A DNA stretch of 64,000 nt from assembly GCA_964639765.1 (NCBI GenBank), contig CAZXEN010000002.1, positions 33,338 to 97,337 of the forward strand, given 5' to 3'. Below, piece after piece: positions 1 through 64,000 of this stretch. Under the pieces are notes generated by a model. It was not told the origin of the DNA, did no database searches, and was given only the letters and a program-made list of their open reading frames with translations. Source of the stretch: an uncultured Bacteroidaceae bacterium (GTDB lineage Bacteria; Bacteroidota; Bacteroidia; Bacteroidales; P3). The stretch's first letter is position 1. Every line of letters starts with the position of its first letter. The translations under genes and the position numbers were made by a program.

Positions 1-152
1 AACCGTTGTTAGTGTGATACAACAGATACGATGTCCCAAAAAGCCGATATAAGTCTGTGACTGCCTACGGTTATTGCTGAAAAAAGCCACAAAAAACCAA
101 GTTATTTTACCAAAAAGTCTAAACTTTCTGAGCTGAAAAACAGGATTTTCCA

Positions 153-190
153 TAAAAAAAAGAAGATGTATCCCCGATACATCTTCTTTT
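153..190 (-). terminator. Rho-independent terminator downstream of dcp (bidirectional shape)
   Basis: A perfect 12-bp stem agaagatgtatc/gatacatcttct (161-172/176-187) with a 3-nt loop. On the minus strand the hairpin is followed by T8. Confidence 0.7.
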
Positions 191-216
191 GCTTTTATGG
201 GTTTGTATTTTGAGGT

Positions 217-2349
217 TTATTTTATAAATCCCTGTTGTCTTAGGAATGCTTCATTAGTTGGTTCCTTGCCACGGAATGCTTTGTAAAGTTCCATAGGTTT
301 CTTGCTGCCGCCTTTTGACAATACGTTCTTGCGGAATGAACCAGACACTTCAGGATTGAAGATACCTTTTTCCTTGAAAGCGGCCCATGCGTCTGCAGCT
401 ATGACTTCACTCCATTTATATCCATAGTACCCTGCAGCATAACCGCCTCCAAAGATATGTGAAAACTGTGTACTCATACAGCAGCCATCAATCATTGGAA
501 ACAACTCAGCCTTTCTTGATGCTATCTTTTCTACTTCTACCACATCACTGTTGCAGGTCTGTTCTATAGAATGCCAAGCCATATCCAGTTCTCCAAAGAA
601 TAACTGACGGATAGACAACCAGCCTGCATTATATTTCTGTGCAGCACGTATTTTGTTTATATACTCTTGAGGAATTTTTTCTCCTGTTTTGTAATGTACT
701 GCAAACAAATCCAGGAATTCTTTTTCGTAGGCATAGTTTTCCATAAACTGGCTCATACCTTCAACAAAATCATGAGCCACACTTGTTCCAGACAAAGACT
801 GATAAGTACATTCAGTGAGAATACCATGCAAGCAATGTCCAAACTCGTGCAAGAAAGTGGTTACTTCATCAAAGGTTAGAAGGGAAGGAGTCTTTTTTGT
901 AGGTTTGGTAAAGTTGCATACCAATTGTATCAATGGTCTTATTTCGTTGTTGTTCACTTTGCTTTCTTCCCTGAAAGAAGTCATCCAAGCACCGTCTCTT
1001 TTGCTTTCTCTTGGATAGAAATCCATATAAAGAACAGCCATAAAACGGTTGTTTTTCTTTTCCCATACTTCATAAACCTTTACATCGGGGTGGTATTTTT
1101 GGATTTCATTGTTTTCCCTGAATTCCAATCCGTATAACTTACCAGCTAAAGTAAAGATACCGTTCTTTACGTAATCCAGATTGAAGTAAGGTTTCAATAA
1201 CTCAGGAGAAATATTGTATTTTTCTTTTTGAAGCTTCTCTGACCAATAAGAAAAATCCCATCTGTTCAACTTATCTGTGAAGCCATGTTGATTTGCATAT
1301 TCCTGAACAGCCTGTAGATCCTTTTTTGCAAAAGGCATGGAAGTGTTTAGCAAGTCTTCAAGGAATTTATTCACGTTTGCAGGATTTTCCGCCATTTTAT
1401 CTTCCAATTGATATTCGGCAAAAGACTTATAACCTAAAAGATTAGCTATCTTTAGTCTAAGATTGGCAATATCTTTCAGAACCTGTTTGTTGTCATTGGT
1501 ATCATTGTGGTTGGAAACAGAGTTGGAAGCTTTCCACATCTTTTCTCTTAGTTCTCTGTTTGGACAATAGGTAATGAAAGCAGAATAAGAAGGATAATCC
1601 AAAGTAAATACCCAGCCTTTCATCTTGCGGTTTTGTGCTTCTTGTTTGGCTGCATCTATTGCATACTGAGGCATTCCCTCCAAATCTTTTTTATTGGTAA
1701 CGTTTAAGATGAAAGAGTTGTTGTCGTTTAAAGCATTTTGATTGAATTTCAATGTAAGAATGCTTAGTTCTTCTGTTGCTTTGCGATATTCTTCACGGTC
1801 TTTGCCTGTAAGTAAAGCTCCGCTTTGAATAAATCCTTTATAGACTTTATCCAATAATGTCCTGTCTTCTGTTGTAAGTTTTAAATCATCTCTTTGATCA
1901 TAAACTATCTTTACTTTTGCAAACAGTTGAGGATTCATGGAGACATCATTGGCATATTGGGTAAGAACAGGGCTGAGTTCTTGACAGACTTGTTGCATCT
2001 GTTCGTCAGTACATGCCTCATTAAGATTGAATAATACACCAGAAACTTTGTCCAACAATCTACCACTCTGCTCGTATGCAACAATTGTGTTCTCAAATGT
2101 TGGCGGTTTGGTGTTGTTTACTATAGCATTTATGTCTTGCTTTGCTTTTTCTATCGCATATAGCATGGCAGGTTTGTAGTGTTCTGTTTTTATCAGGTTG
2201 AACGGTGGTGTTTCGTAAGGTGTAAGCCACTGCATCACCAAAGGATTTGTTGTTCTTATGTTATCCATTTCTTCTTTTGTCATTTGTGCCGACAACAAGC
2301 TTGTTATCATCAGCATAGTTGTTATTAAAAAAAATCTTTTCATACTCAT
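217..2349 (-). CDS. dcp: M3 family metallopeptidase (peptidyl-dipeptidase Dcp-like), secreted
   Basis: 710-aa ORF with an N-terminal signal peptide (..LLSAQ). It carries the zinc motif HEFGH in TFLHEFGHCLHG. Length and motif context are typical of M3 dipeptidyl carboxypeptidases. Confidence 0.85.
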   Translation of the reverse strand: MSMKRFFLITTMLMITSLLSAQMTKEEMDNIRTTNPLVMQWLTPYETPPFNLIKTEHYKPAMLYAIEKAKQDINAIVNNTKPPTFENTIVAYEQSGRLLDKVSGVLFNLNEACTDEQMQQVCQELSPVLTQYANDVSMNPQLFAKVKIVYDQRDDLKLTTEDRTLLDKVYKGFIQSGALLTGKDREEYRKATEELSILTLKFNQNALNDNNSFILNVTNKKDLEGMPQYAIDAAKQEAQNRKMKGWVFTLDYPSYSAFITYCPNRELREKMWKASNSVSNHNDTNDNKQVLKDIANLRLKIANLLGYKSFAEYQLEDKMAENPANVNKFLEDLLNTSMPFAKKDLQAVQEYANQHGFTDKLNRWDFSYWSEKLQKEKYNISPELLKPYFNLDYVKNGIFTLAGKLYGLEFRENNEIQKYHPDVKVYEVWEKKNNRFMAVLYMDFYPRESKRDGAWMTSFREESKVNNNEIRPLIQLVCNFTKPTKKTPSLLTFDEVTTFLHEFGHCLHGILTECTYQSLSGTSVAHDFVEGMSQFMENYAYEKEFLDLFAVHYKTGEKIPQEYINKIRAAQKYNAGWLSIRQLFFGELDMAWHSIEQTCNSDVVEVEKIASRKAELFPMIDGCCMSTQFSHIFGGGYAAGYYGYKWSEVIAADAWAAFKEKGIFNPEVSGSFRKNVLSKGGSKKPMELYKAFRGKEPTNEAFLRQQGFIK

Positions 2350-2438
2350 AAATTATTAACGGTCTTTCTTTATTAACGAAAAACTCCCGTCTATTCAGTT
2401 ATCTAAATAAACGGAAGTAGAATTAAGCAATCCAATAT

Positions 2439-3305
2439 TTATTTAAAGAAATATCCAATCAAAGGTACAAGAGCAAATCCCAAAGGAATGAATATTGCAT
2501 ATAGCAAAGCAAGATAATCTATAGCCTTTGTATATTTCTTTACATTAAGTCCGAATGTCTGGAAGATGGAAGCAACTCCATGATAAAGATGTATAGCAAG
2601 AACAATGAAAGCAAAAAGATATATCAAGACGTAAAGTTTGCTTTTGAATTTATCCTTAGCCATATTGTAGAAATCTGGTTCATATTCCTTGAAATCTTCA
2701 CCACAATATTTCACCAAATCCTTAGATGTAAGATTGATAAAATACTTTCTGTCTTTGGCTACTTTATCTTGAGGAATTGATTGTACTGCTATATACTGTT
2801 CCTGCAATTTATTGGCTTGGGCTTCTGAAAGTTCTCCTTGCTGATATTTCAAAACTTTCTCTTGAAATGCTTCTTCTACTTTTTCAGTCTTTACCACGTA
2901 TTTACCTTCTACTAAACCTACCTTAGCAAAGTAGAAATCCACAAAGTGAATAACAAGAAAAACAAGTAGAATACCTCCTGTTACAGCCATATATTTACTT
3001 CCTGCACCTGTTTTTGATTTATTTGGAACAGCGTAACGAACAGGACGAGACATATAGTTTTCTATGCTCATTATAATAGTAATAATTATGTGTAACAATA
3101 CACAAGCCAAAAGTATAACTTCAAATACTTTAACTATATAGTTTGTACCCATGAAATGACATACATTTCTGTACCATTCACCTCCGTCATCTCTAAGAAT
3201 ACAAAGATTCATTCCCATGTGAAAAGGTAAAAATATGAGCAAGAAAGCTCCCAATGCTCCTACGCAAAGCTTCTTGGTAATTGAAGCTAAATTAATCAAT
3301 TTCAT
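2439..3305 (-). CDS. Succinate dehydrogenase/fumarate reductase cytochrome b subunit-like membrane protein (b558 / FrdC type), orphan
   Basis: 288-aa ORF with about five hydrophobic helices. Four spaced His lie in helix contexts (FHMGMN, LLHIII, VIHFVD, AIHLYHG), as in dihaem FrdC of Bacteroides/Wolinella. No frdA/frdB is adjacent. Confidence 0.6.
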   Translation of the reverse strand: MKLINLASITKKLCVGALGAFLLIFLPFHMGMNLCILRDDGGEWYRNVCHFMGTNYIVKVFEVILLACVLLHIIITIIMSIENYMSRPVRYAVPNKSKTGAGSKYMAVTGGILLVFLVIHFVDFYFAKVGLVEGKYVVKTEKVEEAFQEKVLKYQQGELSEAQANKLQEQYIAVQSIPQDKVAKDRKYFINLTSKDLVKYCGEDFKEYEPDFYNMAKDKFKSKLYVLIYLFAFIVLAIHLYHGVASIFQTFGLNVKKYTKAIDYLALLYAIFIPLGFALVPLIGYFFK

Positions 3306-3367
3306 TATCTTTTACGATTTTGTTAGTTAATTATTTGTTATTTCTTCTATATCTGAATTACAGAGTG

Positions 3368-3375
3368 CAAAAGTA
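3368..3375 (-). promoter_or_regulatory. -7 box TACTTTTG (TAnnTTTG) for the FrdC-like gene
   Basis: Exact match to the Bacteroides primary-sigma -7 consensus, 63 nt upstream of the start at 3305. Confidence 0.45.
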
Positions 3376-3470
3376 ATCATTTTTTTCTTTATACGACGTT
3401 TTTTTTATATAAAAATTACACTTTTAAAAAAAATATACTTTAATTATTATGTCTATTTTTATTTTTTTTA

Positions 3471-3478
3471 TAACTTTG
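3471..3478 (+). promoter_or_regulatory. -7 box TAACTTTG (TAnnTTTG) for the 3526 gene
   Basis: Exact consensus match 48 nt upstream of the ATG at 3526. Confidence 0.45.
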
Positions 3479-3525
3479 CAGTCTTAAAAACGTAATAGTA
3501 TCTTGTATTAAATTGTACAGAATAT

Positions 3526-4554
3526 ATGAATATAAGATTATTTTATATTGTATTAATGATGATTGTTGTATTTTCTTCGTGTAAGCATACTCCTACAAAA
3601 GAAGATGAACTAATGAAAGGAATGCCTTCTTCGGGTGGAAAAACTTTGGAAATGCTTCTTGTAATACCAGATTCTTTATATAATAAGCAGATGAGGGATT
3701 TTGTAGGCAATATTTTTGAAAAAGCACAAAAAGGATTACCACAAAAAGAACCTTATTTTGATGTAGTACAGTTGAATCCTGCACAATATTACAATTCCGA
3801 AATGTTTAAGAAACACAGAAATATTCTTATAATAGAAAAAAAAGCAGGCAATAATAACACTATAAAACAAGCTATAAATAAAGGAGTATATCCTCAGGCT
3901 ATTTTTGAAATCAAGACTGATAATGTTGATAGTATATATTCTATACTTGATGTCTATGCAGAAACTATAAAATATCAGTACAGAAAAAATGAACATATAA
4001 GAATAGATAATGCTTTCAAAAGAGATGAAAATATCAAACTGACAGAAATAATCAGTAATATGTTTGGTTTTTCTCTTACATTTTCTTCTGATTACTATCT
4101 TGCAAAACAAACATCCAACTTCCTTTGGATAAGAAAAGAAACTCAAAAAGAAAGTTTCAACATTATGATGTGTAAAAAGAAATATACATCAGATGATTTG
4201 TTGTTGGAAAAGAAAGTGATTGAACTTAGAGACTCTTTAGGCAAAGCATTTATTCCTGCAAGTATGCCTAATTCATATATGGGTACAGAAGTAAGAGGGA
4301 ATATTTCCAAACTATATAGAGATACCGTTGGAATAGGGGACTATGTTATGATAGAAACAAGAGGTTTATGGCGTTCTTTTGGAGATTTTATGGGAGGTGC
4401 GTTTGTAAACTATTGTTTTAAAAACGAAGTTACCAATGAATTGGTAATGATTGACTGTTTTATATACAATCCTAACAAAAACAAGAGAGACTTTTTGATG
4501 CAATTGGAAAGTATTGTCTATGGAATAAAGAAAACAGATAAGAAACAAAAATAG
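3526..4554 (+). CDS. Hypothetical lipoprotein (possibly DUF4837-like)
   Basis: 342-aa ORF with a signal peptide ending VFSSC (lipobox-like Cys). I recognise no catalytic motif. The family name is a recollection, not verified. Confidence 0.55.
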   Translation: MNIRLFYIVLMMIVVFSSCKHTPTKEDELMKGMPSSGGKTLEMLLVIPDSLYNKQMRDFVGNIFEKAQKGLPQKEPYFDVVQLNPAQYYNSEMFKKHRNILIIEKKAGNNNTIKQAINKGVYPQAIFEIKTDNVDSIYSILDVYAETIKYQYRKNEHIRIDNAFKRDENIKLTEIISNMFGFSLTFSSDYYLAKQTSNFLWIRKETQKESFNIMMCKKKYTSDDLLLEKKVIELRDSLGKAFIPASMPNSYMGTEVRGNISKLYRDTVGIGDYVMIETRGLWRSFGDFMGGAFVNYCFKNEVTNELVMIDCFIYNPNKNKRDFLMQLESIVYGIKKTDKKQK

Positions 4555-4584
4555 TTTTATTAAAATTTAAATACATATATTATT

Positions 4585-4986
4585 ATGACACCAAAAAAAA
4601 TTGAACATATTGGTATAGCAGTTTCCAATTTGGATGAAGCTATCAAATATTGGGAAAATGTAATGGAATTAAAATGCTATAACATTGAAGAGGTAGCAGA
4701 CCAAAAAGTAAGAACTGCTTTCTTTAAAGTAGGAGAAATAAAGATAGAACTTTTGGAACCTACATGTGAAGAAAGTACAATTGCAAAATTTATTGCAAAC
4801 AAAGGACAGGGAGTTCATCATATTGCTTTTAAGATGGAAGATACAAATCATGCTCTTAAAGATGCAGAAGAAAAAGGCGTCCGTCTTATAGACAAACAAG
4901 CAAGAAAAGGAGCAGAAAATCTAAATATAGGTTTCTTGCATCCAAAATCAACTTTAGGAGTTTTAACAGAGTTTTGTTGTGAATAA
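4585..4986 (+). CDS. mce: Methylmalonyl-CoA epimerase (VOC/glyoxalase fold)
   Basis: 133-aa ORF starting IEHIGIAV, followed by GQGVHHIAF. It sits immediately upstream of the methylmalonyl-CoA carboxyltransferase gene. Confidence 0.85.
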   Translation: MTPKKIEHIGIAVSNLDEAIKYWENVMELKCYNIEEVADQKVRTAFFKVGEIKIELLEPTCEESTIAKFIANKGQGVHHIAFKMEDTNHALKDAEEKGVRLIDKQARKGAENLNIGFLHPKSTLGVLTEFCCE

Positions 4987-5047
4987 ATAATTGGTTATTT
5001 AGGACTGAAAAGTTCTAAATAACTTTTTTATAATACATTTATATAAT

Positions 5048-6607
5048 ATGGCTTTTGAAGAAAAAATTAAACAATTGTTAGACCTTAGAGCCGAAGCAAG
5101 ACTTGGTGGAGGACAAAAAGGTATTGATAAGCAACATTCTAAAGGTAAGCTTACTGCAAGAGAACGTATAGACTTGCTTTTGGATGAAGGTAGTTTTGAA
5201 GAGTTTGATATGTTTGTAACACACCGCTGTACAAACTTTGGTATGGAAAAGAAAGAAATTCTTACCGATGGTGTTGTTACAGGTTATGGAACAATTGACG
5301 GGCGTTTGGTTTATGTGTTCTCACAAGACTTTACTGCTTACGGAGGTTCTCTTAGTGAAACTTTTGCAAAAAAGATATGCAAAGTAATGGATCAAGCTAT
5401 GAAAGTGGGCGCTCCTGTCATTGGATTAAACGATTCAGGTGGTGCAAGAATACAAGAAGGAGTAAATTCCCTGGCTGGTTATGCAGAAATATTTGAAAGA
5501 AATATTCTTGCCTCAGGAGTTGTTCCTCAGATTTCTGCAGTATTTGGTCCTTGTGCAGGAGGTGCTGTTTATTCTCCAGCTCTAACAGACTTTATTCTTA
5601 TGAGTAAAGAGAACTCATATATGTTTGTTACAGGTCCAAAGGTAGTAAAGACAGTTACAGGCGAAGATGTTACTGAAGCAAATCTTGGTGGTGCTATGGT
5701 TCATGCAACAAAGAGCGGTGTAGCTCATTTTGTTTCAGAAACAGAGCAAGAAGGTATTCAAATGATAAGAAAACTTATTTCTTATATTCCTTCAAACAAC
5801 TTGGAGGAAGCTCCTTTTACCAATTGCACAGACCCAATAGACCGATTGGAAGATAGTCTTAATTCCATAATGCCTGACAATCCTAACAAGCCTTATGATG
5901 TCAAAGAAGTCATATCTGCTATTGTTGATGATGGAGATTTCTTTGAAGTTCATGAAAAATACGCTCCTAATATCGTCGTAGGTTTTGCCCGTTTCAATGG
6001 TGTAAGTGTTGGTATTGTGGCAAATCAACCTAAGTTTATGGCAGGAGTTTTGGACATAAATTCTTCAAGAAAAGGCGCAAGATTTGTTCGTTTCTGTGAT
6101 GCATTCAATATTCCTATTGTTACACTTGTTGATGTGCCAGGTTTCCTTTGCGGAACAGGACAAGAATACAATGGTATTATAACAAACGGAGCAAAACTGC
6201 TGTTTGCATACGGAGAGGCAACAGTTCCAAAAGTAACAGTTACTCTTAGAAAATCATACGGTGGAGCCCATGATGTTATGTCTTCCAAACAACTTAGAGG
6301 AGATATCAACTATGCTTGGCCTACTGCACAAGTAGCAGTTATGGGAGCAAGTGGAGCTGCTGCTATTCTTTATGGAAAAGAACTTAAAGAAATGGAAGAT
6401 GCTGAACAAAAGGCAAAATTCTTGGCAGAAAAAGAACAAGAGTATAATGATAAGTTTGCTAATCCTTATAATGCTGCAAAATATGGTTATATAGATGATG
6501 TCATAGAACCAAGAAATACACGTTTTCGTGTTATCAGGGCATTACAGGCTTTGGCTACAAAGAAGGATAGCAATCCTATGAAAAAACATGATAATATTCC
6601 ATTGTAA
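5048..6607 (+). CDS. mmdA: Methylmalonyl-CoA decarboxylase alpha subunit / carboxyltransferase (propionyl-CoA carboxylase beta family)
   Basis: 519-aa ORF with typical carboxyltransferase blocks ([53 protein letters not shown]). Operon context with BCCP and the Na+ pump beta subunit supports the call. Confidence 0.9.
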
Positions 6608-6622
6608 AAACACTATACGCCA

Positions 6623-7591
6623 ATGAAAAAAAGTATATTTAAATTATTCATTGCATGCGGTTTGGTGTTGATGAGTCTTAGTGTTTTCTCTCAAGAGCAG
6701 AAGGATAAAGCTTGTTGTACCAATAATACACTTGCTAATGCTTTTGAAGATCCATTGATACCGCAAACTTTTGCAGTGGATAGTAAATCGCAGACTATGG
6801 TGGTGATAGATACTCCCGAAAATACCATAGCTATTCTCTCACGTACCGAAAAAGGATATGAACTTAGCGACACTTTTCTTGTAGATGTTATAAAAGGAAG
6901 ACACGACGTTCAGTTTATCTACAAGCCAAAAAGTATAGCACTTTATGACAACAACATAATATTCCTTGCTTCAAACCGAGATTCTTCTTATATAGGAGTA
7001 GTGGATTTGAAAGGCAATGTTGTCAAGATAACCAATAAATTTGTCGGTGCTGCTAATGCTTTTTCATACGATAAAATAAATAAACGTTTATATGTAGCAG
7101 GACTAAATCCTTCCGGATTCAATGTATTTGACATAGATGTTTCAAAAGGTTTTGAAAACATAAATATTGACACTGTTTCTACAACAGAAGCTGCGTATAA
7201 GATATATAAAATACCTCGTAAAGCAGAAGAAATCAAGAAACATGACCCTTATGGTTTAGGTTTGACAATGATAGCAATGGGTACTGTTTTTTCTGCATTG
7301 GTGATTATTTCTATCATACTTATGGGATTTGCAAAGACATTGGTTAAACTTCAGGAGAAGAAGAAAAAGAAAACTGTTGTTGCGACAACTGTCAATGAAA
7401 CTGCATCTCAAAAAGAAGACAAGAAATATATAAGCGGAGATGAGTTTGCGGCTATTGCTGCTGCCATATACATATATGATAAAGAACTGCATGATGAAGA
7501 AAATGCTGTCCTTACTATTACAGAAGTGAACAGAAGATATTCTCCTTGGAGCAGCAAAATGCATAATATGAACGTTTATAGAAGACGATAA
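6623..7591 (+). CDS. OadG/MmdD-like decarboxylase small subunit fused to an N-terminal ~190-aa exported domain
   Basis: 322-aa ORF. Reading N to C: a signal peptide, an exported domain, a single TM helix (LGLTMIAMGTVFSALVIISIILMGF), a Lys-rich linker, and an OadG-like tail (GDEFAAIAAAIYIY...SPW). It lies between mmdA and the biotin carrier gene. Confidence 0.6.
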   Translation: MKKSIFKLFIACGLVLMSLSVFSQEQKDKACCTNNTLANAFEDPLIPQTFAVDSKSQTMVVIDTPENTIAILSRTEKGYELSDTFLVDVIKGRHDVQFIYKPKSIALYDNNIIFLASNRDSSYIGVVDLKGNVVKITNKFVGAANAFSYDKINKRLYVAGLNPSGFNVFDIDVSKGFENINIDTVSTTEAAYKIYKIPRKAEEIKKHDPYGLGLTMIAMGTVFSALVIISIILMGFAKTLVKLQEKKKKKTVVATTVNETASQKEDKKYISGDEFAAIAAAIYIYDKELHDEENAVLTITEVNRRYSPWSSKMHNMNVYRRR

Positions 7592-7613
7592 TTAAATTTA
7601 AAACACAGAAAAG

Positions 7614-8054
7614 ATGAAAAATTATAAATTTAAAATACACGGTACAAATTATTCTGTTGATATAAAAAGTGTTGAAGGACAGACTATAGAGTTGGAACTT
7701 AACGGTACTCCTTATACAGTGGAAGTAGATAAAGAGATAAAGCAGACTCCTAAAAAAGTCTTGTTGACAAATCGTCAAGCATCTCCTTCTCCTAAAGCTA
7801 TAGAGACTGTTGCTGCTGTTACTCCAAAAAGCAGCAGTGGTGCAAACAGTATAAAATCACCTTTGCCAGGAACAATATTAGACGTCTTTGTAAATGTCGG
7901 AGATACTGTAAAGACTGGTCAGAAGCTTATGCTCCTTGAAGCAATGAAGATGGAAAATCAGATAGATGCAGACAGAGACGGAGTTGTTAAATCTGTAGGA
8001 GTAAGAAAAGGTGATGTTATTATGGAAGGTGATGTCTTGGTAACAATAGAATAG
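7614..8054 (+). CDS. mmdC: Biotin carboxyl carrier protein of methylmalonyl-CoA decarboxylase
   Basis: 146-aa ORF with an Ala/Pro/Ser linker and the biotinyl-lysine motif EAMKMEN. Confidence 0.85.
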   Translation: MKNYKFKIHGTNYSVDIKSVEGQTIELELNGTPYTVEVDKEIKQTPKKVLLTNRQASPSPKAIETVAAVTPKSSSGANSIKSPLPGTILDVFVNVGDTVKTGQKLMLLEAMKMENQIDADRDGVVKSVGVRKGDVIMEGDVLVTIE

Positions 8055-8073
8055 AGTAGAGGAGGATACGGTT

Positions 8074-9267
8074 ATGTTATCATTATTAATCAGTTTGACA
8101 GCACAGGGAGATAAGATGGGCTTTTTGGATTTTGTATCTGCCCAGCTTGTACAATTCTTCCACTATACATCGTTTGCTAATTTTGAGATAGGACACCTTA
8201 TAATGATACTTGTTGGTTGTTTCTTCATCACTTTAGCAATAACCAAAGAATATGAACCAATGCTTTTGATACCTATAGGCTTTGGTATGTTGATAGGAAA
8301 CATTCCTTTCTTTCCTGGCTTAAAGATAGGCATCTATGAAACTGGTTCTGTTTTGAATATTCTTTATCATGGAGTACAAAATGGCTGGTATCCACCTTTG
8401 ATATTTCTTGGTATAGGAGCTATGACAGATTTTTCTGCCTTGTTAAGCAATCCTAAACTGATGTTGTTAGGTGCTGCAGCGCAGTTTGGTATTTTTGGAG
8501 CATATATGGCTGCTTTGGCTTTAGGTTTTCTTCCTAATGAGGCGGGAGCAATAGGTATAATCGGAGGAGCAGATGGTCCTACCGCCATATTTATTTCTTC
8601 CCAGCTTGCACCTGAACTTATGGGGGCCATAGCTGTAAGTGCTTATTCATATATGGCTTTGGTTCCTGTTATTCAGCCGCCTATTATGAGAGCCTTGACA
8701 ACTAAGAAGGAAAGACTTATAAGAATGAAACCTCCACGTCAAGTCTCCAAAACAGAGAAGGTTGTATTTCCTATAATAGGACTGCTTCTTACTTGTACAA
8801 TAGTTCCAAGCGGTATTCCATTGTTAGGTATGTTGTTCTTTGGCAACCTGTTGAAAGAAAGCGGTGTTACAAAACGTTTGGCAGTTACTGCTTCCAATGC
8901 AATCATAGATATTTGTACTATACTTATTGGACTGACTGTTGGATGTTCTACTCAAGCAACAACATTCCTTACAGGAAAATCAGTAGGAATCTTTGCTTTA
9001 GGTGCATTCTCATTTATCATTGCAACAACGGTAGGTGTTTTGTTTGCCAAATTAATGAATGTATTTCTGAAGGAAGGTAACAAAATCAATCCGCTTATTG
9101 GTAATTCTGGTGTCAGTGCTGTTCCAGATGCAGCCAGAGTTAGTAACAATGTAGGATTGGAATATGATAATAAGAATTACTTATTGATGCACGCAATGGG
9201 ACCAAATGTAGCCGGCGTTATCGGTAGTGCTGTTGCTGCAGGTATTTTATTGGCATTCTTGAAATAA
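8074..9267 (+). CDS. mmdB: Na+-translocating decarboxylase beta subunit (OadB/MmdB family)
   Basis: 397-aa polytopic membrane ORF with blocks LLIPIGFGMLIGNIP and GIIGGADGPTAIF typical of OadB. The start could instead be the ATG at 8116 (MGFLDFV). Confidence 0.9.
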   Translation: MLSLLISLTAQGDKMGFLDFVSAQLVQFFHYTSFANFEIGHLIMILVGCFFITLAITKEYEPMLLIPIGFGMLIGNIPFFPGLKIGIYETGSVLNILYHGVQNGWYPPLIFLGIGAMTDFSALLSNPKLMLLGAAAQFGIFGAYMAALALGFLPNEAGAIGIIGGADGPTAIFISSQLAPELMGAIAVSAYSYMALVPVIQPPIMRALTTKKERLIRMKPPRQVSKTEKVVFPIIGLLLTCTIVPSGIPLLGMLFFGNLLKESGVTKRLAVTASNAIIDICTILIGLTVGCSTQATTFLTGKSVGIFALGAFSFIIATTVGVLFAKLMNVFLKEGNKINPLIGNSGVSAVPDAARVSNNVGLEYDNKNYLLMHAMGPNVAGVIGSAVAAGILLAFLK

Positions 9268-9308
9268 GATGTTCTTGAATCAATAGTTTGATCTATAAAT
9301 TCGAGTTG

Positions 9309-9337
9309 AGCGTTATATAAAATATAACGCTTTTTTT
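9309..9337 (+). terminator. Rho-independent terminator of the mmd operon
   Basis: A 10-bp stem agcgttatat/atataacgct with a 3-nt loop, followed by T7. Confidence 0.7.
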
Positions 9338-9567
9338 ATTTCATTTCTATAGGAGAGAAACAGGCAGAAAGAATATATTAGTTTACATAATTTTAATTAT
9401 GTGGCAAAATTAGTACTTTTTTTTTACCTACCAAATTTTTTTTGATTTTTTTTGTTTTTTTTTCAAAATGAGTGGGTTTAGCAAGTAAACTCTTAATTCA
9501 ATGCGCAACGTGTATATAAGTATAACTACTATGTGTCAGTTGCTCATATAATATCAAGTTGTTAGGA

Positions 9568-9619
9568 GAGCGGGAAGTTTCCCGCTCCCTCTCAAAATAG
9601 GAATTTCCGACCTATTTTG
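9568..9619 (-). terminator. Two adjacent hairpins downstream of mini-ORF 1 (possible terminators, no U-tract)
   Basis: Hairpin gagcggga-agtt-tcccgctc at 9568-9587 and hairpin caaaatagg-aatttccga-cctattttg at 9593-9619. They are GC-richer than their surroundings. Confidence 0.3.
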
Positions 9620-9659
9620 AACACAAGAGAAAGCAGGCTAACAAAAATTTGTTAATTTG

Positions 9660-9785
9660 TTACCCTGCAATCCAATTAAAATAAATAACAATAAGTTTAA
9701 AAATAAAAATAACTATAATGAAATAAATAAAATATCTCAAAGCTTTAAATAGCTTGTCTTTCTCTGTTTTATCTTTAGCACCCAT
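9660..9785 (-). CDS. Mini-ORF 1, 41-aa hydrophobic peptide MGAKDKTEKDKLFKALRYFIYFIIVIFIFKLIVIYFNWIAG
   Basis: Below the ORF-track cutoff, so I translated it by hand. It has an ATG 26 nt downstream of a TAATTTTG -7 box. Its paralogue lies 245 nt away with a conserved 5' region and 3' palindrome. Confidence 0.4.
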   Translation of the reverse strand: MGAKDKTEKDKLFKALRYFIYFIIVIFIFKLIVIYFNWIAG

Positions 9786-9811
9786 AATTGTTTAATATAA
9801 AAATTAGAGTG

Positions 9812-9819
9812 CAAAATTA
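9812..9819 (-). promoter_or_regulatory. -7 box TAATTTTG for mini-ORF 1
   Basis: Exact TAnnTTTG match. The following leader, cactctaatttttatattaaacaatt, is nearly identical to that of mini-ORF 2. Confidence 0.45.
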
Positions 9820-9905
9820 ACAAATTTTTTTATTTCAAACCTTTTAGTCCAGCAAATTCTTCGGCAAACATCAACAAATCAACAGCACGACCTAACAAAA
9901 ATTTG

Positions 9906-10028
9906 TTACCCTGTAATAAATTTTAAAGTTAAACCAATGATTTGCAATGACTTGCCAACTATCCAAATATACACTAATATTCGTAAGGCATAACATAATT
10001 TGGCAATTTGTTTATCTTTAGCATCCAT
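9906..10028 (-). CDS. Mini-ORF 2, 40-aa hydrophobic peptide MDAKDKQIAKLCYALRILVYIWIVGKSLQIIGLTLKFITG
   Basis: This is the internal ATG of the listed 9906..10094 ORF. The ATG lies 24 nt downstream of a TATCTTTG -7 box. It shares the M-x-AKDK N-terminus, one TM segment and a C-terminal xG-stop with mini-ORF 1. Confidence 0.4.
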   Translation of the reverse strand: MDAKDKQIAKLCYALRILVYIWIVGKSLQIIGLTLKFITG

Positions 10029-10052
10029 AATGTTTAATATAAAATTAGAATG

Positions 10053-10060
10053 CAAAGATA
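10053..10060 (-). promoter_or_regulatory. -7 box TATCTTTG for mini-ORF 2
   Basis: Exact TAnnTTTG match followed by the leader cattctaattttatattaaacatt. Confidence 0.45.
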
Positions 10061-10204
10061 AATAATTTTTTTTACTTAGCAAGCAAAAGTCCAACTTGTA
10101 CTAAATAAGAAACATTATATTGAAATTTTTCAGTAGTTTTGGAATGCGGTTCTTTTGTTCAAGAATCTGATATTTGTTAGAATTAACGAAGTTAAAATCA
10201 TTGA

Positions 10205-10325
10205 AAAAAAACATTTGATTTTTAGCAAAAAAGTCTTGATCTTTTTTTGCAAAGTCTTGATCTTTGAGGTATAAAGTCTTGATCTTTTTTTTCGTAAGGT
10301 CTTGATTTTTTTTTCAATGAAAAAA
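10205..10325. repeat. Tandem array of 4-5 A-tract/GTCTTGATC/T-tract units (dispersed intergenic repeat family, locus A)
   Basis: The unit aagtcttgatc(t)n occurs at 10231, 10252 and 10274, and aaggtcttgat at 10297. The period is 21-23 bp and each unit is flanked by A and T runs. Confidence 0.8.
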
Positions 10326-10424
10326 CGTTGAAAAATACCAATAAAAAAAATAAAAACACTATTCAATAAAATAAATATTCTCACTAAACGTTAAAGACTT
10401 ATAAACAAAAAAAATAGAAATAAC

Positions 10425-11135
10425 TTGAAAAAACTTGTCGTAATACTATTGGCATTTTTGTGTTTCTACAACGCTAATGCACAATTTTTCAAAGGTTTTG
10501 CATCTCTTGGGTTCAATATCTCCCAGATAGATGGTGACGAAGTATATGGATTCAAAAAATTAGGATACAATGTCGGCATCGGTGCCATGTTACCGCTAAA
10601 TAGAAACAACACAAATGCTGGTTTTCAGGTTTCTATGGAAATCAACTTATCTCAAAGAGGAGCAAAAGAAACCACAGAAAACGATCCTTTTGTATATAAA
10701 GCAAATCTGGATTATGTGGATATACCTCTTATGCTGCATTATATAGATGCCAAAGGCGGAATTACTTTAGGTGCCGGAATACAGTACAGTCGTCTGTATC
10801 ATTCCAAAGAATCTTGGAAATTACCTGATACACTTATATTTGGAATGGACAGACCTACTACAACAAATGCTAAATTCCTGAAAAACGACCTTGCGATTAT
10901 CGGAGATTTGAGATTTACTGTATGGAGAAACTTTAAACTGGATATAAGATACCAGTATTCTCTGTTGCCTATAAGGAAACAATTTGAATTCAATAATTCA
11001 TATCAGAGCATAGATGCCAACAATTATAGAACATGGAAAAGAGATTATAAGAATAATTGGTTAAGTGTCAAGCTTATATATATGATAAATGAAGAACAGG
11101 AACAAGTATATACAAAACCTAACCGAAAAAGATAA
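10425..11135 (+). CDS. Outer-membrane beta-barrel protein (porin/PorT-like family)
   Basis: 236-aa ORF with a TTG start and signal peptide ..YNANAQ. It shows an alternating amphipathic beta-strand pattern and an aromatic-rich C-terminal region. Confidence 0.65.
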   Translation: MKKLVVILLAFLCFYNANAQFFKGFASLGFNISQIDGDEVYGFKKLGYNVGIGAMLPLNRNNTNAGFQVSMEINLSQRGAKETTENDPFVYKANLDYVDIPLMLHYIDAKGGITLGAGIQYSRLYHSKESWKLPDTLIFGMDRPTTTNAKFLKNDLAIIGDLRFTVWRNFKLDIRYQYSLLPIRKQFEFNNSYQSIDANNYRTWKRDYKNNWLSVKLIYMINEEQEQVYTKPNRKR

Positions 11136-11594
11136 ATGAAAAAAGCATTGTTTGTAGGTACTTTTGACCCTATCACTATAGGTCATAAAAATATTATTAT
11201 GAAGGCTTTACCTCTGTTTGATAAAGTTGTTGTTGCGATAGGAATAAATACAGAGAAAAAGACAATGTTCCCTCTTGAGAAAAGATTGAGTTGGATAAAA
11301 AAAACATTTGATACACAAGAAAATATAGAAGTAGATAGTTTTTCTGGATTAACTGTTGATTATTGCAGAAAGAATGGTATAAAATATATCATAAGAGGCC
11401 TTAGAAATGGGCAGGATTTTGCATACGAGAACAATATAGAAAAGATTAACAGAGAATTAGCTCCAGAGGTTACTACCATATATCTCTTTAGCGACAAAGA
11501 CGATGACTTTGTTTCATCTACATTTGTAAAAGAGATGATTATTCACAACAGAAACGTTTCCAAGTACTTGCCTAAGGAAATAAATTTGGAATAA
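11136..11594 (+). CDS. coaD: Pantetheine-phosphate adenylyltransferase
   Basis: 152-aa ORF with the nucleotidyltransferase motif GTFDPITIGHKNII. Size is typical of CoaD. Confidence 0.9.
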   Translation: MKKALFVGTFDPITIGHKNIIMKALPLFDKVVVAIGINTEKKTMFPLEKRLSWIKKTFDTQENIEVDSFSGLTVDYCRKNGIKYIIRGLRNGQDFAYENNIEKINRELAPEVTTIYLFSDKDDDFVSSTFVKEMIIHNRNVSKYLPKEINLE

Positions 11595-11636
11595 ATAGTT
11601 CTTGAATCGTGATGTGTGAGATAAATTTCACAAAAG

Positions 11637-11676
11637 AAAAAAAATGGGTATTAAAATCATAATGTTTTAATACCCA
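11637..11676 (-). terminator. Rho-independent terminator after the transketolase C-half gene
   Basis: A 12-bp stem tgggtattaaaa/ttttaataccca (11645-11656/11665-11676). On the minus strand it is followed by a T-run of 8 or more. Confidence 0.7.
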
Positions 11677-11698
11677 CTTGTTTAATATATCATTTGAA

Positions 11699-12652
11699 TT
11701 ATTTTCTCTTTATCACGGATTTTGTTTTTTCTATTATATTTTTAGCGTCCAATCCGTATTTTTCCATCAACTGCATAGGCTTTCCGCTCTCACCGAAGCA
11801 GTCATCAACTCCGATATACTCCATAGGTGCAGGATGATTTCTGCATAGTAGCTGGGCTACGCTGTCAGACAAACCTCCATTGTAAAGATGTTCCTCACAA
11901 GAAACAACACAACCAGTTTTCTTTACAGAGTTGAGTATGGAATCATTATCCAATGGTTTAATAGTGTGAATATTTATAACTTCAGCACTTATACCTTCTT
12001 TTTCCAATGCCTGTGCTGCCAGAATAGCTTGCCAAACCAAGTGTCCTGTTGCAACTATTGTTACATCTTTTCCTTCATTCAGAATAAGAGCTTTCCCAAT
12101 TTCAAAAGGAGTATCATCTGTAAGGAACACAGGTACTTTAGGTCGTCCATAACGAATATAAACAGGTCCCTCATAACGAGCAGCTGCCAATGTAGCTTGC
12201 TTTGCCTGAGTATAGTCACAAGGATTGACAACCACCATATTTGGCATCATCTTCATAAGGCCAATATCCTCCAATATTTGGTGAGTAGCTCCGTCTTCAC
12301 CTAAAGTAAGTCCTGCATGAGAACCGGCAATCTTTACATTTGTATCAGAATATGCAACACTTTGACGTATTTGGTCGTAAGTTCTTCCTGTAGAAAAAGC
12401 AGCAAAAGAACCTACAAAAGGAATTTTTCCACTTAATGCCATACCGGAAGCAATACTTACCATATTACTTTCTGCTATTCCTACTTCTATAAAACGCTCC
12501 GGAAATTCTTTTTGAAATAAATCCATTCTGACGCTTGGACTTAGGTCTGCACATAAAGCTACAACATTGGGATTTTCTCTTCCTGCCTGAAGCAATCCTT
12601 CTCCAAAGCCTGAACGTGTATCTTTTTCAGCTAAAATTTTGTATTCTTTCAT
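11699..12652 (-). CDS. Transketolase, C-terminal section (Pyr-binding + C-terminal domains)
   Basis: 317-aa ORF with blocks FIEVGIAESNMV and GEDGATHQ typical of the transketolase/DXS pyrimidine-binding domain. Confidence 0.9.
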   Translation of the reverse strand: MKEYKILAEKDTRSGFGEGLLQAGRENPNVVALCADLSPSVRMDLFQKEFPERFIEVGIAESNMVSIASGMALSGKIPFVGSFAAFSTGRTYDQIRQSVAYSDTNVKIAGSHAGLTLGEDGATHQILEDIGLMKMMPNMVVVNPCDYTQAKQATLAAARYEGPVYIRYGRPKVPVFLTDDTPFEIGKALILNEGKDVTIVATGHLVWQAILAAQALEKEGISAEVINIHTIKPLDNDSILNSVKKTGCVVSCEEHLYNGGLSDSVAQLLCRNHPAPMEYIGVDDCFGESGKPMQLMEKYGLDAKNIIEKTKSVIKRK

Positions 12653-12675
12653 ATTATTATTCGTTTTTTATCTTC

Positions 12676-14076
12676 TTATTTTATAAGTACTTTCGTTATT
12701 TTATTGGATTCTATCTTTAACTCTTGTGTGTAACTATTGGAAGTGTTGGACTTATCCTTTGCTATTATGACATACTCGCCTGGAAGCAACTCTATTGTTT
12801 CTTTTATCTTTTCTTCTTCCAGATTTTTCACCCACGTCATTTTACCATTCTTTCTTACGAACAAAGCACCTGTGATATTTGTCTTGGCTTTGTCTAAACT
12901 AAGTATGCCGGATAATGGTATTTCTATAGTAGTCAAAGAACTCTGGGAAATCTCAACAGCATCTATATTTAAACGAGGAAGAGACAATACCTCCAAATCA
13001 TATTTTCCTACGAGGTATTTCTCTTTTTTGTTGATACTGTGCAGATTGATAACGTCCTTCTCCCCTACTCTTTTAACCAGAACTTGGCATGGCTTGATGT
13101 TTATATCGTTTTTGTCAGAAGAATATTTGACAAACAGGCTTCCTTGCGGCGTTTTTATAGGAATAACCGTGTGAGAACCAGCCTCAACGCTGATATTTTC
13201 ACGCTTGACGCAAGGAATCGTATGTACTATTATGTCATAATTGGACAAAGGGTCTATAAGCATCGTATCAGAGATACCGTTGCTGTTAAAAGAGTGTATA
13301 AAGCTATAACGAGTCTGCTTGCTTTTTGAGTCCAAGAAAGTTATAGGCACAAAAGTCTCTGTAGTCTGCATATAAGAGTCTAAAAGATTTATTTGTACGG
13401 AAGTATTATGAAGAGATTGTTTAACTATATTATTCATAATTTTGGAAAACTCCACTTCATTGTTTGCTTCATAGTATAAACCTGCATCTTGATAGAAATC
13501 TTTCATTCCTTTGTTTATACCTATAATAAAAGGTTTTAGACATACACCTTGTTTCTGCAGCTTGGAAGAAACATCCTTGATGTCGCCTCCACATCGGTCT
13601 ATGTTGTTTAGAATCATGATTACAACATTTCTACAACTTTTGTCATTAGGAAAATCTTCTTTTACCTTTTCCAATGAATTGGTTACAGCTGAAGTACCTT
13701 TGGGAACCATTCCTTTTAATCTTGCTTTCAAAGCATCTGTATTCATTCTGTAGAAAGGAACCAGTAATTTGGTGTCTTCACAATCCTGAGTCGGATAATC
13801 TTTTTCACTTCCAAAAACTCTTAAAGCACATTCCACGTCTTCTTGTGCAGACAGACTGTCTATAATGTTTGATACGAGGGATTGAGCAATTTTTATCTTA
13901 CTTTCACTCTGCCATTTCTCATACATATTATATGAACAGTCTACAACAAAAAGAATACGGGTCTTCTCTACATTTTGTGCATAAAGAGAAATATGCAGCA
14001 TACACAGAACAAACAGAATAAAGCATAGAACCTTTATTTTGTTATTTTTTTTATATGTATTTTGTTTAATAGTCAC
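12676..14076 (-). CDS. Secreted von Willebrand factor A (VWA) domain protein
   Basis: 466-aa ORF with a signal peptide (..SLYAQN). The MIDAS-like segment is ILFVVDCSYNM, followed by ..GTSAV.. and ..ILNNIDRCGG. The C-terminal half is beta-rich. The start overlaps the tkt N-half stop by 11 nt. Confidence 0.65.
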   Translation of the reverse strand: MTIKQNTYKKNNKIKVLCFILFVLCMLHISLYAQNVEKTRILFVVDCSYNMYEKWQSESKIKIAQSLVSNIIDSLSAQEDVECALRVFGSEKDYPTQDCEDTKLLVPFYRMNTDALKARLKGMVPKGTSAVTNSLEKVKEDFPNDKSCRNVVIMILNNIDRCGGDIKDVSSKLQKQGVCLKPFIIGINKGMKDFYQDAGLYYEANNEVEFSKIMNNIVKQSLHNTSVQINLLDSYMQTTETFVPITFLDSKSKQTRYSFIHSFNSNGISDTMLIDPLSNYDIIVHTIPCVKRENISVEAGSHTVIPIKTPQGSLFVKYSSDKNDINIKPCQVLVKRVGEKDVINLHSINKKEKYLVGKYDLEVLSLPRLNIDAVEISQSSLTTIEIPLSGILSLDKAKTNITGALFVRKNGKMTWVKNLEEEKIKETIELLPGEYVIIAKDKSNTSNSYTQELKIESNKITKVLIK

Positions 14077-14911
14077 CTAAAGTTTCTTTTAATTGAGCCA
14101 ATGCTTTCTGAGTCTGCTCATCATTAGGAGCTTTTCCGTGCCAACCATTGTCATCTAACATGAAATCAACTCCAAATCCCATTTTAGTATTCATAAGAAG
14201 CATTATCGGTTTGCCTTTATGACAAACTTGCTTGCATTCAAGCAGTGTTTTTACAAGTTCCTGCATATCGTTGCCGTTGCATTCTTTCACATCCCATTTA
14301 AATGCTTCAAATTTTTCTTTCAATGATGAGGAATCACAAACCTGCTCTGTTCTTCCGTCTATCTGTGCATGGTTTACATCTATGATAGATATAAGATTAT
14401 CAACCTTGTTAGCGCCTGCAAACATAGCAGCTTCCCATATTTGACCTTCTTCTATCTCTCCATCGCCATGAAGAGTAAAAACAATCTTGTTGTCTTTATC
14501 CATCTTCTTAGCTAAAGCAGCACCAACTCCAACACTCAATCCTTGTCCAAGAGAACCGCTGGCTACTCTCACACCTTCCAATTTAGCATGATAGGAAGGA
14601 TGTCCTTGCAAGCGAGATCCCATTTGTCTGAGCGTTGCTAATTCTTTTACAGGAAAATATCCTCTACGAGCCAAAGCGGAATACCACACTGGTGCAATAT
14701 GTCCTATACTTAGGAAAAACATATCTTCTCCCCTGCCTCCACGTGTGAAATTCTTCGGGTCAATATCCATAACTTCAAAATATAGAGCTGTAAACAGGTC
14801 TGCACAATCCAGACTTCCTCCCGGATGTCCTGATGATGCAGAATTTATCATTCGTAAAACATCTCTGCGTATCTGAGTTGAAATGTCTTGTAATTCGTTG
14901 ATACTTTTCAT
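14066..14911 (-). CDS. Transketolase, N-terminal section (TPP-binding)
   Basis: 281-aa ORF with SGHPGGSL, GSLGQGL and the TPP motif GDGEIEEGQIWEA. Confidence 0.9.
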   Translation of the reverse strand: MKSINELQDISTQIRRDVLRMINSASSGHPGGSLDCADLFTALYFEVMDIDPKNFTRGGRGEDMFFLSIGHIAPVWYSALARRGYFPVKELATLRQMGSRLQGHPSYHAKLEGVRVASGSLGQGLSVGVGAALAKKMDKDNKIVFTLHGDGEIEEGQIWEAAMFAGANKVDNLISIIDVNHAQIDGRTEQVCDSSSLKEKFEAFKWDVKECNGNDMQELVKTLLECKQVCHKGKPIMLLMNTKMGFGVDFMLDDNGWHGKAPNDEQTQKALAQLKETLGDY

Positions 14912-15041
14912 TACTGATTTAGTTTTTTTTTGTGTAATTATTTCTGCGTTAAAACTAAGTGCAAATTTATAAAGTTTTTCTGTTATTCTGACTATTTTTC
15001 TTTATTTTTATAAAATAAATTCAAGTTTTTATGTCATAAAG

Positions 15042-15130
15042 TGTTGGTTTTTGAAAATAAAAACCAAGATTTTGAAACTGAAATCTTCGTTTTTTTGAAG
15101 ATTTATCTGTTAATAATAAACCAAAAACAG
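15042..15130. repeat. A-tract/core/T-tract units (dispersed repeat family, locus F)
   Basis: The sequence gttggtttttgaaaataaaaaccaagattttgaaactgaaatcttcgtttttttgaagattt forms chained short inverted repeats with A/T runs. It lies in the divergent promoter region between tkt and acn. Confidence 0.55.
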
Positions 15131-15191
15131 ATGAAACGACAAATATTTGAAATTTATTTTGGTGAATTAATGTTAATTTAAAAACTTTGTA

Positions 15192-15199
15192 TAATTTTG
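15192..15199 (+). promoter_or_regulatory. -7 box TAATTTTG for aconitase
   Basis: Exact TAnnTTTG match 78 nt upstream of the ATG at 15277. Confidence 0.4.
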
Positions 15200-15276
15200 C
15201 ATCCTCGAAGCTAAGCAATTGAATTTGGTTTCGAAAAAATGTTTATAATAATAAAAGTAAAAAGGATACAATTAAA

Positions 15277-17514
15277 ATGGTAGAACTTATCAACAAAGGA
15301 GTTTATCTTCTTGATGGAGAAAAGATAGTGGATTCAGCTAATATGAGTGCTGATGAAGCTAGAGAGAATACAATTACCTATGGAATACTTCGTTCTCACG
15401 ATGTAGACAAAAGTAAAGGAAAGAAAATGCGTATCAAATTTGATGCATTGATTTCTCACGATATTACTTACGTAGGTATTATTCAAACTGCAAGAGCAAG
15501 CGGTTTGACTAAATTCCCAATTCCTTATGGAATGACAAACTGTCACAATTCTCTTTGTGCTGTAGGTGGAACAATTAATGAAGACGATCATGTTTTTGGT
15601 CTTTCTGCTGCAAAGAAGTATGGTGGTATATTTGTTCCGACTAACCAAGCTGTTATTCACCAGTACGCAAGAGAAGCTATGGCTAAATGTGGAAATATGA
15701 TTCTTGGATCAGATTCTCATACCCGTTATGGTTCTCTTGGTAACATGGGTGTAGGTGAAGGTGGTGGAGAATTGGTAAAGCAATTGTTGGAAAACACTTG
15801 GGATATCAATGCACCAGAAGTTGTTCTTGTATGGTTGGAAGGTTCTCCAAGAAAAGGTATAGGCCCTCACGATGTTGCTATTTCATTAGTTAAGGCTACA
15901 TTTGAAAATGGATTTGTAAAGAATAAAGTTCTTGAGTTTGCAGGTCCTGGCGTAAAGAACCTGCCTATTGATTTCAGAAACGGAATAGAAGTAATGACAA
16001 CAGAAACAACTTGTTTGTCTTCTATTTGGATTACAGATGAAGAAGTACATAACTATTATAAGATGCACAATCGTCCTGAAGACTATAAAGAACTTCGTCC
16101 AGGTAAGGTTGCTTACTATGATAGCATGATAAAGATAGATCTTTCTAAGCAAGAATCCATGATAGCTCTTCCTTATCACCCTTCAAATGCATACACAATC
16201 CACGAATTGCAAGCTAATCCTGAAAAAATACTTAGAGAAGTGGAAGCAGATTCCAAGAAACGTTTTGGAGACAAGATAGAAATAGACCTTGTCAGCAAGA
16301 TAAAAGATGGAAAAGTATGGGCAGATCAAGGTATCATAGCTGGTTGTGCAGGTGGTACATACGACAACTTAGCTGCAGCTGCTGCTATCCTTAAGGATAA
16401 ATCTACAGGCAATGGATATTTCACTGCAAGTGCTTATCCTCAGAGCGTTCCTGTTTATTTGGCAGCTACACGTTCTCACATTGCAGAAGATCTTCTTGAA
16501 GCTGGAGTAGCTATTAAGCCTGCTTTCTGCGGACCTTGCTTTGGTGCTGGAGATGTTCCTTCAAACAATGGATTCTCTATTCGTCATACAACACGTAATT
16601 TCCCTAACCGTGAAGGAAGTAAGCCAGGACAAGGACAGATTTCACTTGTTGCATTAATGGATGCCCGTTCTATTGCTGCCACTGCTGCTAATGGTGGTGT
16701 TATTACCGCTGCAACAGACATAGACTACACTATAAATTACGAAGGATACAAATATGATCCTAAAGTTTATGAAAAACGCGTTTATCAAGGTTTCGGAAAA
16801 GCAGATGCTTCTCAGGAATTGCGTTATGGTCCAAACATAAAGGATTGGCCAAAGATGTATCCTATGCAAGATAATATGTTAGTTGAGCTTGCAGCTGTTA
16901 TTCACGATCCTGTAACTACAACAGACGAGTTGATACCATCAGGAGAAACTTCATCTTATCGTTCCAATCCGTTGAAACTTTCTGAATTTGCACTTTCAAG
17001 ACGTGTTCCTGAATACGTTGGTACAAGCAAGAGAATTCAAAGTGAAGATTTGGAAAGAAGAGCAGGAAAAACTCCTCAACATATATTAGATGCACTTAAC
17101 AAAGTTGGAGCAAAAGCAGAAAATACTTCATTTGGTTCTTGTGTATTTGCAAACAAACCTGGAGACGGTTCAGCAAGAGAGCAAGCAGCTTCTTGCCAAA
17201 AGGTTCTTGGAGGTGATGCTAACATCTGTTATGAATATGCAACTAAACGTTATCGCTCAAATTGTATCAACTGGGGTATAGTTCCTTTCACTATTGCAAA
17301 AGAAACTGCTTTTGATTACAATGTTGGAGATTTTGTTTATGTTGAAGGTATAAGAGAAGCTATTCTTAGTGGAAAAGAAGAAATAGATGCAAAAGTTATC
17401 ACAAAAGATGGAGTCAAGGATATTCATCTATTCTTCCAAAATCTTACAAACGACGAAAGGGAAATCTTGGCAGACGGTTGTTTGATGAATTATTATGCTT
17501 CACATAAGAAATAA
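15277..17514 (+). CDS. acn: Aconitate hydratase (short, mitochondrial-like type as in Bacteroides)
   Basis: 745-aa ORF with aconitase blocks GSDSHT, IAGCAGGTYDN and CGPCFGAGD (Fe-S Cys ligands), plus a swivel-domain C-terminus. Confidence 0.9.
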   Translation: MVELINKGVYLLDGEKIVDSANMSADEARENTITYGILRSHDVDKSKGKKMRIKFDALISHDITYVGIIQTARASGLTKFPIPYGMTNCHNSLCAVGGTINEDDHVFGLSAAKKYGGIFVPTNQAVIHQYAREAMAKCGNMILGSDSHTRYGSLGNMGVGEGGGELVKQLLENTWDINAPEVVLVWLEGSPRKGIGPHDVAISLVKATFENGFVKNKVLEFAGPGVKNLPIDFRNGIEVMTTETTCLSSIWITDEEVHNYYKMHNRPEDYKELRPGKVAYYDSMIKIDLSKQESMIALPYHPSNAYTIHELQANPEKILREVEADSKKRFGDKIEIDLVSKIKDGKVWADQGIIAGCAGGTYDNLAAAAAILKDKSTGNGYFTASAYPQSVPVYLAATRSHIAEDLLEAGVAIKPAFCGPCFGAGDVPSNNGFSIRHTTRNFPNREGSKPGQGQISLVALMDARSIAATAANGGVITAATDIDYTINYEGYKYDPKVYEKRVYQGFGKADASQELRYGPNIKDWPKMYPMQDNMLVELAAVIHDPVTTTDELIPSGETSSYRSNPLKLSEFALSRRVPEYVGTSKRIQSEDLERRAGKTPQHILDALNKVGAKAENTSFGSCVFANKPGDGSAREQAASCQKVLGGDANICYEYATKRYRSNCINWGIVPFTIAKETAFDYNVGDFVYVEGIREAILSGKEEIDAKVITKDGVKDIHLFFQNLTNDEREILADGCLMNYYASHKK

Positions 17515-17538
17515 TCTGAATCAAATAACAAATAAAAC

Positions 17539-17575
17539 AAAGGACGATGCAAACAACATCGTCCTTTTATTTTTA
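17539..17575. terminator. Bidirectional terminator between acn and mltG
   Basis: Stem aaaggacgatg/catcgtccttt with a 7-nt loop, flanked by T-rich tracts in both reading directions. Confidence 0.7.
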
Positions 17576-17590
17576 TTATGTTAATGTTTA

Positions 17591-18622
17591 TCATCTTATA
17601 TTCCTTCTATTTAAGGCAGAATGATATTTCTTTGCATTGATATTATGCTCAGCAACTGTAGATGCGAAATTGTGATAGCCTGAAAAATCCTCTTTTGCAC
17701 AAAAATAAAGATAACTATGCTTTTCATGGTTTAGCACAGCTTCTATTGTGGAAACATCCGGCAAGCATATAGGTGCAGGGGGCAGACCTTTATATTTATA
17801 TGTATTGAAAGGGGAATCTGTTCTTAAATGTTCCAACCTTATTCTTTTTAGAGTAAAATCACCATATGCAAATTTCACTGTCGGATCTGCCTGTAAGAGC
17901 ATATCGTTTTTCAGTCTGTTGATATACACTCCAGCTATTCTTGATTTCTCATCTTGCTTTGTTGTCTCCTCCTGTACAATTGAAGACAATACTATTATAT
18001 CTTCTCTGGAATAGCCTGAAGTTTTTATTGCATTTTCTTTTTTCTGCCACCATTTTTCAGAAAAATCGAAGAGTTTTCTCAACAAATCCTTAGGTTTTGT
18101 TGTCCAATAAAACTCATATGTATCGGGAATGATGCTATAAAACAACTCATTAGGATAGATATATTGCAAAGAATCTATGGTTTTCTGCATATCTTGTTTG
18201 GAAAAAAGAAATTTTTTGGCAACTTTCTCTGCAAAGATATCTGCAGTTCTCATATTGTTTATGGAAATCTTGACTGCAGTCTGTTCCCCGTTTCTTATCT
18301 TTCTCACCAACTTATATATTGGAGTATTTTTCTCTACAATATAGTATCCTGCCTTGAAACTCTTGTCGAAGGAAAACAGCTTAGACAACAAAACAAAGCT
18401 CAGGTTATCAGTTTTTACTATATTTTTTTTCTCCAGATTGGAACACAAGCAGGCATAGTCTGTATTTGGATAGATAAATATCTCTTTGTCTGTCTGATTA
18501 TTTGTTGTACTTGTAAAAATATCAGCCAAGGCAAGAATAAAAACCATAGTTAAAGTCAAAAATGAAAATATAACAACACTCAGTGTCTTATGTTTACTGA
18601 TAAATTCTTTAATCCTTTCCAT
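17591..18622 (-). CDS. mltG: Endolytic murein transglycosylase MltG (YceG family)
   Basis: N-terminal TM anchor followed by a YceG-like domain (ASIVQEET-like SSIVQEETT, LQADPTV, NTYKYKGLPPAPI). I chose the internal ATG (MERIKEF) so the gene does not overlap the upstream GNAT gene. Confidence 0.85.
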   Translation of the reverse strand: MERIKEFISKHKTLSVVIFSFLTLTMVFILALADIFTSTTNNQTDKEIFIYPNTDYACLCSNLEKKNIVKTDNLSFVLLSKLFSFDKSFKAGYYIVEKNTPIYKLVRKIRNGEQTAVKISINNMRTADIFAEKVAKKFLFSKQDMQKTIDSLQYIYPNELFYSIIPDTYEFYWTTKPKDLLRKLFDFSEKWWQKKENAIKTSGYSREDIIVLSSIVQEETTKQDEKSRIAGVYINRLKNDMLLQADPTVKFAYGDFTLKRIRLEHLRTDSPFNTYKYKGLPPAPICLPDVSTIEAVLNHEKHSYLYFCAKEDFSGYHNFASTVAEHNINAKKYHSALNRRNIR

Positions 18623-18623
18623 G

Positions 18624-19148
18624 CTATAAAATCTTTTGGAACACAAAAACATCTTCAAAACCATCCTTTCTTCTAATCCAATGAGGAAGAACAGCTACTT
18701 TGTTATAATCTGATTTATAAAACACATTCTGGCAAGCTTTATTTTCCTCTCCTATAAGAGCATACAACTGATGAAGCAGAAGAGTGTTCTTTGCATATTC
18801 TTCCAACAGGACCAATGTTTGTTTTGCATATCTTTTTCCTCTGTGTTTTTTGTCAATATAGAAACCTATGGCTGCCCGTTGATGCTTGCTGTCTATGTCA
18901 AACAAATCCACACAACCTATACTTGTCTTTTCTTTTCCAGAATCCAGATATATGATATTACGGGTCTGCTCTGTTTTAAAAATATCCTCGTTTTGACAGG
19001 ACAGGACATAGTTTTCCAAGTCAAATCTGGATATATAACGGTTGTTTGAGCCTATATTCCATTGTTCTGTGTCGTTTTCCCATTCATACAATTTGTCAAT
19101 ATCTGACAGTTCCACGGCTCTCAGTGATATTTTGCTATATTCTTTCAT
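18624..19148 (-). CDS. GNAT family N-acetyltransferase (RimJ/RimL-like)
   Basis: 174-aa ORF with acetyl-CoA binding-like segment HRGKRYAKQTL and overall GNAT size. Confidence 0.7.
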   Translation of the reverse strand: MKEYSKISLRAVELSDIDKLYEWENDTEQWNIGSNNRYISRFDLENYVLSCQNEDIFKTEQTRNIIYLDSGKEKTSIGCVDLFDIDSKHQRAAIGFYIDKKHRGKRYAKQTLVLLEEYAKNTLLLHQLYALIGEENKACQNVFYKSDYNKVAVLPHWIRRKDGFEDVFVFQKIL

Positions 19149-19227
19149 TCAAAATCAAGTTTTATGATGCAAATTTACAACTTTTTATAAAAATATTTCA
19201 AGTTTTTATTCGTTATAACAAAGAATT

Positions 19228-20103
19228 ATGACAAAAACTCTTCATATTATTGTTGGTGCAACAGCGAGCGGTAAGACAAGTTTCGCTATCAGACTTGCCA
19301 GATATCTTGGCTGTGAGATAGTTTCGGCAGATTCCCGTCAGATATTCCAAGAAATGAACATTGGAGTTGCACGTCCTACAACCGAAGAGCTGAATTCTGT
19401 AAAACATCATTTGATAGCTTGCTGGAGTATAACAGAAGATTACAGTGTTGCCCGCTACGAAAAAGAAGCATTGTCAAAGATTTCTTCCCTCTTTGATTTG
19501 TATAATGATGCTGTACTTGTTGGAGGCAGCGGACTGTATGTTAATGCTGTTGTCAATGGTATTGATGAAATGCCTGACATATCAAGAGAAACACGTCTGT
19601 ATGTGCAGAGACTTTATGAAGAAAAGGGGCTGAACTATCTACAGGATTTGTTGAAAGAAAAAGATGTGGAGTATTACAATATTGTAGACAAACAAAACCA
19701 CAGGCGTATCCAAAGAGCTTTGGAAATATGTCTGCAGACAGGAAAGACATTCTCTTCGTTTCGCACTGCCAATCCTTCAAAAAGAGATTTCAACATCAAT
19801 ATTATCGGCATAAAGAGAGAGAGACAAGAACTCATAGACAGAATAAACCAAAGGACAGACTTAATGGTGAAGGATGGTTTGATAGAGGAAGCAAGACAAT
19901 TGTATGAATACAGAAATCTTCCTGCTCTTAATACGGTAGGATATAAAGAACTGTTTGACTGTTTTGACAACAAAACAAGCCAAGAAGAAGCCATAGAACA
20001 AATAAAAATACACACTCGCCAATATGCAAAGCGGCAAATGACATGGTTTAACAAGGTTCCCGACATAAATTGGACGGATTACGCACAAGAAATCAAATTA
20101 TGA
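19228..20103 (+). CDS. miaA: tRNA dimethylallyltransferase
   Basis: 291-aa ORF with P-loop GATASGKT, followed by ADSRQIF and HHLI blocks typical of MiaA. Confidence 0.9.
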   Translation: MTKTLHIIVGATASGKTSFAIRLARYLGCEIVSADSRQIFQEMNIGVARPTTEELNSVKHHLIACWSITEDYSVARYEKEALSKISSLFDLYNDAVLVGGSGLYVNAVVNGIDEMPDISRETRLYVQRLYEEKGLNYLQDLLKEKDVEYYNIVDKQNHRRIQRALEICLQTGKTFSSFRTANPSKRDFNINIIGIKRERQELIDRINQRTDLMVKDGLIEEARQLYEYRNLPALNTVGYKELFDCFDNKTSQEEAIEQIKIHTRQYAKRQMTWFNKVPDINWTDYAQEIKL

Positions 20104-20109
20104 TATATC

Positions 20110-21270
20110 ATGAAAACAAAACTTTTATTTATAATACTGCTTCTACCCTACTCTTTCGTGTATTGCAACATACAGGATAAGGATTCCAACCTTATATACA
20201 ATTATTCCTTTGAGGAACACATAGCTTGTCCAAAGAGAATAGACCCTTATGGATATATGAACGAGCCTTTGGGGTGGTGGCAACCGACATCCGGCTCTGC
20301 CGACTATTACAATAATTGTGGAGGAAAGCAATGTCATGTCCCCAAAAACAAACTTGGTATCCAAATGCCAAGAACAGGAGAAAGCATGGTTGGTATTTAT
20401 TGTTCATTAACCGACTATAGGGAGTACATAGAGACAGAGTTGAAAGAAAAACTTAAACAGGGAGAGACTTATCATCTTAGTTTCTGGGTCAGTTTAAGCG
20501 AATATTCTCCGGAAGCAGTTGCAACAATAGGCGGATTGTTTACAGAAAGAATGATCAGCGACACAACTCGGCAGATGCTTACCAACAACAGCACGAAAAT
20601 AATCAACAATGTGAAGCAGAATATCTCCTCTTTTTACAAACCACAGGTGGTGAATCCTTTCATAAGAGTGCTTTCTGACACAACAAACTGGATGAAAATA
20701 GAAGGAGACTTTGTTGCTCAGGGCGGAGAAAAGTTTCTTACCATAGGCAATTTTTATCCTGCAGAACAAAGTAATGTGAATTATCCTTTGGGTCTTAGAA
20801 AAATACTTCCCGGAGCATATTATTATGTTGATGATGTAGAACTGTACTGTGTAACTTGCGGTCAGACAAACAAAGAAGGCAATGTCCTTATCACAAAGAC
20901 ACAAGACACGGTAACTTATTCTGTAGGTGAGGTAATTATTTTAGAGAATATATTCTTTGAATTTGACAAGAGCGTGCTTTTGCCTCAAAGTTATGTGGAA
21001 CTTCATAATCTTATCAACCTGCTGGACAGAAATCCGAATATGAAGATAGAGATTTCTGGACACACTGACAACAAAGGAAAGGACAGATACAACATGGAAC
21101 TTTCATTAAACAGAGCCAAGGCTGTATATGAATATCTTCTGATGGCTGGAATAGAGAAAAAACGCCTGAAATACAAAGGCTATGGAGCAACAAAGCCTAT
21201 AGCTGACAACAAAACTGACGAAGGAAGGGCAAAAAACAGGCGAGTGGAATTCAAAATTCTAAACCTGTAG
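20110..21270 (+). CDS. OmpA family protein (N-terminal Bacteroidetes-specific domain + C-terminal OmpA peptidoglycan-binding domain)
   Basis: 386-aa ORF with a signal peptide. The C-terminus reads FEFDKSVLL...ISGHTDNKG...NMELSLNRA...NRRVEF, the canonical OmpA-C motif set. Confidence 0.8.
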   Translation: MKTKLLFIILLLPYSFVYCNIQDKDSNLIYNYSFEEHIACPKRIDPYGYMNEPLGWWQPTSGSADYYNNCGGKQCHVPKNKLGIQMPRTGESMVGIYCSLTDYREYIETELKEKLKQGETYHLSFWVSLSEYSPEAVATIGGLFTERMISDTTRQMLTNNSTKIINNVKQNISSFYKPQVVNPFIRVLSDTTNWMKIEGDFVAQGGEKFLTIGNFYPAEQSNVNYPLGLRKILPGAYYYVDDVELYCVTCGQTNKEGNVLITKTQDTVTYSVGEVIILENIFFEFDKSVLLPQSYVELHNLINLLDRNPNMKIEISGHTDNKGKDRYNMELSLNRAKAVYEYLLMAGIEKKRLKYKGYGATKPIADNKTDEGRAKNRRVEFKILNL

Positions 21271-22024
21271 GTCTATTCTTTTCATACAGGAATATAACTA
21301 CTGCAATTACCAATAGCGAAGGTATGATATAAAGCACGTTGTCAAAGGTGCTTTCTTGTGCAAGTTCAATATTTTTGTTGGCCTGCAACATTAAAGCAAT
21401 AAAAACAACAAGATTGTTTGAAAAGTGTATAAAAATATTCACCCAGAGACTCTTTGAATAACAGAACATCAAGCCCAGAAGAAAGCCTATTATGAATCTT
21501 GGTATAAAGTTGGCAAATTCAAAGTGCATTAATGAAAATACCGCTGCTGTAATCACGATTGCCACATAATCGTTCTTCACAATTCTGGAGATGTTTCTTT
21601 GCATGATGCCTCTAAAAAACCATTCTTCAAAAACAGACGGAAGAATTGCCACACCAATCACAAGTGCTGCTATTCTTAGAGGAGATGCACCCACACAGAG
21701 TCTTAATATTGTCTGGTCTGTCTCTGGTTTTGAAAAATATTCCACAAGAGGTATGGAAGCAAGAAACAGCAATATTGCCACAAAAAACCATTTCCAGCTT
21801 TCGGGTTTCTGGAAAAGATTTCTATCTACAAACGTTTGGTCAAATATCTTATGGTAGGCCAGTACACTGCCTCCAAAACTGATTAAGGTACTTAGTATTA
21901 AAACAAGGGCAAGGTCTTTTGTGGCCAACAAAACCAAGGCTCCTATGAAAGAAGCAGCCAACAATGAAACTATATACAGACCTGTTAATACAAGGAGCTG
22001 CGTTTTGGGATTATTTATATTCAC
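21251..22024 (-). CDS. CPBP family intramembrane glutamic endopeptidase (CAAX protease-like)
   Basis: 257-aa polytopic ORF with EEWFFRG and later the His motifs LMHFEF and IHFSNN. Confidence 0.75.
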   Translation of the reverse strand: MNINNPKTQLLVLTGLYIVSLLAASFIGALVLLATKDLALVLILSTLISFGGSVLAYHKIFDQTFVDRNLFQKPESWKWFFVAILLFLASIPLVEYFSKPETDQTILRLCVGASPLRIAALVIGVAILPSVFEEWFFRGIMQRNISRIVKNDYVAIVITAAVFSLMHFEFANFIPRFIIGFLLGLMFCYSKSLWVNIFIHFSNNLVVFIALMLQANKNIELAQESTFDNVLYIIPSLLVIAVVIFLYEKNRPTGLEF

Positions 22025-22087
22025 TCAGCAAAAAAAAACAACAAGGACTTCAAGCTTAACACTCAAACACCTTTGACAAATCAACTG

Positions 22088-22309
22088 TTAGTACTCTTCA
22101 TCATTAAAGAAGAAGTCCTCTTTTGTAGGATAATCCGGCCAAATATCCTCTATTGAGTCATAAATATCTCCTTCGTCCTCTATTTCTCTAAGATTTTCCA
22201 CAACTTCTGCAGGAGAACCTGTTCTAAGAGCATAATCTATAAGCTCTTCTTTCGTTGCAGGCCAAGGAGCATCTTCCAAATGAGACGCAAGTTCTAAACT
22301 CCAATACAT
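22088..22309 (-). CDS. DUF2795-like small acidic protein
   Basis: 73-aa ORF. The segment PATKEELIDYALRTGSPAEVVENL resembles DUF2795. This is a recollection only. Confidence 0.5.
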   Translation of the reverse strand: MYWSLELASHLEDAPWPATKEELIDYALRTGSPAEVVENLREIEDEGDIYDSIEDIWPDYPTKEDFFFNDEEY

Positions 22310-22339
22310 ATTCTTTCTTTTTTGTTATTACTTTATTTT

Positions 22340-22882
22340 CTATGCTTCCCAGAATCTCTCTGTCCTGTGTTTGTCTTGCATGACTTTTCGTGCAAGGACA
22401 AAGAAATAGTCTGACAAACGGTTAAGATATTTCAAAACATTGGAATCCAATCCATGTTTGTCACTTACTTCCACGCATAGTCTTTCACACTTTCTGCACA
22501 TAGTTCTCGCTAAATGCAACAGACATGCCGTTTGGGAAGAAGAAGGTATGACAAATGCCTCCAGTTTTGGAAGTTCCTCTTCCATGGCATCTATCTTTCT
22601 TTCCAGAAACATAATGTCACTGTCCATGATAGCACCCATTTTGTCAAGCATGTCTTCTTTTTCACAGGCAACTATGCTTTCACATATAAACAACTTCTTC
22701 TGTATTACAACAAAAGCATTCTTGTAGTCGTCCGTCTTCAGCAAAGTGTCGATATATCCCATAAGACTGACAAGGGAATCTATCTCTCCGTATGCCTGTA
22801 CTCTAATGTCATACTTCTTTACCCGTGTTCCACCTACCAAAGAGGTGGTTCCTGTATCACCTGTCTTCGTATATGTAGCCAT
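22340..22882 (-). CDS. pduO: ATP:cob(I)alamin adenosyltransferase, PduO type
   Basis: 180-aa ORF with an N-terminal TKTGDTGTTSL motif and the helical-bundle size typical of PduO-type ATR. Confidence 0.85.
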   Translation of the reverse strand: MATYTKTGDTGTTSLVGGTRVKKYDIRVQAYGEIDSLVSLMGYIDTLLKTDDYKNAFVVIQKKLFICESIVACEKEDMLDKMGAIMDSDIMFLERKIDAMEEELPKLEAFVIPSSSQTACLLHLARTMCRKCERLCVEVSDKHGLDSNVLKYLNRLSDYFFVLARKVMQDKHRTERFWEA

Positions 22883-22921
22883 TTTTGGCGATTGTTTTTT
22901 ATATTGTTAACAAATTACTTT

Positions 22922-23182
22922 CTACAGAGGTTTGATATTCTCCACAGAAACTATCTCAGGTATTGCATCTTTTATTGCAAGTTCCACGTTTTGCTTCAAT
23001 GTCATCATAGCATACGGACAAGAGCCGCAATGTCCTTGCAGTTCCACATTGACAATCTTTTCATCTGTCAAAGAGACAAAGGCTATGTCGCCACCGTCTT
23101 CCTGCAGGTAAGGGCGTATCTGCTCTATGGCATTCTTTACCTTTGCTTCCAGTATATTTCTTTCTTCTGCTGTCATAATCAC
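22922..23182 (-). CDS. NifU-like Fe-S cluster scaffold domain protein
   Basis: 86-aa ORF with a CxxC motif in LQGHCGSCP, typical of the NifU C-terminal domain. Confidence 0.8.
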   Translation of the reverse strand: MIMTAEERNILEAKVKNAIEQIRPYLQEDGGDIAFVSLTDEKIVNVELQGHCGSCPYAMMTLKQNVELAIKDAIPEIVSVENIKPL

Positions 23183-23195
23183 TAACTTTTTTATT

Positions 23196-24023
23196 TTAAT
23201 CTTTATCCAATTTTTCTACTATCTTATCTGCCACGGCTTTGAAAGCTTTGCTTTCTGCATTGTCTTTCAGAGCTATAGGCATACCATTATCGTTTGCCTG
23301 AGAAACCGAGCAGGAAACAGGTATCTGACCCAAGAAATCTATGCCAAGTTCTTCACTTAGTTTTCTACCTCCTTCCTTTCCAAAGATATAATACTTGTTT
23401 TCTGGTAATTCTTCCGGTGTAAAATAAGCCATATTCTCAACCAATCCAAGCACAGGAACGCTTATCTGGTCATTGTTGAACATATTTATGGCTCTGCGTA
23501 CATCACTTACAGCCAACTGTTGAGGAGTGCAGACAAACAATGCTCCGCTTGGGTGGAAAGTCTGGACAAGTGTCAGCTGAATATCCCCTGTTCCAGGAGG
23601 CATATCCAAGACCAGATAATCCAATTCACCCCAACAGGTTTCACTAAGCAACTGTGTAAGAGCATTTGAAGCCATTGGACCACGCCACATCAAAGGTGCA
23701 GAATAATCAACCATAAAACCGATGCTCATAAGCTTTATTCCATATCTCTCTATAGGCACCATCAGTTCTCTCTCACCTTGTTTTGTGGCAAGAATTTCTG
23801 CTTTGTCTATATTGAACAGAGTCGGTAGAGACGGACCATAGACATCTGCATCTGCCAAACCTACTCTGTATCCTTCCCTTGCCAAGCAAACAGCAAGATT
23901 GACAGCAATCGTGCTTTTACCTACTCCACCTTTACCACTACCTACAGCAATAATGTGTTTGATGCTTGACATTGCTTGATTTACAGCTTCCTGTTGTTTC
24001 TTTCTTTCCTCAAAAGGATTCAT
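23196..24023 (-). CDS. mrp: Mrp/NBP35 (ApbC) family Fe-S cluster carrier ATPase
   Basis: 275-aa ORF with the deviant Walker A SGKGGVGKST and MPPGTGD. It is adjacent to the NifU-like gene. Confidence 0.85.
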   Translation of the reverse strand: MNPFEERKKQQEAVNQAMSSIKHIIAVGSGKGGVGKSTIAVNLAVCLAREGYRVGLADADVYGPSLPTLFNIDKAEILATKQGERELMVPIERYGIKLMSIGFMVDYSAPLMWRGPMASNALTQLLSETCWGELDYLVLDMPPGTGDIQLTLVQTFHPSGALFVCTPQQLAVSDVRRAINMFNNDQISVPVLGLVENMAYFTPEELPENKYYIFGKEGGRKLSEELGIDFLGQIPVSCSVSQANDNGMPIALKDNAESKAFKAVADKIVEKLDKD

Positions 24024-24270
24024 ATCAGTTATAGTTTTATCTTGTTTTAGTCGGATTGCACTTCACAAATATGTGAAATGGCCTGCAAAAGTACAAAATA
24101 AAAAATCAATAATTGCATATTTATCCGACAAAATTTATTATCTTTCTATAAATATCTGATTAACAAAGTTATCTGTCTAATTTTATTTATTATTTATAAC
24201 CTTTTACAGGACTTAGGACAATGTGTTGAGAAAACAGTTCTTCCTGCATAAAAAACAGTTTTTGTTTCTT

Positions 24271-24360
24271 AAAAAAAAGAGTTGGATTTTTTTTCTGAAA
24301 TCTTGATGTTTGAACATAAAAGTCTTGATCTTTTTTTCTAAAATCCAACTCTTTTTTCAG
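24271..24360. repeat. Nested inverted/direct repeat element of the A-tract/core/T-tract family (locus B)
   Basis: A perfect 18-nt inverted repeat, aaaaaagagttggatttt (24273-24290) and aaaatccaactctttttt (24340-24357). It encloses two tcttgat units 22 nt apart. Confidence 0.8.
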
Positions 24361-24503
24361 GACTTGTAAGTTACTGTTTTTGAGGACTAAATTTCCCTGT
24401 CAAAAAAAACAGGTTTATCCAATCCTTCGGGACAATAAGAACAGATAATTCAACGTTACAAACAAAAAAACAGGATTTTTTTCACTATTTAAAGAATTTA
24501 TTG

Positions 24504-24511
24504 TACTTTTG
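24504..24511 (+). promoter_or_regulatory. -7 box TACTTTTG for purA
   Basis: Exact TAnnTTTG match 22 nt upstream of the ATG at 24533. Confidence 0.5.
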
Positions 24512-24532
24512 TAAATTCTAATTTAAGACACT

Positions 24533-25840
24533 ATGATAACAAATAAAGTTGATATTCTTCTCGGATTGCAATGGGGAGACGAGGGAAAAGGAAAGGTTGT
24601 TGATTTTTTGTCAAAAGACTATGACATTATTGCTCGGTTCAATGGTGGGCCAAACGCTGGACATACTCTGGAATTCAACGGAATGAAACATGCTCTGCAC
24701 ATAATTCCTTCTGGTATCTGCCATAAAGACAAACAAAACGTGATAGGCAACGGAGTACTTGTTGAACCTTGCATATTTTTGGAGGAGATAGCATCTTTGG
24801 AAAGTAAGGGCTTTACTCCAAAAGACAACCTTATAATTTCAAACAAGGCTCATTTGATTCTTCCAACACACAGACTGATGGACGCAGCCAATGAAAAGTC
24901 TAAAGGAGACAAAAAGATAGGTTCCACCCTTAAAGGCATAGGCCCTGCATACACAGACAAAATTGCAAGGACAGGAGTAAGGGTCGGAGATGTTTTTGAG
25001 AAGGATTTTTCTAAAAAATACAACACTGCTAAGCAACTTCATATAAATCAGATAAGAGCTTTGGGTTTTTCTGTGGAAGAATTTAAAATAGCAGACAAGA
25101 CCTTGGAAGATTATGAAAAGGAATGGTTCAAATCTTTGGAGGAACTGAAGAAATTCAATATTCAAAACACAGAATACTATATCAACAACGCAATAAACAA
25201 CGGCGAGAAGATACTTGCAGAAGGAGCTCAGGCAACAATGCTTGACATAGATTTCGGTTCTTATCCTTTTGTTACTTCTTCTTCCACCATAAGTGCCGGA
25301 GTTTGTTCCGGTTTGGGCATTGCTCCTACATACATAGGAAGGATTTTTGGCACGACAAAGGCTTACTGCACAAGAGTCGGCAGCGGTCCTTTCCCTACAG
25401 AGCTGTTTGACGAGACAGGAAACAGACTTTGCGAACAAGGACACGAATATGGCGTAACCACAGGCAGAAGAAGAAGAACAGGTTGGCTGGATTTGGTAGC
25501 CTTGAAGTATGCCTGCATGATAAATGGCGTGACAGATTTGATGCTGATGAAGATTGACGTAATGGATAATTTTGAAACCGTAAAACTATGTGAAAAGTAT
25601 TCCATAGACGGCACGCAAATTGATTACGTTCCTTATAATATGGCTTCTTCTGACATAACTCCTATATATACAGAGTTTGACGGCTGGCAGACAAACGTAA
25701 GCAAGGTGAGAAATTATGAAGACCTGCCTGTGAAAATGAAGACTTATATAAAAGCAATAGAAGATAAGACAGGAATAAGGGTTAGCCTGATTTCTGTCTC
25801 ACCGGACAGAGAAGACACAATATTTAGAAACAATAAATAA
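24533..25840 (+). CDS. purA: Adenylosuccinate synthase
   Basis: 435-aa ORF with QWGDEGKGK, GPNAGHT and TTGRRRR motifs. Confidence 0.95.
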   Translation: MITNKVDILLGLQWGDEGKGKVVDFLSKDYDIIARFNGGPNAGHTLEFNGMKHALHIIPSGICHKDKQNVIGNGVLVEPCIFLEEIASLESKGFTPKDNLIISNKAHLILPTHRLMDAANEKSKGDKKIGSTLKGIGPAYTDKIARTGVRVGDVFEKDFSKKYNTAKQLHINQIRALGFSVEEFKIADKTLEDYEKEWFKSLEELKKFNIQNTEYYINNAINNGEKILAEGAQATMLDIDFGSYPFVTSSSTISAGVCSGLGIAPTYIGRIFGTTKAYCTRVGSGPFPTELFDETGNRLCEQGHEYGVTTGRRRRTGWLDLVALKYACMINGVTDLMLMKIDVMDNFETVKLCEKYSIDGTQIDYVPYNMASSDITPIYTEFDGWQTNVSKVRNYEDLPVKMKTYIKAIEDKTGIRVSLISVSPDREDTIFRNNK

Positions 25841-25850
25841 TACATTGGAT

Positions 25851-26933
25851 ATGAAACGTTTAGTTTTAACTGCAATATTGATAGGTGCAACATTGAGTTC
25901 ATTTGCTCAACAGAAACTTCGCAAAAGTGAAGTTCCGCAGGAAGTCCGTATGGGTTTGGAGAACACCTACACAGATTACAAACTTGAAGGCTGGTATTTT
26001 GAGACCGGACAGTATGTTGCCAACATCAATATAGACAATAACACCGGCAGAGTGTTCTTTACCCCAACAGGTAATTGGCAATATACCATCTTTGATATTA
26101 AACCTCAGGAACTGCCGACTCTTGTTGACAATTATTTCATAAATAATTATCCGGGATACCGTATCAAACAGTCACAGTATGTTGAAGATATGAGCGGAGA
26201 CAACTACTATCGTCTCATAATAGCAATGAAAGGTATTGCACAGACAGAATATGAGATGATTTTTGATACAAGGGGTAAGCTGACTAAAACAAATGCTCCA
26301 GATCCTGACTATGTCAAGAAAGACTATATTGCCCGTCTGAATCCTGAAGCAATAGAATATCGCCAAAAGAAAATGGCTGAGAGAGAAGGAATTGAAGGAG
26401 AAGGAATATCCATAGACTACGAAAAAGACCAGGCAGACATCAAGAAAAGCAAGAAAGTAGATGTTTCCACACCAGATGCTGTGGATACTCCAAAAATTCC
26501 AGATGAAGTAACTTCTGCTTTTAAAAAGAAATTTCCTCGTGCAGAAGTGAAAGAATGGAAGCAAGACGGAGAGAACTATCGTGCTGTCTATGACAGAAGA
26601 GGAACAGATGCCGAGATACTTCTTATGAAAGACGGTTCAATTATTTCCACTACAACAAATATGGATAAGGCACGCTATCCGCGTTTGATAACAAAAGATC
26701 TTGCTCTTCGCTATCCTAAGGCCAAGATAGAAAAATTCCAGAAGATAGACTATGATTCAAAATACAAAAGGATTGTTACTGACAAAAAATTGGAGACATA
26801 TTATTACATAGAGCTTACAGAGAAGATAAAAGGCAAAAACGACAAGAAACGAATAAAGGTTACCTACGACAAATCTTTTAAATTCCAAGGCTTGGCAGGC
26901 TCTGATGATGAATATGCAGAAGATGAAGATTAA
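25851..26933 (+). CDS. Exported two-module protein, PepSY-like (DUF2874-type) repeats
   Basis: Signal peptide ..SSFAQQ. Two related modules (VPQEVRMGLENTYTDYKLEGW... and IPDEVTSAFKKKFPRAEVKEW...) are joined by an E/K-rich linker. The family name is a recollection. I chose the ATG at 25851 rather than the TTG at 25845. Confidence 0.5.
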   Translation: MKRLVLTAILIGATLSSFAQQKLRKSEVPQEVRMGLENTYTDYKLEGWYFETGQYVANINIDNNTGRVFFTPTGNWQYTIFDIKPQELPTLVDNYFINNYPGYRIKQSQYVEDMSGDNYYRLIIAMKGIAQTEYEMIFDTRGKLTKTNAPDPDYVKKDYIARLNPEAIEYRQKKMAEREGIEGEGISIDYEKDQADIKKSKKVDVSTPDAVDTPKIPDEVTSAFKKKFPRAEVKEWKQDGENYRAVYDRRGTDAEILLMKDGSIISTTTNMDKARYPRLITKDLALRYPKAKIEKFQKIDYDSKYKRIVTDKKLETYYYIELTEKIKGKNDKKRIKVTYDKSFKFQGLAGSDDEYAEDED

Positions 26934-26947
26934 AAAGAAATAAAACT

Positions 26948-28615
26948 TTGCGTAATAACGTGACAGGATTTTCCAAAAGAATAAGACAATATGATACAAA
27001 AAATTGTAGGTTTGTTTTGAGCCTGCAATTTTTATTGTTATTTATCTGTGTTTTTGCTGTCAATATGAATGTGTCAGCACAAAAACAGATAGACTACAGT
27101 TCAAAAGTCGGCTATATCCGTCCGGAAAATCCCGATGACATGACGCTTATCCACGATGTAGTGTTTGTTCATGACAGTATGACGATGTATTGCGACTCTG
27201 CTATCTACAATAAGAAGGAAAACTATTTCTTTGCCTTTAATAATATAGTAATGATTCAAAAAGATACTCGCTTGACTGGTGATGAATTGCATTATTATGG
27301 CAATGAACGTGTGGGACATCTTAGTGGCAAGACGGTTATTCTTAAAGACAAAGAGGTAACAATGCAGACTGATTACCTGCTTTTGGACAGAAACGACAAC
27401 ACAGTCCGCTATATCACTGGTGCAGACATCTGGGACAATGAAAATACTTTGAAAAGTCAGGAAGGAATCTATTTTATTGATGACAAATTCTTCAATTTCT
27501 ATTATTCTGTTGTGGTTACTTCACCTGATGCCACCATTTATACAGACTCTCTTTACTATGACAGCAAGGAAGATGAAGCTATTTTTCTTGGACCTACGCA
27601 GATAGACATGGAAGACAGCATAAAGGTTCTTACAACTCAAGGAACCTACAACACAGAAACAGAAGAAGTCTATTCAGAAGAACGTCCTGAGATTTATACA
27701 AAAGAACAATATATCACAGGAGATACAGTCTATTACCACAGAAAAGAAAAACGGGGTTTTGCTTTTGGAAATCTTTTTATGCAAGACACCACAAATGATA
27801 TGATAACCACGTGCGACAGTGCTGTATTGAACACTATAGACACAGTTTCTGTGGCTGTTTTGACAGGAAACGTACTCTGCAGACAGATAGACAAGGAAGA
27901 CACTCTATATTTTCACTCCGACACGCTAAGAATAGAAATGGACACAAACTATAAGGTCTATGATTTGTATGGTTTTCCTCATTGCAAGTTTTTCAGGGAA
28001 GATTTTCAGGGTGCAAGCGAATGGTGTCATTACGTAGTTGAGGATTCCATTCTCACAATGCTGGTTTCTCCTATGCTTTGGACAGAAAATTCCCAGATTT
28101 CTTCTGATACCATAGTCATGGAAACAACAGAAAAAGGAATAAAAAAGCTGTATATGTTTCCAAATCCTTTGATTGTGCAGAACTCCGACACACTGACTGA
28201 ACAATATTTCAACCAAGTCATAGGCAAAAACCTTACAGGCTGGTTTGAAAAGAACAAAATCAAGTATGCGGAAGTTGTAGGCAACAGCGAAATAGTCTAT
28301 TATCTTTGGGAGGAGAAGAAAAAACAGAGCCAGGATTCAACACTAAGTACACAAAACGACAGTGTTTCGGCTCAGAAAACAATAAAAGAAAAAGAACTCT
28401 CAGGAGTCAATATCGGAAAAGCCCGTCAGTTAAATCTTTATTTCAACAAAGGCGAGATAAATAAAATGACTGCCATAGACAATCCTGATTTCTATATGGA
28501 CGATGATGAGAAAGTGCCGTTGGAAGTCAAGCGTTTGAAAGGATTTATCTGGAAAATAGAAGACAAGCCTTTGCAGCCAATGGATGTTTTCAAGAAAAGA
28601 GAACTGAAAAATTGA
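26948..28615 (+). CDS. OstA/LptA-fold repeat protein (exported)
   Basis: 555-aa ORF with a hydrophobic N-terminus. Repeated beta-jellyroll-like segments (VVFVHDSMTMYCDSAIYNKKENYFFAFNNIVM..., TGDTVYYHRKEKRGFAFGNLFM...) are typical of OstA-like N-terminal domains. The start codon is uncertain (TTG at 26948). Confidence 0.5.
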   Translation: MRNNVTGFSKRIRQYDTKNCRFVLSLQFLLLFICVFAVNMNVSAQKQIDYSSKVGYIRPENPDDMTLIHDVVFVHDSMTMYCDSAIYNKKENYFFAFNNIVMIQKDTRLTGDELHYYGNERVGHLSGKTVILKDKEVTMQTDYLLLDRNDNTVRYITGADIWDNENTLKSQEGIYFIDDKFFNFYYSVVVTSPDATIYTDSLYYDSKEDEAIFLGPTQIDMEDSIKVLTTQGTYNTETEEVYSEERPEIYTKEQYITGDTVYYHRKEKRGFAFGNLFMQDTTNDMITTCDSAVLNTIDTVSVAVLTGNVLCRQIDKEDTLYFHSDTLRIEMDTNYKVYDLYGFPHCKFFREDFQGASEWCHYVVEDSILTMLVSPMLWTENSQISSDTIVMETTEKGIKKLYMFPNPLIVQNSDTLTEQYFNQVIGKNLTGWFEKNKIKYAEVVGNSEIVYYLWEEKKKQSQDSTLSTQNDSVSAQKTIKEKELSGVNIGKARQLNLYFNKGEINKMTAIDNPDFYMDDDEKVPLEVKRLKGFIWKIEDKPLQPMDVFKKRELKN

Positions 28616-28664
28616 TGACATTTTGTCATATTATAATAATAAAGGTATAAATTTTGAAAACGTT

Positions 28665-29306
28665 ATGTTTAAACTAAAAAAACGTAAAAACAAAATGGAA
28701 ACACAAGAAAAAAATATAAACGAACAGGAAGTGAACAAGGCAGAAAATACTCAGAAAGAAGAGACCACAAACACTGAAGAACAAGCAAAACAAGAAGAAA
28801 GTCAGGATAATACACAGAACGAAGAAGAATCTGAAGAAAAAACAAAAGAAGAGACGACCGAAAGTCTTGGAAATAAACTTCTGGAAATAAATGACAAATA
28901 TCTAAGACTTTATTCTGAGTTTGAAAACTTCAGAAAACGTACAAACAAAGAGCGTTTGGACCTTATAGAAAATGCTTCTGAGAGTCTGATTAAAGACATT
29001 CTTCCTATAATAGATGATTTTGAGAGAGCTTTGCAGACATTGGAAAAAGAAGAAGATGAGAAAGCCCAAAATACAAAAGAAGGTATGACTCTTATCTATA
29101 AAAAACTTCTCTCAACTCTGGAACACAAGGGGCTGAAACCTATAAATGCCAAGGGAGAAGTTTTTGATGAAAACCTGCATGAGGCAGTTTCCCAGCTTCC
29201 AGCTCAAAACGAGGAAGACAAAGGCAAAGTTTTTGATGAAGTTCAAAAAGGATATTATCTTAACAATAAAGTAATAAGATATTCAAAGGTTGTTGTTTCA
29301 ATATAA
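28665..29306 (+). CDS. grpE: Nucleotide exchange factor GrpE
   Basis: The acidic low-complexity N-terminus is followed by the GrpE core (DKYLRLYSEFENFRKR, ILPIIDDFERAL). I chose the ATG at 28665 (alternative 28695) instead of the TTG at 28623. Confidence 0.9.
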   Translation: MFKLKKRKNKMETQEKNINEQEVNKAENTQKEETTNTEEQAKQEESQDNTQNEEESEEKTKEETTESLGNKLLEINDKYLRLYSEFENFRKRTNKERLDLIENASESLIKDILPIIDDFERALQTLEKEEDEKAQNTKEGMTLIYKKLLSTLEHKGLKPINAKGEVFDENLHEAVSQLPAQNEEDKGKVFDEVQKGYYLNNKVIRYSKVVVSI

Positions 29307-29324
29307 ATTTAAGGAGTTTGTTTT

Positions 29325-30503
29325 ATGGCAAAGAGAGATTTTTATGAAGTCCTTGGTGTTGCGAAAAATGCCAGTGAAGATGAGATAAAAAAAGCTTACA
29401 GGAAGCTTGCTTTGAAATATCATCCTGACAGAAATCCAGGAGACAAGGAAGCAGAAGAAAAATTTAAGGAAGCAGCAGAAGCTTACAGCGTATTATCTGA
29501 TAAAGACAAGCGTGCAAGATATGATCAGTTTGGAGAAGCAGGACTTGGAGACGGTGGCGGATTTGGTGCTGGAGGAATAAACATAGAAGATATCTTCTCC
29601 ATGTTTGGAGATGTTTTCGGCGGCAGAGGATTTGGCGGCGGTTTCTCTGGATTCGGAGGAGGCTTTTCTGGATTTGGCGGACAAAGAGGCGGAAGCGGAA
29701 GAAGAGTAAACAAAGGTTCTTCGCTTAGAGTCAAGATGAAACTGACCTTGGAGGAAATTGACAAAGGAGTAAAGAAGAAAATAAAAGTAAACAAGTATAT
29801 CCCTTGTTCTACTTGTGGCGGTTCCGGTGCAAAAGCAGGAAGCGGTATGGAAACATGTTCTCATTGTCATGGCAGCGGTGTTGTTATCCAGACTCAAAGA
29901 ACAATACTTGGACAAATGCAGACACAAAGTGTGTGTCCAAACTGCGGAGGAGAAGGGAAGATAATCAAAGATAAATGCCCTGTTTGTCACGGAGACGGCA
30001 TAGTAAAAGGAGAAGATGTCATAGAAATAGATATTCCTGCAGGCGTAGCAGATGGAATGCAGTTGTCATTCTCTGGTAAAGGCAACGCAGGAGCAAGAAA
30101 TGGCATCGCAGGAGACTTGATTGTATCCATAGAAGAAGAGAAACACGAGAATTTTGAGCGAGATGGCTCCAACCTTTGCCTGCAAACTTACATCACTTTT
30201 GCTCAAGCTGTGATGGGAACAACAATAGAAGTGCCTACGTTAAGCGGAAAAGTAAAGTTCAAGATTGAACAAGGAATGCAAAGCGGCAAGATTTACAGAC
30301 TAAGGGGTAAAGGTCTGCCAGAATTTGGCAATCCTTACAGCAGAGGAGATTTGCTTGTAAGGGTAGATGTTTGGGTTCCTAAGTCTGTAACCAAGGAACA
30401 GAGAGAGTTATTGGAAAAAATGGATTCCATAGACAACTTTAAGCCAAAGCCAAATGCAAAAGAACGAAGTTTCTTTGACAAGATGAAAGATATGTTTTCC
30501 TGA
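29325..30503 (+). CDS. dnaJ: Molecular chaperone DnaJ
   Basis: J-domain with [10 protein letters not shown], a G/F-rich region, and four CxxCxGxG zinc-finger repeats. Confidence 0.95.
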
Positions 30504-30524
30504 TATTTAACCCAAAGGGCTTGA

Positions 30525-31091
30525 ATGTTGCTGTTTATTTCAAAAATAGAGAATCTGTTTGAAAAGTTTGGAAGAGACAATAGCCTGTCCAACAGAGAAA
30601 ATATATCCGTCTTGGCACAGAAATTTTTGATTGACAACCTGAAAAAGCAGAACATTATCACAGATTATACCATTTGCAGGACGGAAAAAGGCAAACCGTA
30701 TTTCGCAAACGAAGATGGTTTGTTTTTTTCTGTCTCCCACACAAACGGTTACATAGCCGTCTGTGTGGATAAACAGGAGATAGGTCTGGATATTGAAAGC
30801 CTTAGGACAGATAAAATCAATATCGCACAAAGATTCTTTCATCAAAAGGAAAAAAAATACCTTGATTCGCTTGCTGACGAGGAAAAAGATGCTGCTTTTA
30901 CTCAGCTCTGGACCATAAAAGAAGCCTACGTAAAAATGACAGGAAGAGGTATCGCAGACAATTTTGACACCGTGGATTTGTCTCCGGAAGAATATCTCTG
31001 CACTCAGAATTATGTCAAGCAGGATGCTGAGATTTTGTCTCAATATTCAGAAGAATATCGCTTGTTTGTTTCAATAGTAAGACGCAAATAG
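30525..31091 (+). CDS. 4'-phosphopantetheinyl transferase (Sfp type)
   Basis: 188-aa ORF with FSVSHTNGY, GLDIE and WTIKEAYVKMTGRG motifs. Confidence 0.75.
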   Translation: MLLFISKIENLFEKFGRDNSLSNRENISVLAQKFLIDNLKKQNIITDYTICRTEKGKPYFANEDGLFFSVSHTNGYIAVCVDKQEIGLDIESLRTDKINIAQRFFHQKEKKYLDSLADEEKDAAFTQLWTIKEAYVKMTGRGIADNFDTVDLSPEEYLCTQNYVKQDAEILSQYSEEYRLFVSIVRRK

Positions 31092-31215
31092 GCTTTTTCC
31101 AAAGACAACAATAAGATATAAAACCAAAAAGAATATTGTTTCACAACAATATTCCCAAAATATACTAAAACAAAAATGATTATGAAAAAATTTATTACGA
31201 TTTCATATCTCTATG

Positions 31216-31302
31216 CGGAAAATATAGGATTCGAACCTATGGTACAGTTGCCCGTACACTTGATTTCGAGTCAAGCCCAATCAACCACTCTGGCAATTTT
31301 CC
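31216..31302 (-). tRNA. tRNA-Ser (anticodon CGA)
   Basis: Hand-folded cloverleaf. The acceptor is GGAAAAT/ATTTTCC and the anticodon stem CTTGA/TCAAG has loop CTCGAAA. It has a long variable arm and the T-arm ATAGG-TTCGAAT-CCTAT. Length is 87 nt. Confidence 0.85.
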
Positions 31303-31405
31303 TTTTTCTCTACTCTCCAAACATTCACCTTCTTCCCCACTCTCCCGCTTTTTCTGTCCAAAGAACCAAACTCTTGTCCTACTATCCTATATCCCAACAA
31401 ACAAG

Positions 31406-31480
31406 TAGCGCATAAGGGATTCGAACCCTTGATTTTGAGAATGAGAATCTCACGTCCTAGGCCAACTAGACGAATGCGCC
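31406..31480 (-). tRNA. tRNA-Glu (anticodon CTC)
   Basis: Hand-folded. The 5' part TTCGTCTAGTTGGCCTAGGAC matches the characteristic tRNA-Glu D-arm. The anticodon stem TGAGA/TCTCA has loop TTCTCAT, and the T-arm is AAGGG-TTCGAAT-CCCTT. Length is 75 nt. Confidence 0.85.
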
Positions 31481-31498
31481 ATTCCTTAAATCAGAGTG

Positions 31499-31506
31499 CA
31501 AAATTA
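31499..31506 (-). promoter_or_regulatory. -7 box TAATTTTG for the tRNA-Glu/tRNA-Ser transcript
   Basis: Exact TAnnTTTG match about 19 nt upstream of the tRNA-Glu 5' end. It is followed by cactct, as in the mini-ORF promoters. Confidence 0.45.
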
Positions 31507-31579
31507 TACAAAAAAAGGTAATTAACAAAGTTTTTCTCAGTTTTTTTTCTTTACTTTGCAGAAATTTTTCAAAAACGAA

Positions 31580-32530
31580 ATGACTGACATTATAAACTAT
31601 TATTCCGAAGAAGAGATAAAAGCATTGACCTCTTGTGAGTTGTGTCCTCATAAGTGCAGAGTCAACAGGCTTGAAGGAGAGAGAGGATATTGCAATGCAG
31701 ATGCTGATATAAATATCGCTTTGATATGTAATCACAAAGGGGAAGAACCTGTTTTAAGCGGCAAAAAAGGTATCTGCAACGTGTTTTTTTCTCATTGCAG
31801 CTGCCAGTGTATCTTTTGTCAGAACAAAAGCATATCCGACAACTCAAAACCGTGCAAAAACAACTATCAAAGTCTGAATGAGGTGATAGAAAAGATTGCC
31901 GAGGTATTAAAAGACAGCGAAAACATAGTCGGTTTTGTTTCTCCAACACCTCATATTCCAGCAATGAGTGTTATCATCCGAGAACTTCACAAAAGAAATC
32001 TTTATCCTCGCTTTGTGTATAACAGCTCTGGATACGAGAATGTCAATATTCTAAGGACTCTGGAGGAAGAAATAGATGTATATCTCCCTGATTTCAAGTA
32101 TGCAAGCAACGATATTGCAAGACGATATTCAAAAATCAACGACTACCCTCTTCATTGTCTCAACGCAATAAAAGAGATGTACAGACAAAAGGGTTCCACT
32201 CTTATCACAGATGAGAACGAAATAGCGGAAAACGGTTTAATTATCCGCCATCTTATCTTGCCCGAACATGTGGAAGAGAGCAAAAAAGTATTGGAAACCA
32301 TATCTATGGAAATATCTTTTTCGCTTACCGTTTCACTTATGGGACAATATTTTCCACCTTTCAAGATAGATAAATACGAAAATCTGAACAGAGTGTTAGG
32401 CAAAGAAGAATATGACAGCGTTGCCGAGCATCTCTATTCTTTGGGCTTATATAAAGGCTGGCTACAAGAACTTTCTTCAGTGGATAGCTGTATCCCCGAT
32501 TTTGATAACGGCAGATTTCTCAATCAATAA
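31580..32530 (+). CDS. Radical SAM protein, PflX-like (COG1313-type PFL-activase homologue)
   Basis: The N-terminal motif is CELCPHKCRVNRLEGERGYC, followed by HKGEEPVLSG and the radical SAM motif CSCQCIFCQN (CX3CX2C). I chose the ATG at 31580. Confidence 0.8.
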   Translation: MTDIINYYSEEEIKALTSCELCPHKCRVNRLEGERGYCNADADINIALICNHKGEEPVLSGKKGICNVFFSHCSCQCIFCQNKSISDNSKPCKNNYQSLNEVIEKIAEVLKDSENIVGFVSPTPHIPAMSVIIRELHKRNLYPRFVYNSSGYENVNILRTLEEEIDVYLPDFKYASNDIARRYSKINDYPLHCLNAIKEMYRQKGSTLITDENEIAENGLIIRHLILPEHVEESKKVLETISMEISFSLTVSLMGQYFPPFKIDKYENLNRVLGKEEYDSVAEHLYSLGLYKGWLQELSSVDSCIPDFDNGRFLNQ

Positions 32531-32542
32531 TCACATATACGG

Positions 32543-32584
32543 AAAAAAGACTTCGTTTGCGTTCTCAGAAACGAAGTCTTTTTC
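32543..32584. terminator. Bidirectional terminator between the radical SAM and LuxC-like genes
   Basis: An 11-bp stem agacttcgttt/aaacgaagtct with a 10-nt loop, an A-run upstream and a T-run downstream. Confidence 0.7.
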
Positions 32585-32607
32585 TCTTAAAACCAAGTTT
32601 TGGAAAA

Positions 32608-33630
32608 TTAAAAGCTTGTTTTATTCAGAAAATCCATAGTATCCACATTGTCGGCATAGTCATCTATATTCGGAGACTGAGCCTTGCCAAAAGGAACGGT
32701 TGGAATTCCGTCGTTGAACTTGAAACTGCCTGCCACAACACACTGCAATTCCTCCTTGTTTTCTTCAACAAAGGATTCTATTTCCTTTTTATCCTTGTAG
32801 AAACAGTAATTCACAACACTTATAGGACAATGTAACTGTCTGTTTTCCTGCAGTAGATAGAAACCTACATCAATAACATTGACATTATTCATTTGAAAAA
32901 CAGCCCGATAATAATCATAATTATTTTTGTATTTATGAAAATCTGCTAAAAAAGAATATTTTTTAAACCTGTTTTTCAACCTTTCCATATCAAAACCTAA
33001 TGGCAGGAACAGCAAAGAAACATTTCTGCAGCCTAAACCCAGATACATAAACACATCATCTTCCAAACCTGAAATATTATCTTCATGTGTAACGACTGCA
33101 ATGGAAGAACGGCTCTTACGGATAATATGCGGACAGTTCCTGAAATAAGATTCAAAATACAGGGAACTGCTATTGCTGCCCGTGGCAATCACAAAATCAA
33201 AATCCTTTATCTTGTCTGTATATGAAATGGGTAGAAGTTCTTGTTTATTTATTCTGTTTAACAGAAAAGGTATCAAGACTTTGTCGTTTGAAGAAAGTTT
33301 TATCTGTACTTCACTGCCTGACAAAAGTCCGCAAAGAATATCATGGAAACTTACAGCAGGAATATTCCCTGCACAAACTATGGCAAGTCTCTTTCTTTTC
33401 TGCTGACAAGGATACCTGTTTGCAAAGTTTTCCAGAATATCTTTCTGTAGCCAAGGAAGGAACTGCTGCAAAGCATACTTTGTATTATCTTCCAGAAACC
33501 ATGGATTTTCACTTCTCACTTTCCTGTACATGGACAAATAAGGCTCTTTGTCCATATTCTCCTCTATATCCTTGCCCAACATAACCAAGGCGTTGATAAT
33601 CTCTTCCCGTTTATCTGTATTCATACCCAT
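32608..33630 (-). CDS. Acyl-CoA reductase-like protein (LuxC family)
   Basis: 340-aa ORF. The N-terminal segment NPWFLEDN...LQQFLPWL and overall size resemble Bacteroidetes LuxC-family proteins. This is a recollection with no catalytic motif verified. Confidence 0.5.
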   Translation of the reverse strand: MGMNTDKREEIINALVMLGKDIEENMDKEPYLSMYRKVRSENPWFLEDNTKYALQQFLPWLQKDILENFANRYPCQQKRKRLAIVCAGNIPAVSFHDILCGLLSGSEVQIKLSSNDKVLIPFLLNRINKQELLPISYTDKIKDFDFVIATGSNSSSLYFESYFRNCPHIIRKSRSSIAVVTHEDNISGLEDDVFMYLGLGCRNVSLLFLPLGFDMERLKNRFKKYSFLADFHKYKNNYDYYRAVFQMNNVNVIDVGFYLLQENRQLHCPISVVNYCFYKDKKEIESFVEENKEELQCVVAGSFKFNDGIPTVPFGKAQSPNIDDYADNVDTMDFLNKTSF

Positions 33631-33752
33631 ATAGTTTCTTTACTAACGAATTTTCTGTTTCTTTATTGCAGAGGATTATTCCTGCAGAAACAAAGTAAAA
33701 ATTCCCTGAACAGCAAAGACTCACAATTCTGTGAGCCATGTGCCTTCTTGTG

Positions 33753-33838
33753 AAAAAACATCAAGACTTTTTTTTCTAAAATCAAGAGTTTACATAAAAA
33801 ACATCAAGACTTTTTTTCTAAAATCCTGATGTTTTTTC
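33753..33838. repeat. A-tract/CATCAAGAC/T-tract units (dispersed repeat family, locus C)
   Basis: The ~30-nt unit aaaaaacatcaagac-T7/8-ctaaaatc is directly repeated at 33753 and 33796, with an intermediate unit aaaatcaagagttt. A terminal inverted copy cctgatgtttttt is also present. Core spacing is 21-22 nt. Confidence 0.8.
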
Positions 33839-33892
33839 TTCAACAAGAATAGTGCTTTATTCTTGTATGATATTTTTTTATGATTTCCTATA

Positions 33893-35932
33893 CTACCAAA
33901 GGTTCAATCTTTCTTTTGGAGCAATATACATCTTGTCTGATGATTTAACATTGAAAGCTTTGTACCACATGTCTATATGAGGCAACGCACCATTCACTCT
34001 CCAACGTCCCAAGGAATGAGGATCGGATTTTGTCTGCTGACGTATAGCCTGTTCTGTTATATTGCTTGCCCAAACACCTGCGTATGCAAGGAAGAATCTC
34101 TGGTCTGCCGTAAATCCGTCTATGACTGGAAGTTCCTTTCCTTTGGTTGCATTCTTGTAAGCATACCATGCAACCTGCAAACCGCCATGGTCAGCAAGGT
34201 TTTCTCCAAGGGTAAGTTGTCCGTTGGCATTAAGGTCTGGCAATACTTTTATCTTGGAGAAGAACTCAGCATATTGTTTGCCTTTTTCCTTGAAGTTCTC
34301 AACATCAGAAGCAACCCACCAGTCTGTCATGTTGCCCTCTTTGTCGTAATGTGAGCCTTGGTCGTCAAATCCGTGAGTCATTTCGTGTCCTATGACAACG
34401 CCAATGGCACCATAGTTGAATGCATCGTCTGCTGTAGGGTCAAAGAAAGGATATTGCAAAATACCTGCAGGGAAACAAATCTCATTGGTTGTAGGATTGT
34501 AGTATGCATTTACTGTCTGTGGGAACATCTGCCACTCATCTATATCCACCGGTTTGCCGGCTTTCTTGTCAAGATTGTCTTTTGTCCAAAAACGGTTGCA
34601 TTCCATAATGTTTTCATAATAAGACTTGCCCGCATCTATTTTCAAAGCAGACATATCTGTCCAAGTATCAGGATAACCTATCTTGACATAGAAAGTAAGG
34701 AGTTTTTCCAAAGCAGCTATTTTTGTTTCAGGTGCCATCCAATCCTGTGCTTTTATTCTCTCTGCAAGAGCAATCTGAAGATTTTTTACAAGTTTTGCCA
34801 TTCTGTCTTTGGAAGACTGAGGAAAGTATTTTTCTGCATACATTTTACCAAGAGCCTCTCCCATTTGTCTTTCAACCTGAGAAGTACAACGACGCCAACG
34901 AGGCTGCATTTCCTTTGAACCTGAAAGAGTCTTGCCAAAGAAATCAAAGTTAGCCTCTGCTATCTCATCACTAAGATAAGAAGCTGCAGATGTGATAACG
35001 TCCCATTCAAGATATGCTTTGTATTCTTCCGGTTTGATTTTAGCAAGTATATCATTCATTCCTTTAACAAAAGAAGGCTGTCCGACTATCATCTGCTGGA
35101 AGTATTCATCTTTTACTCCCATTGCATTCATTGTTTTACGCAATGGAACGTTTGGATACCGTGTTTCAAAATCCTTAAGACTCATCTTGTTGTAGTTGGC
35201 TTCCACGTCCCTAAGTTCTGTGCGTGAAAGAGAAACTTTTGCTATGGCTGTCTCAAGGTTAAGAATGTATTGCATTTTCTTTTTAGCTTCTTTTTCTTTG
35301 AAACCAAAGAGTTTAAACATTCTTACTATGTGGTTTTTGTATGCTTCACGTATTTCTGTTGTGTTAGGGTCGTTGTCCAGATAATATTCTTTCTGGCCAA
35401 GAGTAAGACCACTTTGGTAAATGTTCAGAATATTGTTCTTTGAGTCTTTTTCATCTGCATTGAATCCCATATACATAAATTCCTGAACTCCCATAGGTGC
35501 ATATTTAAGTTGCCAAGCCAAAAGGTCTTTGTTTGTCTTGCAGGCTTCCAATTCTTTTATTGTAGGCATGACAGGCTGTATTCCTTCGCTGTTTCTCTTT
35601 GTTGAGTCCATAGCCATTTTATACAAGTCTGCAAGTTTTCGCTCTGTAGTTCCATGTTTATAGCTTTTCTTCATCAAATCGTTGAGAATGGAGTTAATTC
35701 TCTCGCTGTTGTCTTTAGCCAATTGGTCAAAAGAACCAAAACGGGAATAAGCAGCAGGCAAAGGATTGTTTTTTATCCAGCCACCACAAGCAAATTCATA
35801 GAAATCTTCAGCAGGACTTACTGAAGTGTTAAGGTTTTCAGGTTTTATTCCTGATTTCAATTCTCCTTGTCCCATCGCAACTACACTGCTGCAAGCAAAC
35901 ATCATCATGGGAATAAGTTTTGTCATTTTCAT
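33893..35932 (-). CDS. pepO: M13 family metallopeptidase (PepO / endothelin-converting enzyme-like)
   Basis: 679-aa ORF with a signal peptide. It has the zinc motif VIGHEMTHGFD, a downstream GENLADHGG (ExxxD), and the C-terminal W typical of M13. Confidence 0.9.
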   Translation of the reverse strand: MKMTKLIPMMMFACSSVVAMGQGELKSGIKPENLNTSVSPAEDFYEFACGGWIKNNPLPAAYSRFGSFDQLAKDNSERINSILNDLMKKSYKHGTTERKLADLYKMAMDSTKRNSEGIQPVMPTIKELEACKTNKDLLAWQLKYAPMGVQEFMYMGFNADEKDSKNNILNIYQSGLTLGQKEYYLDNDPNTTEIREAYKNHIVRMFKLFGFKEKEAKKKMQYILNLETAIAKVSLSRTELRDVEANYNKMSLKDFETRYPNVPLRKTMNAMGVKDEYFQQMIVGQPSFVKGMNDILAKIKPEEYKAYLEWDVITSAASYLSDEIAEANFDFFGKTLSGSKEMQPRWRRCTSQVERQMGEALGKMYAEKYFPQSSKDRMAKLVKNLQIALAERIKAQDWMAPETKIAALEKLLTFYVKIGYPDTWTDMSALKIDAGKSYYENIMECNRFWTKDNLDKKAGKPVDIDEWQMFPQTVNAYYNPTTNEICFPAGILQYPFFDPTADDAFNYGAIGVVIGHEMTHGFDDQGSHYDKEGNMTDWWVASDVENFKEKGKQYAEFFSKIKVLPDLNANGQLTLGENLADHGGLQVAWYAYKNATKGKELPVIDGFTADQRFFLAYAGVWASNITEQAIRQQTKSDPHSLGRWRVNGALPHIDMWYKAFNVKSSDKMYIAPKERLNLW

Positions 35933-35971
35933 TATTTTATCTACTTTTTATTAGTTTTGATTTTGAATGTG

Positions 35972-35979
35972 CAAAGATA
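35972..35979 (-). promoter_or_regulatory. -7 box TATCTTTG for pepO
   Basis: Exact TAnnTTTG match 40 nt upstream of the start at 35932. Confidence 0.45.
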
Positions 35980-36080
35980 TAATCTTTTTACGAAACTGCA
36001 AAAATTAAAACACAAAAGACAAGCACATCCTGAAGAAAATACTTGTCTTAGGCTGATTCTTGGAATTATTCTGTTTATAG

Positions 36081-36114
36081 AAAAAATACAATGGATAAGT
36101 AAATATTTACTTAT
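36081..36114 (-). terminator. Candidate terminator of the fdx-hydS-PP2C-fdx operon
   Basis: A perfect 20-nt palindrome ataagtaaat/atttacttat (36095-36114) lies 10 nt after the stop. On the minus strand a T6 run follows within 8 nt. The stem is AT-rich, so this is tentative. Confidence 0.35.
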
Positions 36115-36123
36115 TCTGTGATT

Positions 36124-36360
36124 TTATATCTGTTTTTCTATTTCTTCTACAATTTTTTCTGGAGTTGCTTTTTCTATAATCACTTCACCAACTTTGGCGT
36201 ATGGAGGTTTAGCATTGTCTTCTTTGCAACCAAGACACGAAGAAGAAAGCACTGTTATTTTGTCGTGCAGGTTTTGAGGAATATAATTCTTCCATTGAGC
36301 CAGTTGACTACCTCCCATAAGATAGCAATATGTCCCTACACAAATTCGTACTGTTACCAT
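36124..36360 (-). CDS. Thioredoxin-like [2Fe-2S] ferredoxin-like small protein
   Basis: 78-aa ORF with four Cys arranged CVGTYC ... CLGC (Cx4C-x38-Cx2C). It is the last gene of the hydS cluster. Confidence 0.6.
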   Translation of the reverse strand: MVTVRICVGTYCYLMGGSQLAQWKNYIPQNLHDKITVLSSSCLGCKEDNAKPPYAKVGEVIIEKATPEKIVEEIEKQI

Positions 36361-36421
36361 GAGTCTGTTATTATTTTTAATTGTTCCTTATATTATATAA
36401 CGTAATTTTTTGTCCAATATT

Positions 36422-37618
36422 CTAAATAAACTCCAAATTTATTGTTTTTAGCAGTTTATTTTCTATCAAACGTTTTATTCTTTTCATCACATTACGTCTT
36501 ATTTCCAGCTCAACAGGTAAGGAAGGATCTTGGTGTGCTACGTTTATTTTAGTTCCTACGAGAATATCTATAATATCGGCATCCATAACATATTTCAAGA
36601 TATTCCATGCCGGGTCGTTCTGTGGCAAGTCATTGAATTTATCCTCTTCCAGCAGTTTGCTTAATGCTCCAAGAGTGATAATTCCTTCAGTGACCAAGTC
36701 TATACCCTCAATGTGTGACTCAGGAGGCAGACCTGAGGCTATTTTGTCCAAATCCATATCCACTTCTATCTCCCGGTTCAACTCTCTTGCTATGATTTGT
36801 GAGGTTGTCCCTCCACAGACTATTTTCTTGCCATCATAGGAAGAGATAACCTCTGCCAGATATTTGTCCTTTTCTTCACTGAAAGGAGGTCCTGAACAGA
36901 TAAGAAGCTTTCTTGGTTCACGTACATAAATACTTACACAAGATATATCATCTTTGGATTTGAAACCATCATTCATTTCAGCCTTTCTTACAATTCTTCT
37001 GGCCAACTCTCTTGCAGATATATTACTGTTTTGTCTCAACAGGTTTTCTATAAAGCCTTCCACTCCATCATCCCAGCCAAATGGCATATCCATTTTTCCC
37101 ATTCCACTCTGAGAAACACCATCTGAATAAACCACAAGCCTATCACCTTTTTTCAGTGAAAGTTCTGTAAGTTTAAGTATTCTTTCGTATGTGTTTATCT
37201 CTGCATTCTCATTAATCTTATATGTCTTGGGATTAAGATGCTCTACCTTTCCGTTTCTGATAAGAAGCAATGGCGGAGTATCAAACTCTGCTATCTTTGT
37301 TTCTCCGTTTTGATCTATGTCTATAATAGTAAAAGTAGCGTATGAAATATTTCTTTTGCTGTCAACAGGAAGAGTGTCCATGATAGTACGAGCAGTACGC
37401 ATTATAGGTTCTCTCTTGATAGAAAAATTCATAGCCATGGAGGCCGTCATAGTACTAAGTACATTGGCTTTTATTCCGCTGCCTAATCCATCGGACAATA
37501 CAGCTATACAACGTTCCTGATTAGCTACCTTGTGTAAAAGGACAGTATCTCCACAAGCAAAGTTACCATTCTTGTTTATCTGAAAACAGCCAGCCTCTAC
37601 AAATATATTTTCTGCCAT
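36422..37618 (-). CDS. PP2C/SpoIIE family Ser/Thr protein phosphatase with an unassigned ~170-aa C-terminal domain
   Basis: 398-aa ORF with PPM motifs FACGDT, VLSDGLGSGIKA and VVYSDGVSQSG. It starts 16 nt after the hydS-like stop. Confidence 0.8.
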   Translation of the reverse strand: MAENIFVEAGCFQINKNGNFACGDTVLLHKVANQERCIAVLSDGLGSGIKANVLSTMTASMAMNFSIKREPIMRTARTIMDTLPVDSKRNISYATFTIIDIDQNGETKIAEFDTPPLLLIRNGKVEHLNPKTYKINENAEINTYERILKLTELSLKKGDRLVVYSDGVSQSGMGKMDMPFGWDDGVEGFIENLLRQNSNISARELARRIVRKAEMNDGFKSKDDISCVSIYVREPRKLLICSGPPFSEEKDKYLAEVISSYDGKKIVCGGTTSQIIARELNREIEVDMDLDKIASGLPPESHIEGIDLVTEGIITLGALSKLLEEDKFNDLPQNDPAWNILKYVMDADIIDILVGTKINVAHQDPSLPVELEIRRNVMKRIKRLIENKLLKTINLEFI

Positions 37619-37634
37619 AGGAAGATAGTTTTTA

Positions 37635-39419
37635 TTACATAGTTATTGCATCCTCTGGATTGACTTTATTGCCCGAGTCTTGACTGTGGGATTCTATGAT
37701 GGAATTCAACATACTCTCCGTATAAGAAGCATTTTCTCCAAGCAAGAAGGCTATCTGCTGAACAATCTTCATATTCTGCTTGATAACTTCCTGTGTTCTT
37801 GTAAGAACAATATCTTTTCTGACCTCCGGAGCATGCATATTCTCTATTATGCCACAAACCTGCTGATGATCCTGTACGGAAAAAATGCTCAAACGATAAT
37901 AATTGTCATCCTCTCTTATATCCTGTTCAACCAAATCCTTGCAAGTGTCCAGCACATTTGAGAAATAGTTGTAGAAAGACAATGCTTTTGTAATATCAAC
38001 GCCAGATAAACCAGGTTTCAAATCATATAATTCTTCCAAATCTCCTCCAAGTGTGGTTGCGAATTTTTTATTAGCCTGCACTATTCTTAGATTTGCATCA
38101 ACTATGACAACTCCCTGAGGCATCTTTTTTAGAAGTATGTTGGTTTTGTCACGTGCTACTCTACGCATATAAGACACGCACATATCATTCTCTGCCAAAC
38201 CGTCCAAAAGTGCAGTGGCGAATGATTTACAGTTATCATAGCCACAACCACCACAATTCAAATAGTCGCTGTCACTTATCTTGTTTACACGTTTAAGAAT
38301 TTCCACTATGTCTTTCTGGGTATAGTCTCTTCGCTCAAAAGTATCTATATTGGAAAAGTCTGTTGTTATATCTGTCTGGAAAAGATCTTTGTATGCATCA
38401 CTTTCTTCACATGCAGTGGTATTATCAAATATCTGTGTACGTTTTACCAAAGAAGATGTCTTCTTTATAGTTGCAGGTCCCATGACACAACCACCAGAAC
38501 AACCTAAAACCTCCACAAAATATTTCTTTGAATTGTCAAACTTCTCCACATCATCCAAGACACTCATTACATTCTTAACACCGGAAACTGTAAGAAGTTC
38601 GCAATCCTTTGAAGTCAATTTACAATGGTTTGCAACGTTTCCCAATTCTTTATCCATCATACAGGAAAGCATTCCGCCATCGGTAGGATAAAGATTGCCT
38701 ATACCGGCTTTCATAGGAATAAACTTGTCTTCAGCATTTGGTTTTTGAAACTCCAAATCAACTCCCAAGACCTCAAAAACTTCATTTATTTCCCTAAAAG
38801 TCAAAACAAAATCCAGTTTGTTGTCTTTCAGTTGCAATTCTGTTTTCTTTGCAATGCACGGTCCCACAAAACATATCTTGCAGTCAGGATAATGTTTCTT
38901 AAGGAAGGTAGCATGGGCTTCTACAGGTGAAGCAATTGGGGACACTTTATTTGAGTGCTGAGGATAATATTTTCGTATGAGCTGCACTGTGGCAGGACAA
39001 CAAGAGGAGAAATAAACACCATTTGGTTGCTTGTCAATCCATTCTCTTGCTTTAAGAGCAACAAGTTCCGCACCAAGAGCTGTCTCACTGACTCCCATAA
39101 AACCTGCTTCCTTAAAGGCTGCTATCAGACTGCTGTTGTCTATGTCACAGAACTCACTCAGATAACTTGGAGCCAAGGAAACTACGATTTTTTCATTGCT
39201 TCTTAAAGCACGGATGATAGATTCCACATCATTTCTGACCTTCTTTGCATTTGATGGACATACTTCTACACATTTGCCGCACCATATACATTTTTCAGGT
39301 ACTATACTTGCTGAATTATCTTCAAATTTTATAGCCTTTACTTCACAGACTTTGACGCATTTGTAACAATCCTGACAATTGTTTTTCTCTGTATAAATAG
39401 GATAGCTTTTAGTATTCAT
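37635..39419 (-). CDS. HydS-type (putative sensory, group C) [FeFe]-hydrogenase homologue with C-terminal PAS domain
   Basis: 594-aa ORF. It has two CxxCxxCxxxC motifs (CQDCYKCVKVC, CIWCGKCVEVCP). The H-domain motifs are SSCCPATV, GPCIAKKTE and EVLGCSGGCVMGP. An extra Cx2Cx4Cx16C motif (CGGCGYDNC...C) follows. The C-terminal part is PAS-like (MPQGVVIVDANLRIVQANKKFATTLG). Confidence 0.8.
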   Translation of the reverse strand: MNTKSYPIYTEKNNCQDCYKCVKVCEVKAIKFEDNSASIVPEKCIWCGKCVEVCPSNAKKVRNDVESIIRALRSNEKIVVSLAPSYLSEFCDIDNSSLIAAFKEAGFMGVSETALGAELVALKAREWIDKQPNGVYFSSCCPATVQLIRKYYPQHSNKVSPIASPVEAHATFLKKHYPDCKICFVGPCIAKKTELQLKDNKLDFVLTFREINEVFEVLGVDLEFQKPNAEDKFIPMKAGIGNLYPTDGGMLSCMMDKELGNVANHCKLTSKDCELLTVSGVKNVMSVLDDVEKFDNSKKYFVEVLGCSGGCVMGPATIKKTSSLVKRTQIFDNTTACEESDAYKDLFQTDITTDFSNIDTFERRDYTQKDIVEILKRVNKISDSDYLNCGGCGYDNCKSFATALLDGLAENDMCVSYMRRVARDKTNILLKKMPQGVVIVDANLRIVQANKKFATTLGGDLEELYDLKPGLSGVDITKALSFYNYFSNVLDTCKDLVEQDIREDDNYYRLSIFSVQDHQQVCGIIENMHAPEVRKDIVLTRTQEVIKQNMKIVQQIAFLLGENASYTESMLNSIIESHSQDSGNKVNPEDAITM

Positions 39420-39429
39420 GATATAGAGG

Positions 39430-39678
39430 TCAATGTTTGAAAGTTTTATCTAAAATCTCTTCTAATTTTATCTTATCCACTCCTTTATGGACTTCGCTGT
39501 TTATGGTTACGATAGGACCTTCGCCACAAAGACCGCTGCAAAGCTGTCCTTTGAAATCCACGTCTGCTTTAAGGTTATTGTCTTTAAGGTACGCTTGTAT
39601 AAATCTGAGATTCATATTATTGCCATGAGCAAAACATGAACTGCCCAAGCATATACTGATATTTGTTTTTTCTGCCAT
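39430..39678 (-). CDS. Thioredoxin-like [2Fe-2S] ferredoxin (NuoE-like fold)
   Basis: 82-aa ORF with the pattern CLGSSC ... CSGLC (Cx4C...Cx3C). It ends 10 nt upstream of the hydS-like gene. Confidence 0.7.
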   Translation of the reverse strand: MAEKTNISICLGSSCFAHGNNMNLRFIQAYLKDNNLKADVDFKGQLCSGLCGEGPIVTINSEVHKGVDKIKLEEILDKTFKH

Positions 39679-39716
39679 ATAAATAATTGTTCTTAAATAA
39701 AGTATTGAGATCTTTA

Positions 39717-41669
39717 TTATCTTATAAGGTTAAGTATTTCATCCAACTGAAGGTCTTTGCCTAATATGTTTCCATCATTATCCACAAGGATATTGCTTGG
39801 AAGAGATTTTATATTATAAAGCTTTACAACAGCAGAGTTCCAACGTTTCAAGTCAGACACATTTTCCCATTTGCCTATTCCGTCTGTTTTTATCGCTTCC
39901 TGCCATGCATATCTGTTGTCGTCCAAAGAAACAGAAAGAATATTAAGGTTTTTATTCGCTTTGTAAATTCTTAGGTAATCAATGTTTTTTCTTCTTGAAT
40001 TATTGTCCCAAGAAGCCCAGAAAGATATCAGGGTATAGTTTTTGTTCTTTATATAGGAATACAGGGAAACAATATTTCCTTTGTCATTCTCCAAAGAAAA
40101 ATCCCTTATCTTGTCTTTTTGATATTCGCTTACGCTGTTGTTTGTTTCAGACAGTTGTTCTTTTAGAAGGGAGTATTGGAACATTGTTGTTGCCTCACCT
40201 CTAAGAGAATTAACTGCTTTCTGCATATCCTTGTCAGACATGTAAGGATAGAGATAACTGCTTAGGATAAATGGTGAATATATGCTTGTAGGGTTATCCA
40301 AGACATAGTTTGAAAGACATTGCATAGGGTTCTTTTCCTTGTTGCATGAGTTGGCAATGCGAGAAAAGGCATCTTGTGATGGAGAACCTTCTACGCTTAT
40401 GTTGTCCATATCTTTTCTTTTGCCGCTTATTTTGATATTGTTGTTACCCATAAAGAATGATATACTGCCATCTTTTACAGGAAAATCTATCATAGCCATA
40501 CATATTCTGTCAACCTTTCCACTGAAAGAAAAGTTGCCATTGTTTATTCTGCTTTCTATCACTTCTTTTTCCCCGCCTTCTTTTAGCAATGTAAGTTTTA
40601 TTATTCCTTCTTTTATACCTTCTACATTACCGCTTATATTATAGCTCTCATTGTCCAAAAGCTCAAACAGTTTGTCAGAAAGAGCCTCCTTGTGGATATT
40701 TCTTGCAACTATCTTGCCCGTATTATCCACAAGAACATTGTCCGGCAAGGATTTTATCATATAGTCTTTGACTGGCTTGGATTCCCACATCTGAAAATCG
40801 CACACATTAGTCCAAGGTATGTTGTTATCCTTTATTATGTTTTTCCAAAGGGTCTTGTTGTTGTCCAAACTTACAGCATAGATGTCAAAACCTTTGTTTT
40901 TGTATCTTTCATAGATAACCTTTTCGTCGTGCAGCTGCTCCATATAATCTTTTGACCAAGAAGCCCAAAAGTCAATCAAGACATAGTTTTTCGCTCTTAT
41001 GAAAGATGCAAGATTTACTTTCTTGTTGTTGATATCATTCAAGGAAATATCGGGAGCTTTCTTGCCTTCTGCTATCTTCTCCAAGGATTTATCCCTGTTT
41101 CTGAGTTGTTTGTAGTAATATCCGGAAGTCGCTTTCCCTTTTAAAGTATTCAAATGTCTGTCCATTTCATCAAAGGTCCAATAATAAGAAAGATAACTTG
41201 CAATGATATCACAAGTGAATATATCTTCAGGATTGTTTACCACCCAGTTTTCCAGACGTGCGAGATAGACATCATAGTCTTCTGTTCCTTGTGGCTCTAC
41301 AATGGAATACCATCGAAGGGTTTCCTTGGCATTCTTGAATTTAGGCTTGTCTGTTTTTTTATCTATCTCCATAGTCATTTGTAATGATGGTTCAAGATAA
41401 AGTCTGTATTGTTTCTTGCCGTTAATAGTAAGAAGGGCAGGCATTGTTTCTGTTGCGTTTCCCCTGAAAACAAACTGACCTTTCTTATCCAGCAAAGTAG
41501 AATCCAATCTTTCGTTACCATCTGGCAGATATACTCTAAGAGTAGCATAGCCAGAACCTTTCTTTATCTGTCCATCAATGGTATAACCTCTGCTTGTCAT
41601 AACATATTGCTGAGAATATCCTACAAATGCAAGCAAAGTAAATATTAATGTAAAAACTATTCTTTTCAT
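39717..41669 (-). CDS. Tandem-duplicated TlpA/AhpC-like thioredoxin-fold lipoprotein lacking CxxC in both modules
   Basis: 650-aa ORF with a signal peptide. It has two modules, each an N-terminal beta domain, a helical linker and a thioredoxin fold. The canonical FWASWCxPC is replaced by FWASWSKDY and FWASWDNNS. Confidence 0.7.
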   Translation of the reverse strand: MKRIVFTLIFTLLAFVGYSQQYVMTSRGYTIDGQIKKGSGYATLRVYLPDGNERLDSTLLDKKGQFVFRGNATETMPALLTINGKKQYRLYLEPSLQMTMEIDKKTDKPKFKNAKETLRWYSIVEPQGTEDYDVYLARLENWVVNNPEDIFTCDIIASYLSYYWTFDEMDRHLNTLKGKATSGYYYKQLRNRDKSLEKIAEGKKAPDISLNDINNKKVNLASFIRAKNYVLIDFWASWSKDYMEQLHDEKVIYERYKNKGFDIYAVSLDNNKTLWKNIIKDNNIPWTNVCDFQMWESKPVKDYMIKSLPDNVLVDNTGKIVARNIHKEALSDKLFELLDNESYNISGNVEGIKEGIIKLTLLKEGGEKEVIESRINNGNFSFSGKVDRICMAMIDFPVKDGSISFFMGNNNIKISGKRKDMDNISVEGSPSQDAFSRIANSCNKEKNPMQCLSNYVLDNPTSIYSPFILSSYLYPYMSDKDMQKAVNSLRGEATTMFQYSLLKEQLSETNNSVSEYQKDKIRDFSLENDKGNIVSLYSYIKNKNYTLISFWASWDNNSRRKNIDYLRIYKANKNLNILSVSLDDNRYAWQEAIKTDGIGKWENVSDLKRWNSAVVKLYNIKSLPSNILVDNDGNILGKDLQLDEILNLIR

Positions 41670-41679
41670 AAGTATAATG

Positions 41680-42144
41680 TTATCTAAAAATTTCTCGTTT
41701 TATTTCTCTGTTTGTATCTCTTTCCTTTATGGATTCCCGCTTGTCGTATGAGTGTTTTCCTTTTGCAAGAGCTATTTTCAACTTACACCACCCTCTTTCA
41801 TCTATGTATAGCAGTGTAGGCACTATAGTATAGCCTTTTTCCTTGCTTTTGGCTTCAAGTTTTCTGAGTTCTTTTTTGTTTAGCAGGAGTTTTCTGTCAC
41901 GTTTAGCCTCAAACTTGCCAAAAGAAGAAAACCTATATTCTGCTATATGCATCTGCATTACCCACAACTCACCATTTATAAAAGTACAGTAAGCATCATT
42001 CAGATTGGCCTTTCCTGCCCGTATGCTTTTTATTTCACTGCCACAAAGAACCATTCCAGCATTGTATTCCTGCATAAGGAAATATAGAAAAGAAGCTTTC
42101 TTGTTTTTTATATCCACAATATGTTTTTCTACCATCTGGCTCAT
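41680..42144 (-). CDS. smpB: SsrA-binding protein SmpB
   Basis: It contains the IKNKKASFLYFL block, GSEIKSIR, and a basic C-terminal tail. I chose the internal ATG (MSQMVEK) because the longer ORF overlaps tRNA-Arg. Confidence 0.9.
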   Translation of the reverse strand: MSQMVEKHIVDIKNKKASFLYFLMQEYNAGMVLCGSEIKSIRAGKANLNDAYCTFINGELWVMQMHIAEYRFSSFGKFEAKRDRKLLLNKKELRKLEAKSKEKGYTIVPTLLYIDERGWCKLKIALAKGKHSYDKRESIKERDTNREIKREIFR

Positions 42145-42177
42145 TGGTGAGTGTTTATCAAAAATATTGTCTATTTG

Positions 42178-42249
42178 TAGCCCCTGGGGGAATCGAACCC
42201 TCATTTAAAGTTTAGGAAACTTCCGTTCTATCCGTTGAACTAAGAGGCC
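42178..42249 (-). tRNA. tRNA-Arg (anticodon CCT)
   Basis: Hand-folded. The acceptor is GGCCTCT/AGGGGCT (two G-U pairs). The D-arm is GTTC-AACGGATA-GAAC. The anticodon stem GAAGT/ACTTT has loop TTCCTAA. The T-arm GAGGG-TTCGATT-CCCCC has one A-C mismatch. Length is 72 nt. Confidence 0.75.
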
Positions 42250-42264
42250 AGCCGTAGTGTTTTG

Positions 42265-45237
42265 TTATTTCAATGTTCGTTTTATTTCTATCTCATCATA
42301 TCCTTCAACAATATCTCCTACCTTTATATCATTGAAGTTCTCTATATTCAAACCACAATCTTGTCCCATAACAACTTCCTTGACTTCATCTTTGAAACGT
42401 TTCAAGGAAGCCAATGCGCCTGTATAAACAACAATGCCGTCTCTAATCAAACGAACCTTGGTGTTCTTGTTTATCTTGCCTTCTGTACAGAAACAACCAG
42501 CAATAGTTCCGACCTTGGAAATCTTGAATGTCTCCCTTACTTCAAGGTTGCAGACTATCTTTTCTTTTATTTCTGGTGAAAGCATACCCTCAATAGCATC
42601 TTTCAACTCATTGATGGCATCATAGATAATAGAATAAAGACGTATGTCTATCTGTTCTTGCTCTGCAAGTTTTCTTGCTCCTTGTGATGGACGTACTTGG
42701 AAACCAATAATAATGGCATTTGAAGCTGTTGCAAGCAGTACGTCGGATTCTGTTATCTGACCTACTGATTTATGAATAACATTTACTTGAACCTCAGGAG
42801 TGGAAAGTTTCAAAAGAGAATCTGCCAAAGCTTCCACAGAACCATCAACATCGGCTTTAAGAATAATATTCAATTCCTTGAAATCTCCTATGGCTATTCT
42901 TCTGCCTATTTCATCAAGAGTAATATGCTTTTGAGTACGTAGTCCTTGTTCTCTTTGCAGTTGCATACGTTTAGATGCCAAATCCTTGGCTTCTTTTTCG
43001 GTTTGGACAACATTGAAAGTATCTCCTGCCTGAGGAGCTCCATTCAATCCCAACAGAAGAACAGGAACAGAAGGACCAGCAGAAGTTACAAGTTGATTTC
43101 TTTCATTGTACATAGCTTTTACCCTTCCATAACAAGAGCCGGCAAGAACTATGTCTGTTTGATGAATTGTGCCGTCTTGTACCAATATCTTGGCTATATA
43201 TCCTCTACCTTTATCCAAAGAAGATTCTATCACTGTACCTTTTGCACGTTTATGAGGGTTACCTTTCAGGTCAAGCATATCGGATTCCAGAAGAACTTTC
43301 TCCAACAGCTGTTCTACGTTAGTACCTTTCTTGGCAGATATTTCCTGAGACTGTATCTTACCACCCCAATCTTCTACCAACAGGTTCATATTTGCCAATT
43401 CGCCTTTTATTCTTTCCGGATCTGCACCGGGTTTATCTATCTTGTTAAGAGCAAAAACGATAGGCACACCTGCTGCTTGAGCATGGTTGATAGCTTCTAT
43501 TGTTTGAGGCATTATCTTGTCATCACATGCTACAACAATAATTGCTATGTCTGTCATTTTTGCTCCTCTTGCACGCATTGCTGTAAATGCTTCGTGACCC
43601 GGAGTATCAAGGAATGTTATCTTTCTTCCTGTATGTGGCAAAACAACTTCATACGCTCCAATATGCTGTGTTATACCTCCAGCTTCACCAGCAATAACAT
43701 TGGTCTTTCTGATGTAGTCCAACAAAGATGTTTTACCATGATCAACGTGTCCCATGACAGTAACAATAGGAGAACGTGGCTCAAGGTCTTCTTCTCTGTC
43801 TGCTTCTTCCTCGCTGTTTAGTGTTTCAACAACCTCTGCTCCGACAAATTCCACTTGGAATCCAAATTCATCTGCTATTAATTGCAATGCTTCTGCGTCC
43901 AAGCGTTGATTAATGGAAACAAACATTCCTAATTGCATACAAGATGCGATAATCTTGGTTACAGGCACGTTCATCATTGTTGCCAATTCATTAGCCGTAA
44001 CAAACTCTGTAACCTTCAGTATCTTTCTTTCTTCTTCTATCTGCTGAAGTTCTTCCTGATGATGTTGTGAAATAAGTTGTCTTTTCTCCCTACGGTGTTT
44101 GGAAGTCTTACTCTTACCCATTGGGGACAATCTTGCAAGGGTTTCCTTTATCTGCTTTTCTATCTCCTCTGTATTTATCTCCTTAACTTTCTTTTTATCC
44201 TTCTTGTTTTTCTTCTTGTCTTTCTTTGCCTTTATCTCTTGCTCAACACTCTTGGCGTCTTTATTGATAGGATTAGCAGCATTGGTCTTTATACGCTTAC
44301 GCTTTTTCTTGGCATCCAAGTCTTTGTCCTTGTCTTTCTTCTTGTCTTTTTTGGCATCTGAATGTTGGAACTGACTCAAATCCACTTTTTCTCCCGTAAG
44401 TATAGGACCAGAAAGTTTAACATATTTGGTTTCTATGAAGTTTTCTTTTTTCTCTTCTGTCTTTTCTTTATGAGGAGTCTCCGCTGTTTTTTCTTCCTCA
44501 TTGGTTTCAGCAGCTTGTTGTGTTATAGCCTTTTCTATATCTACTTTTTCCTTATCTTTCTTTTTTCTCTTTTTCTTGTCAGATGCATCGGCAGATTCTT
44601 TATTGTCAGTCTCAGCAGCTTTCTTTTGTTTTTGTTTCTCTTTTTCTTCTTTCTTCCTTTCAGCAACAGTCTTTTTATCCGGTTTTATTTTTGTATTTAG
44701 AGAAGACAAGTCTATAGTTCCTAAAATATTTATCTTCTTGCCGTCTTTGGAAACTATAACCTCTTTATCCTGCTCATTGATTTCTGGAGTAGGAGCATCT
44801 TTATTAATGACAGCCTCTACAGAAATCTGGTTCTCGTCTTCCTTGTTTGAATCTTTCTTATCCTGCTTTGTTGAATCTTTCTTTTTACTCTTATCGGCAG
44901 AAAAGTCTATGGTAGTGGATTTCACAATAATATCACCCGCATTGGTTGAGTCGGCTTGTTTTTGTGTGGCTTCCTCATGTAGGTTGTCTTCAGCTACGAT
45001 TTCTTTTTCGGCTTTTTTATTGATGCTTATTTGTAAGCTATCGGCTTTTTCTTTCTTGGCTTTCTCGCCTTGAAAAGCACTGACAAGCAATTCGTATGCC
45101 TCAGAGTCTATCTTTGTTGTAGGTCTGTTTTCTATTGTCTTGCCTTTCTTTGCAAGAAATTCCACTATGGTATCTGTGCCAACATTAAATTCCGTGGCTG
45201 CTTGTTTTAATCTTATAGACTTGTATTCTGCTGACAT
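42265..45237 (-). CDS. infB: Translation initiation factor IF-2
   Basis: 990-aa ORF. A long K/E-rich N-terminal region precedes the GTPase core ([23 protein letters not shown]) and the C-terminal IF-2 domains. Confidence 0.95.
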
Positions 45238-45316
45238 ATCTGCTGTATTTTTATTAAATCTTTTTTAATTATCCAAATCAAGTTCTTCTACTTTCGACAC
45301 AAAGAATAAAGACTCT

Positions 45317-46606
45317 TTAATCCTTATTTTCTTTGTCGTCTTCTTGTCGGTCGTCAGTAGAAGGTTCTTCTTCAAATTCTGCTTTCAAAATATCATATAC
45401 ATTATCCACAGTTTCCATTTCCAAGTCTGCTCTTTCAGCAACATCTTCTTTTGCAAGAGCAAGAACATCTTTTGCTGTGTCACAACCTATAGACTTCAAG
45501 GCTTCTATAATCCATAGTTCTATTTCATCAGAAAATTCCTGTAGATCCACATCATCTTCATAATCCATATCACTGTCTCTGTATACGTCTATTTCATAAC
45601 CTGTAAGTTTGCTTGCAAGTCTTATATTGTAACCTCCTTTTCCTATAGCTAAAGACACTTGGTCTGGCTTCATAAACACGTCTGCTTTTTTTGTGTCTTC
45701 GTGTATTGTTACAGAAAGGACCTGTGCAGGAGACAAAGCACGTGCAACATACAGTTCAGCATTGGTAGTAAAATTGATGACATCTATGTTTTCGTTTCTC
45801 AATTCCCTTACTATACCATGTATTCTTGAACCTTTCATTCCTACACATGCACCTACAGGGTCTATTCTTTCATCATAACTTTCAACAGCTATTTTTGCTC
45901 TTTCGCCTGGCTGACGTACTGCATTCTTGATAGTAATAAGACCATCAAAAATCTCAGGCACTTCATTCTCAAACAATCTTTCCAGAAATATAGGAGAGAC
46001 TCTTGAAAGTATAATGTTAGGAATGCCGTTTTTCATTTCAACTTTCAGTACTATACCTTTTACGGTATCACCTTTTCTAAAGAAATCTCCTGGTATCTGT
46101 TCTTGTTTTGGCAGTGTAAGTTCTATACCGTCCTCGTCCAAAACCATTATTTCTTTCTTCCATACCTGATATACTTCACAAACTATAATAGTACCTACTT
46201 TTTCTTTATATTTGTTATAGATTCTTGCACGGTCATATTCCTGCACCTTGCCAATAAGGTTCTGGCGTATGCTAAGAATATCTCTTCTTCCAAAATCAGC
46301 AAAACGTATCTCTTCACTTAATTCTTCACCCACTTCAAAGTCCGGCTCAATCTTTATTGCTGAGGAATAAGGCACCTGAGTACTTGGGTCTTTCACCTTG
46401 TCATCTTCCACGATAACACGGTTTCTCCATATTTCCAAATCTCCTTTATCAACATTGACGATGATGTCTATATTCTTGTCAGTACCGTATTTTTTTGCCA
46501 ACAGACCTCTAAGCACATCTTCCAAGATACGCATCAATGTCTCTGTGTCTATACCTTTGTACTCTTTAAATTCAGCAAATGAATCTATTAAACTAAGTTT
46601 TTCCAT
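45317..46606 (-). CDS. nusA: Transcription termination/antitermination factor NusA
   Basis: 429-aa ORF with S1 and KH domains (GACVGMKGSRI, AIGKGGYNIRLA) and an acidic C-terminus. The rimP-nusA-infB gene order supports the call. Confidence 0.95.
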   Translation of the reverse strand: MEKLSLIDSFAEFKEYKGIDTETLMRILEDVLRGLLAKKYGTDKNIDIIVNVDKGDLEIWRNRVIVEDDKVKDPSTQVPYSSAIKIEPDFEVGEELSEEIRFADFGRRDILSIRQNLIGKVQEYDRARIYNKYKEKVGTIIVCEVYQVWKKEIMVLDEDGIELTLPKQEQIPGDFFRKGDTVKGIVLKVEMKNGIPNIILSRVSPIFLERLFENEVPEIFDGLITIKNAVRQPGERAKIAVESYDERIDPVGACVGMKGSRIHGIVRELRNENIDVINFTTNAELYVARALSPAQVLSVTIHEDTKKADVFMKPDQVSLAIGKGGYNIRLASKLTGYEIDVYRDSDMDYEDDVDLQEFSDEIELWIIEALKSIGCDTAKDVLALAKEDVAERADLEMETVDNVYDILKAEFEEEPSTDDRQEDDKENKD

Positions 46607-46624
46607 CTATAATTTGTGTTTTAT

Positions 46625-47074
46625 TTATTTCTTTTTACTAAAATTAATTACAACTCTGGCTTTGTCTATATTGTCAAAAGCTATCTGTTTTCCTTCTTTG
46701 TCTTTTTTTGTAGTAAGGGTTACAAACTCATCATTTACTTCGGACAATACTCCATTAAGTTTCTCCCCGTCAGTATTTATCAACTCTATATCCTGACCTA
46801 TGTTCTTATGAAACTGTCTTGGCATGTTGAAGTATTCTTCCAAACCAAAAGACATAACAGTAAGCTCAAAATCTTCTTTGTCCCTATCCAAACGATGTTC
46901 AACAAAACGTGATACATCAATACAGTCTTCCACTTTCACGCCTTGGTCTCCATCCAAGATAATTTCCACAACATTTGCCTTGCTAACCTTGACATCCACA
47001 AGAAACAGAGTCTCTTTTCCCAAGGTTTGCAGAGCTTCGTTGGTTAAGTCTTTTATCAAGTTGTTGTCTAACAT
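46625..47074 (-). CDS. rimP: Ribosome maturation factor RimP
   Basis: 149-aa ORF immediately upstream of nusA. Size and position are conserved for RimP. Confidence 0.8.
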   Translation of the reverse strand: MLDNNLIKDLTNEALQTLGKETLFLVDVKVSKANVVEIILDGDQGVKVEDCIDVSRFVEHRLDRDKEDFELTVMSFGLEEYFNMPRQFHKNIGQDIELINTDGEKLNGVLSEVNDEFVTLTTKKDKEGKQIAFDNIDKARVVINFSKKK

Positions 47075-47150
47075 ATCTTATTTTATAATAAAAAAGCCCT
47101 TAAAGTCTAAAAGACCTTAAAGACCAATTAAAGCCTTTATAAGTTTTCTG

Positions 47151-47158
47151 CAAAATTA
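47151..47158 (-). promoter_or_regulatory. -7 box TAATTTTG for rimP-nusA-infB
   Basis: Exact TAnnTTTG match 77 nt upstream of the rimP start. Confidence 0.4.
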
Positions 47159-47202
47159 CAATAAAATTTGCAATTAGCAACAAAAAGTAGAAAAAAATTA
47201 TA

Positions 47203-47210
47203 TATTTTTG
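47203..47210 (+). promoter_or_regulatory. -7 box TATTTTTG for the nitroreductase gene (inside the 31-bp repeat)
   Basis: Exact TAnnTTTG match 25 nt upstream of the ATG at 47235. Confidence 0.5.
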
Positions 47211-47234
47211 CAAAAAAAATAAAACTTAGCAGAT

Positions 47235-47735
47235 ATGATAGATATAATTTTAAACAGATGCAGTGTCAGAAGATACACTGAAAAAGAAATAGTAGCCGAG
47301 GATTTAAACAAGATAATACGGGCCGGCTTTGCTGCTCCATGTTCCCACGATACAAGGTGCTGGCATTTTGTCGTATTGGATGACAGAGAAATAATGAAAA
47401 GCATAGGTGAGAATATGAATTATGCACACATGATACAGTATGCAGACAAAGCTATTGTGGTATGTGCAGACAAAGAGAAATCTCCATACGGCTGGATGTT
47501 GGATTGTGCTGCCGCTACAGAAAATATTCTACTTGCAGCAGAAAGTCTTGGCATAGGTTCTTGCTGGACTGCTGTCTATCCTTACAAAGACAGGGAAGAG
47601 ACTGCCAGAAAATATCTCTCAAGCATACCTGAAGACATAGAAATATTCTGCATCATACCTTTGGGTTATCCAGCCAAGGAAAAGAATGTGAAGAATAAAT
47701 ACGACGAAACAAAAATACACTACAACAAGTGGTAG
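47235..47735 (+). CDS. Nitroreductase family protein
   Basis: 166-aa ORF with the N-terminal RCSVRRYT motif, typical of the FMN nitroreductase fold, and the expected size. Confidence 0.8.
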   Translation: MIDIILNRCSVRRYTEKEIVAEDLNKIIRAGFAAPCSHDTRCWHFVVLDDREIMKSIGENMNYAHMIQYADKAIVVCADKEKSPYGWMLDCAAATENILLAAESLGIGSCWTAVYPYKDREETARKYLSSIPEDIEIFCIIPLGYPAKEKNVKNKYDETKIHYNKW

Positions 47736-47783
47736 GTTCTGTTCTATGCAACAAAGAACAAAAATACACCATTAAGCATTCCT

Positions 47784-48410
47784 TTATTGGTGTATTATTT
47801 TTTCTATCCTTATTTCATAGATAAGAGTGGCGGAGGCTTTCACTTTTTCACCGTTTTCATCCAAATAAAAAGCCAAATTATCTGGTACTATGACACGGGC
47901 AACAGAATTAAGGCTCAGATTCCTTACAGCATACAATAAACCATAGACAACTTTGGTATCTCCTCCGACATTAAAAGTCAGAGTATTGGTTTTTTTTGTC
48001 TGTTTATTGTTTTTGAAAGTCCTGTTATCTGTATTTAAAGGTTCTGTCTGATGAAAATCTTCTGCATCATCACCATTGATATAGCAGGACTTATAAGTCA
48101 AAGTTACAATATCCTTATCCGTTATTCTGAGACCTGTTCCTTTTTTCACCTCCTGCAGATATATGCCGGATATTTCCTGCATATCCCATCCTCTTCTTTG
48201 AATAAAGGACTGTATTCTCTGTTTTTCCTTGTCTGATATTATCTTATTGGCAGAAGTAATACTGTTGTCAATCTTTTTATTATACTCATCTGCCACATTT
48301 TGCATAGGATTTCTGCCTACTGCATAATCTTCATTGCCGGTATTTTTACTGCAAGAGTAAAACAATAGGACCATTACAATGGACAACAAATACAACAATC
48401 TCCCAATCAT
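47784..48410 (-). CDS. FKBP-like peptidyl-prolyl isomerase-fold lipoprotein (degenerate)
   Basis: 208-aa ORF with signal peptide/lipobox FYSC. FKBP-like segments include KKGTGLRITDKDIVTLTYK, LTFNVGGDTKVVYGL and ATLIYEIRIEKI. It overlaps the nrnA stop by 4 nt. Confidence 0.45.
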   Translation of the reverse strand: MIGRLLYLLSIVMVLLFYSCSKNTGNEDYAVGRNPMQNVADEYNKKIDNSITSANKIISDKEKQRIQSFIQRRGWDMQEISGIYLQEVKKGTGLRITDKDIVTLTYKSCYINGDDAEDFHQTEPLNTDNRTFKNNKQTKKTNTLTFNVGGDTKVVYGLLYAVRNLSLNSVARVIVPDNLAFYLDENGEKVKASATLIYEIRIEKIIHQ

Positions 48411-49444
48411 AGTTTTCCAATCTGTTTTTTTGTAATAAAATCCATATTATATATCTGTCTGATAAGAGTTTTCACCACCTTGTCAAGCGGTTCATAACTT
48501 TTGCCGCCTGCAGCCATGACATGACCTCCTCCATTCCAATACTTGCGGGCAAATACATCAACATCAAGTGAATCATCCTTACTTCTGAAAGACATTCTTA
48601 TCTTGTCTTCTCTCTCTGTAAGCAAAGCACAAAAATCCACTTCCTCCAATTTTAGACAATAGTTGACCACTCCTTCCAAATCACCAGGTTGGTAATTAAA
48701 ATCCTTCAATTCCTTTTTGGACAAGTATATAAATGCTGCCCTTTGCTTAAAGAACACTCTCATTTTTTTGGATATGGCATAGCCCAAAAGTTTCATTCTG
48801 TCATAGGAATAGGTATTAAAAATCTTCTGGTGAAGCTTGGAAGCCTGAATACCGCTTTTAAGCAGATGGTAAAGAACAGAATATACTTCTGGATCATCAC
48901 TTGAATAAGCAACAGAACCTGTATCGGTAATAACTCCCAGATACAACGCTGTGGATATTTCCTTTGAGAATACTTTTTGTTGAGTCAGTCTCACCAAAAG
49001 ATTATAAACCACCTCACAAGAAGAAGAACTGACAGGATAAGAAAAACTTATATCAAACTCATCCGGCTTTACGTGGTGGTCTATCAAAACCTTTCTGCAT
49101 GCAAGAGTATTCAGTACATTCTCCAATGCTGTTCCGCTGCGTGAATTGTTGTTCATATCCAGCACAAGCAACAGTTGTGTATCCAAAAGTATCTTTTTAG
49201 CTTCCTTGAAATTATGTTCCGCTTCAATATAATCCACATTTTCAAGAACAAAACCAATGCTTTTCGGTATGGGATTAGGTATGATAAACATTACATTCTT
49301 ACCTATGCTTTTTAGATAGTGATACATGGCAGAACCGCTTCCTACAGCATCTCCGTCAGGATTATAATGAGTAACAATAGTAATATTTTCAACCTCATTT
49401 ATCAGGTCTTTGAGTTTTTGAATATCTTGTTTTTTGAATCGCAT
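48407..49444 (-). CDS. nrnA: DHH family phosphoesterase (NrnA-like oligoribonuclease/pAp phosphatase)
   Basis: 345-aa ORF with the motifs HYNPDGDAVGS, LIDHH and GGGHVMAAG (DHHA1). Confidence 0.8.
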   Translation of the reverse strand: MRFKKQDIQKLKDLINEVENITIVTHYNPDGDAVGSGSAMYHYLKSIGKNVMFIIPNPIPKSIGFVLENVDYIEAEHNFKEAKKILLDTQLLLVLDMNNNSRSGTALENVLNTLACRKVLIDHHVKPDEFDISFSYPVSSSSCEVVYNLLVRLTQQKVFSKEISTALYLGVITDTGSVAYSSDDPEVYSVLYHLLKSGIQASKLHQKIFNTYSYDRMKLLGYAISKKMRVFFKQRAAFIYLSKKELKDFNYQPGDLEGVVNYCLKLEEVDFCALLTEREDKIRMSFRSKDDSLDVDVFARKYWNGGGHVMAAGGKSYEPLDKVVKTLIRQIYNMDFITKKQIGKL

Positions 49445-49466
49445 AAACCAAGTATTATTTTTTTTG

Positions 49467-49474
49467 CAAAAATA
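49467..49474 (-). promoter_or_regulatory. -7 box TATTTTTG for nrnA (inside the inverted copy of the 31-bp repeat)
   Basis: Exact TAnnTTTG match on the minus strand, 22 nt upstream of the start at 49444. Confidence 0.5.
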
Positions 49475-49553
49475 TATAATTTTTTACACTTTTTATGCAC
49501 TTGTAAATAAAATATACTAACTTCGCACCTCAAATCATAACAATCAAACATAA

Positions 49554-52394
49554 ATGAAAAGAGTTCTAATAAGCATTTTTTTACTTGCATTGTCGCTTAA
49601 CATTATGGCTCAACAGGCTATAATAAGCAAACAGAAAGGCAGAACAAAATATGTCAGACACCAGGTTGAAAATATGACCCTGAAAGAAATGGTCGGTCAA
49701 ATGATCATGATAGATTCATATGCTTTGGCAGACAGCAACTACTACAAAAATGTCTTGTATCAGATAGACAGCAACAATGTAGGCGGCGTATGTTTCTTCA
49801 AAGGCACACAAAAAGACCTGCTGAAACTGAACAGACTCTATGATGAACATGCAAAGATACCTCTTTTTGTTGCTATTGACGGAGAATGGGGTCTGAATAT
49901 GAGACTGACAGACATAGAGACGTTTCCTGTGGCTCTTTCTTTGGGAGCCCTGCCAAAAAACAAATATCATCTGGTAAGGGATATGGCCGAGGTGATAGCA
50001 GAACAATGCAATTCACTTGGCATACACATCAACTTTGCTCCTGTAGTGGATATCAATGTCAGAGCGGACAATGCCGTAATAAACATGCGTTCGTTCGGTC
50101 AGGACAAATACAAAATAAGCCTGTTGGCAAGAGAATACGTCAAAGGTCTGCAGGAAAACGGAGTAATGGCTGTTGTAAAACATTTCCCGGGACATGGAGA
50201 CACAGAGGTTGATTCCCATAAAGCAACACCTCAGATAACACACTCCAAAACCTTTATAGACAGTATAGACACCTATCCTTTCAGATACAATATTGACAAA
50301 GGAGCCTGGGGTGTCATGGCAGGGCATCTTCAGGTTAATGCCCTAAGTCCTGATTCCCTAAAACCAGCTTCAATAAACAAGGATATCATAGACAGTTACT
50401 TGGTAAAGAAGCTTAACTTCAACGGACTGGTTTTCACTGATGCCATGAACATGAAAGGACTTACAAACCTGTATGGTGAAGGTGAAGCGGAAGTATTGGC
50501 AGTATTGGCGGGAGTAGATATCATCCTTATGCCGGAAAACACAGACAAAGCCATACAAGCTATATTGAAGGCAGTGGAAGACGGCCGTATTTCAAAGGAA
50601 CTGATAAAGAAAAAATGTGAAAAGATACTTGAATGGAAGTATGATATGGGTCTTTACAAAAAACGCGGCAAGTATTCCATGCCGGATGCCCATACTGTTG
50701 CCAAAACAAAAAGAATAAATACCCAGATAGCAGAAAACGTACTTACATTTATAGGCAAAAAACAAGAAAAACTTATACCTGAGAACATTACTTCAAAGGA
50801 CAGCATTACTATGATTGTCATCGGTGGTGCAAACTATGATTCCCTTATAGACAACCTTAAACCATATAACGTAAAACCTGTATACATATCCTCAAAAATG
50901 AAACATAAGGATATAGACAGCATAGTTTCCGGCATAGACTCCAACATAAGTGTCCTTACTGCTTTCGGCGGAGCAAGATTTTCCTCTTCTAAAGCTCATT
51001 ACGGCATAGCAGACAACACCATATACAGCCTCAAGACAATAGAAAAACGCTTCAAGGACAACAATCTTGTGCTTATGTTTGCAAATCCCTACGTCTTCAA
51101 GATGATAGACTCTTCATACGCATGCAGAGGCTTCGTCGTAGCATACGAGAACAATGCATACACACAGCGTGCCATGGCCCGTCTTCTGAAAGGAGAGATA
51201 AACGCCAATGGAAGTCTGCCTGTAAGTGTCAAAAGAGGCTCCATGAGTGATATGGAAGAAGATGAAATATCCGACGAAGACAAATTCTACATGGATAACA
51301 ATATAAGCATCTCTGTTGTTCATCAAATTGATTCCATAGCCTTGAAGGGCATAAAGGAAAAAGCCTATCCGGGTTGTCAGATACTAATAGCAAAGGACGG
51401 AAAGATAGTGTATAACAAAAATTTCGGCTACTACACCTATGACAACAAAAAGGAAGTATCCTACAACACCATGTATGACATTGCATCGCTTACCAAAGTG
51501 ATGGCTACTACGCTTGCTGTGATGAAACTGTATGAACAAAACATGATAAACCTTGATGCTGCAGTATCCACTTATATTCCGGAGCTGAAAAAACTTGAGG
51601 CCGGCGAATTGACTATAAGAGAACTGCTTTCACACTACACTACCCTGCCAGCCACATATCCGTTCCAGCGCAAGAAAATAAAGCCCAACAATGTGCATGC
51701 AGGCATACTAAAAGAATTCAAGAATGTACCTGTCAAGCCTAAAAAATATGTTTATTCGGACCTTAACTTCCTGTTGCTGCAATATGCTGTGGAGAACATA
51801 GTAAAAGAAGATCTGGACAAATATCTTCAAAGGGAATTCTACACACCGCTGAAACTTCAGAACACTACATTCAATCCTCTGTTGAACGGTGTATCCACTG
51901 ACAACATTGCTCCAACTGAAAATGACACTGTTTACAGACATGAACTGATATGTGGAACAGTTCATGACCCGTTAGCTTATCTCAACAACGGAGTATGTGG
52001 CAATGCAGGTTTGTTCAGTACAGCGACAGACTTGTTTGCCATCACTCAGATGTTGCTTAACAAGGGTACTTACGATGGACACAAATACCTAAAAAGCTCT
52101 ACCGTGGATGCCTTTAACCGCAGATACTATTCTGACAAAGGAATACGCAGAGCCTTGGGATTTGACAAACCGCTCATCAACAGCAAATCTGAACACTGTT
52201 CCAGATATGCTTCCCAGAGCAGTTATGGTCATAGCGGATTTACAGGCACTTATCTTTGGATAGACCCTCAAAACAACACCATAGTTATTTTTCTTTCAAA
52301 CCGCGTTTATCCAACTGCCACTCCAAACAAGCTGGCTCAGATGAATATTCGTACGGATATAAACGACCTTGTCTATAAAATGTTTGTAAAATAA
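49554..52394 (+). CDS. Fusion of a GH3 beta-N-acetylhexosaminidase (NagZ-like) and a class C beta-lactamase-fold serine hydrolase
   Basis: 946-aa ORF with a signal peptide. The GH3 N-domain has KHFPGHGDT. The C-terminal half has SxxK (ASLTK), YSD and HSG motifs of the AmpC/PBP4*-like fold. Confidence 0.85.
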   Translation: MKRVLISIFLLALSLNIMAQQAIISKQKGRTKYVRHQVENMTLKEMVGQMIMIDSYALADSNYYKNVLYQIDSNNVGGVCFFKGTQKDLLKLNRLYDEHAKIPLFVAIDGEWGLNMRLTDIETFPVALSLGALPKNKYHLVRDMAEVIAEQCNSLGIHINFAPVVDINVRADNAVINMRSFGQDKYKISLLAREYVKGLQENGVMAVVKHFPGHGDTEVDSHKATPQITHSKTFIDSIDTYPFRYNIDKGAWGVMAGHLQVNALSPDSLKPASINKDIIDSYLVKKLNFNGLVFTDAMNMKGLTNLYGEGEAEVLAVLAGVDIILMPENTDKAIQAILKAVEDGRISKELIKKKCEKILEWKYDMGLYKKRGKYSMPDAHTVAKTKRINTQIAENVLTFIGKKQEKLIPENITSKDSITMIVIGGANYDSLIDNLKPYNVKPVYISSKMKHKDIDSIVSGIDSNISVLTAFGGARFSSSKAHYGIADNTIYSLKTIEKRFKDNNLVLMFANPYVFKMIDSSYACRGFVVAYENNAYTQRAMARLLKGEINANGSLPVSVKRGSMSDMEEDEISDEDKFYMDNNISISVVHQIDSIALKGIKEKAYPGCQILIAKDGKIVYNKNFGYYTYDNKKEVSYNTMYDIASLTKVMATTLAVMKLYEQNMINLDAAVSTYIPELKKLEAGELTIRELLSHYTTLPATYPFQRKKIKPNNVHAGILKEFKNVPVKPKKYVYSDLNFLLLQYAVENIVKEDLDKYLQREFYTPLKLQNTTFNPLLNGVSTDNIAPTENDTVYRHELICGTVHDPLAYLNNGVCGNAGLFSTATDLFAITQMLLNKGTYDGHKYLKSSTVDAFNRRYYSDKGIRRALGFDKPLINSKSEHCSRYASQSSYGHSGFTGTYLWIDPQNNTIVIFLSNRVYPTATPNKLAQMNIRTDINDLVYKMFVK

Positions 52395-52534
52395 AAAGTA
52401 TTTTTGCTTTCAAGAGTTTATTTTCAGGATAAAAAAAAGCTATAACCAACTAAAAACAATGATATTAAGTATTTAACCGTAAAATTTTATCAAAAAAAAA
52501 TAAAAAAAAAGCAACATTATAAATAAAAATATCG

Positions 52535-52542
52535 TAATTTTG
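52535..52542 (+). promoter_or_regulatory. -7 box TAATTTTG for the 52576 OMP gene
   Basis: Exact TAnnTTTG match 34 nt upstream of the ATG. Confidence 0.45.
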
Positions 52543-52575
52543 CAGAGTAATATTAACATAAAAAATTAAACTAAG

Positions 52576-53085
52576 ATGAAAAAAGTACTTATGATGGTAG
52601 TTATTGCTACAGCAATGATGTTCGCTGCAAACAATGCAAATGCACAAATCAGCGTTCGCGCAGGATTTTTGAACGACATGTATGGTGGAGACTTGGATGC
52701 AACTGAAGCAGGTTTCTATCTTGGCGCAAGTTACAACATGCAGGCTTTCGGAGACTTCAACGTTGCTCCTGGAGCTTATTTCGCTTACAGCAAAGACAGA
52801 ATGGATTTAAGAGTTCCTGTACTTTTGAACTTCGGACTTAACCTTACCAACGATTTAGGTTTGGTTTTGTTTGCTGGTCCTCAAGTAAATATAGGTCTTG
52901 CTGGTGATATTTATGACAACTACAAACGTTTCGGTCTTGGTATTACTTTTGGAGCAGGATTAACTTATCAGAAAGTAAGCTTTGAAGCAGGTTATTCATT
53001 AGGTTTGCTTAACCAATGGGACGGGGCAGGAGACTTTAGTGCTAAATTCAACCAGTTAACTATTGGTTTAGGTTACAAACTATAA
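52576..53085 (+). CDS. Small outer-membrane beta-barrel protein (8-stranded, OmpW/Opa-like porin family)
   Basis: 169-aa ORF with signal peptide ..ANNANAQ and a Gly/aromatic-rich alternating pattern. Confidence 0.65.
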   Translation: MKKVLMMVVIATAMMFAANNANAQISVRAGFLNDMYGGDLDATEAGFYLGASYNMQAFGDFNVAPGAYFAYSKDRMDLRVPVLLNFGLNLTNDLGLVLFAGPQVNIGLAGDIYDNYKRFGLGITFGAGLTYQKVSFEAGYSLGLLNQWDGAGDFSAKFNQLTIGLGYKL

Positions 53086-53116
53086 TACTAAAGACGATTT
53101 TGTTTTATTCATTTTT

Positions 53117-53150
53117 GAGGGTGGATTCTTTCTGCCCTCTTTTGTTTTTC
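53117..53150 (+). terminator. Rho-independent terminator of the OMP gene
   Basis: A 9-bp stem gagggtgga/tctgccctc (with G-U pairs) and a 5-nt loop, followed by ttttgttttt. Confidence 0.65.
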
Positions 53151-53152
53151 CG

Positions 53153-53255
53153 ATATCTTGATTTCCGTACGCAGAAGATCAAGACTTTTATTCTAAAGAT
53201 CAAGACTTTTATTCTAAAAAACCAAGATTTCAAGTATAAAAACCAGCATTTTTCA
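53153..53255. repeat. A-tract/GATCAAGAC/T-tract units (dispersed repeat family, locus D)
   Basis: The unit agatcaagacttttattctaaa occurs as an exact 21-bp-period tandem duplication (53176-53197, 53197-53218). It is flanked by degenerate units (atcttgattt, aaaaaaccaagattt, aaaaaccagcattttt). Confidence 0.8.
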
Positions 53256-53279
53256 AAAATAAAAAACTACTCAAAAAAA

Positions 53280-53331
53280 GGCGAACGAACGAATGTTTCC
53301 CCTAAAGGGGAAAAGCATTCGTTCGTTCGCC
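53280..53331. repeat. 52-nt near-perfect palindrome (stem about 24 bp) flanked by an A-run and a T-run
   Basis: The sequence is ggcgaacgaacgaatgtttcccct-aa-aggggaaaagcattcgttcgttcgcc. It is much more GC-rich than its surroundings. It is preceded by ctcaaaaaaa and followed by tttcgtttctgttttttttt. Confidence 0.8.
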
Positions 53332-53424
53332 TTTCGTTTCTGTTTTTTTTTGATTGTTTTTCCACACGGATACGACAAGGTAAAAAAAATGTTAAATTTA
53401 TTAGTTTAATTCAAAAAAAAGTAT

Positions 53425-53432
53425 TAATTTTG
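53425..53432 (+). promoter_or_regulatory. -7 box TAATTTTG for lpxC/fabZ
   Basis: Exact TAnnTTTG match only 9 nt upstream of the ATG at 53441, implying a very short leader. Confidence 0.4.
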
Positions 53433-53440
53433 CAATCTAT

Positions 53441-54811
53441 ATGAAACAGAAGACGATAAAAAATACAGTTACCATTGAAGGCAAGGGGCTGCACAGTGGC
53501 TTGTTGGCAAAGGTTGTTTTGAAACCTGCCAAAGAAGACAGCGGCATATACTTCAATGTCGTAAAAGACGGTCAGGAGCATATAATACCTGCCGATGCCA
53601 AGTATGTTGGCCAGACAGCAAGAAACACTACCATAGAAAAAAACGGAGTAAAAGTATCCACCATAGAACACCTTATGGCTACCCTTAGGGCTTTCGAAGT
53701 GGATAACATAGAAATAGAACTGAACTGCGAGGAGATACCTATTCTGGACGGCAGTGCAAGATATTGGGTTGAACTGCTTGAAAAAGCACAGACTATAGAG
53801 CAGGAAAAAGATAAAAAAATATACAAGATTACTGAACCGTTGCACTACATATCAGAGGACGGTATGAGCGAATACTTCGCCTTGCCAAGTGATGAGTTCA
53901 GAGTGGATTGTGCCATAGACTTTCCTTCCGATGTCATAGGTTACCAAGTGGCAGAAATGAGGTCTTTGAAAGATTTCAACAAAGAGTTTTCTGTATGCAG
54001 GACATTTGTATTCCTTAACGAGATAATGCCGTTGGTGGAAAACAACCTTATAAAAGGCGGTGATTTGAGTAACGCCATTATATTCGTGGACAAGATACTG
54101 GAACGTCCTTTGCAAGAAAAGATAGCCAAGTTTTTTAATAAGAATATAGACGAAATAAAGGTTGAAAGAGGCGTTTTGAATAACACTAAACTCAATTTCT
54201 CCAACGAACCTGTAAGACATAAACTGATGGATTTCATTGGTGACATATCTCTTGTAGGCAATGTTGTGGGACATTTTATAATCAAACGCCCGGGACATAC
54301 AAATAATAAGATTTTTGCACAAAAACTAATGAAGAAAATGGAAAACAATATACCTGTATATGATCCAAACAAAGAACCTGTCTTTGACATTATGGATATA
54401 AGAAAGCATCTGCCTCATAGATTTCCTATGCTGTTGGTGGATAAGATAATAGAAAAGGGAGAAGACTATGTTGTGGGTCTGAAGAATGTCACCGGCAATG
54501 AAGATTTCTTTAACGGACATTTCCCGGATGAACCTGTCATGCCAGGAGTTCTTATCGTTGAAGCTTTAGGTCAGACCGGTGGCCTGTTTGTCCTTAAAGA
54601 CGCTAAGGAAGATGAACGCTGGAACACCTATTTCATGAAATTTGAAGAAGTAAAGTTCCGCAACAAGGTAGTGCCAGGGGATACTTTGCTGATGAAAATA
54701 TCCCTTATGGAACCTATAAGAAGGGGTATTGTGAAAATGAAAGGCGAAGCATACGTAGGCAACAAACTGTGTGTGGAGGCAATATTAATGGCAATGGTAA
54801 CAAAAGCTTAA
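53441..54811 (+). CDS. lpxC/fabZ: Bifunctional UDP-3-O-acyl-GlcNAc deacetylase / 3-hydroxyacyl-ACP dehydratase (LpxC-FabZ fusion)
   Basis: 456-aa ORF. The N-terminal LpxC part has TIEGKGLHSG and STIEHLMA. The C-terminal FabZ hot-dog part has LPHRFPMLLVD and GHFPDEPVMPGVLIVEA. This fusion is typical of Bacteroidetes. Confidence 0.95.
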   Translation: MKQKTIKNTVTIEGKGLHSGLLAKVVLKPAKEDSGIYFNVVKDGQEHIIPADAKYVGQTARNTTIEKNGVKVSTIEHLMATLRAFEVDNIEIELNCEEIPILDGSARYWVELLEKAQTIEQEKDKKIYKITEPLHYISEDGMSEYFALPSDEFRVDCAIDFPSDVIGYQVAEMRSLKDFNKEFSVCRTFVFLNEIMPLVENNLIKGGDLSNAIIFVDKILERPLQEKIAKFFNKNIDEIKVERGVLNNTKLNFSNEPVRHKLMDFIGDISLVGNVVGHFIIKRPGHTNNKIFAQKLMKKMENNIPVYDPNKEPVFDIMDIRKHLPHRFPMLLVDKIIEKGEDYVVGLKNVTGNEDFFNGHFPDEPVMPGVLIVEALGQTGGLFVLKDAKEDERWNTYFMKFEEVKFRNKVVPGDTLLMKISLMEPIRRGIVKMKGEAYVGNKLCVEAILMAMVTKA

Positions 54812-54817
54812 TATACT

Positions 54818-55579
54818 ATGAATTACATCAGTGAGAAAGCCAAAATAGGCAAAAACGTCCAGATAGAGCCTTTTGCAGTTATCTACGACGATGTAGAAAT
54901 AGGAGATAACTGTTATATAGGAGCAAATGTGGTTATATTTCCAGGAAGCAGAATTGGAAATAACTGTAGAATATTTCCAGGTGCAAGTATAGGAGCTATA
55001 CCTCAAGACCTTAAATTTGACAACGAATATACTACTTGTGAAATAGGCAACAATAATACAATCAGGGAGTTTGTTACTATCAACCGTGGCACGGCAGCAA
55101 GCGGCAAAACCATTGTAGAAGACAACAATCTTATTATGGCTTACGTCCATATAGCTCATGATTGTGTTGTCGGCAACAATTGTGTTTTGGCCAACAATAC
55201 CACTCTTGCTGGTCATATAACAATAGAAGACTATGTCATAACAGGAGGCATGAGTGCCATACACCAGTTTGTACATATAGGCCAGCATGCCATTCTTGCT
55301 GGAGGTTCATTGGTAGACAAAGACATTCCACCTTATGTGAAAGTAGGCAAGTTTCCTGTTTCCTATTGCGGTATAAACTCTGTTGGTCTTCATCGCAGAG
55401 GCTTTACTCAGGAAGATATAAACGAAATACAGGCTATATACAAGATAGTATTTCAAAGTGGCTTGATGTACAGTCAGGCTTTGGAAGAAGTGAAGGCTAT
55501 GAAACAAACCAAATATACAAATATCATAGCTACATTCATAGAAAAAGCTGACAGAGGCTTGATAAAAGGACACAGTTAA
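54818..55579 (+). CDS. lpxA: Acyl-ACP--UDP-N-acetylglucosamine O-acyltransferase
   Basis: 253-aa ORF with left-handed beta-helix hexapeptide repeats. It lies directly after lpxC/fabZ. Confidence 0.9.
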   Translation: MNYISEKAKIGKNVQIEPFAVIYDDVEIGDNCYIGANVVIFPGSRIGNNCRIFPGASIGAIPQDLKFDNEYTTCEIGNNNTIREFVTINRGTAASGKTIVEDNNLIMAYVHIAHDCVVGNNCVLANNTTLAGHITIEDYVITGGMSAIHQFVHIGQHAILAGGSLVDKDIPPYVKVGKFPVSYCGINSVGLHRRGFTQEDINEIQAIYKIVFQSGLMYSQALEEVKAMKQTKYTNIIATFIEKADRGLIKGHS

Positions 55580-55606
55580 TAGTTATAACAATAAAAATAT
55601 ATAAAA

Positions 55607-56350
55607 ATGAAGAGATTAGAAGGAAAAGTAGCCGTTATAACAGGCGGTACAAGCGGTATTGGCAAAGCAACTGCCATATGTTTTGCTCAAGAAGGTGCAG
55701 ATGTAATAGTATGGGCAAGAAATCCTCAAAAAGGTGAAGCTTTTGTAGAAGAAGCAAAGAAGATGGGTTACACTCTTACTTTTATGCCTGTGGATGTAAG
55801 TAATTTTGCCAACGTTGAACAAGCTGCAAACAAAGTAAAAGAACTTAAAGGCGGTTGTGATATACTTATCAATGACGCTGGTATTACCAACGACTCTACC
55901 TTAAAGAAGATGACTCCTGAAATATGGCAGAGCGTTATAGACATCAACCTTACAGGTACTTTCAACTGCGTTAAATGTATCTCTCCTATGATGTTGAAAA
56001 AAGGCTGGGGAAGAATAGTTAATGTATCTTCTGTTGTAGGTCTTTATGGTAATTTTGGTCAGACTAACTACGTAGCAACAAAAGCCGGCATAATAGGTAT
56101 GACTAAAACATTAGGAAGAGAACTTGGAAGAAAAGGTGTTACAGTAAATGCTGTAGCTCCTGGATTTATTGCTACTGATATGGTTGCTAAAATGCCTCAG
56201 GAAGTATTGGACGGAATGATTGCTAAAGTTCCTGTAGGTCGTTTAGGTACTCCTGAAGACATTGCAGCAATGTTTGTATTCTTGGCAAGTGAAGAAAGTG
56301 CTTATGTAAATGGTGCTACATTCTCTGTTGATGGAGGTATGACAGTTTAA
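55607..56350 (+). CDS. fabG: 3-oxoacyl-ACP reductase (SDR)
   Basis: 247-aa ORF with TGGTSGIG, NDAG and YVATKAG (YxxxK) motifs. Confidence 0.85.
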   Translation: MKRLEGKVAVITGGTSGIGKATAICFAQEGADVIVWARNPQKGEAFVEEAKKMGYTLTFMPVDVSNFANVEQAANKVKELKGGCDILINDAGITNDSTLKKMTPEIWQSVIDINLTGTFNCVKCISPMMLKKGWGRIVNVSSVVGLYGNFGQTNYVATKAGIIGMTKTLGRELGRKGVTVNAVAPGFIATDMVAKMPQEVLDGMIAKVPVGRLGTPEDIAAMFVFLASEESAYVNGATFSVDGGMTV

Positions 56351-56370
56351 AAAAAACTTTTTACTATTTC

Positions 56371-56402
56371 AAGCCTATGGTTGCAAGACCATGGGCTTTT
56401 TT
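56371..56402 (+). terminator. Rho-independent terminator after fabG
   Basis: Stem aagcctatggt/accatgggctt (one mismatch) with a 6-nt loop, followed by a T-run. Confidence 0.6.
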
Positions 56403-56418
56403 CTTTTTTGTCAGCAAT

Positions 56419-57084
56419 CTATTTGTTTTTACGTCTTTCTGTACGTTCCAAAGACTGATTGTAACGCCATTCTTCTATTCTTGCCTCATGACCAGAAAGA
56501 AGCACATCAGGAACTTTCCAGCCTTTGTATTCAGCAGGACGTGTATATACCGGCGGAGCAATCAAACCATCTTGAAAAGAATCAGTCAACGCACTCTGTT
56601 CATCGTTCAATACTCCGGGGATAAGCCTTACCACACTGTCTGCTATAACTCCTGCGGCCAGTTCACCTCCACTTAACACATATTCTCCTATACTGATTTC
56701 ACGAGTTACCAAATGTTGTCTGACACGTTCATCAACTCCTTTGTAATGACCACAAAGAATACATATATTTTCTTTCAGGGACAGTTCGTTTGCCAAATCC
56801 TGTGTAAGCATTTCTCCATCTGGTGCAGTATATATTATTTCATCAAAATGAGTAGTCTTCTGAAGTTCTGAAAGACAGTTGTCCACAGGTTCAACCTGTA
56901 TAACCATGCCGGCTCCTCCTCCAAAAGCATAATCATCCACTCTCTTGTGCTTATCTTTTGAGTAATCCCTAAGATTATGAAGATTAAGACGTAACAAGCC
57001 TTTATTAATGGCTCGCTTTATTATAGATTCATCAAAGAATCCGCTGAGCATATTGGGAAATAAAGTAATAATATCTATCTGCAT
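56419..57084 (-). CDS. trmD: tRNA (guanine37-N1)-methyltransferase
   Basis: 221-aa ORF with [20 protein letters not shown] and [10 protein letters not shown] blocks. Confidence 0.95.
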
Positions 57085-57150
57085 AAAAACTTCATACGTT
57101 TTTTTTCAAAAAAAGTTACCTAATATAAAGCATAATGTCCAAAAATATTG

Positions 57151-57158
57151 TATTTTTG
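57151..57158 (+). promoter_or_regulatory. -7 box TATTTTTG for the 57183 gene
   Basis: Exact TAnnTTTG match 25 nt upstream of the ATG at 57183. This argues against the longer ORF start at 57135. Confidence 0.5.
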
Positions 57159-57182
57159 CAGTCAATAAAAAATACGTATTTT

Positions 57183-58598
57183 ATGAACCGTAACAGAATA
57201 AAAGCATATATCCTTATATTGGTCTCTTGTATGCTACTTAGTGTCAATGCACAAGTGAAAGACTATAAGAATCTTCCTGATTTTGACAATCAAGACTATC
57301 AGCAGCATCTTAATTTTATGATAACGCCAGGTGCAATGGTTGGTCAGACTCTTTATCTTCAGGAAGTGGAAGATGAATTGATTAATTATTTTTATGTAGG
57401 TGCTGTCGGCGTACATGAAAAAGGAGACAAATCCGGTGTTACCTTCTATAAACTAACACGCATGAGTAAAGACAAAATGCAAAGTCTTAAAGGTAAGTGG
57501 TTTATTGTTGTGGATTATGTAGCAGATCAGTTTGCCTATAATCGTATATATGATGCGGTGAAAGAGAAAAGAGATTTCTCCAAGATGCGTCGTCCTTTTA
57601 TGAAGTTGCTTATTGGAAATACCAAAGATACAATCTTTTATGAGTATCAGAATTTCTACAATCAATATCATTTTCCTTTCACTCCAATGTCATACTACAA
57701 CCATGCCAAGAATGAATATCCGCATGAAACATACGCTTTTGAAGACCTGAATCTTATAACATACGATACCAATGCAAATTATGCTATAGTACCAAACCAA
57801 CTTATAGGCCAAAAGCTTACACTTCCGGAAGTTACAGATGCAACCCTTGAGCGATTGTACAATGGTATGCGTCTGCATAACTATCCTGACGACAGCAGAA
57901 AGTATTCTTTTACGGAATATCCTATAGCAAAAGGTAAGATGCTCAAAAATAAAACTTTCATAGTAAAGGATATAGCCTTTGATGCAGAAAGTCTTACAAA
58001 CGTATATCTTAAATTGGTACAGCCAAATTCAAGAGACACTATCTACTACAAATATCCTACAAAACACGAAAGACATCTGTTTTCTTTCGTTATAGACAGC
58101 TATCTAAAGAAATTACGTCAGACTTACAAGGACAGGGAATTTACTGTCAGAGGTGACAAGTATGCTTTAACCGTTACAGACATAAAAAGAAAGAATAAAC
58201 TCACTCTTCATCAAGGAGAAGTTTTCCATTGTCTTGATGTAGTGGTAAAGGATGGTAAGTTTCAAATGCTTATGCGTACCGAAAAAGGCAGAAAGTTTTA
58301 TATGCCAGAGGATTATGAATTAGGAGATATGCTTTCTTTCAACAAATACCTGTCAACTGAAAAGATAGAGAAATATAGGGATACCTATCCTACCTACTAT
58401 AAAGCCATACTTCAAAAAGAACTTATAAAAGGTATGACCATGGACATGGTAGAACAAAGCTGGGGAAAACCAGAACGCAGCGTAAAGACCAATTTCGACG
58501 GTAGCGACCAGCAATGGTTCTATATGGGAAACATATACATCATATTCAAAAACAATATCCTACATCGTGTAGCCATGATTCCAAAAGAGATGAGATAA
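57183..58598 (+). CDS. Exported hypothetical protein with an internal ~170-aa duplication and a BamE/SmpA-like C-terminal module
   Basis: Signal peptide ..LSVNAQ. Paired segments include ITPGAMVGQTLYLQEVEDEL/IVPNQLIGQKLTLPEVTDAT, LKGKWFIVVDY/LKNKTFIVKDI and TKDTIFYEY/SRDTIYYKY. The C-terminus reads GMTMDMVEQSWGKPE. Confidence 0.6.
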   Translation: MNRNRIKAYILILVSCMLLSVNAQVKDYKNLPDFDNQDYQQHLNFMITPGAMVGQTLYLQEVEDELINYFYVGAVGVHEKGDKSGVTFYKLTRMSKDKMQSLKGKWFIVVDYVADQFAYNRIYDAVKEKRDFSKMRRPFMKLLIGNTKDTIFYEYQNFYNQYHFPFTPMSYYNHAKNEYPHETYAFEDLNLITYDTNANYAIVPNQLIGQKLTLPEVTDATLERLYNGMRLHNYPDDSRKYSFTEYPIAKGKMLKNKTFIVKDIAFDAESLTNVYLKLVQPNSRDTIYYKYPTKHERHLFSFVIDSYLKKLRQTYKDREFTVRGDKYALTVTDIKRKNKLTLHQGEVFHCLDVVVKDGKFQMLMRTEKGRKFYMPEDYELGDMLSFNKYLSTEKIEKYRDTYPTYYKAILQKELIKGMTMDMVEQSWGKPERSVKTNFDGSDQQWFYMGNIYIIFKNNILHRVAMIPKEMR

Positions 58599-58623
58599 GA
58601 CCTGCTTTGATGCTGAAAAAACT

Positions 58624-60030
58624 ATGGACGAACAAGAAAAAGAGATATTAGACTTAGTAAAACGCTATGAAAATATGGTCAATAACCAGAAATCTTCATG
58701 GTTTGATTCCATGGAACTGGTGGATATTATAGACTATTATGACGAAAAAGAGGAAGACGACAAATTGGAGGAAGTTACCCTTAGAGCATATAAACTGTTC
58801 CCAAATGAAGAGGACGTGGTAGTAAGAATGGTTAATCTTTTTCTTAGCAAAGAAGATTACAGAAAAGCGGAAAAACTTATAAAAGAATATACAAAAAAAC
58901 ATCATTCAGAAGAACTTCAAGGACTTCTCGCAGCTGTGTATGTAGAGTCAAACACTCATTTGAAAAAAGCTGAAGAAATACTAAAGGAACTACTTATAAG
59001 TGATAGTGATTTAGATTCTTACTATCGTTATCTTTTAGCTCGCATTTATATTGGCAAAAACAAATTCGTTGATGCTGAAAAACTGCTTAGAAATGTTGTA
59101 AAGGAACATTATGATGACTGGTATTTGCTGATGAACTACGTAAAATGTGCTACTGACAAACAGATGACTGCGACAGTTTTCAAAGTAATACGAGGCATTC
59201 TTAACAAACATCCTTTTGAGGACAGGGTATGGGTTGCCTTGTCTATTGCATATTATGAGACCTACTATATAGATAAAGCTCTGGATGCCATCAATTATGC
59301 CATTGCCATAGACTCAGAAGAAGAAACTCGTCACGCTCTAAAAGCCAACATAGTAATAGCTCTTGGCAGAGAAGACGAATATATATCTGAATCTCTCATT
59401 GCTGCAGAGTATTCACCGGAAAAATATACTTATTACGAAGGTATTGCAAAGGCTTATCTGAACAAAAGAGAAATAAACAACGCAATAAAATACTACAATA
59501 AAGCATTGGAATACGAGCAGTTAGGAATTTCTCTTCCGGAATCAGATCTTGGACTGGTGGAATGCTATCTGCTTATGAACAACACAGCTTTAGCATCCAA
59601 ACAACTTGACAGAGCCTTGGCCAAAGATTATAACTTAGCTTATTATCTTGGTTTTGCAGATAGGATTAACAGTCTTGGATTTGTAAATCTTAGTGAAGAA
59701 ATATTTTCTGAATTATCGCTGAGCGACAATGAGTTTATATCTGTTATGTCCACTGTTTCTTTAGCTTATTTACGGGCAGATAAAGACAATCTGTTCTATG
59801 CTATAAAGACGCTGGAAGATGCTATAAAAAACACCAATGGATATGACACTTTGTACTACGCTCTTTTAGACCTTTCATGCAGAGACAGCAAATACATAGC
59901 CTATACAAAAAAGGCTATGCAACATATTATAAATCAGAAAGGTTTTAAAAAAGAAATAAAGGAAAACTTTCCTTCTTTGCTAAAGAACAGTAATTATCTC
60001 AGATGTTTAAAAGAATTAGTAAATGAATAA
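58624..60030 (+). CDS. Tetratricopeptide (TPR) repeat protein
   Basis: 468-aa all-helical ORF with repeated A/Y/L-spaced 34-residue-like units (e.g. AIKYYNKALEYEQ). Confidence 0.65.
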   Translation: MDEQEKEILDLVKRYENMVNNQKSSWFDSMELVDIIDYYDEKEEDDKLEEVTLRAYKLFPNEEDVVVRMVNLFLSKEDYRKAEKLIKEYTKKHHSEELQGLLAAVYVESNTHLKKAEEILKELLISDSDLDSYYRYLLARIYIGKNKFVDAEKLLRNVVKEHYDDWYLLMNYVKCATDKQMTATVFKVIRGILNKHPFEDRVWVALSIAYYETYYIDKALDAINYAIAIDSEEETRHALKANIVIALGREDEYISESLIAAEYSPEKYTYYEGIAKAYLNKREINNAIKYYNKALEYEQLGISLPESDLGLVECYLLMNNTALASKQLDRALAKDYNLAYYLGFADRINSLGFVNLSEEIFSELSLSDNEFISVMSTVSLAYLRADKDNLFYAIKTLEDAIKNTNGYDTLYYALLDLSCRDSKYIAYTKKAMQHIINQKGFKKEIKENFPSLLKNSNYLRCLKELVNE

Positions 60031-60760
60031 GGCAGCAATCTTTTTTCTATGTCTTTTCTCTGCTTTGGTATCTCTTGACTTACAGGCAGCAGAAACACTT
60101 CCAGCAAGCGAAAATTCACAACAAGTAAGCACAATCGGAAAAGTTATCTCATGGTATAACGACAATCTCAACTATGGTTCCATTACTCTTTTGATGGCGA
60201 TAGAAAGTTCTTTCATACCTTTTCCTTCAGAGGTAATCATACCCCCTGCAGCCTACAAATCATTGGAAGAAAACAGCGGATTGAATATTTTTCTTGTAGT
60301 GCTTTTCGGTACTGTCGGTGCATTGATAGGAGCACTTATAAACTACCTGCTTGCAATGTGGCTCGGCAGACCTATAATATATAAGTTTGCAGACTCTAAA
60401 ATAGGACATTTATGTTTATTAAGTAAAGAAAAAGTTGAGCATGCTGAAGCATATTTTGTCAAGCATGGCAAGGCTTCTACATTTGTCGGAAGATTGGTTC
60501 CTGCTGTGCGTCAGTTGATATCCATTCCTGCTGGCATAGCCAAAATGAAACTGCACATATTCCTGCTTTACACTTTCTTTGGTGCAGGTATGTGGAACAT
60601 TGTTCTGGCTTTCTTGGGTTATATTGCAAAAGGACAGGAAGATTTGATTTCAAAATACAGCAGCGAGCTTTCGTATGTTCTGCTCGGAGTTGGAGTTTTG
60701 TTTGTTGCATACTTGATTTACAACGGTCTGAAGAAGAACAAAAACACAGCAAAGAAATAA
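60023..60760 (+). CDS. DedA family membrane protein
   Basis: 245-aa ORF with the DedA signature region ESSFIPFPSEVIIPPAAY and GRLVPAVRQLISIPAG. Confidence 0.8.
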   Translation: MNKAAIFFLCLFSALVSLDLQAAETLPASENSQQVSTIGKVISWYNDNLNYGSITLLMAIESSFIPFPSEVIIPPAAYKSLEENSGLNIFLVVLFGTVGALIGALINYLLAMWLGRPIIYKFADSKIGHLCLLSKEKVEHAEAYFVKHGKASTFVGRLVPAVRQLISIPAGIAKMKLHIFLLYTFFGAGMWNIVLAFLGYIAKGQEDLISKYSSELSYVLLGVGVLFVAYLIYNGLKKNKNTAKK

Positions 60761-61521
60761 TGCTTCAACAAAATCTTTTTGGTCTTATCGGCTATCCTCT
60801 TTCTCATTCTTTTTCTGAGAGATATTTCACCCAAAAGTTTGACTCTCTTGGATTGAAAGACTGTTCATACAAACTTTTTGAACTGAACAGCGAAAGCGAG
60901 ATACTGAACCTTATACAGCAAAATCCAAATCTTTGCGGCTTGAATATTACCTCTCCATACAAACAAAGCATAATTCCGTATCTGGACAGCATAGATGCTG
61001 TTGCAAAAGAAATAAATTCCGTCAATACCATAAAAATCCAAGAACACAGACTCATAGGTTACAACACTGATTATCTTGGTTTCAGATACTCGCTGGAACA
61101 AAACACCGATGTTTCCAAGATAAAACAGGCTGTGGTTCTCGGTTCAGGAGGTGCAGGTCAGAGCGTTGCATACGTTTTCAAATCACTCAACATCCCCTGC
61201 CTCATGGTTTCACGCACAAGACAGAACAACGAAAAAGACAGACACCTTATCAACTACGAAACCCTTAACTCCATGGAATTCAAGCCTGATACCATATTTG
61301 TAAATGCAACTCCTTGTGGCACGCACGGCAAAAATGAAAACACCATTCCAGATATAGACACAAAAAAAATCAACAAGGGGCATATTGTCTTCGACCTTAT
61401 TTACAACCCCTCTCCTACTCTTCTGCTGGGTATTGCTGGAAAAAGCGGAGCAAAGACCATTAACGGTTTGCAGATGCTGTATTCCCAGGCAGAATATTCG
61501 TGGCAAATATGGAACAAATAA
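60760..61521 (+). CDS. aroE: Shikimate dehydrogenase
   Basis: It starts at MLQQNLFGLIGYPLSHSFS (the AroE N-terminal motif) and has NITSPYK, NTD and GSGGAG blocks. The ATG overlaps the DedA stop (TAATG). The 56 upstream codons of the listed ORF overlap DedA and are rejected. Confidence 0.85.
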   Translation: MLQQNLFGLIGYPLSHSFSERYFTQKFDSLGLKDCSYKLFELNSESEILNLIQQNPNLCGLNITSPYKQSIIPYLDSIDAVAKEINSVNTIKIQEHRLIGYNTDYLGFRYSLEQNTDVSKIKQAVVLGSGGAGQSVAYVFKSLNIPCLMVSRTRQNNEKDRHLINYETLNSMEFKPDTIFVNATPCGTHGKNENTIPDIDTKKINKGHIVFDLIYNPSPTLLLGIAGKSGAKTINGLQMLYSQAEYSWQIWNK

Positions 61522-61530
61522 ACAATAATT

Positions 61531-62430
61531 ATGGGAGTAGATATTTTCAGGAAATACATTTGGTTCGTTTCTGTCATAAATCGCTATAACGGTATCACAT
61601 TAAAAGAATTAAACGATTTATACAAAGAAAACGGCTCCATTTCAAACGGGGAAAACTTCAACGAACGCACCTTTCACCGCTGGAGAGAGAAGATTTACGA
61701 AATATTCGGTATAGATATTGTCTGTGACAAGAACAGATACTACATAGACAACAAGGACGACCTGAAGGGAAACAACACAAGGCTGTGGCTAATGGAGACT
61801 ATTGCCACACATAACCTGATTGCCGAGAACTATAGCCTCAAAGACAGGATAATATTGGAAAGTCAGCCGTCTTCAGAAAACCTCAGAATGATACTCAACT
61901 CAATGAAAAACAGCACAAAGATAGATATTCACTACAAAAAATTCAGCGACGAGAAAGAAAAATCCTTAAGGTTGCAGCCCTACTGTGTAAAATCTTTTCA
62001 CAGACGCTGGTATATGCTGGCAAAGAGAGAGAGCGGAGAACTCAAGACCTACGCCCTGGACAGGATAACCGACATAAAAAACACGGATATCAAGTTTGAG
62101 ATAGACAAGGATTTCTATGCAAAGGACTATTTTTATGGATCTTTCGGAATATATGCAGACAAAAACATCAAGGCTCAAAACATTGAGATAAAGGTTTTTG
62201 GAGAAGAGGTGAAATATTTTCGCACCCTTCCTCTTCATCACAGCCAGAAGGAAACAGAAACCAAGGAAGACTATTCCGTTTTCTCCTATTACCTTTCGCC
62301 GAGCTATGATTTTGTCATGGAACTCCTGTCCTACAACAACACAATAGAGGTTCTGTCGCCTGAAAGCCTGAGACAGGAAATCAAGAACAGATTAGAAACA
62401 AGCTTAAATCGTTATAAATCACAAAATTAA
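61531..62430 (+). CDS. WYL domain-containing putative transcriptional regulator
   Basis: 299-aa ORF with an N-terminal HTH-like segment. The central part, LRLQPYCVKSFHRRWYMLAKRESGELKTYALDRI, is typical of WYL domains. Confidence 0.65.
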   Translation: MGVDIFRKYIWFVSVINRYNGITLKELNDLYKENGSISNGENFNERTFHRWREKIYEIFGIDIVCDKNRYYIDNKDDLKGNNTRLWLMETIATHNLIAENYSLKDRIILESQPSSENLRMILNSMKNSTKIDIHYKKFSDEKEKSLRLQPYCVKSFHRRWYMLAKRESGELKTYALDRITDIKNTDIKFEIDKDFYAKDYFYGSFGIYADKNIKAQNIEIKVFGEEVKYFRTLPLHHSQKETETKEDYSVFSYYLSPSYDFVMELLSYNNTIEVLSPESLRQEIKNRLETSLNRYKSQN

Positions 62431-62457
62431 AAGTATTTGAAACAAAACATTAAGGCC

Positions 62458-62550
62458 TCTTGAAAGAAGAGTTGATCTTTTTCAAAAAAGTCTTGATGTT
62501 TATACCAAAAAGAGTTGATCTTTTTTTCTAAAAACCAACTCTTTTTTTTG
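62458..62550. repeat. A-tract/GAGTTGATC-GTCTTGATG/T-tract units (dispersed repeat family, locus E)
   Basis: The ttgat cores lie at 62472, 62493 and 62516, with an inverted ccaactc at about 62535. The period is 21-23 bp. The array sits between two convergent genes. Confidence 0.8.
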
Positions 62551-62576
62551 TAGAATAAAAAGCTCTATAAAGAACC

Positions 62577-63680
62577 TTATTCTTTCAGAGAAAGAAAATA
62601 CTCATCTATAAGCTTTTGTGCTATTATATAAGCAGAAACTTTATTGTCAAGTATGTCGTCCTTTGCTATCTCAAGTTTTTGTTTTGCAACCTCGCTCTCA
62701 TAAAACCTATCCAGCAGAGTCTGTGAAATACTTTCAGAAAGAATCCTAAGATTCTGGGTATTACGGTTTTTATAGAAGAAACCTGTCTTTTTTGTCATTT
62801 CCACATAGTCAAGAACGTTCTGCCAGATGTCATCTATACCCATTTTGGAATAAGCAGAACAAGTAAAAACCTTTGGTTGCCAGCCACTCTCCTGAGGCGG
62901 AAACAGATGAAGCGCATTCCTGTAATTCACGGCGGCAAGTTCCGAACGTTCCTTTTCCTTGCCTTCTGCCTTATTGATAGCTATTGCATCTGCCATTTCC
63001 ATAATACCTCGTTTGATGCCTTGCAGTTCATCACCAGCATTGGCCAATTGAAGCAAAAGAAAGAAATCCACCATGGAATGAGCCAGGACTTCACTCTGTC
63101 CGACACCAACAGTCTCCACAATGACCACATCAAAGCCGGCAGCTTCGCAAAGAATTATTATCTCTCTTGTCTTTCTTGCGACACCGCCCAAGCTTCCTGC
63201 TGAAGGAGAAGGACGAATAAAAGCATTGGGATCGGAAGACAACAGCTCCATACGTGTTTTGTCTCCAAGAATACTTCCTCCGCTTCTTTCACTGCTTGGG
63301 TCTATTGCCAAAACAGCAACCTTGTGTCCTTGGGAAGTAAGTTTCTTGCCCAACACCTCAATAACAGAACTTTTTCCTACTCCTGGCACTCCTGTAATAC
63401 CTAATCTTATGCTGTTGCCTGAATGTTTCAGACAGCGTTCTATTACCTGCTGTGCCAAAAGCTGATGTTTATACAGGCTGCTTTCCACCAAAGTTATCGC
63501 CCTTGCCAAGATTGTACGGTTACCGCTCAGGATACCTTCCACATAATCATCGGCAGACAACTGCTTTACCTTCTTTACTGTTTTGAGAAAGTCCTTGTTT
63601 ACACCCTGTCTCTGGTCTGTACCTTGGGTAACCTTGAGTGCAGAGTTAGGATTGTTCTTGTCTATTACTTGGTCGTACAT
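62577..63680 (-). CDS. meaB: Methylmalonyl-CoA mutase-associated G-protein chaperone MeaB (ArgK)
   Basis: 367-aa ORF with P-loop GITGVPGVGKSS, VETVGVGQSE and NKAEG (NKxD-like) motifs. Confidence 0.9.
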   Translation of the reverse strand: MYDQVIDKNNPNSALKVTQGTDQRQGVNKDFLKTVKKVKQLSADDYVEGILSGNRTILARAITLVESSLYKHQLLAQQVIERCLKHSGNSIRLGITGVPGVGKSSVIEVLGKKLTSQGHKVAVLAIDPSSERSGGSILGDKTRMELLSSDPNAFIRPSPSAGSLGGVARKTREIIILCEAAGFDVVIVETVGVGQSEVLAHSMVDFFLLLQLANAGDELQGIKRGIMEMADAIAINKAEGKEKERSELAAVNYRNALHLFPPQESGWQPKVFTCSAYSKMGIDDIWQNVLDYVEMTKKTGFFYKNRNTQNLRILSESISQTLLDRFYESEVAKQKLEIAKDDILDNKVSAYIIAQKLIDEYFLSLKE

Positions 63681-63688
63681 ATAATAAA

Positions 63689-64000
63689 TTATTTTCTAAA
63701 GAATAATCCTGTGTTTGCCTGAGCCGTAGGCATGATAACCAAGTCATTTATATTAACATGTTCAGCAAGCAACACACAATAGGTTATGGCATCGGCCACA
63801 TCTTCGCCTGTAAGTGGAGTAAAGCCCTTGTAGGTGGCATCATTCTTTTCCTTGTCACCTTTGAATCTTACCATGGAGAATTCAGTCTCAACTGCACCAG
63901 GGCATATATTTGTTACCTTTATGTTATAAGGAAGACAGTCTATACGCATACCTTTGCTTATCGCATCAACAGCATGTTTCACGGCACAATATACACTTCC
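63689..64000 (-). CDS. Short-chain dehydrogenase/reductase (SDR), C-terminal part, truncated by the window edge
   Basis: The ORF stays open to position 64000. Hand translation of the last 18 nt gives GSVYCAVKHAVDA, which contains the SDR catalytic YxxxK. NICPGAVETEF follows downstream. Confidence 0.75.
   Translation of the reverse strand, partial: GSVYCAVKHAVDAISKGMRIDCLPYNIKVTNICPGAVETEFSMVRFKGDKEKNDATYKGFTPLTGEDVADAITYCVLLAEHVNINDLVIMPTAQANTGLFFRK

Follow-up and report, generated by a model that had tools for sequence, protein, structure and literature searches.

The locus studied here raises the question of what a cassette coding for a putative sensory [FeFe] hydrogenase, a PP2C phosphatase and two small [2Fe-2S] proteins might do in a genome segment where the catalytic hydrogenase gene that usually follows it is absent. 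The segment, hereafter the window, is the whole stretch of 64 kb that was analysed. The main question posed by the module is family-wide rather than particular to this locus.

A phosphatase-linked HydS module

The cassette consists of four intact, tightly packed ORFs, all on the minus strand between positions 36124 and 39678, with gaps of 10, 16 and 61 nt in the 5' to 3' direction of that strand. Coordinates, orientation, spacing and sequence motifs were exactly as given in the original prediction, whose checkable statements all held. In transcriptional order, the genes encode an 82-aa thioredoxin-like [2Fe-2S] mini-ferredoxin (39430..39678), which stands in the position of HfsA; a 594-aa HydS-type putative sensory [FeFe] hydrogenase of Group C and M2f architecture (37635..39419); a 398-aa PP2C phosphatase (36422-37618); and a 78-aa mini-ferredoxin of the same thioredoxin-like type (36124..36360). 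A 20-nt perfect AT-rich palindrome followed by a T-run (ATAAGTAAATATTTACTTAT; 36095..36114, minus strand), with an RNA fold of -6.8 kcal/mol, may close the cassette as a weak terminator-like element; it was missed by a terminator scan of the G+C-rich type.

HydS combines two N-terminal CxxCxxCxxxC [4Fe-4S] motifs (residues 9-58, 39246..39395, minus strand; Fer4_10, Fer4_7 and Fer4 matches), an H-cluster domain (residues 77-315, 38475..39191, minus strand; Fe_hyd_lg_C, 161.8 bits), a C-terminal cluster motif (residues 387-415, 38175..38261, minus strand; Pfam FeS PF04060, 33.4 bits) and a PAS-like region, and has more than 4800 homologues. Assignment to the catalytic classes was rejected, as the protein scored 117 bits against the curated NCBIfam cut-off of 406 for Group A and 211 against 450 for Group B. 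Together with the M2f architecture, this agrees with the HydS-type Group C identity first proposed, and the phosphatase-linked HydDB subgroup mentioned with it is C3, which its authors define as putative (PMC5037454). The cassette is a Bacteroidales version of the phosphatase-linked HydS-type module, [FeFe] Group C3.

The H-cluster motifs of the window protein (SSCCP at 138-142, GPCIAKKTE at 186-194 and EVLGCSGGC at 303-311) retain all four ligand cysteines (141, 188, 307 and 311), a set that is invariant in 81/81 HydS sequences, as are the four cysteines of Cx2Cx4Cx16C (389-414). Alignments to CpI, whose numbering is used here, revealed that C299 (Cys140 of the window protein), S319 and E282 are kept and that E279 and R286 are replaced by Lys, M353 by Gly and M497 by Leu. 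Residue frequencies were drawn from the 81 HydS and 55 catalytic Group B (Hyd2) sequences, and in the latter the M497, E279 and R286 sites are invariant or near-invariant. Such substitutions have been reported in characterised sensory enzymes of low turnover (PMC10055695, PMC8163306), and the active site of the window HydS likewise appears sensor-like. Given that it conserves the C299 equivalent, S319 and E282, it may nonetheless turn over faster than the Thermotoga maritima enzyme, TmHydS.

The PAS-like region (residues ~430-540, 37800..38132, minus strand) was recognised by PAS_8 over residues 430-468 only. In a scan of full-length HydS the match (residues 430-462, 21.4 bits) fell just below the cut-off of 21.8, and in the isolated C-terminal 210 residues it rose above it (23.3 bits); the profile was also matched by 38/40 family members. 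The PAS-like domain of the original prediction was in this way recovered by a PAS HMM, as a match that is marginal and partial in the window protein, where only the first ~35-40 profile positions align. Behind it lies a conserved segment matching no Pfam family (VQQIAFLLGENASYTESMLNSI; residues ~545-571, 37707..37787, minus strand), in which columns Q170, A173, G177, E178 and L187 of our alignment A3 are invariant or near-invariant and which might possibly be a docking or signalling helix.

The phosphatase and the small [2Fe-2S] proteins

The phosphatase begins directly with an RsbX/SpoIIE-type PP2C catalytic domain (residues 1-231, 36926..37618, minus strand), having no N-terminal regulatory domain. 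The original assignment to the PP2C/SpoIIE family was supported by its motifs (GD at 23-24, SDGLGSG at 42-48 and YSDGV at 164-168), by a Pfam SpoIIE match confined to residues 35-231 (58.6 bits) and by Foldseek, which retrieved SpoIIE (5mqh, E = 4e-15) and 3pu9 (E = 1e-13). The GD, DGLGSG and SDG motifs align with those of RsbX and SpoIIE, and residues D24, D43, D166 and D224 are each shared by 86-92 of 98 diverse relatives.

The C-terminal ~170 aa, left unassigned at first, proved to be a domain of its own (CTD; residues 232-398, 36425..36925, minus strand) when submitted to structure prediction and fold search. An AF2 model of these 167 residues alone (pLDDT 85.2, pTM 0.83) adopts a Rossmann/flavodoxin-like alpha/beta fold that carries the motifs (C)GGTT, TEG, D348 and GTxxN, and the PDB offered neither a sequence match nor a significant structural one (E = 7e-3 at best, TM about 0.3-0.45). 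The domain is found in 839 clusters among 1.84 billion representatives, and in most of the best 150 matches it forms the C-terminus of a protein of ~380-430 aa; the phosphatases of Ruminococcus albus and Monoglobus also carry it. It is better conserved than the catalytic core: of the 20 positions that reach 95% conservation or more in the 98 relatives, 16 fall within it. The phosphatase family itself extends over at least 598 species genomes from more than 10 phyla.

The two small proteins cluster into one family. The 82-aa upstream paralogue, with the spacing Cx4C-x31-Cx3C, exceeded the Pfam 2Fe-2S_thioredx cut-off of 24.8 (37.2 bits), its four cysteines being 100% conserved in 74 upstream paralogues; the 78-aa downstream paralogue (Cx4C-x29-Cx2C) remained below it (22.2 bits), in a group whose Cys columns are conserved and whose Cx2C variant occurs in 14/51 members.

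Conserved gene order and the missing Group B hydrogenase

Our survey of gene neighbourhoods examined 80 related loci, 72 of which entered the order counts. The 2Fe-2S/HydS/PP2C order is near-invariant (71/72 loci, more than 10 phyla), the upstream [2Fe-2S] paralogue precedes HydS in 69/72, and stop and start codons of HydS and PP2C often overlap. Therefore, the arrangement is not due to chance, and the adjacency of hydS and PP2C noted in the window holds across the family. In the relatives the phosphatase gene is usually followed by the second small 2Fe-2S paralogue and then by Hyd2, which passes the NCBIfam Group B model (535 and 509 bits; cut-off 450). Elsewhere the downstream paralogue occurs only alongside Hyd2 (47 loci with it, 0 without). 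The window keeps the small gene and lacks Hyd2, a combination seen in 0/69 other loci. Among loci with long flanks a catalytic hydrogenase is present in 40/45, the other five likewise having no hydrogenase nearby. Genes for AdhE/Fe-ADH, Rex, HydE/F and sigma54 activators recur in these neighbourhoods.

Pfam scans of the other large ORFs of the window turned up neither a HATPase-type kinase nor a STAS protein, a second hydrogenase or HydF, and its single radical-SAM ORF was rejected as HydE or HydG; these results agree with the absence of such partners and of hydEFG from the 64 kb originally claimed. The description of the operon as having no visible signalling partner is right as to kinase and STAS proteins but overlooks the main anomaly of the cassette, which is the absence of the Group B hydrogenase gene normally found next. 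The propionate-forming Bacteroidales background initially suggested fits the methylmalonyl-CoA decarboxylase, epimerase and MeaB genes of the window.

Relation to known systems

The hydS cluster on pRUMAL01 of R. albus 7 (Rex-adhE-phosphotransferase-fdx-fdx-hydS-SpoIIE phosphatase-hydA2) contains counterparts of all four window proteins: HydS (29.6% identity over 585 aa, E = 3e-80), the phosphatase including its CTD (31% over 406 columns, E = 5e-56), and the 82-aa and 78-aa proteins, related to fdx2 (30% identical, E = 7e-11) and fdx1 (27%, E = 2.5e-7), respectively. Both HydS proteins have Cys at the C299 position, whereas at M497 R. albus has Ser and the window Leu; in R. albus both ferredoxin genes precede hydS, and in the window there is one on each side of it. 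The window also lacks the APH/Bud32-like kinase, AdhE, Rex and Group B hydrogenase HydA2 of that cluster. The R. albus cluster is down-regulated 111-fold with an H2 consumer present.

The same order of small protein, PAS-containing HydS (HfsB) and Ser phosphatase (HfsC) is found in hfsABCD of Thermoanaerobacterium saccharolyticum/thermosaccharolyticum, to which the window proteins are presumably homologous by way of R. albus and published descriptions; the window has an additional downstream [2Fe-2S] paralogue and no counterpart of hfsD, the ferredoxin-linked Group B hydrogenase. Strains deleted for hfsA or hfsB show higher hydrogenase activity and adhE expression, an effect that depends on hfsC/D, and hfsB loss has been described as deregulating hfsD. 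Functional evidence for regulation of hydrogenase and adhE by the module comes from these genetics alone. In view of the full-length R. albus homologues and of a gene order shared with the genetically dissected hfsABCD, the system is better charted than the original prediction implied.

Published descriptions of the biochemically characterised TmHydS (Group C, M2f) give it the domain plan of the window protein (2x[4Fe-4S], H-domain, Cx2Cx4Cx16C and PAS) and Gly at M353. The two differ at C299 (Ala in TmHydS, Cys in the window protein) and at M497 (Ser and Leu, respectively). The Thermoanaerobacter mathranii enzyme TamHydS (Group D, M2e) shares the N-terminal clusters and the C-terminal cluster motif and likewise has Leu at M497.

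Partner-switching phosphatases (RsbU/RsbP/RsbX, SpoIIE) have the PP2C fold and metal-binding motifs of the window phosphatase, SpoIIE, 3pu9 and RsbX being its closest solved relatives, and RsbP provides a precedent for a PAS domain controlling a PP2C. Unlike them, the HydS module has no linked STAS substrate or anti-sigma kinase, its PAS domain resides on a separate protein, and the regulatory domain of its phosphatase is C-terminal, with no matching solved fold. The [NiFe] regulatory hydrogenase of Cupriavidus (Ralstonia), HoxBC-HoxJ/HoxA, shares the concept of a low-activity hydrogenase that senses H2 and relies on a PAS-containing partner to control hydrogenase expression; its metal site and proteins are unrelated, and its output is a histidine kinase with a response regulator instead of a Ser/Thr phosphatase.

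Proposed role and alternative readings

We favour, at a probability of about 60%, an H2/redox sensor that governs how active the phosphatase is and thereby tunes fermentative electron disposal. Gene order, domains, cluster ligands, PP2C metal-binding motifs, R. albus homology, purifying selection and the usual Hyd2 linkage were read directly from the data; the mechanism beyond the genes we infer. HydS, matured by HydEFG encoded elsewhere, would react slowly with H2 at its H-cluster and exchange electrons through the N-terminal [4Fe-4S] pair and the two [2Fe-2S] proteins. Its C-terminal cluster, PAS and post-PAS region would relay the H2/redox state to the co-encoded PP2C, probably by direct contact with the conserved CTD, and the phosphatase would alter Ser/Thr-phosphorylation of an unlinked target. 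The result would be an adjustment of electron disposal, for instance of the level or activity of a Group B hydrogenase or alcohol dehydrogenase. With the usual hydrogenase gene missing from the locus, the module would act in trans in this lineage; and since related loci show no conserved kinase, STAS protein or further candidate phospho-substrate in its vicinity, the output step is one that we infer entirely.

Several observations weigh against this explanation. H2 signalling from HydS to a phosphatase lacks direct demonstration in any organism, and the sensory role of HydS is still termed putative (PMC8924675). The C-terminal cluster of TamHydS, a Group D protein without PAS, is unresponsive to H2 (PMC13104023). 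The marginal PAS match, the lack of hydEFG and catalytic hydrogenase in the 64 kb and the retention of the proton-relay Cys point the same way.

HydS could instead read the reducing pressure of the cell, with the same PP2C output: the two [2Fe-2S] proteins and the N-terminal clusters would report on the ferredoxin or NAD(P)H pool, and the H-cluster would be a mere electron vent or reference electrode. The conservation of two dedicated [2Fe-2S] proteins beside the sensor, the recurrence of Rex and alcohol dehydrogenase genes, a PAS domain in HfsB that possibly responds to redox potential (PMC11837493) and the persistence of the cassette without an adjoining hydrogenase gene would suit such a role. 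We nevertheless consider it unlikely, as the invariance of the H-cluster ligands is difficult to account for unless H2 chemistry is involved, and the R. albus cluster responds when a syntrophic partner removes H2. Because H2 is coupled to redox pressure in fermenting cells, it may be impossible to tell these readings apart.

Less likely still is a working catalytic hydrogenase of low rate that, complexed with both [2Fe-2S] proteins, replaces the Group B enzyme and is itself merely regulated by the phosphatase. The retained C299, S319 and E282, the H2 turnover of TmHydS and TamHydS and the want of a second hydrogenase in the 64 kb would be expected of such an enzyme, but the pairing of Cys and Ser is characteristic of the clade and also present in L039, a relative that still has Hyd2, and so did not arise as compensation. 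Moreover, the changes at M497, E279 and R286 depart from catalytic Hyd2, a Cys introduced at the C299 position of TmHydS reduced activity (PMC10055695), and the PAS domain and phosphatase link are regulatory hallmarks.

Finally, the cassette genes are under strong purifying selection, their function still being maintained: compared with L006, a relative also without adjacent Hyd2, dN/dS is 0.025-0.063 (0.037 for HydS, 0.063 for the 78-aa paralogue; dS saturated), a range as low as that of the genes infB, smpB and pepO. A non-functional remnant left by loss or relocation of the Group B gene, which the pairing of small paralogue and missing Hyd2, unmatched in the 69 other loci, and the difference of both flanks from those of the nearest Hyd2-bearing relative might suggest, is hardly credible beside these values, the four intact ORFs with every conserved ligand and motif, and the five other long-flank loci that also do without a nearby hydrogenase.

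Cassette genes and class assignment

The four minus-strand open reading frames at 36124-39678 were recovered with exactly the coordinates and gaps (10, 16 and 61 nt) of the original prediction, and all the motifs that it quoted were found in the window proteins. The small 2Fe-2S, HydS and PP2C genes form one co-directional cluster. An 82-aa protein (39430-39678, minus strand) matches 2Fe-2S_thioredx (PF01257) at 37.2 bits (cut-off 24.8); it is followed by HydS (594 aa; 37635-39419, minus strand), in which Pfam recognises a Fer4 dicluster, Fe_hyd_lg_C, PF04060 and PAS_8, and by the phosphatase (398 aa; 36422-37618, minus strand), whose gene starts 16 nt past the hydS stop codon and matches Pfam SpoIIE at residues 35-231 only. 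The last gene, small78 (36124-36360, minus strand), encodes a 78-aa protein scoring 22.2 bits with 2Fe-2S_thioredx, under the 24.8 cut-off, yet it groups with the family of the 82-aa protein and keeps its four Cys. Both small proteins are of about 80 aa against the 145 positions of the PF01257 profile, and their cluster type is a prediction.

A tblastn search of a plasmid collection retrieved the R. albus 7 megaplasmid pRUMAL01, with the annotated order Rex, adhE, phosphotransferase, (2Fe-2S), (2Fe-2S), HydS, SpoIIE phosphatase, HydA2. The R. albus hydS cluster has reportedly been proposed as an H2-sensing system by Zheng et al. and Greening et al. The two HydS proteins align at 29.6% over 585 aa (E = 3e-80), the PAS region included, and the phosphatases at 31% over 406 columns (E = 5e-56), the C-terminal extension being therefore common to both; the two small window proteins also match R. 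albus (2Fe-2S) proteins. Likewise, the window order matches hfsABC of the Thermoanaerobacterium operon hfsABCD, encoding the small HfsA, the PAS-containing HfsB, the Ser phosphatase HfsC and the ferredoxin-linked hydrogenase HfsD (PMC11837493), a likeness drawn, as is that of HydS to its Thermotoga maritima counterpart TmHydS, from the published descriptions. These R. albus homologues and the matching hfsABC order make the HydS-type identification correct and support, at the level of sequence, placing the window cassette in the HydDB C3 / Hfs / R. albus HydS-type module. The class was already known, and the system is less uncharted than the original prediction implied.

Some components of the known systems are missing from the window. 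The Hfs and R. albus operons carry a ferredoxin-linked Group B hydrogenase (HfsD/HydA2), whereas the window has pepO instead. R. albus further possesses a linked Ser/Thr kinase (the 'phosphotransferase') that the window lacks; phmmer found no relatives of it among the window ORFs or in 80 related loci, and the kinase gene appears confined to its lineage and does not seem to define this operon type. In contrast to partner-switching modules, which combine a PP2C with a STAS antagonist and an anti-sigma kinase, the large window ORFs include neither a STAS substrate nor a HATPase-type kinase in Pfam scans. As anticipated, Pfam scans of the other large ORFs of the window revealed no kinase, STAS protein, further hydrogenase or HydF, and the one radical-SAM ORF present has no match among the NCBIfam models for HydE and HydG; hydEFG was not found within the 64 kb.

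Conserved core and recurrent neighbours of the related loci

With each species represented by a single genome, at least 598 carriers of the phosphatase family were identified in Bacteroidota, Spirochaetota, Acidobacteriota, Verrucomicrobiota, Desulfobacterota and Synergistota, as well as in Riflebacteria, Aminicenantia and Alphaproteobacteria. Several are cultured strains, among them Marinifilum breve, Bacteroides sp. 214, Treponema sp. OMZ 840, Carboxylicivirga and Williamwhitmania taraxaci, with Treponema sp. OMZ 840 and Carboxylicivirga representing the type linked to a downstream hydrogenase; the uncultured window locus alone makes the question of H2 sensing no more testable than do these carriers already at hand.

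Gene order was compared in the best 80 loci, the upstream counts referring to the 72 with enough sequence and the downstream counts to 69. The predicted hydS-PP2C adjacency is kept in these relatives, 71 of 72 having HydS immediately before the phosphatase gene, and a small 2Fe-2S gene precedes HydS in 69 of 72. The invariant core is accordingly 2Fe-2S / HydS / PP2C with its C-terminal domain (CTD), in a near-invariant three-gene order. Downstream of the phosphatase, 47 of 69 loci carry a second small protein together with Hyd2, a Group B [FeFe] hydrogenase, 4 have Hyd2 only and 18 neither, and the small protein never occurs without Hyd2. This hydrogenase, present in 51/69 loci and about 470-490 aa long, reaches 535 and 509 bits with the NCBIfam Group B model (TIGR04105; cut-off 450; R. 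albus HydA2, 577), and C299, S319 and M497 (CpI numbering, as for all H-domain positions below) are kept in essentially all of 55 Hyd2 sequences. The two small 2Fe-2S proteins fall in one family, with four conserved Cys each, and are therefore paralogues. Other neighbours recur without being universal: AdhE or Fe-ADH, Rex, HydE, HydF, bifurcating-type HydA/HydB and sigma54 activators. All-against-all ORF clustering of the 80 loci showed neither a kinase nor a STAS family to be conserved, nor any further family of candidate phosphoproteins.

Individual loci show further arrangements. In five loci from Bacteroidales / Lentimicrobiaceae (L013, L015, L018, L021 and L041) a bifunctional AdhE (885 aa) lies between the small 2Fe-2S gene and Hyd2, mirroring the R. 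albus hydS-adhE linkage and the hfsB-adhE regulatory link of Thermoanaerobacterium. Two loci from Ozemobacteraceae / Riflebacteria (L045, L075) present bifurcating-type HydB and HydA followed by the 2Fe-2S/HydS/PP2C/small/Hyd2 module; next come another HydS, clearly matched by PAS profiles (PAS_9, 33 bits), and a PP2C that is shorter, at 382 aa. On a Monoglobus pectinilyticus plasmid (L088) a gene for the HPr phosphocarrier (11077-11334) lies close downstream of Hyd2, on the opposite strand and past a small 4Fe-4S gene, the single case of an HPr gene near the hydS loci compared; in Firmicutes, PP2C enzymes are known to dephosphorylate HPr-Ser-P. Finally, a Bacteroidales MAG (L001) has a type II CRISPR Cas9-Cas1 locus (15524-20584) a few kb downstream of its hydS-Hyd2-prismane cluster.

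The phosphatase and its C-terminal domain

The AF2 model of the phosphatase (pLDDT 80) adopts a PP2C fold, with Foldseek matches to SpoIIE (E = 4e-15), 3pu9 (E = 1e-13) and RsbX (E = 7e-10), and its GD, DGLGSG and SDG motifs align with those of RsbX and SpoIIE. D24, D43-G44, D166-G167 and D223-D224 are invariant in 26 Bacteroidales phosphatases, the catalytic Asp being kept in 85-92 of 98 diverse relatives. The N-terminal half reads as a minimal RsbX/SpoIIE-type PP2C for which phosphatase activity is predicted.

Residues 232-398 constitute a separate domain, the CTD, which modelled alone (AF2; pLDDT 85, pTM 0.83) shows, with confidence, an alternating beta/alpha fold. A profile search of PDB sequences retrieved no relatives of it, and Foldseek against the PDB yielded nothing significant, only generic Rossmann, MGS-like and UbiX matches (E >= 7e-3, TM <= 0.45). 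Searched exhaustively, a set of 1.84 billion representatives contains the CTD in 839 clusters; in most of the best 150 matches it forms the C-terminal ~170 aa of a protein of about 380-430 aa, shorter matches being indistinguishable from fragments, and cluster look-up of distant CTD-bearing proteins returned as sole name a "SpoIIE family protein phosphatase" from Fibrobacterota. Among the 98 diverse relatives, 16 of the 20 positions conserved at >=95% fall in the CTD and not in the catalytic domain, including G269-G270-T272, E311-G312, D348, G355 and N359; of the two domains, the CTD is the better conserved. The glycine-rich GGTT loop together with the invariant E311, D348 and N359 suggests a putative phosphate/metal-ligand site. 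A phospho-cysteine P-loop domain of the PTS-EIIB / LMW-PTP kind was considered and rejected: 25/98 relatives have Ser or Ala in place of Cys268, which makes such a mechanism unlikely, and Foldseek gave no match of this kind.

The three-gene core, the usual attachment of a Group B hydrogenase, the paralogous mini-ferredoxin pair, the lack of a conserved kinase/STAS partner and this uncharacterised, highly conserved CTD are the family-wide features newly added here. They narrow the problem to an invariant 2Fe-2S / HydS / PP2C-CTD core with a Group B hydrogenase as its usual neighbour and no conserved kinase or STAS protein, and the CTD is the obvious next place to look. It is tempting to speculate, although we hold it rather doubtful, that the CTD is a new ligand- or partner-binding switch domain and that HydS plus PP2C-CTD make up a self-contained signalling device. 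A dedicated kinase or STAS partner could then be unnecessary, and an H2/redox signal and a metabolite signal could act directly on the removal of phosphate from a metabolic enzyme or from the Group B hydrogenase system. If true, PP2Cs would here follow a signalling logic that has not been described for them, and the window lineage, devoid of an adjacent hydrogenase, would reveal targets of the device beyond the neighbouring gene.

HydS as a putative sensor and the proposed signalling path

The H-domain of HydS matches Fe_hyd_lg_C at 161.8 bits with equivalents of C300, C355, C499 and C503 all present, these four H-cluster Cys being invariant in 81/81 HydS sequences. Fer4 dicluster families match residues 9-58, and the Cx2Cx4Cx16C motif (residues 389-414; PF04060, 33.4 bits) is likewise invariant in 81/81. 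The PAS-like segment proposed after this C-terminal cluster does match a PAS profile, if marginally and in part: PAS_8 scores 21.4 bits on the full-length protein and 23.3 bits on the C-terminal 210 residues (cut-off 21.8), and is matched by 38 of 40 HydS family members. HydS also falls outside Groups A and B, as expected, with 211 bits for Group B1 (cut-off 450) and 117 bits for Group A (cut-off 406) in NCBIfam; its top R. albus match is HydS (253 bits), HydA2 reaching only 135 bits. The closest solved structures are catalytic H-domains (72-112 bits), with no structure of any HydS among the solved relatives. Apart from the Cys motif, no part of the HydS C-terminus is better conserved than the post-PAS segment VQQIAFLLGENASYTESMLNSI (residues ~545-571; 37707-37787, minus strand); this segment matches no Pfam family and is a candidate interaction surface.

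The best-supported reading, to which we assign a probability of roughly 60%, is that the H2/redox sensor HydS acts through PP2C-CTD on an unlinked target controlling electron sinks. HydS would be wired to the two [2Fe-2S] proteins, its state would be relayed via the C-terminal cluster/PAS/post-PAS region to PP2C-CTD, and the phosphatase would alter the phosphorylation of an unlinked target governing fermentative electron sinks. This reading builds on the observed anatomy and conservation of the cassette, its linkage to genes for hydrogenases, ADH, Rex and maturases, and the purifying selection acting on it; the sensing and output steps are proposed by analogy with Thermoanaerobacterium genetics, R. 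albus transcriptomics and the biochemistry of TmHydS and of TamHydS from Thermoanaerobacter mathranii. In Thermoanaerobacterium, strains deleted for hfsA or hfsB show higher hydrogenase activity and stronger adhE expression, an effect dependent on hfsC/D, and loss of hfsB is said to deregulate hfsD. H2 sensing coupled to the adjustment of electron disposal in fermenting anaerobes, a long-standing and important question, bears on gut gas, rumen methane and the engineering of biofuel strains, and the Group B hydrogenase has reportedly been shown recently to be dominant in gut H2 production. In R. albus, expression of the hydS cluster falls 111-fold when the cells are grown together with an H2 consumer (PMC6776011). 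The sensory role of sensory [FeFe] hydrogenases is still called putative (PMC8924675), and a 2026 paper lists their interaction partners as still to be identified (PMC13104023); in the literature searched we found no mention of a PP2C together with sensory hydrogenases. That HydS reports on the redox pool and not on H2 itself is a possibility to which we give distinctly less weight.

Compared with CpI, the window HydS departs from Group A at M353 (Gly), M497 (Leu), E279 (Lys) and R286 (Lys), and retains C299, S319 and E282. Cys at C299 is a minority state, found in 19 of our 81 HydS sequences and reported in 17% of sensory sequences (PMC10055695), and behaves as a clade trait shared by the Bacteroidales relatives of the window and the R. 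albus and Monoglobus HydS. The alternative in which HydS is a working low-rate hydrogenase complex is improbable, since Cys140/Ser160 is such a clade trait, found also in the related locus L039, which keeps Hyd2. The same locus led us to reject HydS as a catalytic substitute after Hyd2 loss: Cys at C299 coexists there with Hyd2 and is therefore not a compensation for its loss. Four loci from Marinifilum / Labilibaculum (L042, L043, L048 and L083) carry two tandem HydS-PP2C pairs without Hyd2; their second HydS (~617 aa), with Lys at C299, Ser at M353 and Phe at M497, is by these residues a putative distinct sensor subtype.

An orphan arrangement maintained under selection

The window cassette consists of the first four genes of the arrangement without Hyd2, pepO coming next past a 191-nt spacer. 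A tblastn search with 53 Hyd2 sequences matched only HydS, and thus neither the spacer nor the rest of the 64 kb holds a recognisable Hyd2 or remnant. The relatives L005 and L006, whose HydS is 85% identical to that of the window, share the synteny and likewise lack Hyd2; in L003 and L039 (74-75% HydS identity) the flanks differ, the locus being linked to recJ, and Hyd2 is present. The retention of the small paralogue in the absence of the hydrogenase gene is a feature particular to the window locus. In comparison with L006, HydS has a dN/dS of 0.037, the phosphatase one of 0.025 and the small protein one of 0.063, against 0.013-0.084 for flanking housekeeping genes, values that are approximate because dS is saturated or undefined for some gene pairs. 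The cassette is therefore maintained under selection and not decaying, and that it is a relic is hardly credible at dN/dS values of 0.025-0.063.

Where both flanks extend to 8 kb or more (45 loci), 5 loci have no catalytic hydrogenase nearby, those of Bacteroides sp. 214 and Marinifilum breve, both cultured, being among them; orphan modules are a recurring minority, and lineages without an adjacent hydrogenase gene suggest that the module can act in trans. In L005, two N6_N4 DNA methyltransferase genes and two unassigned ORFs (600 and 325 aa) lie exactly between the cassette and pepO (13624-18488); this insertion is absent from L006 and from the window, and the cassette/pepO junction is therefore a site of gene gain and loss.

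Transcription signals and other genes of the window

Upstream of the cassette, a gene ending 38 nt before it (39717-41669, minus strand) encodes a TlpA-like protein of 650 aa, conserved (653 aa) in L005/L006, with two tandem DUF4369 + AhpC-TSA/Thioredoxin_8 units whose CxxC sites read FWASWS and FWASWD and are hence without active-site Cys. The Bacteroidetes-type -7 motif (TAnnTTTG) is absent from the 150 nt that precede the first cassette gene, and the cassette may therefore be read through from the TlpA-like gene. Such motifs occur as TAAATTTG (36434-36441, minus strand) in the last phosphatase codons, 81 nt before the small78 ATG, and as TATCTTTG (35972-35979, minus strand) in the 191-nt spacer, 47 nt before the pepO ATG, where a weak AT-rich palindrome is also found. 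Scans for sigma-70 promoters and G+C-rich terminators gave counts at the level of shuffled sequence.

The propionate-forming background put forward in the original prediction is consistent with genes of the succinate-to-propionate pathway, namely methylmalonyl-CoA epimerase with a four-subunit methylmalonyl-CoA/oxaloacetate decarboxylase-type operon (4585-9267, plus strand), cobalamin adenosyltransferase (22340-22882, minus strand) and MeaB (62577-63680, minus strand). Two plus-strand ORFs of 487 aa (57135-58598) and 169 aa (52576-53085) match no Pfam/NCBIfam family at E <= 1e-5. A further plus-strand gene (49554-52394) encodes a 946-aa protein in which a glycoside hydrolase family 3 domain is fused to one of beta-lactamase fold.
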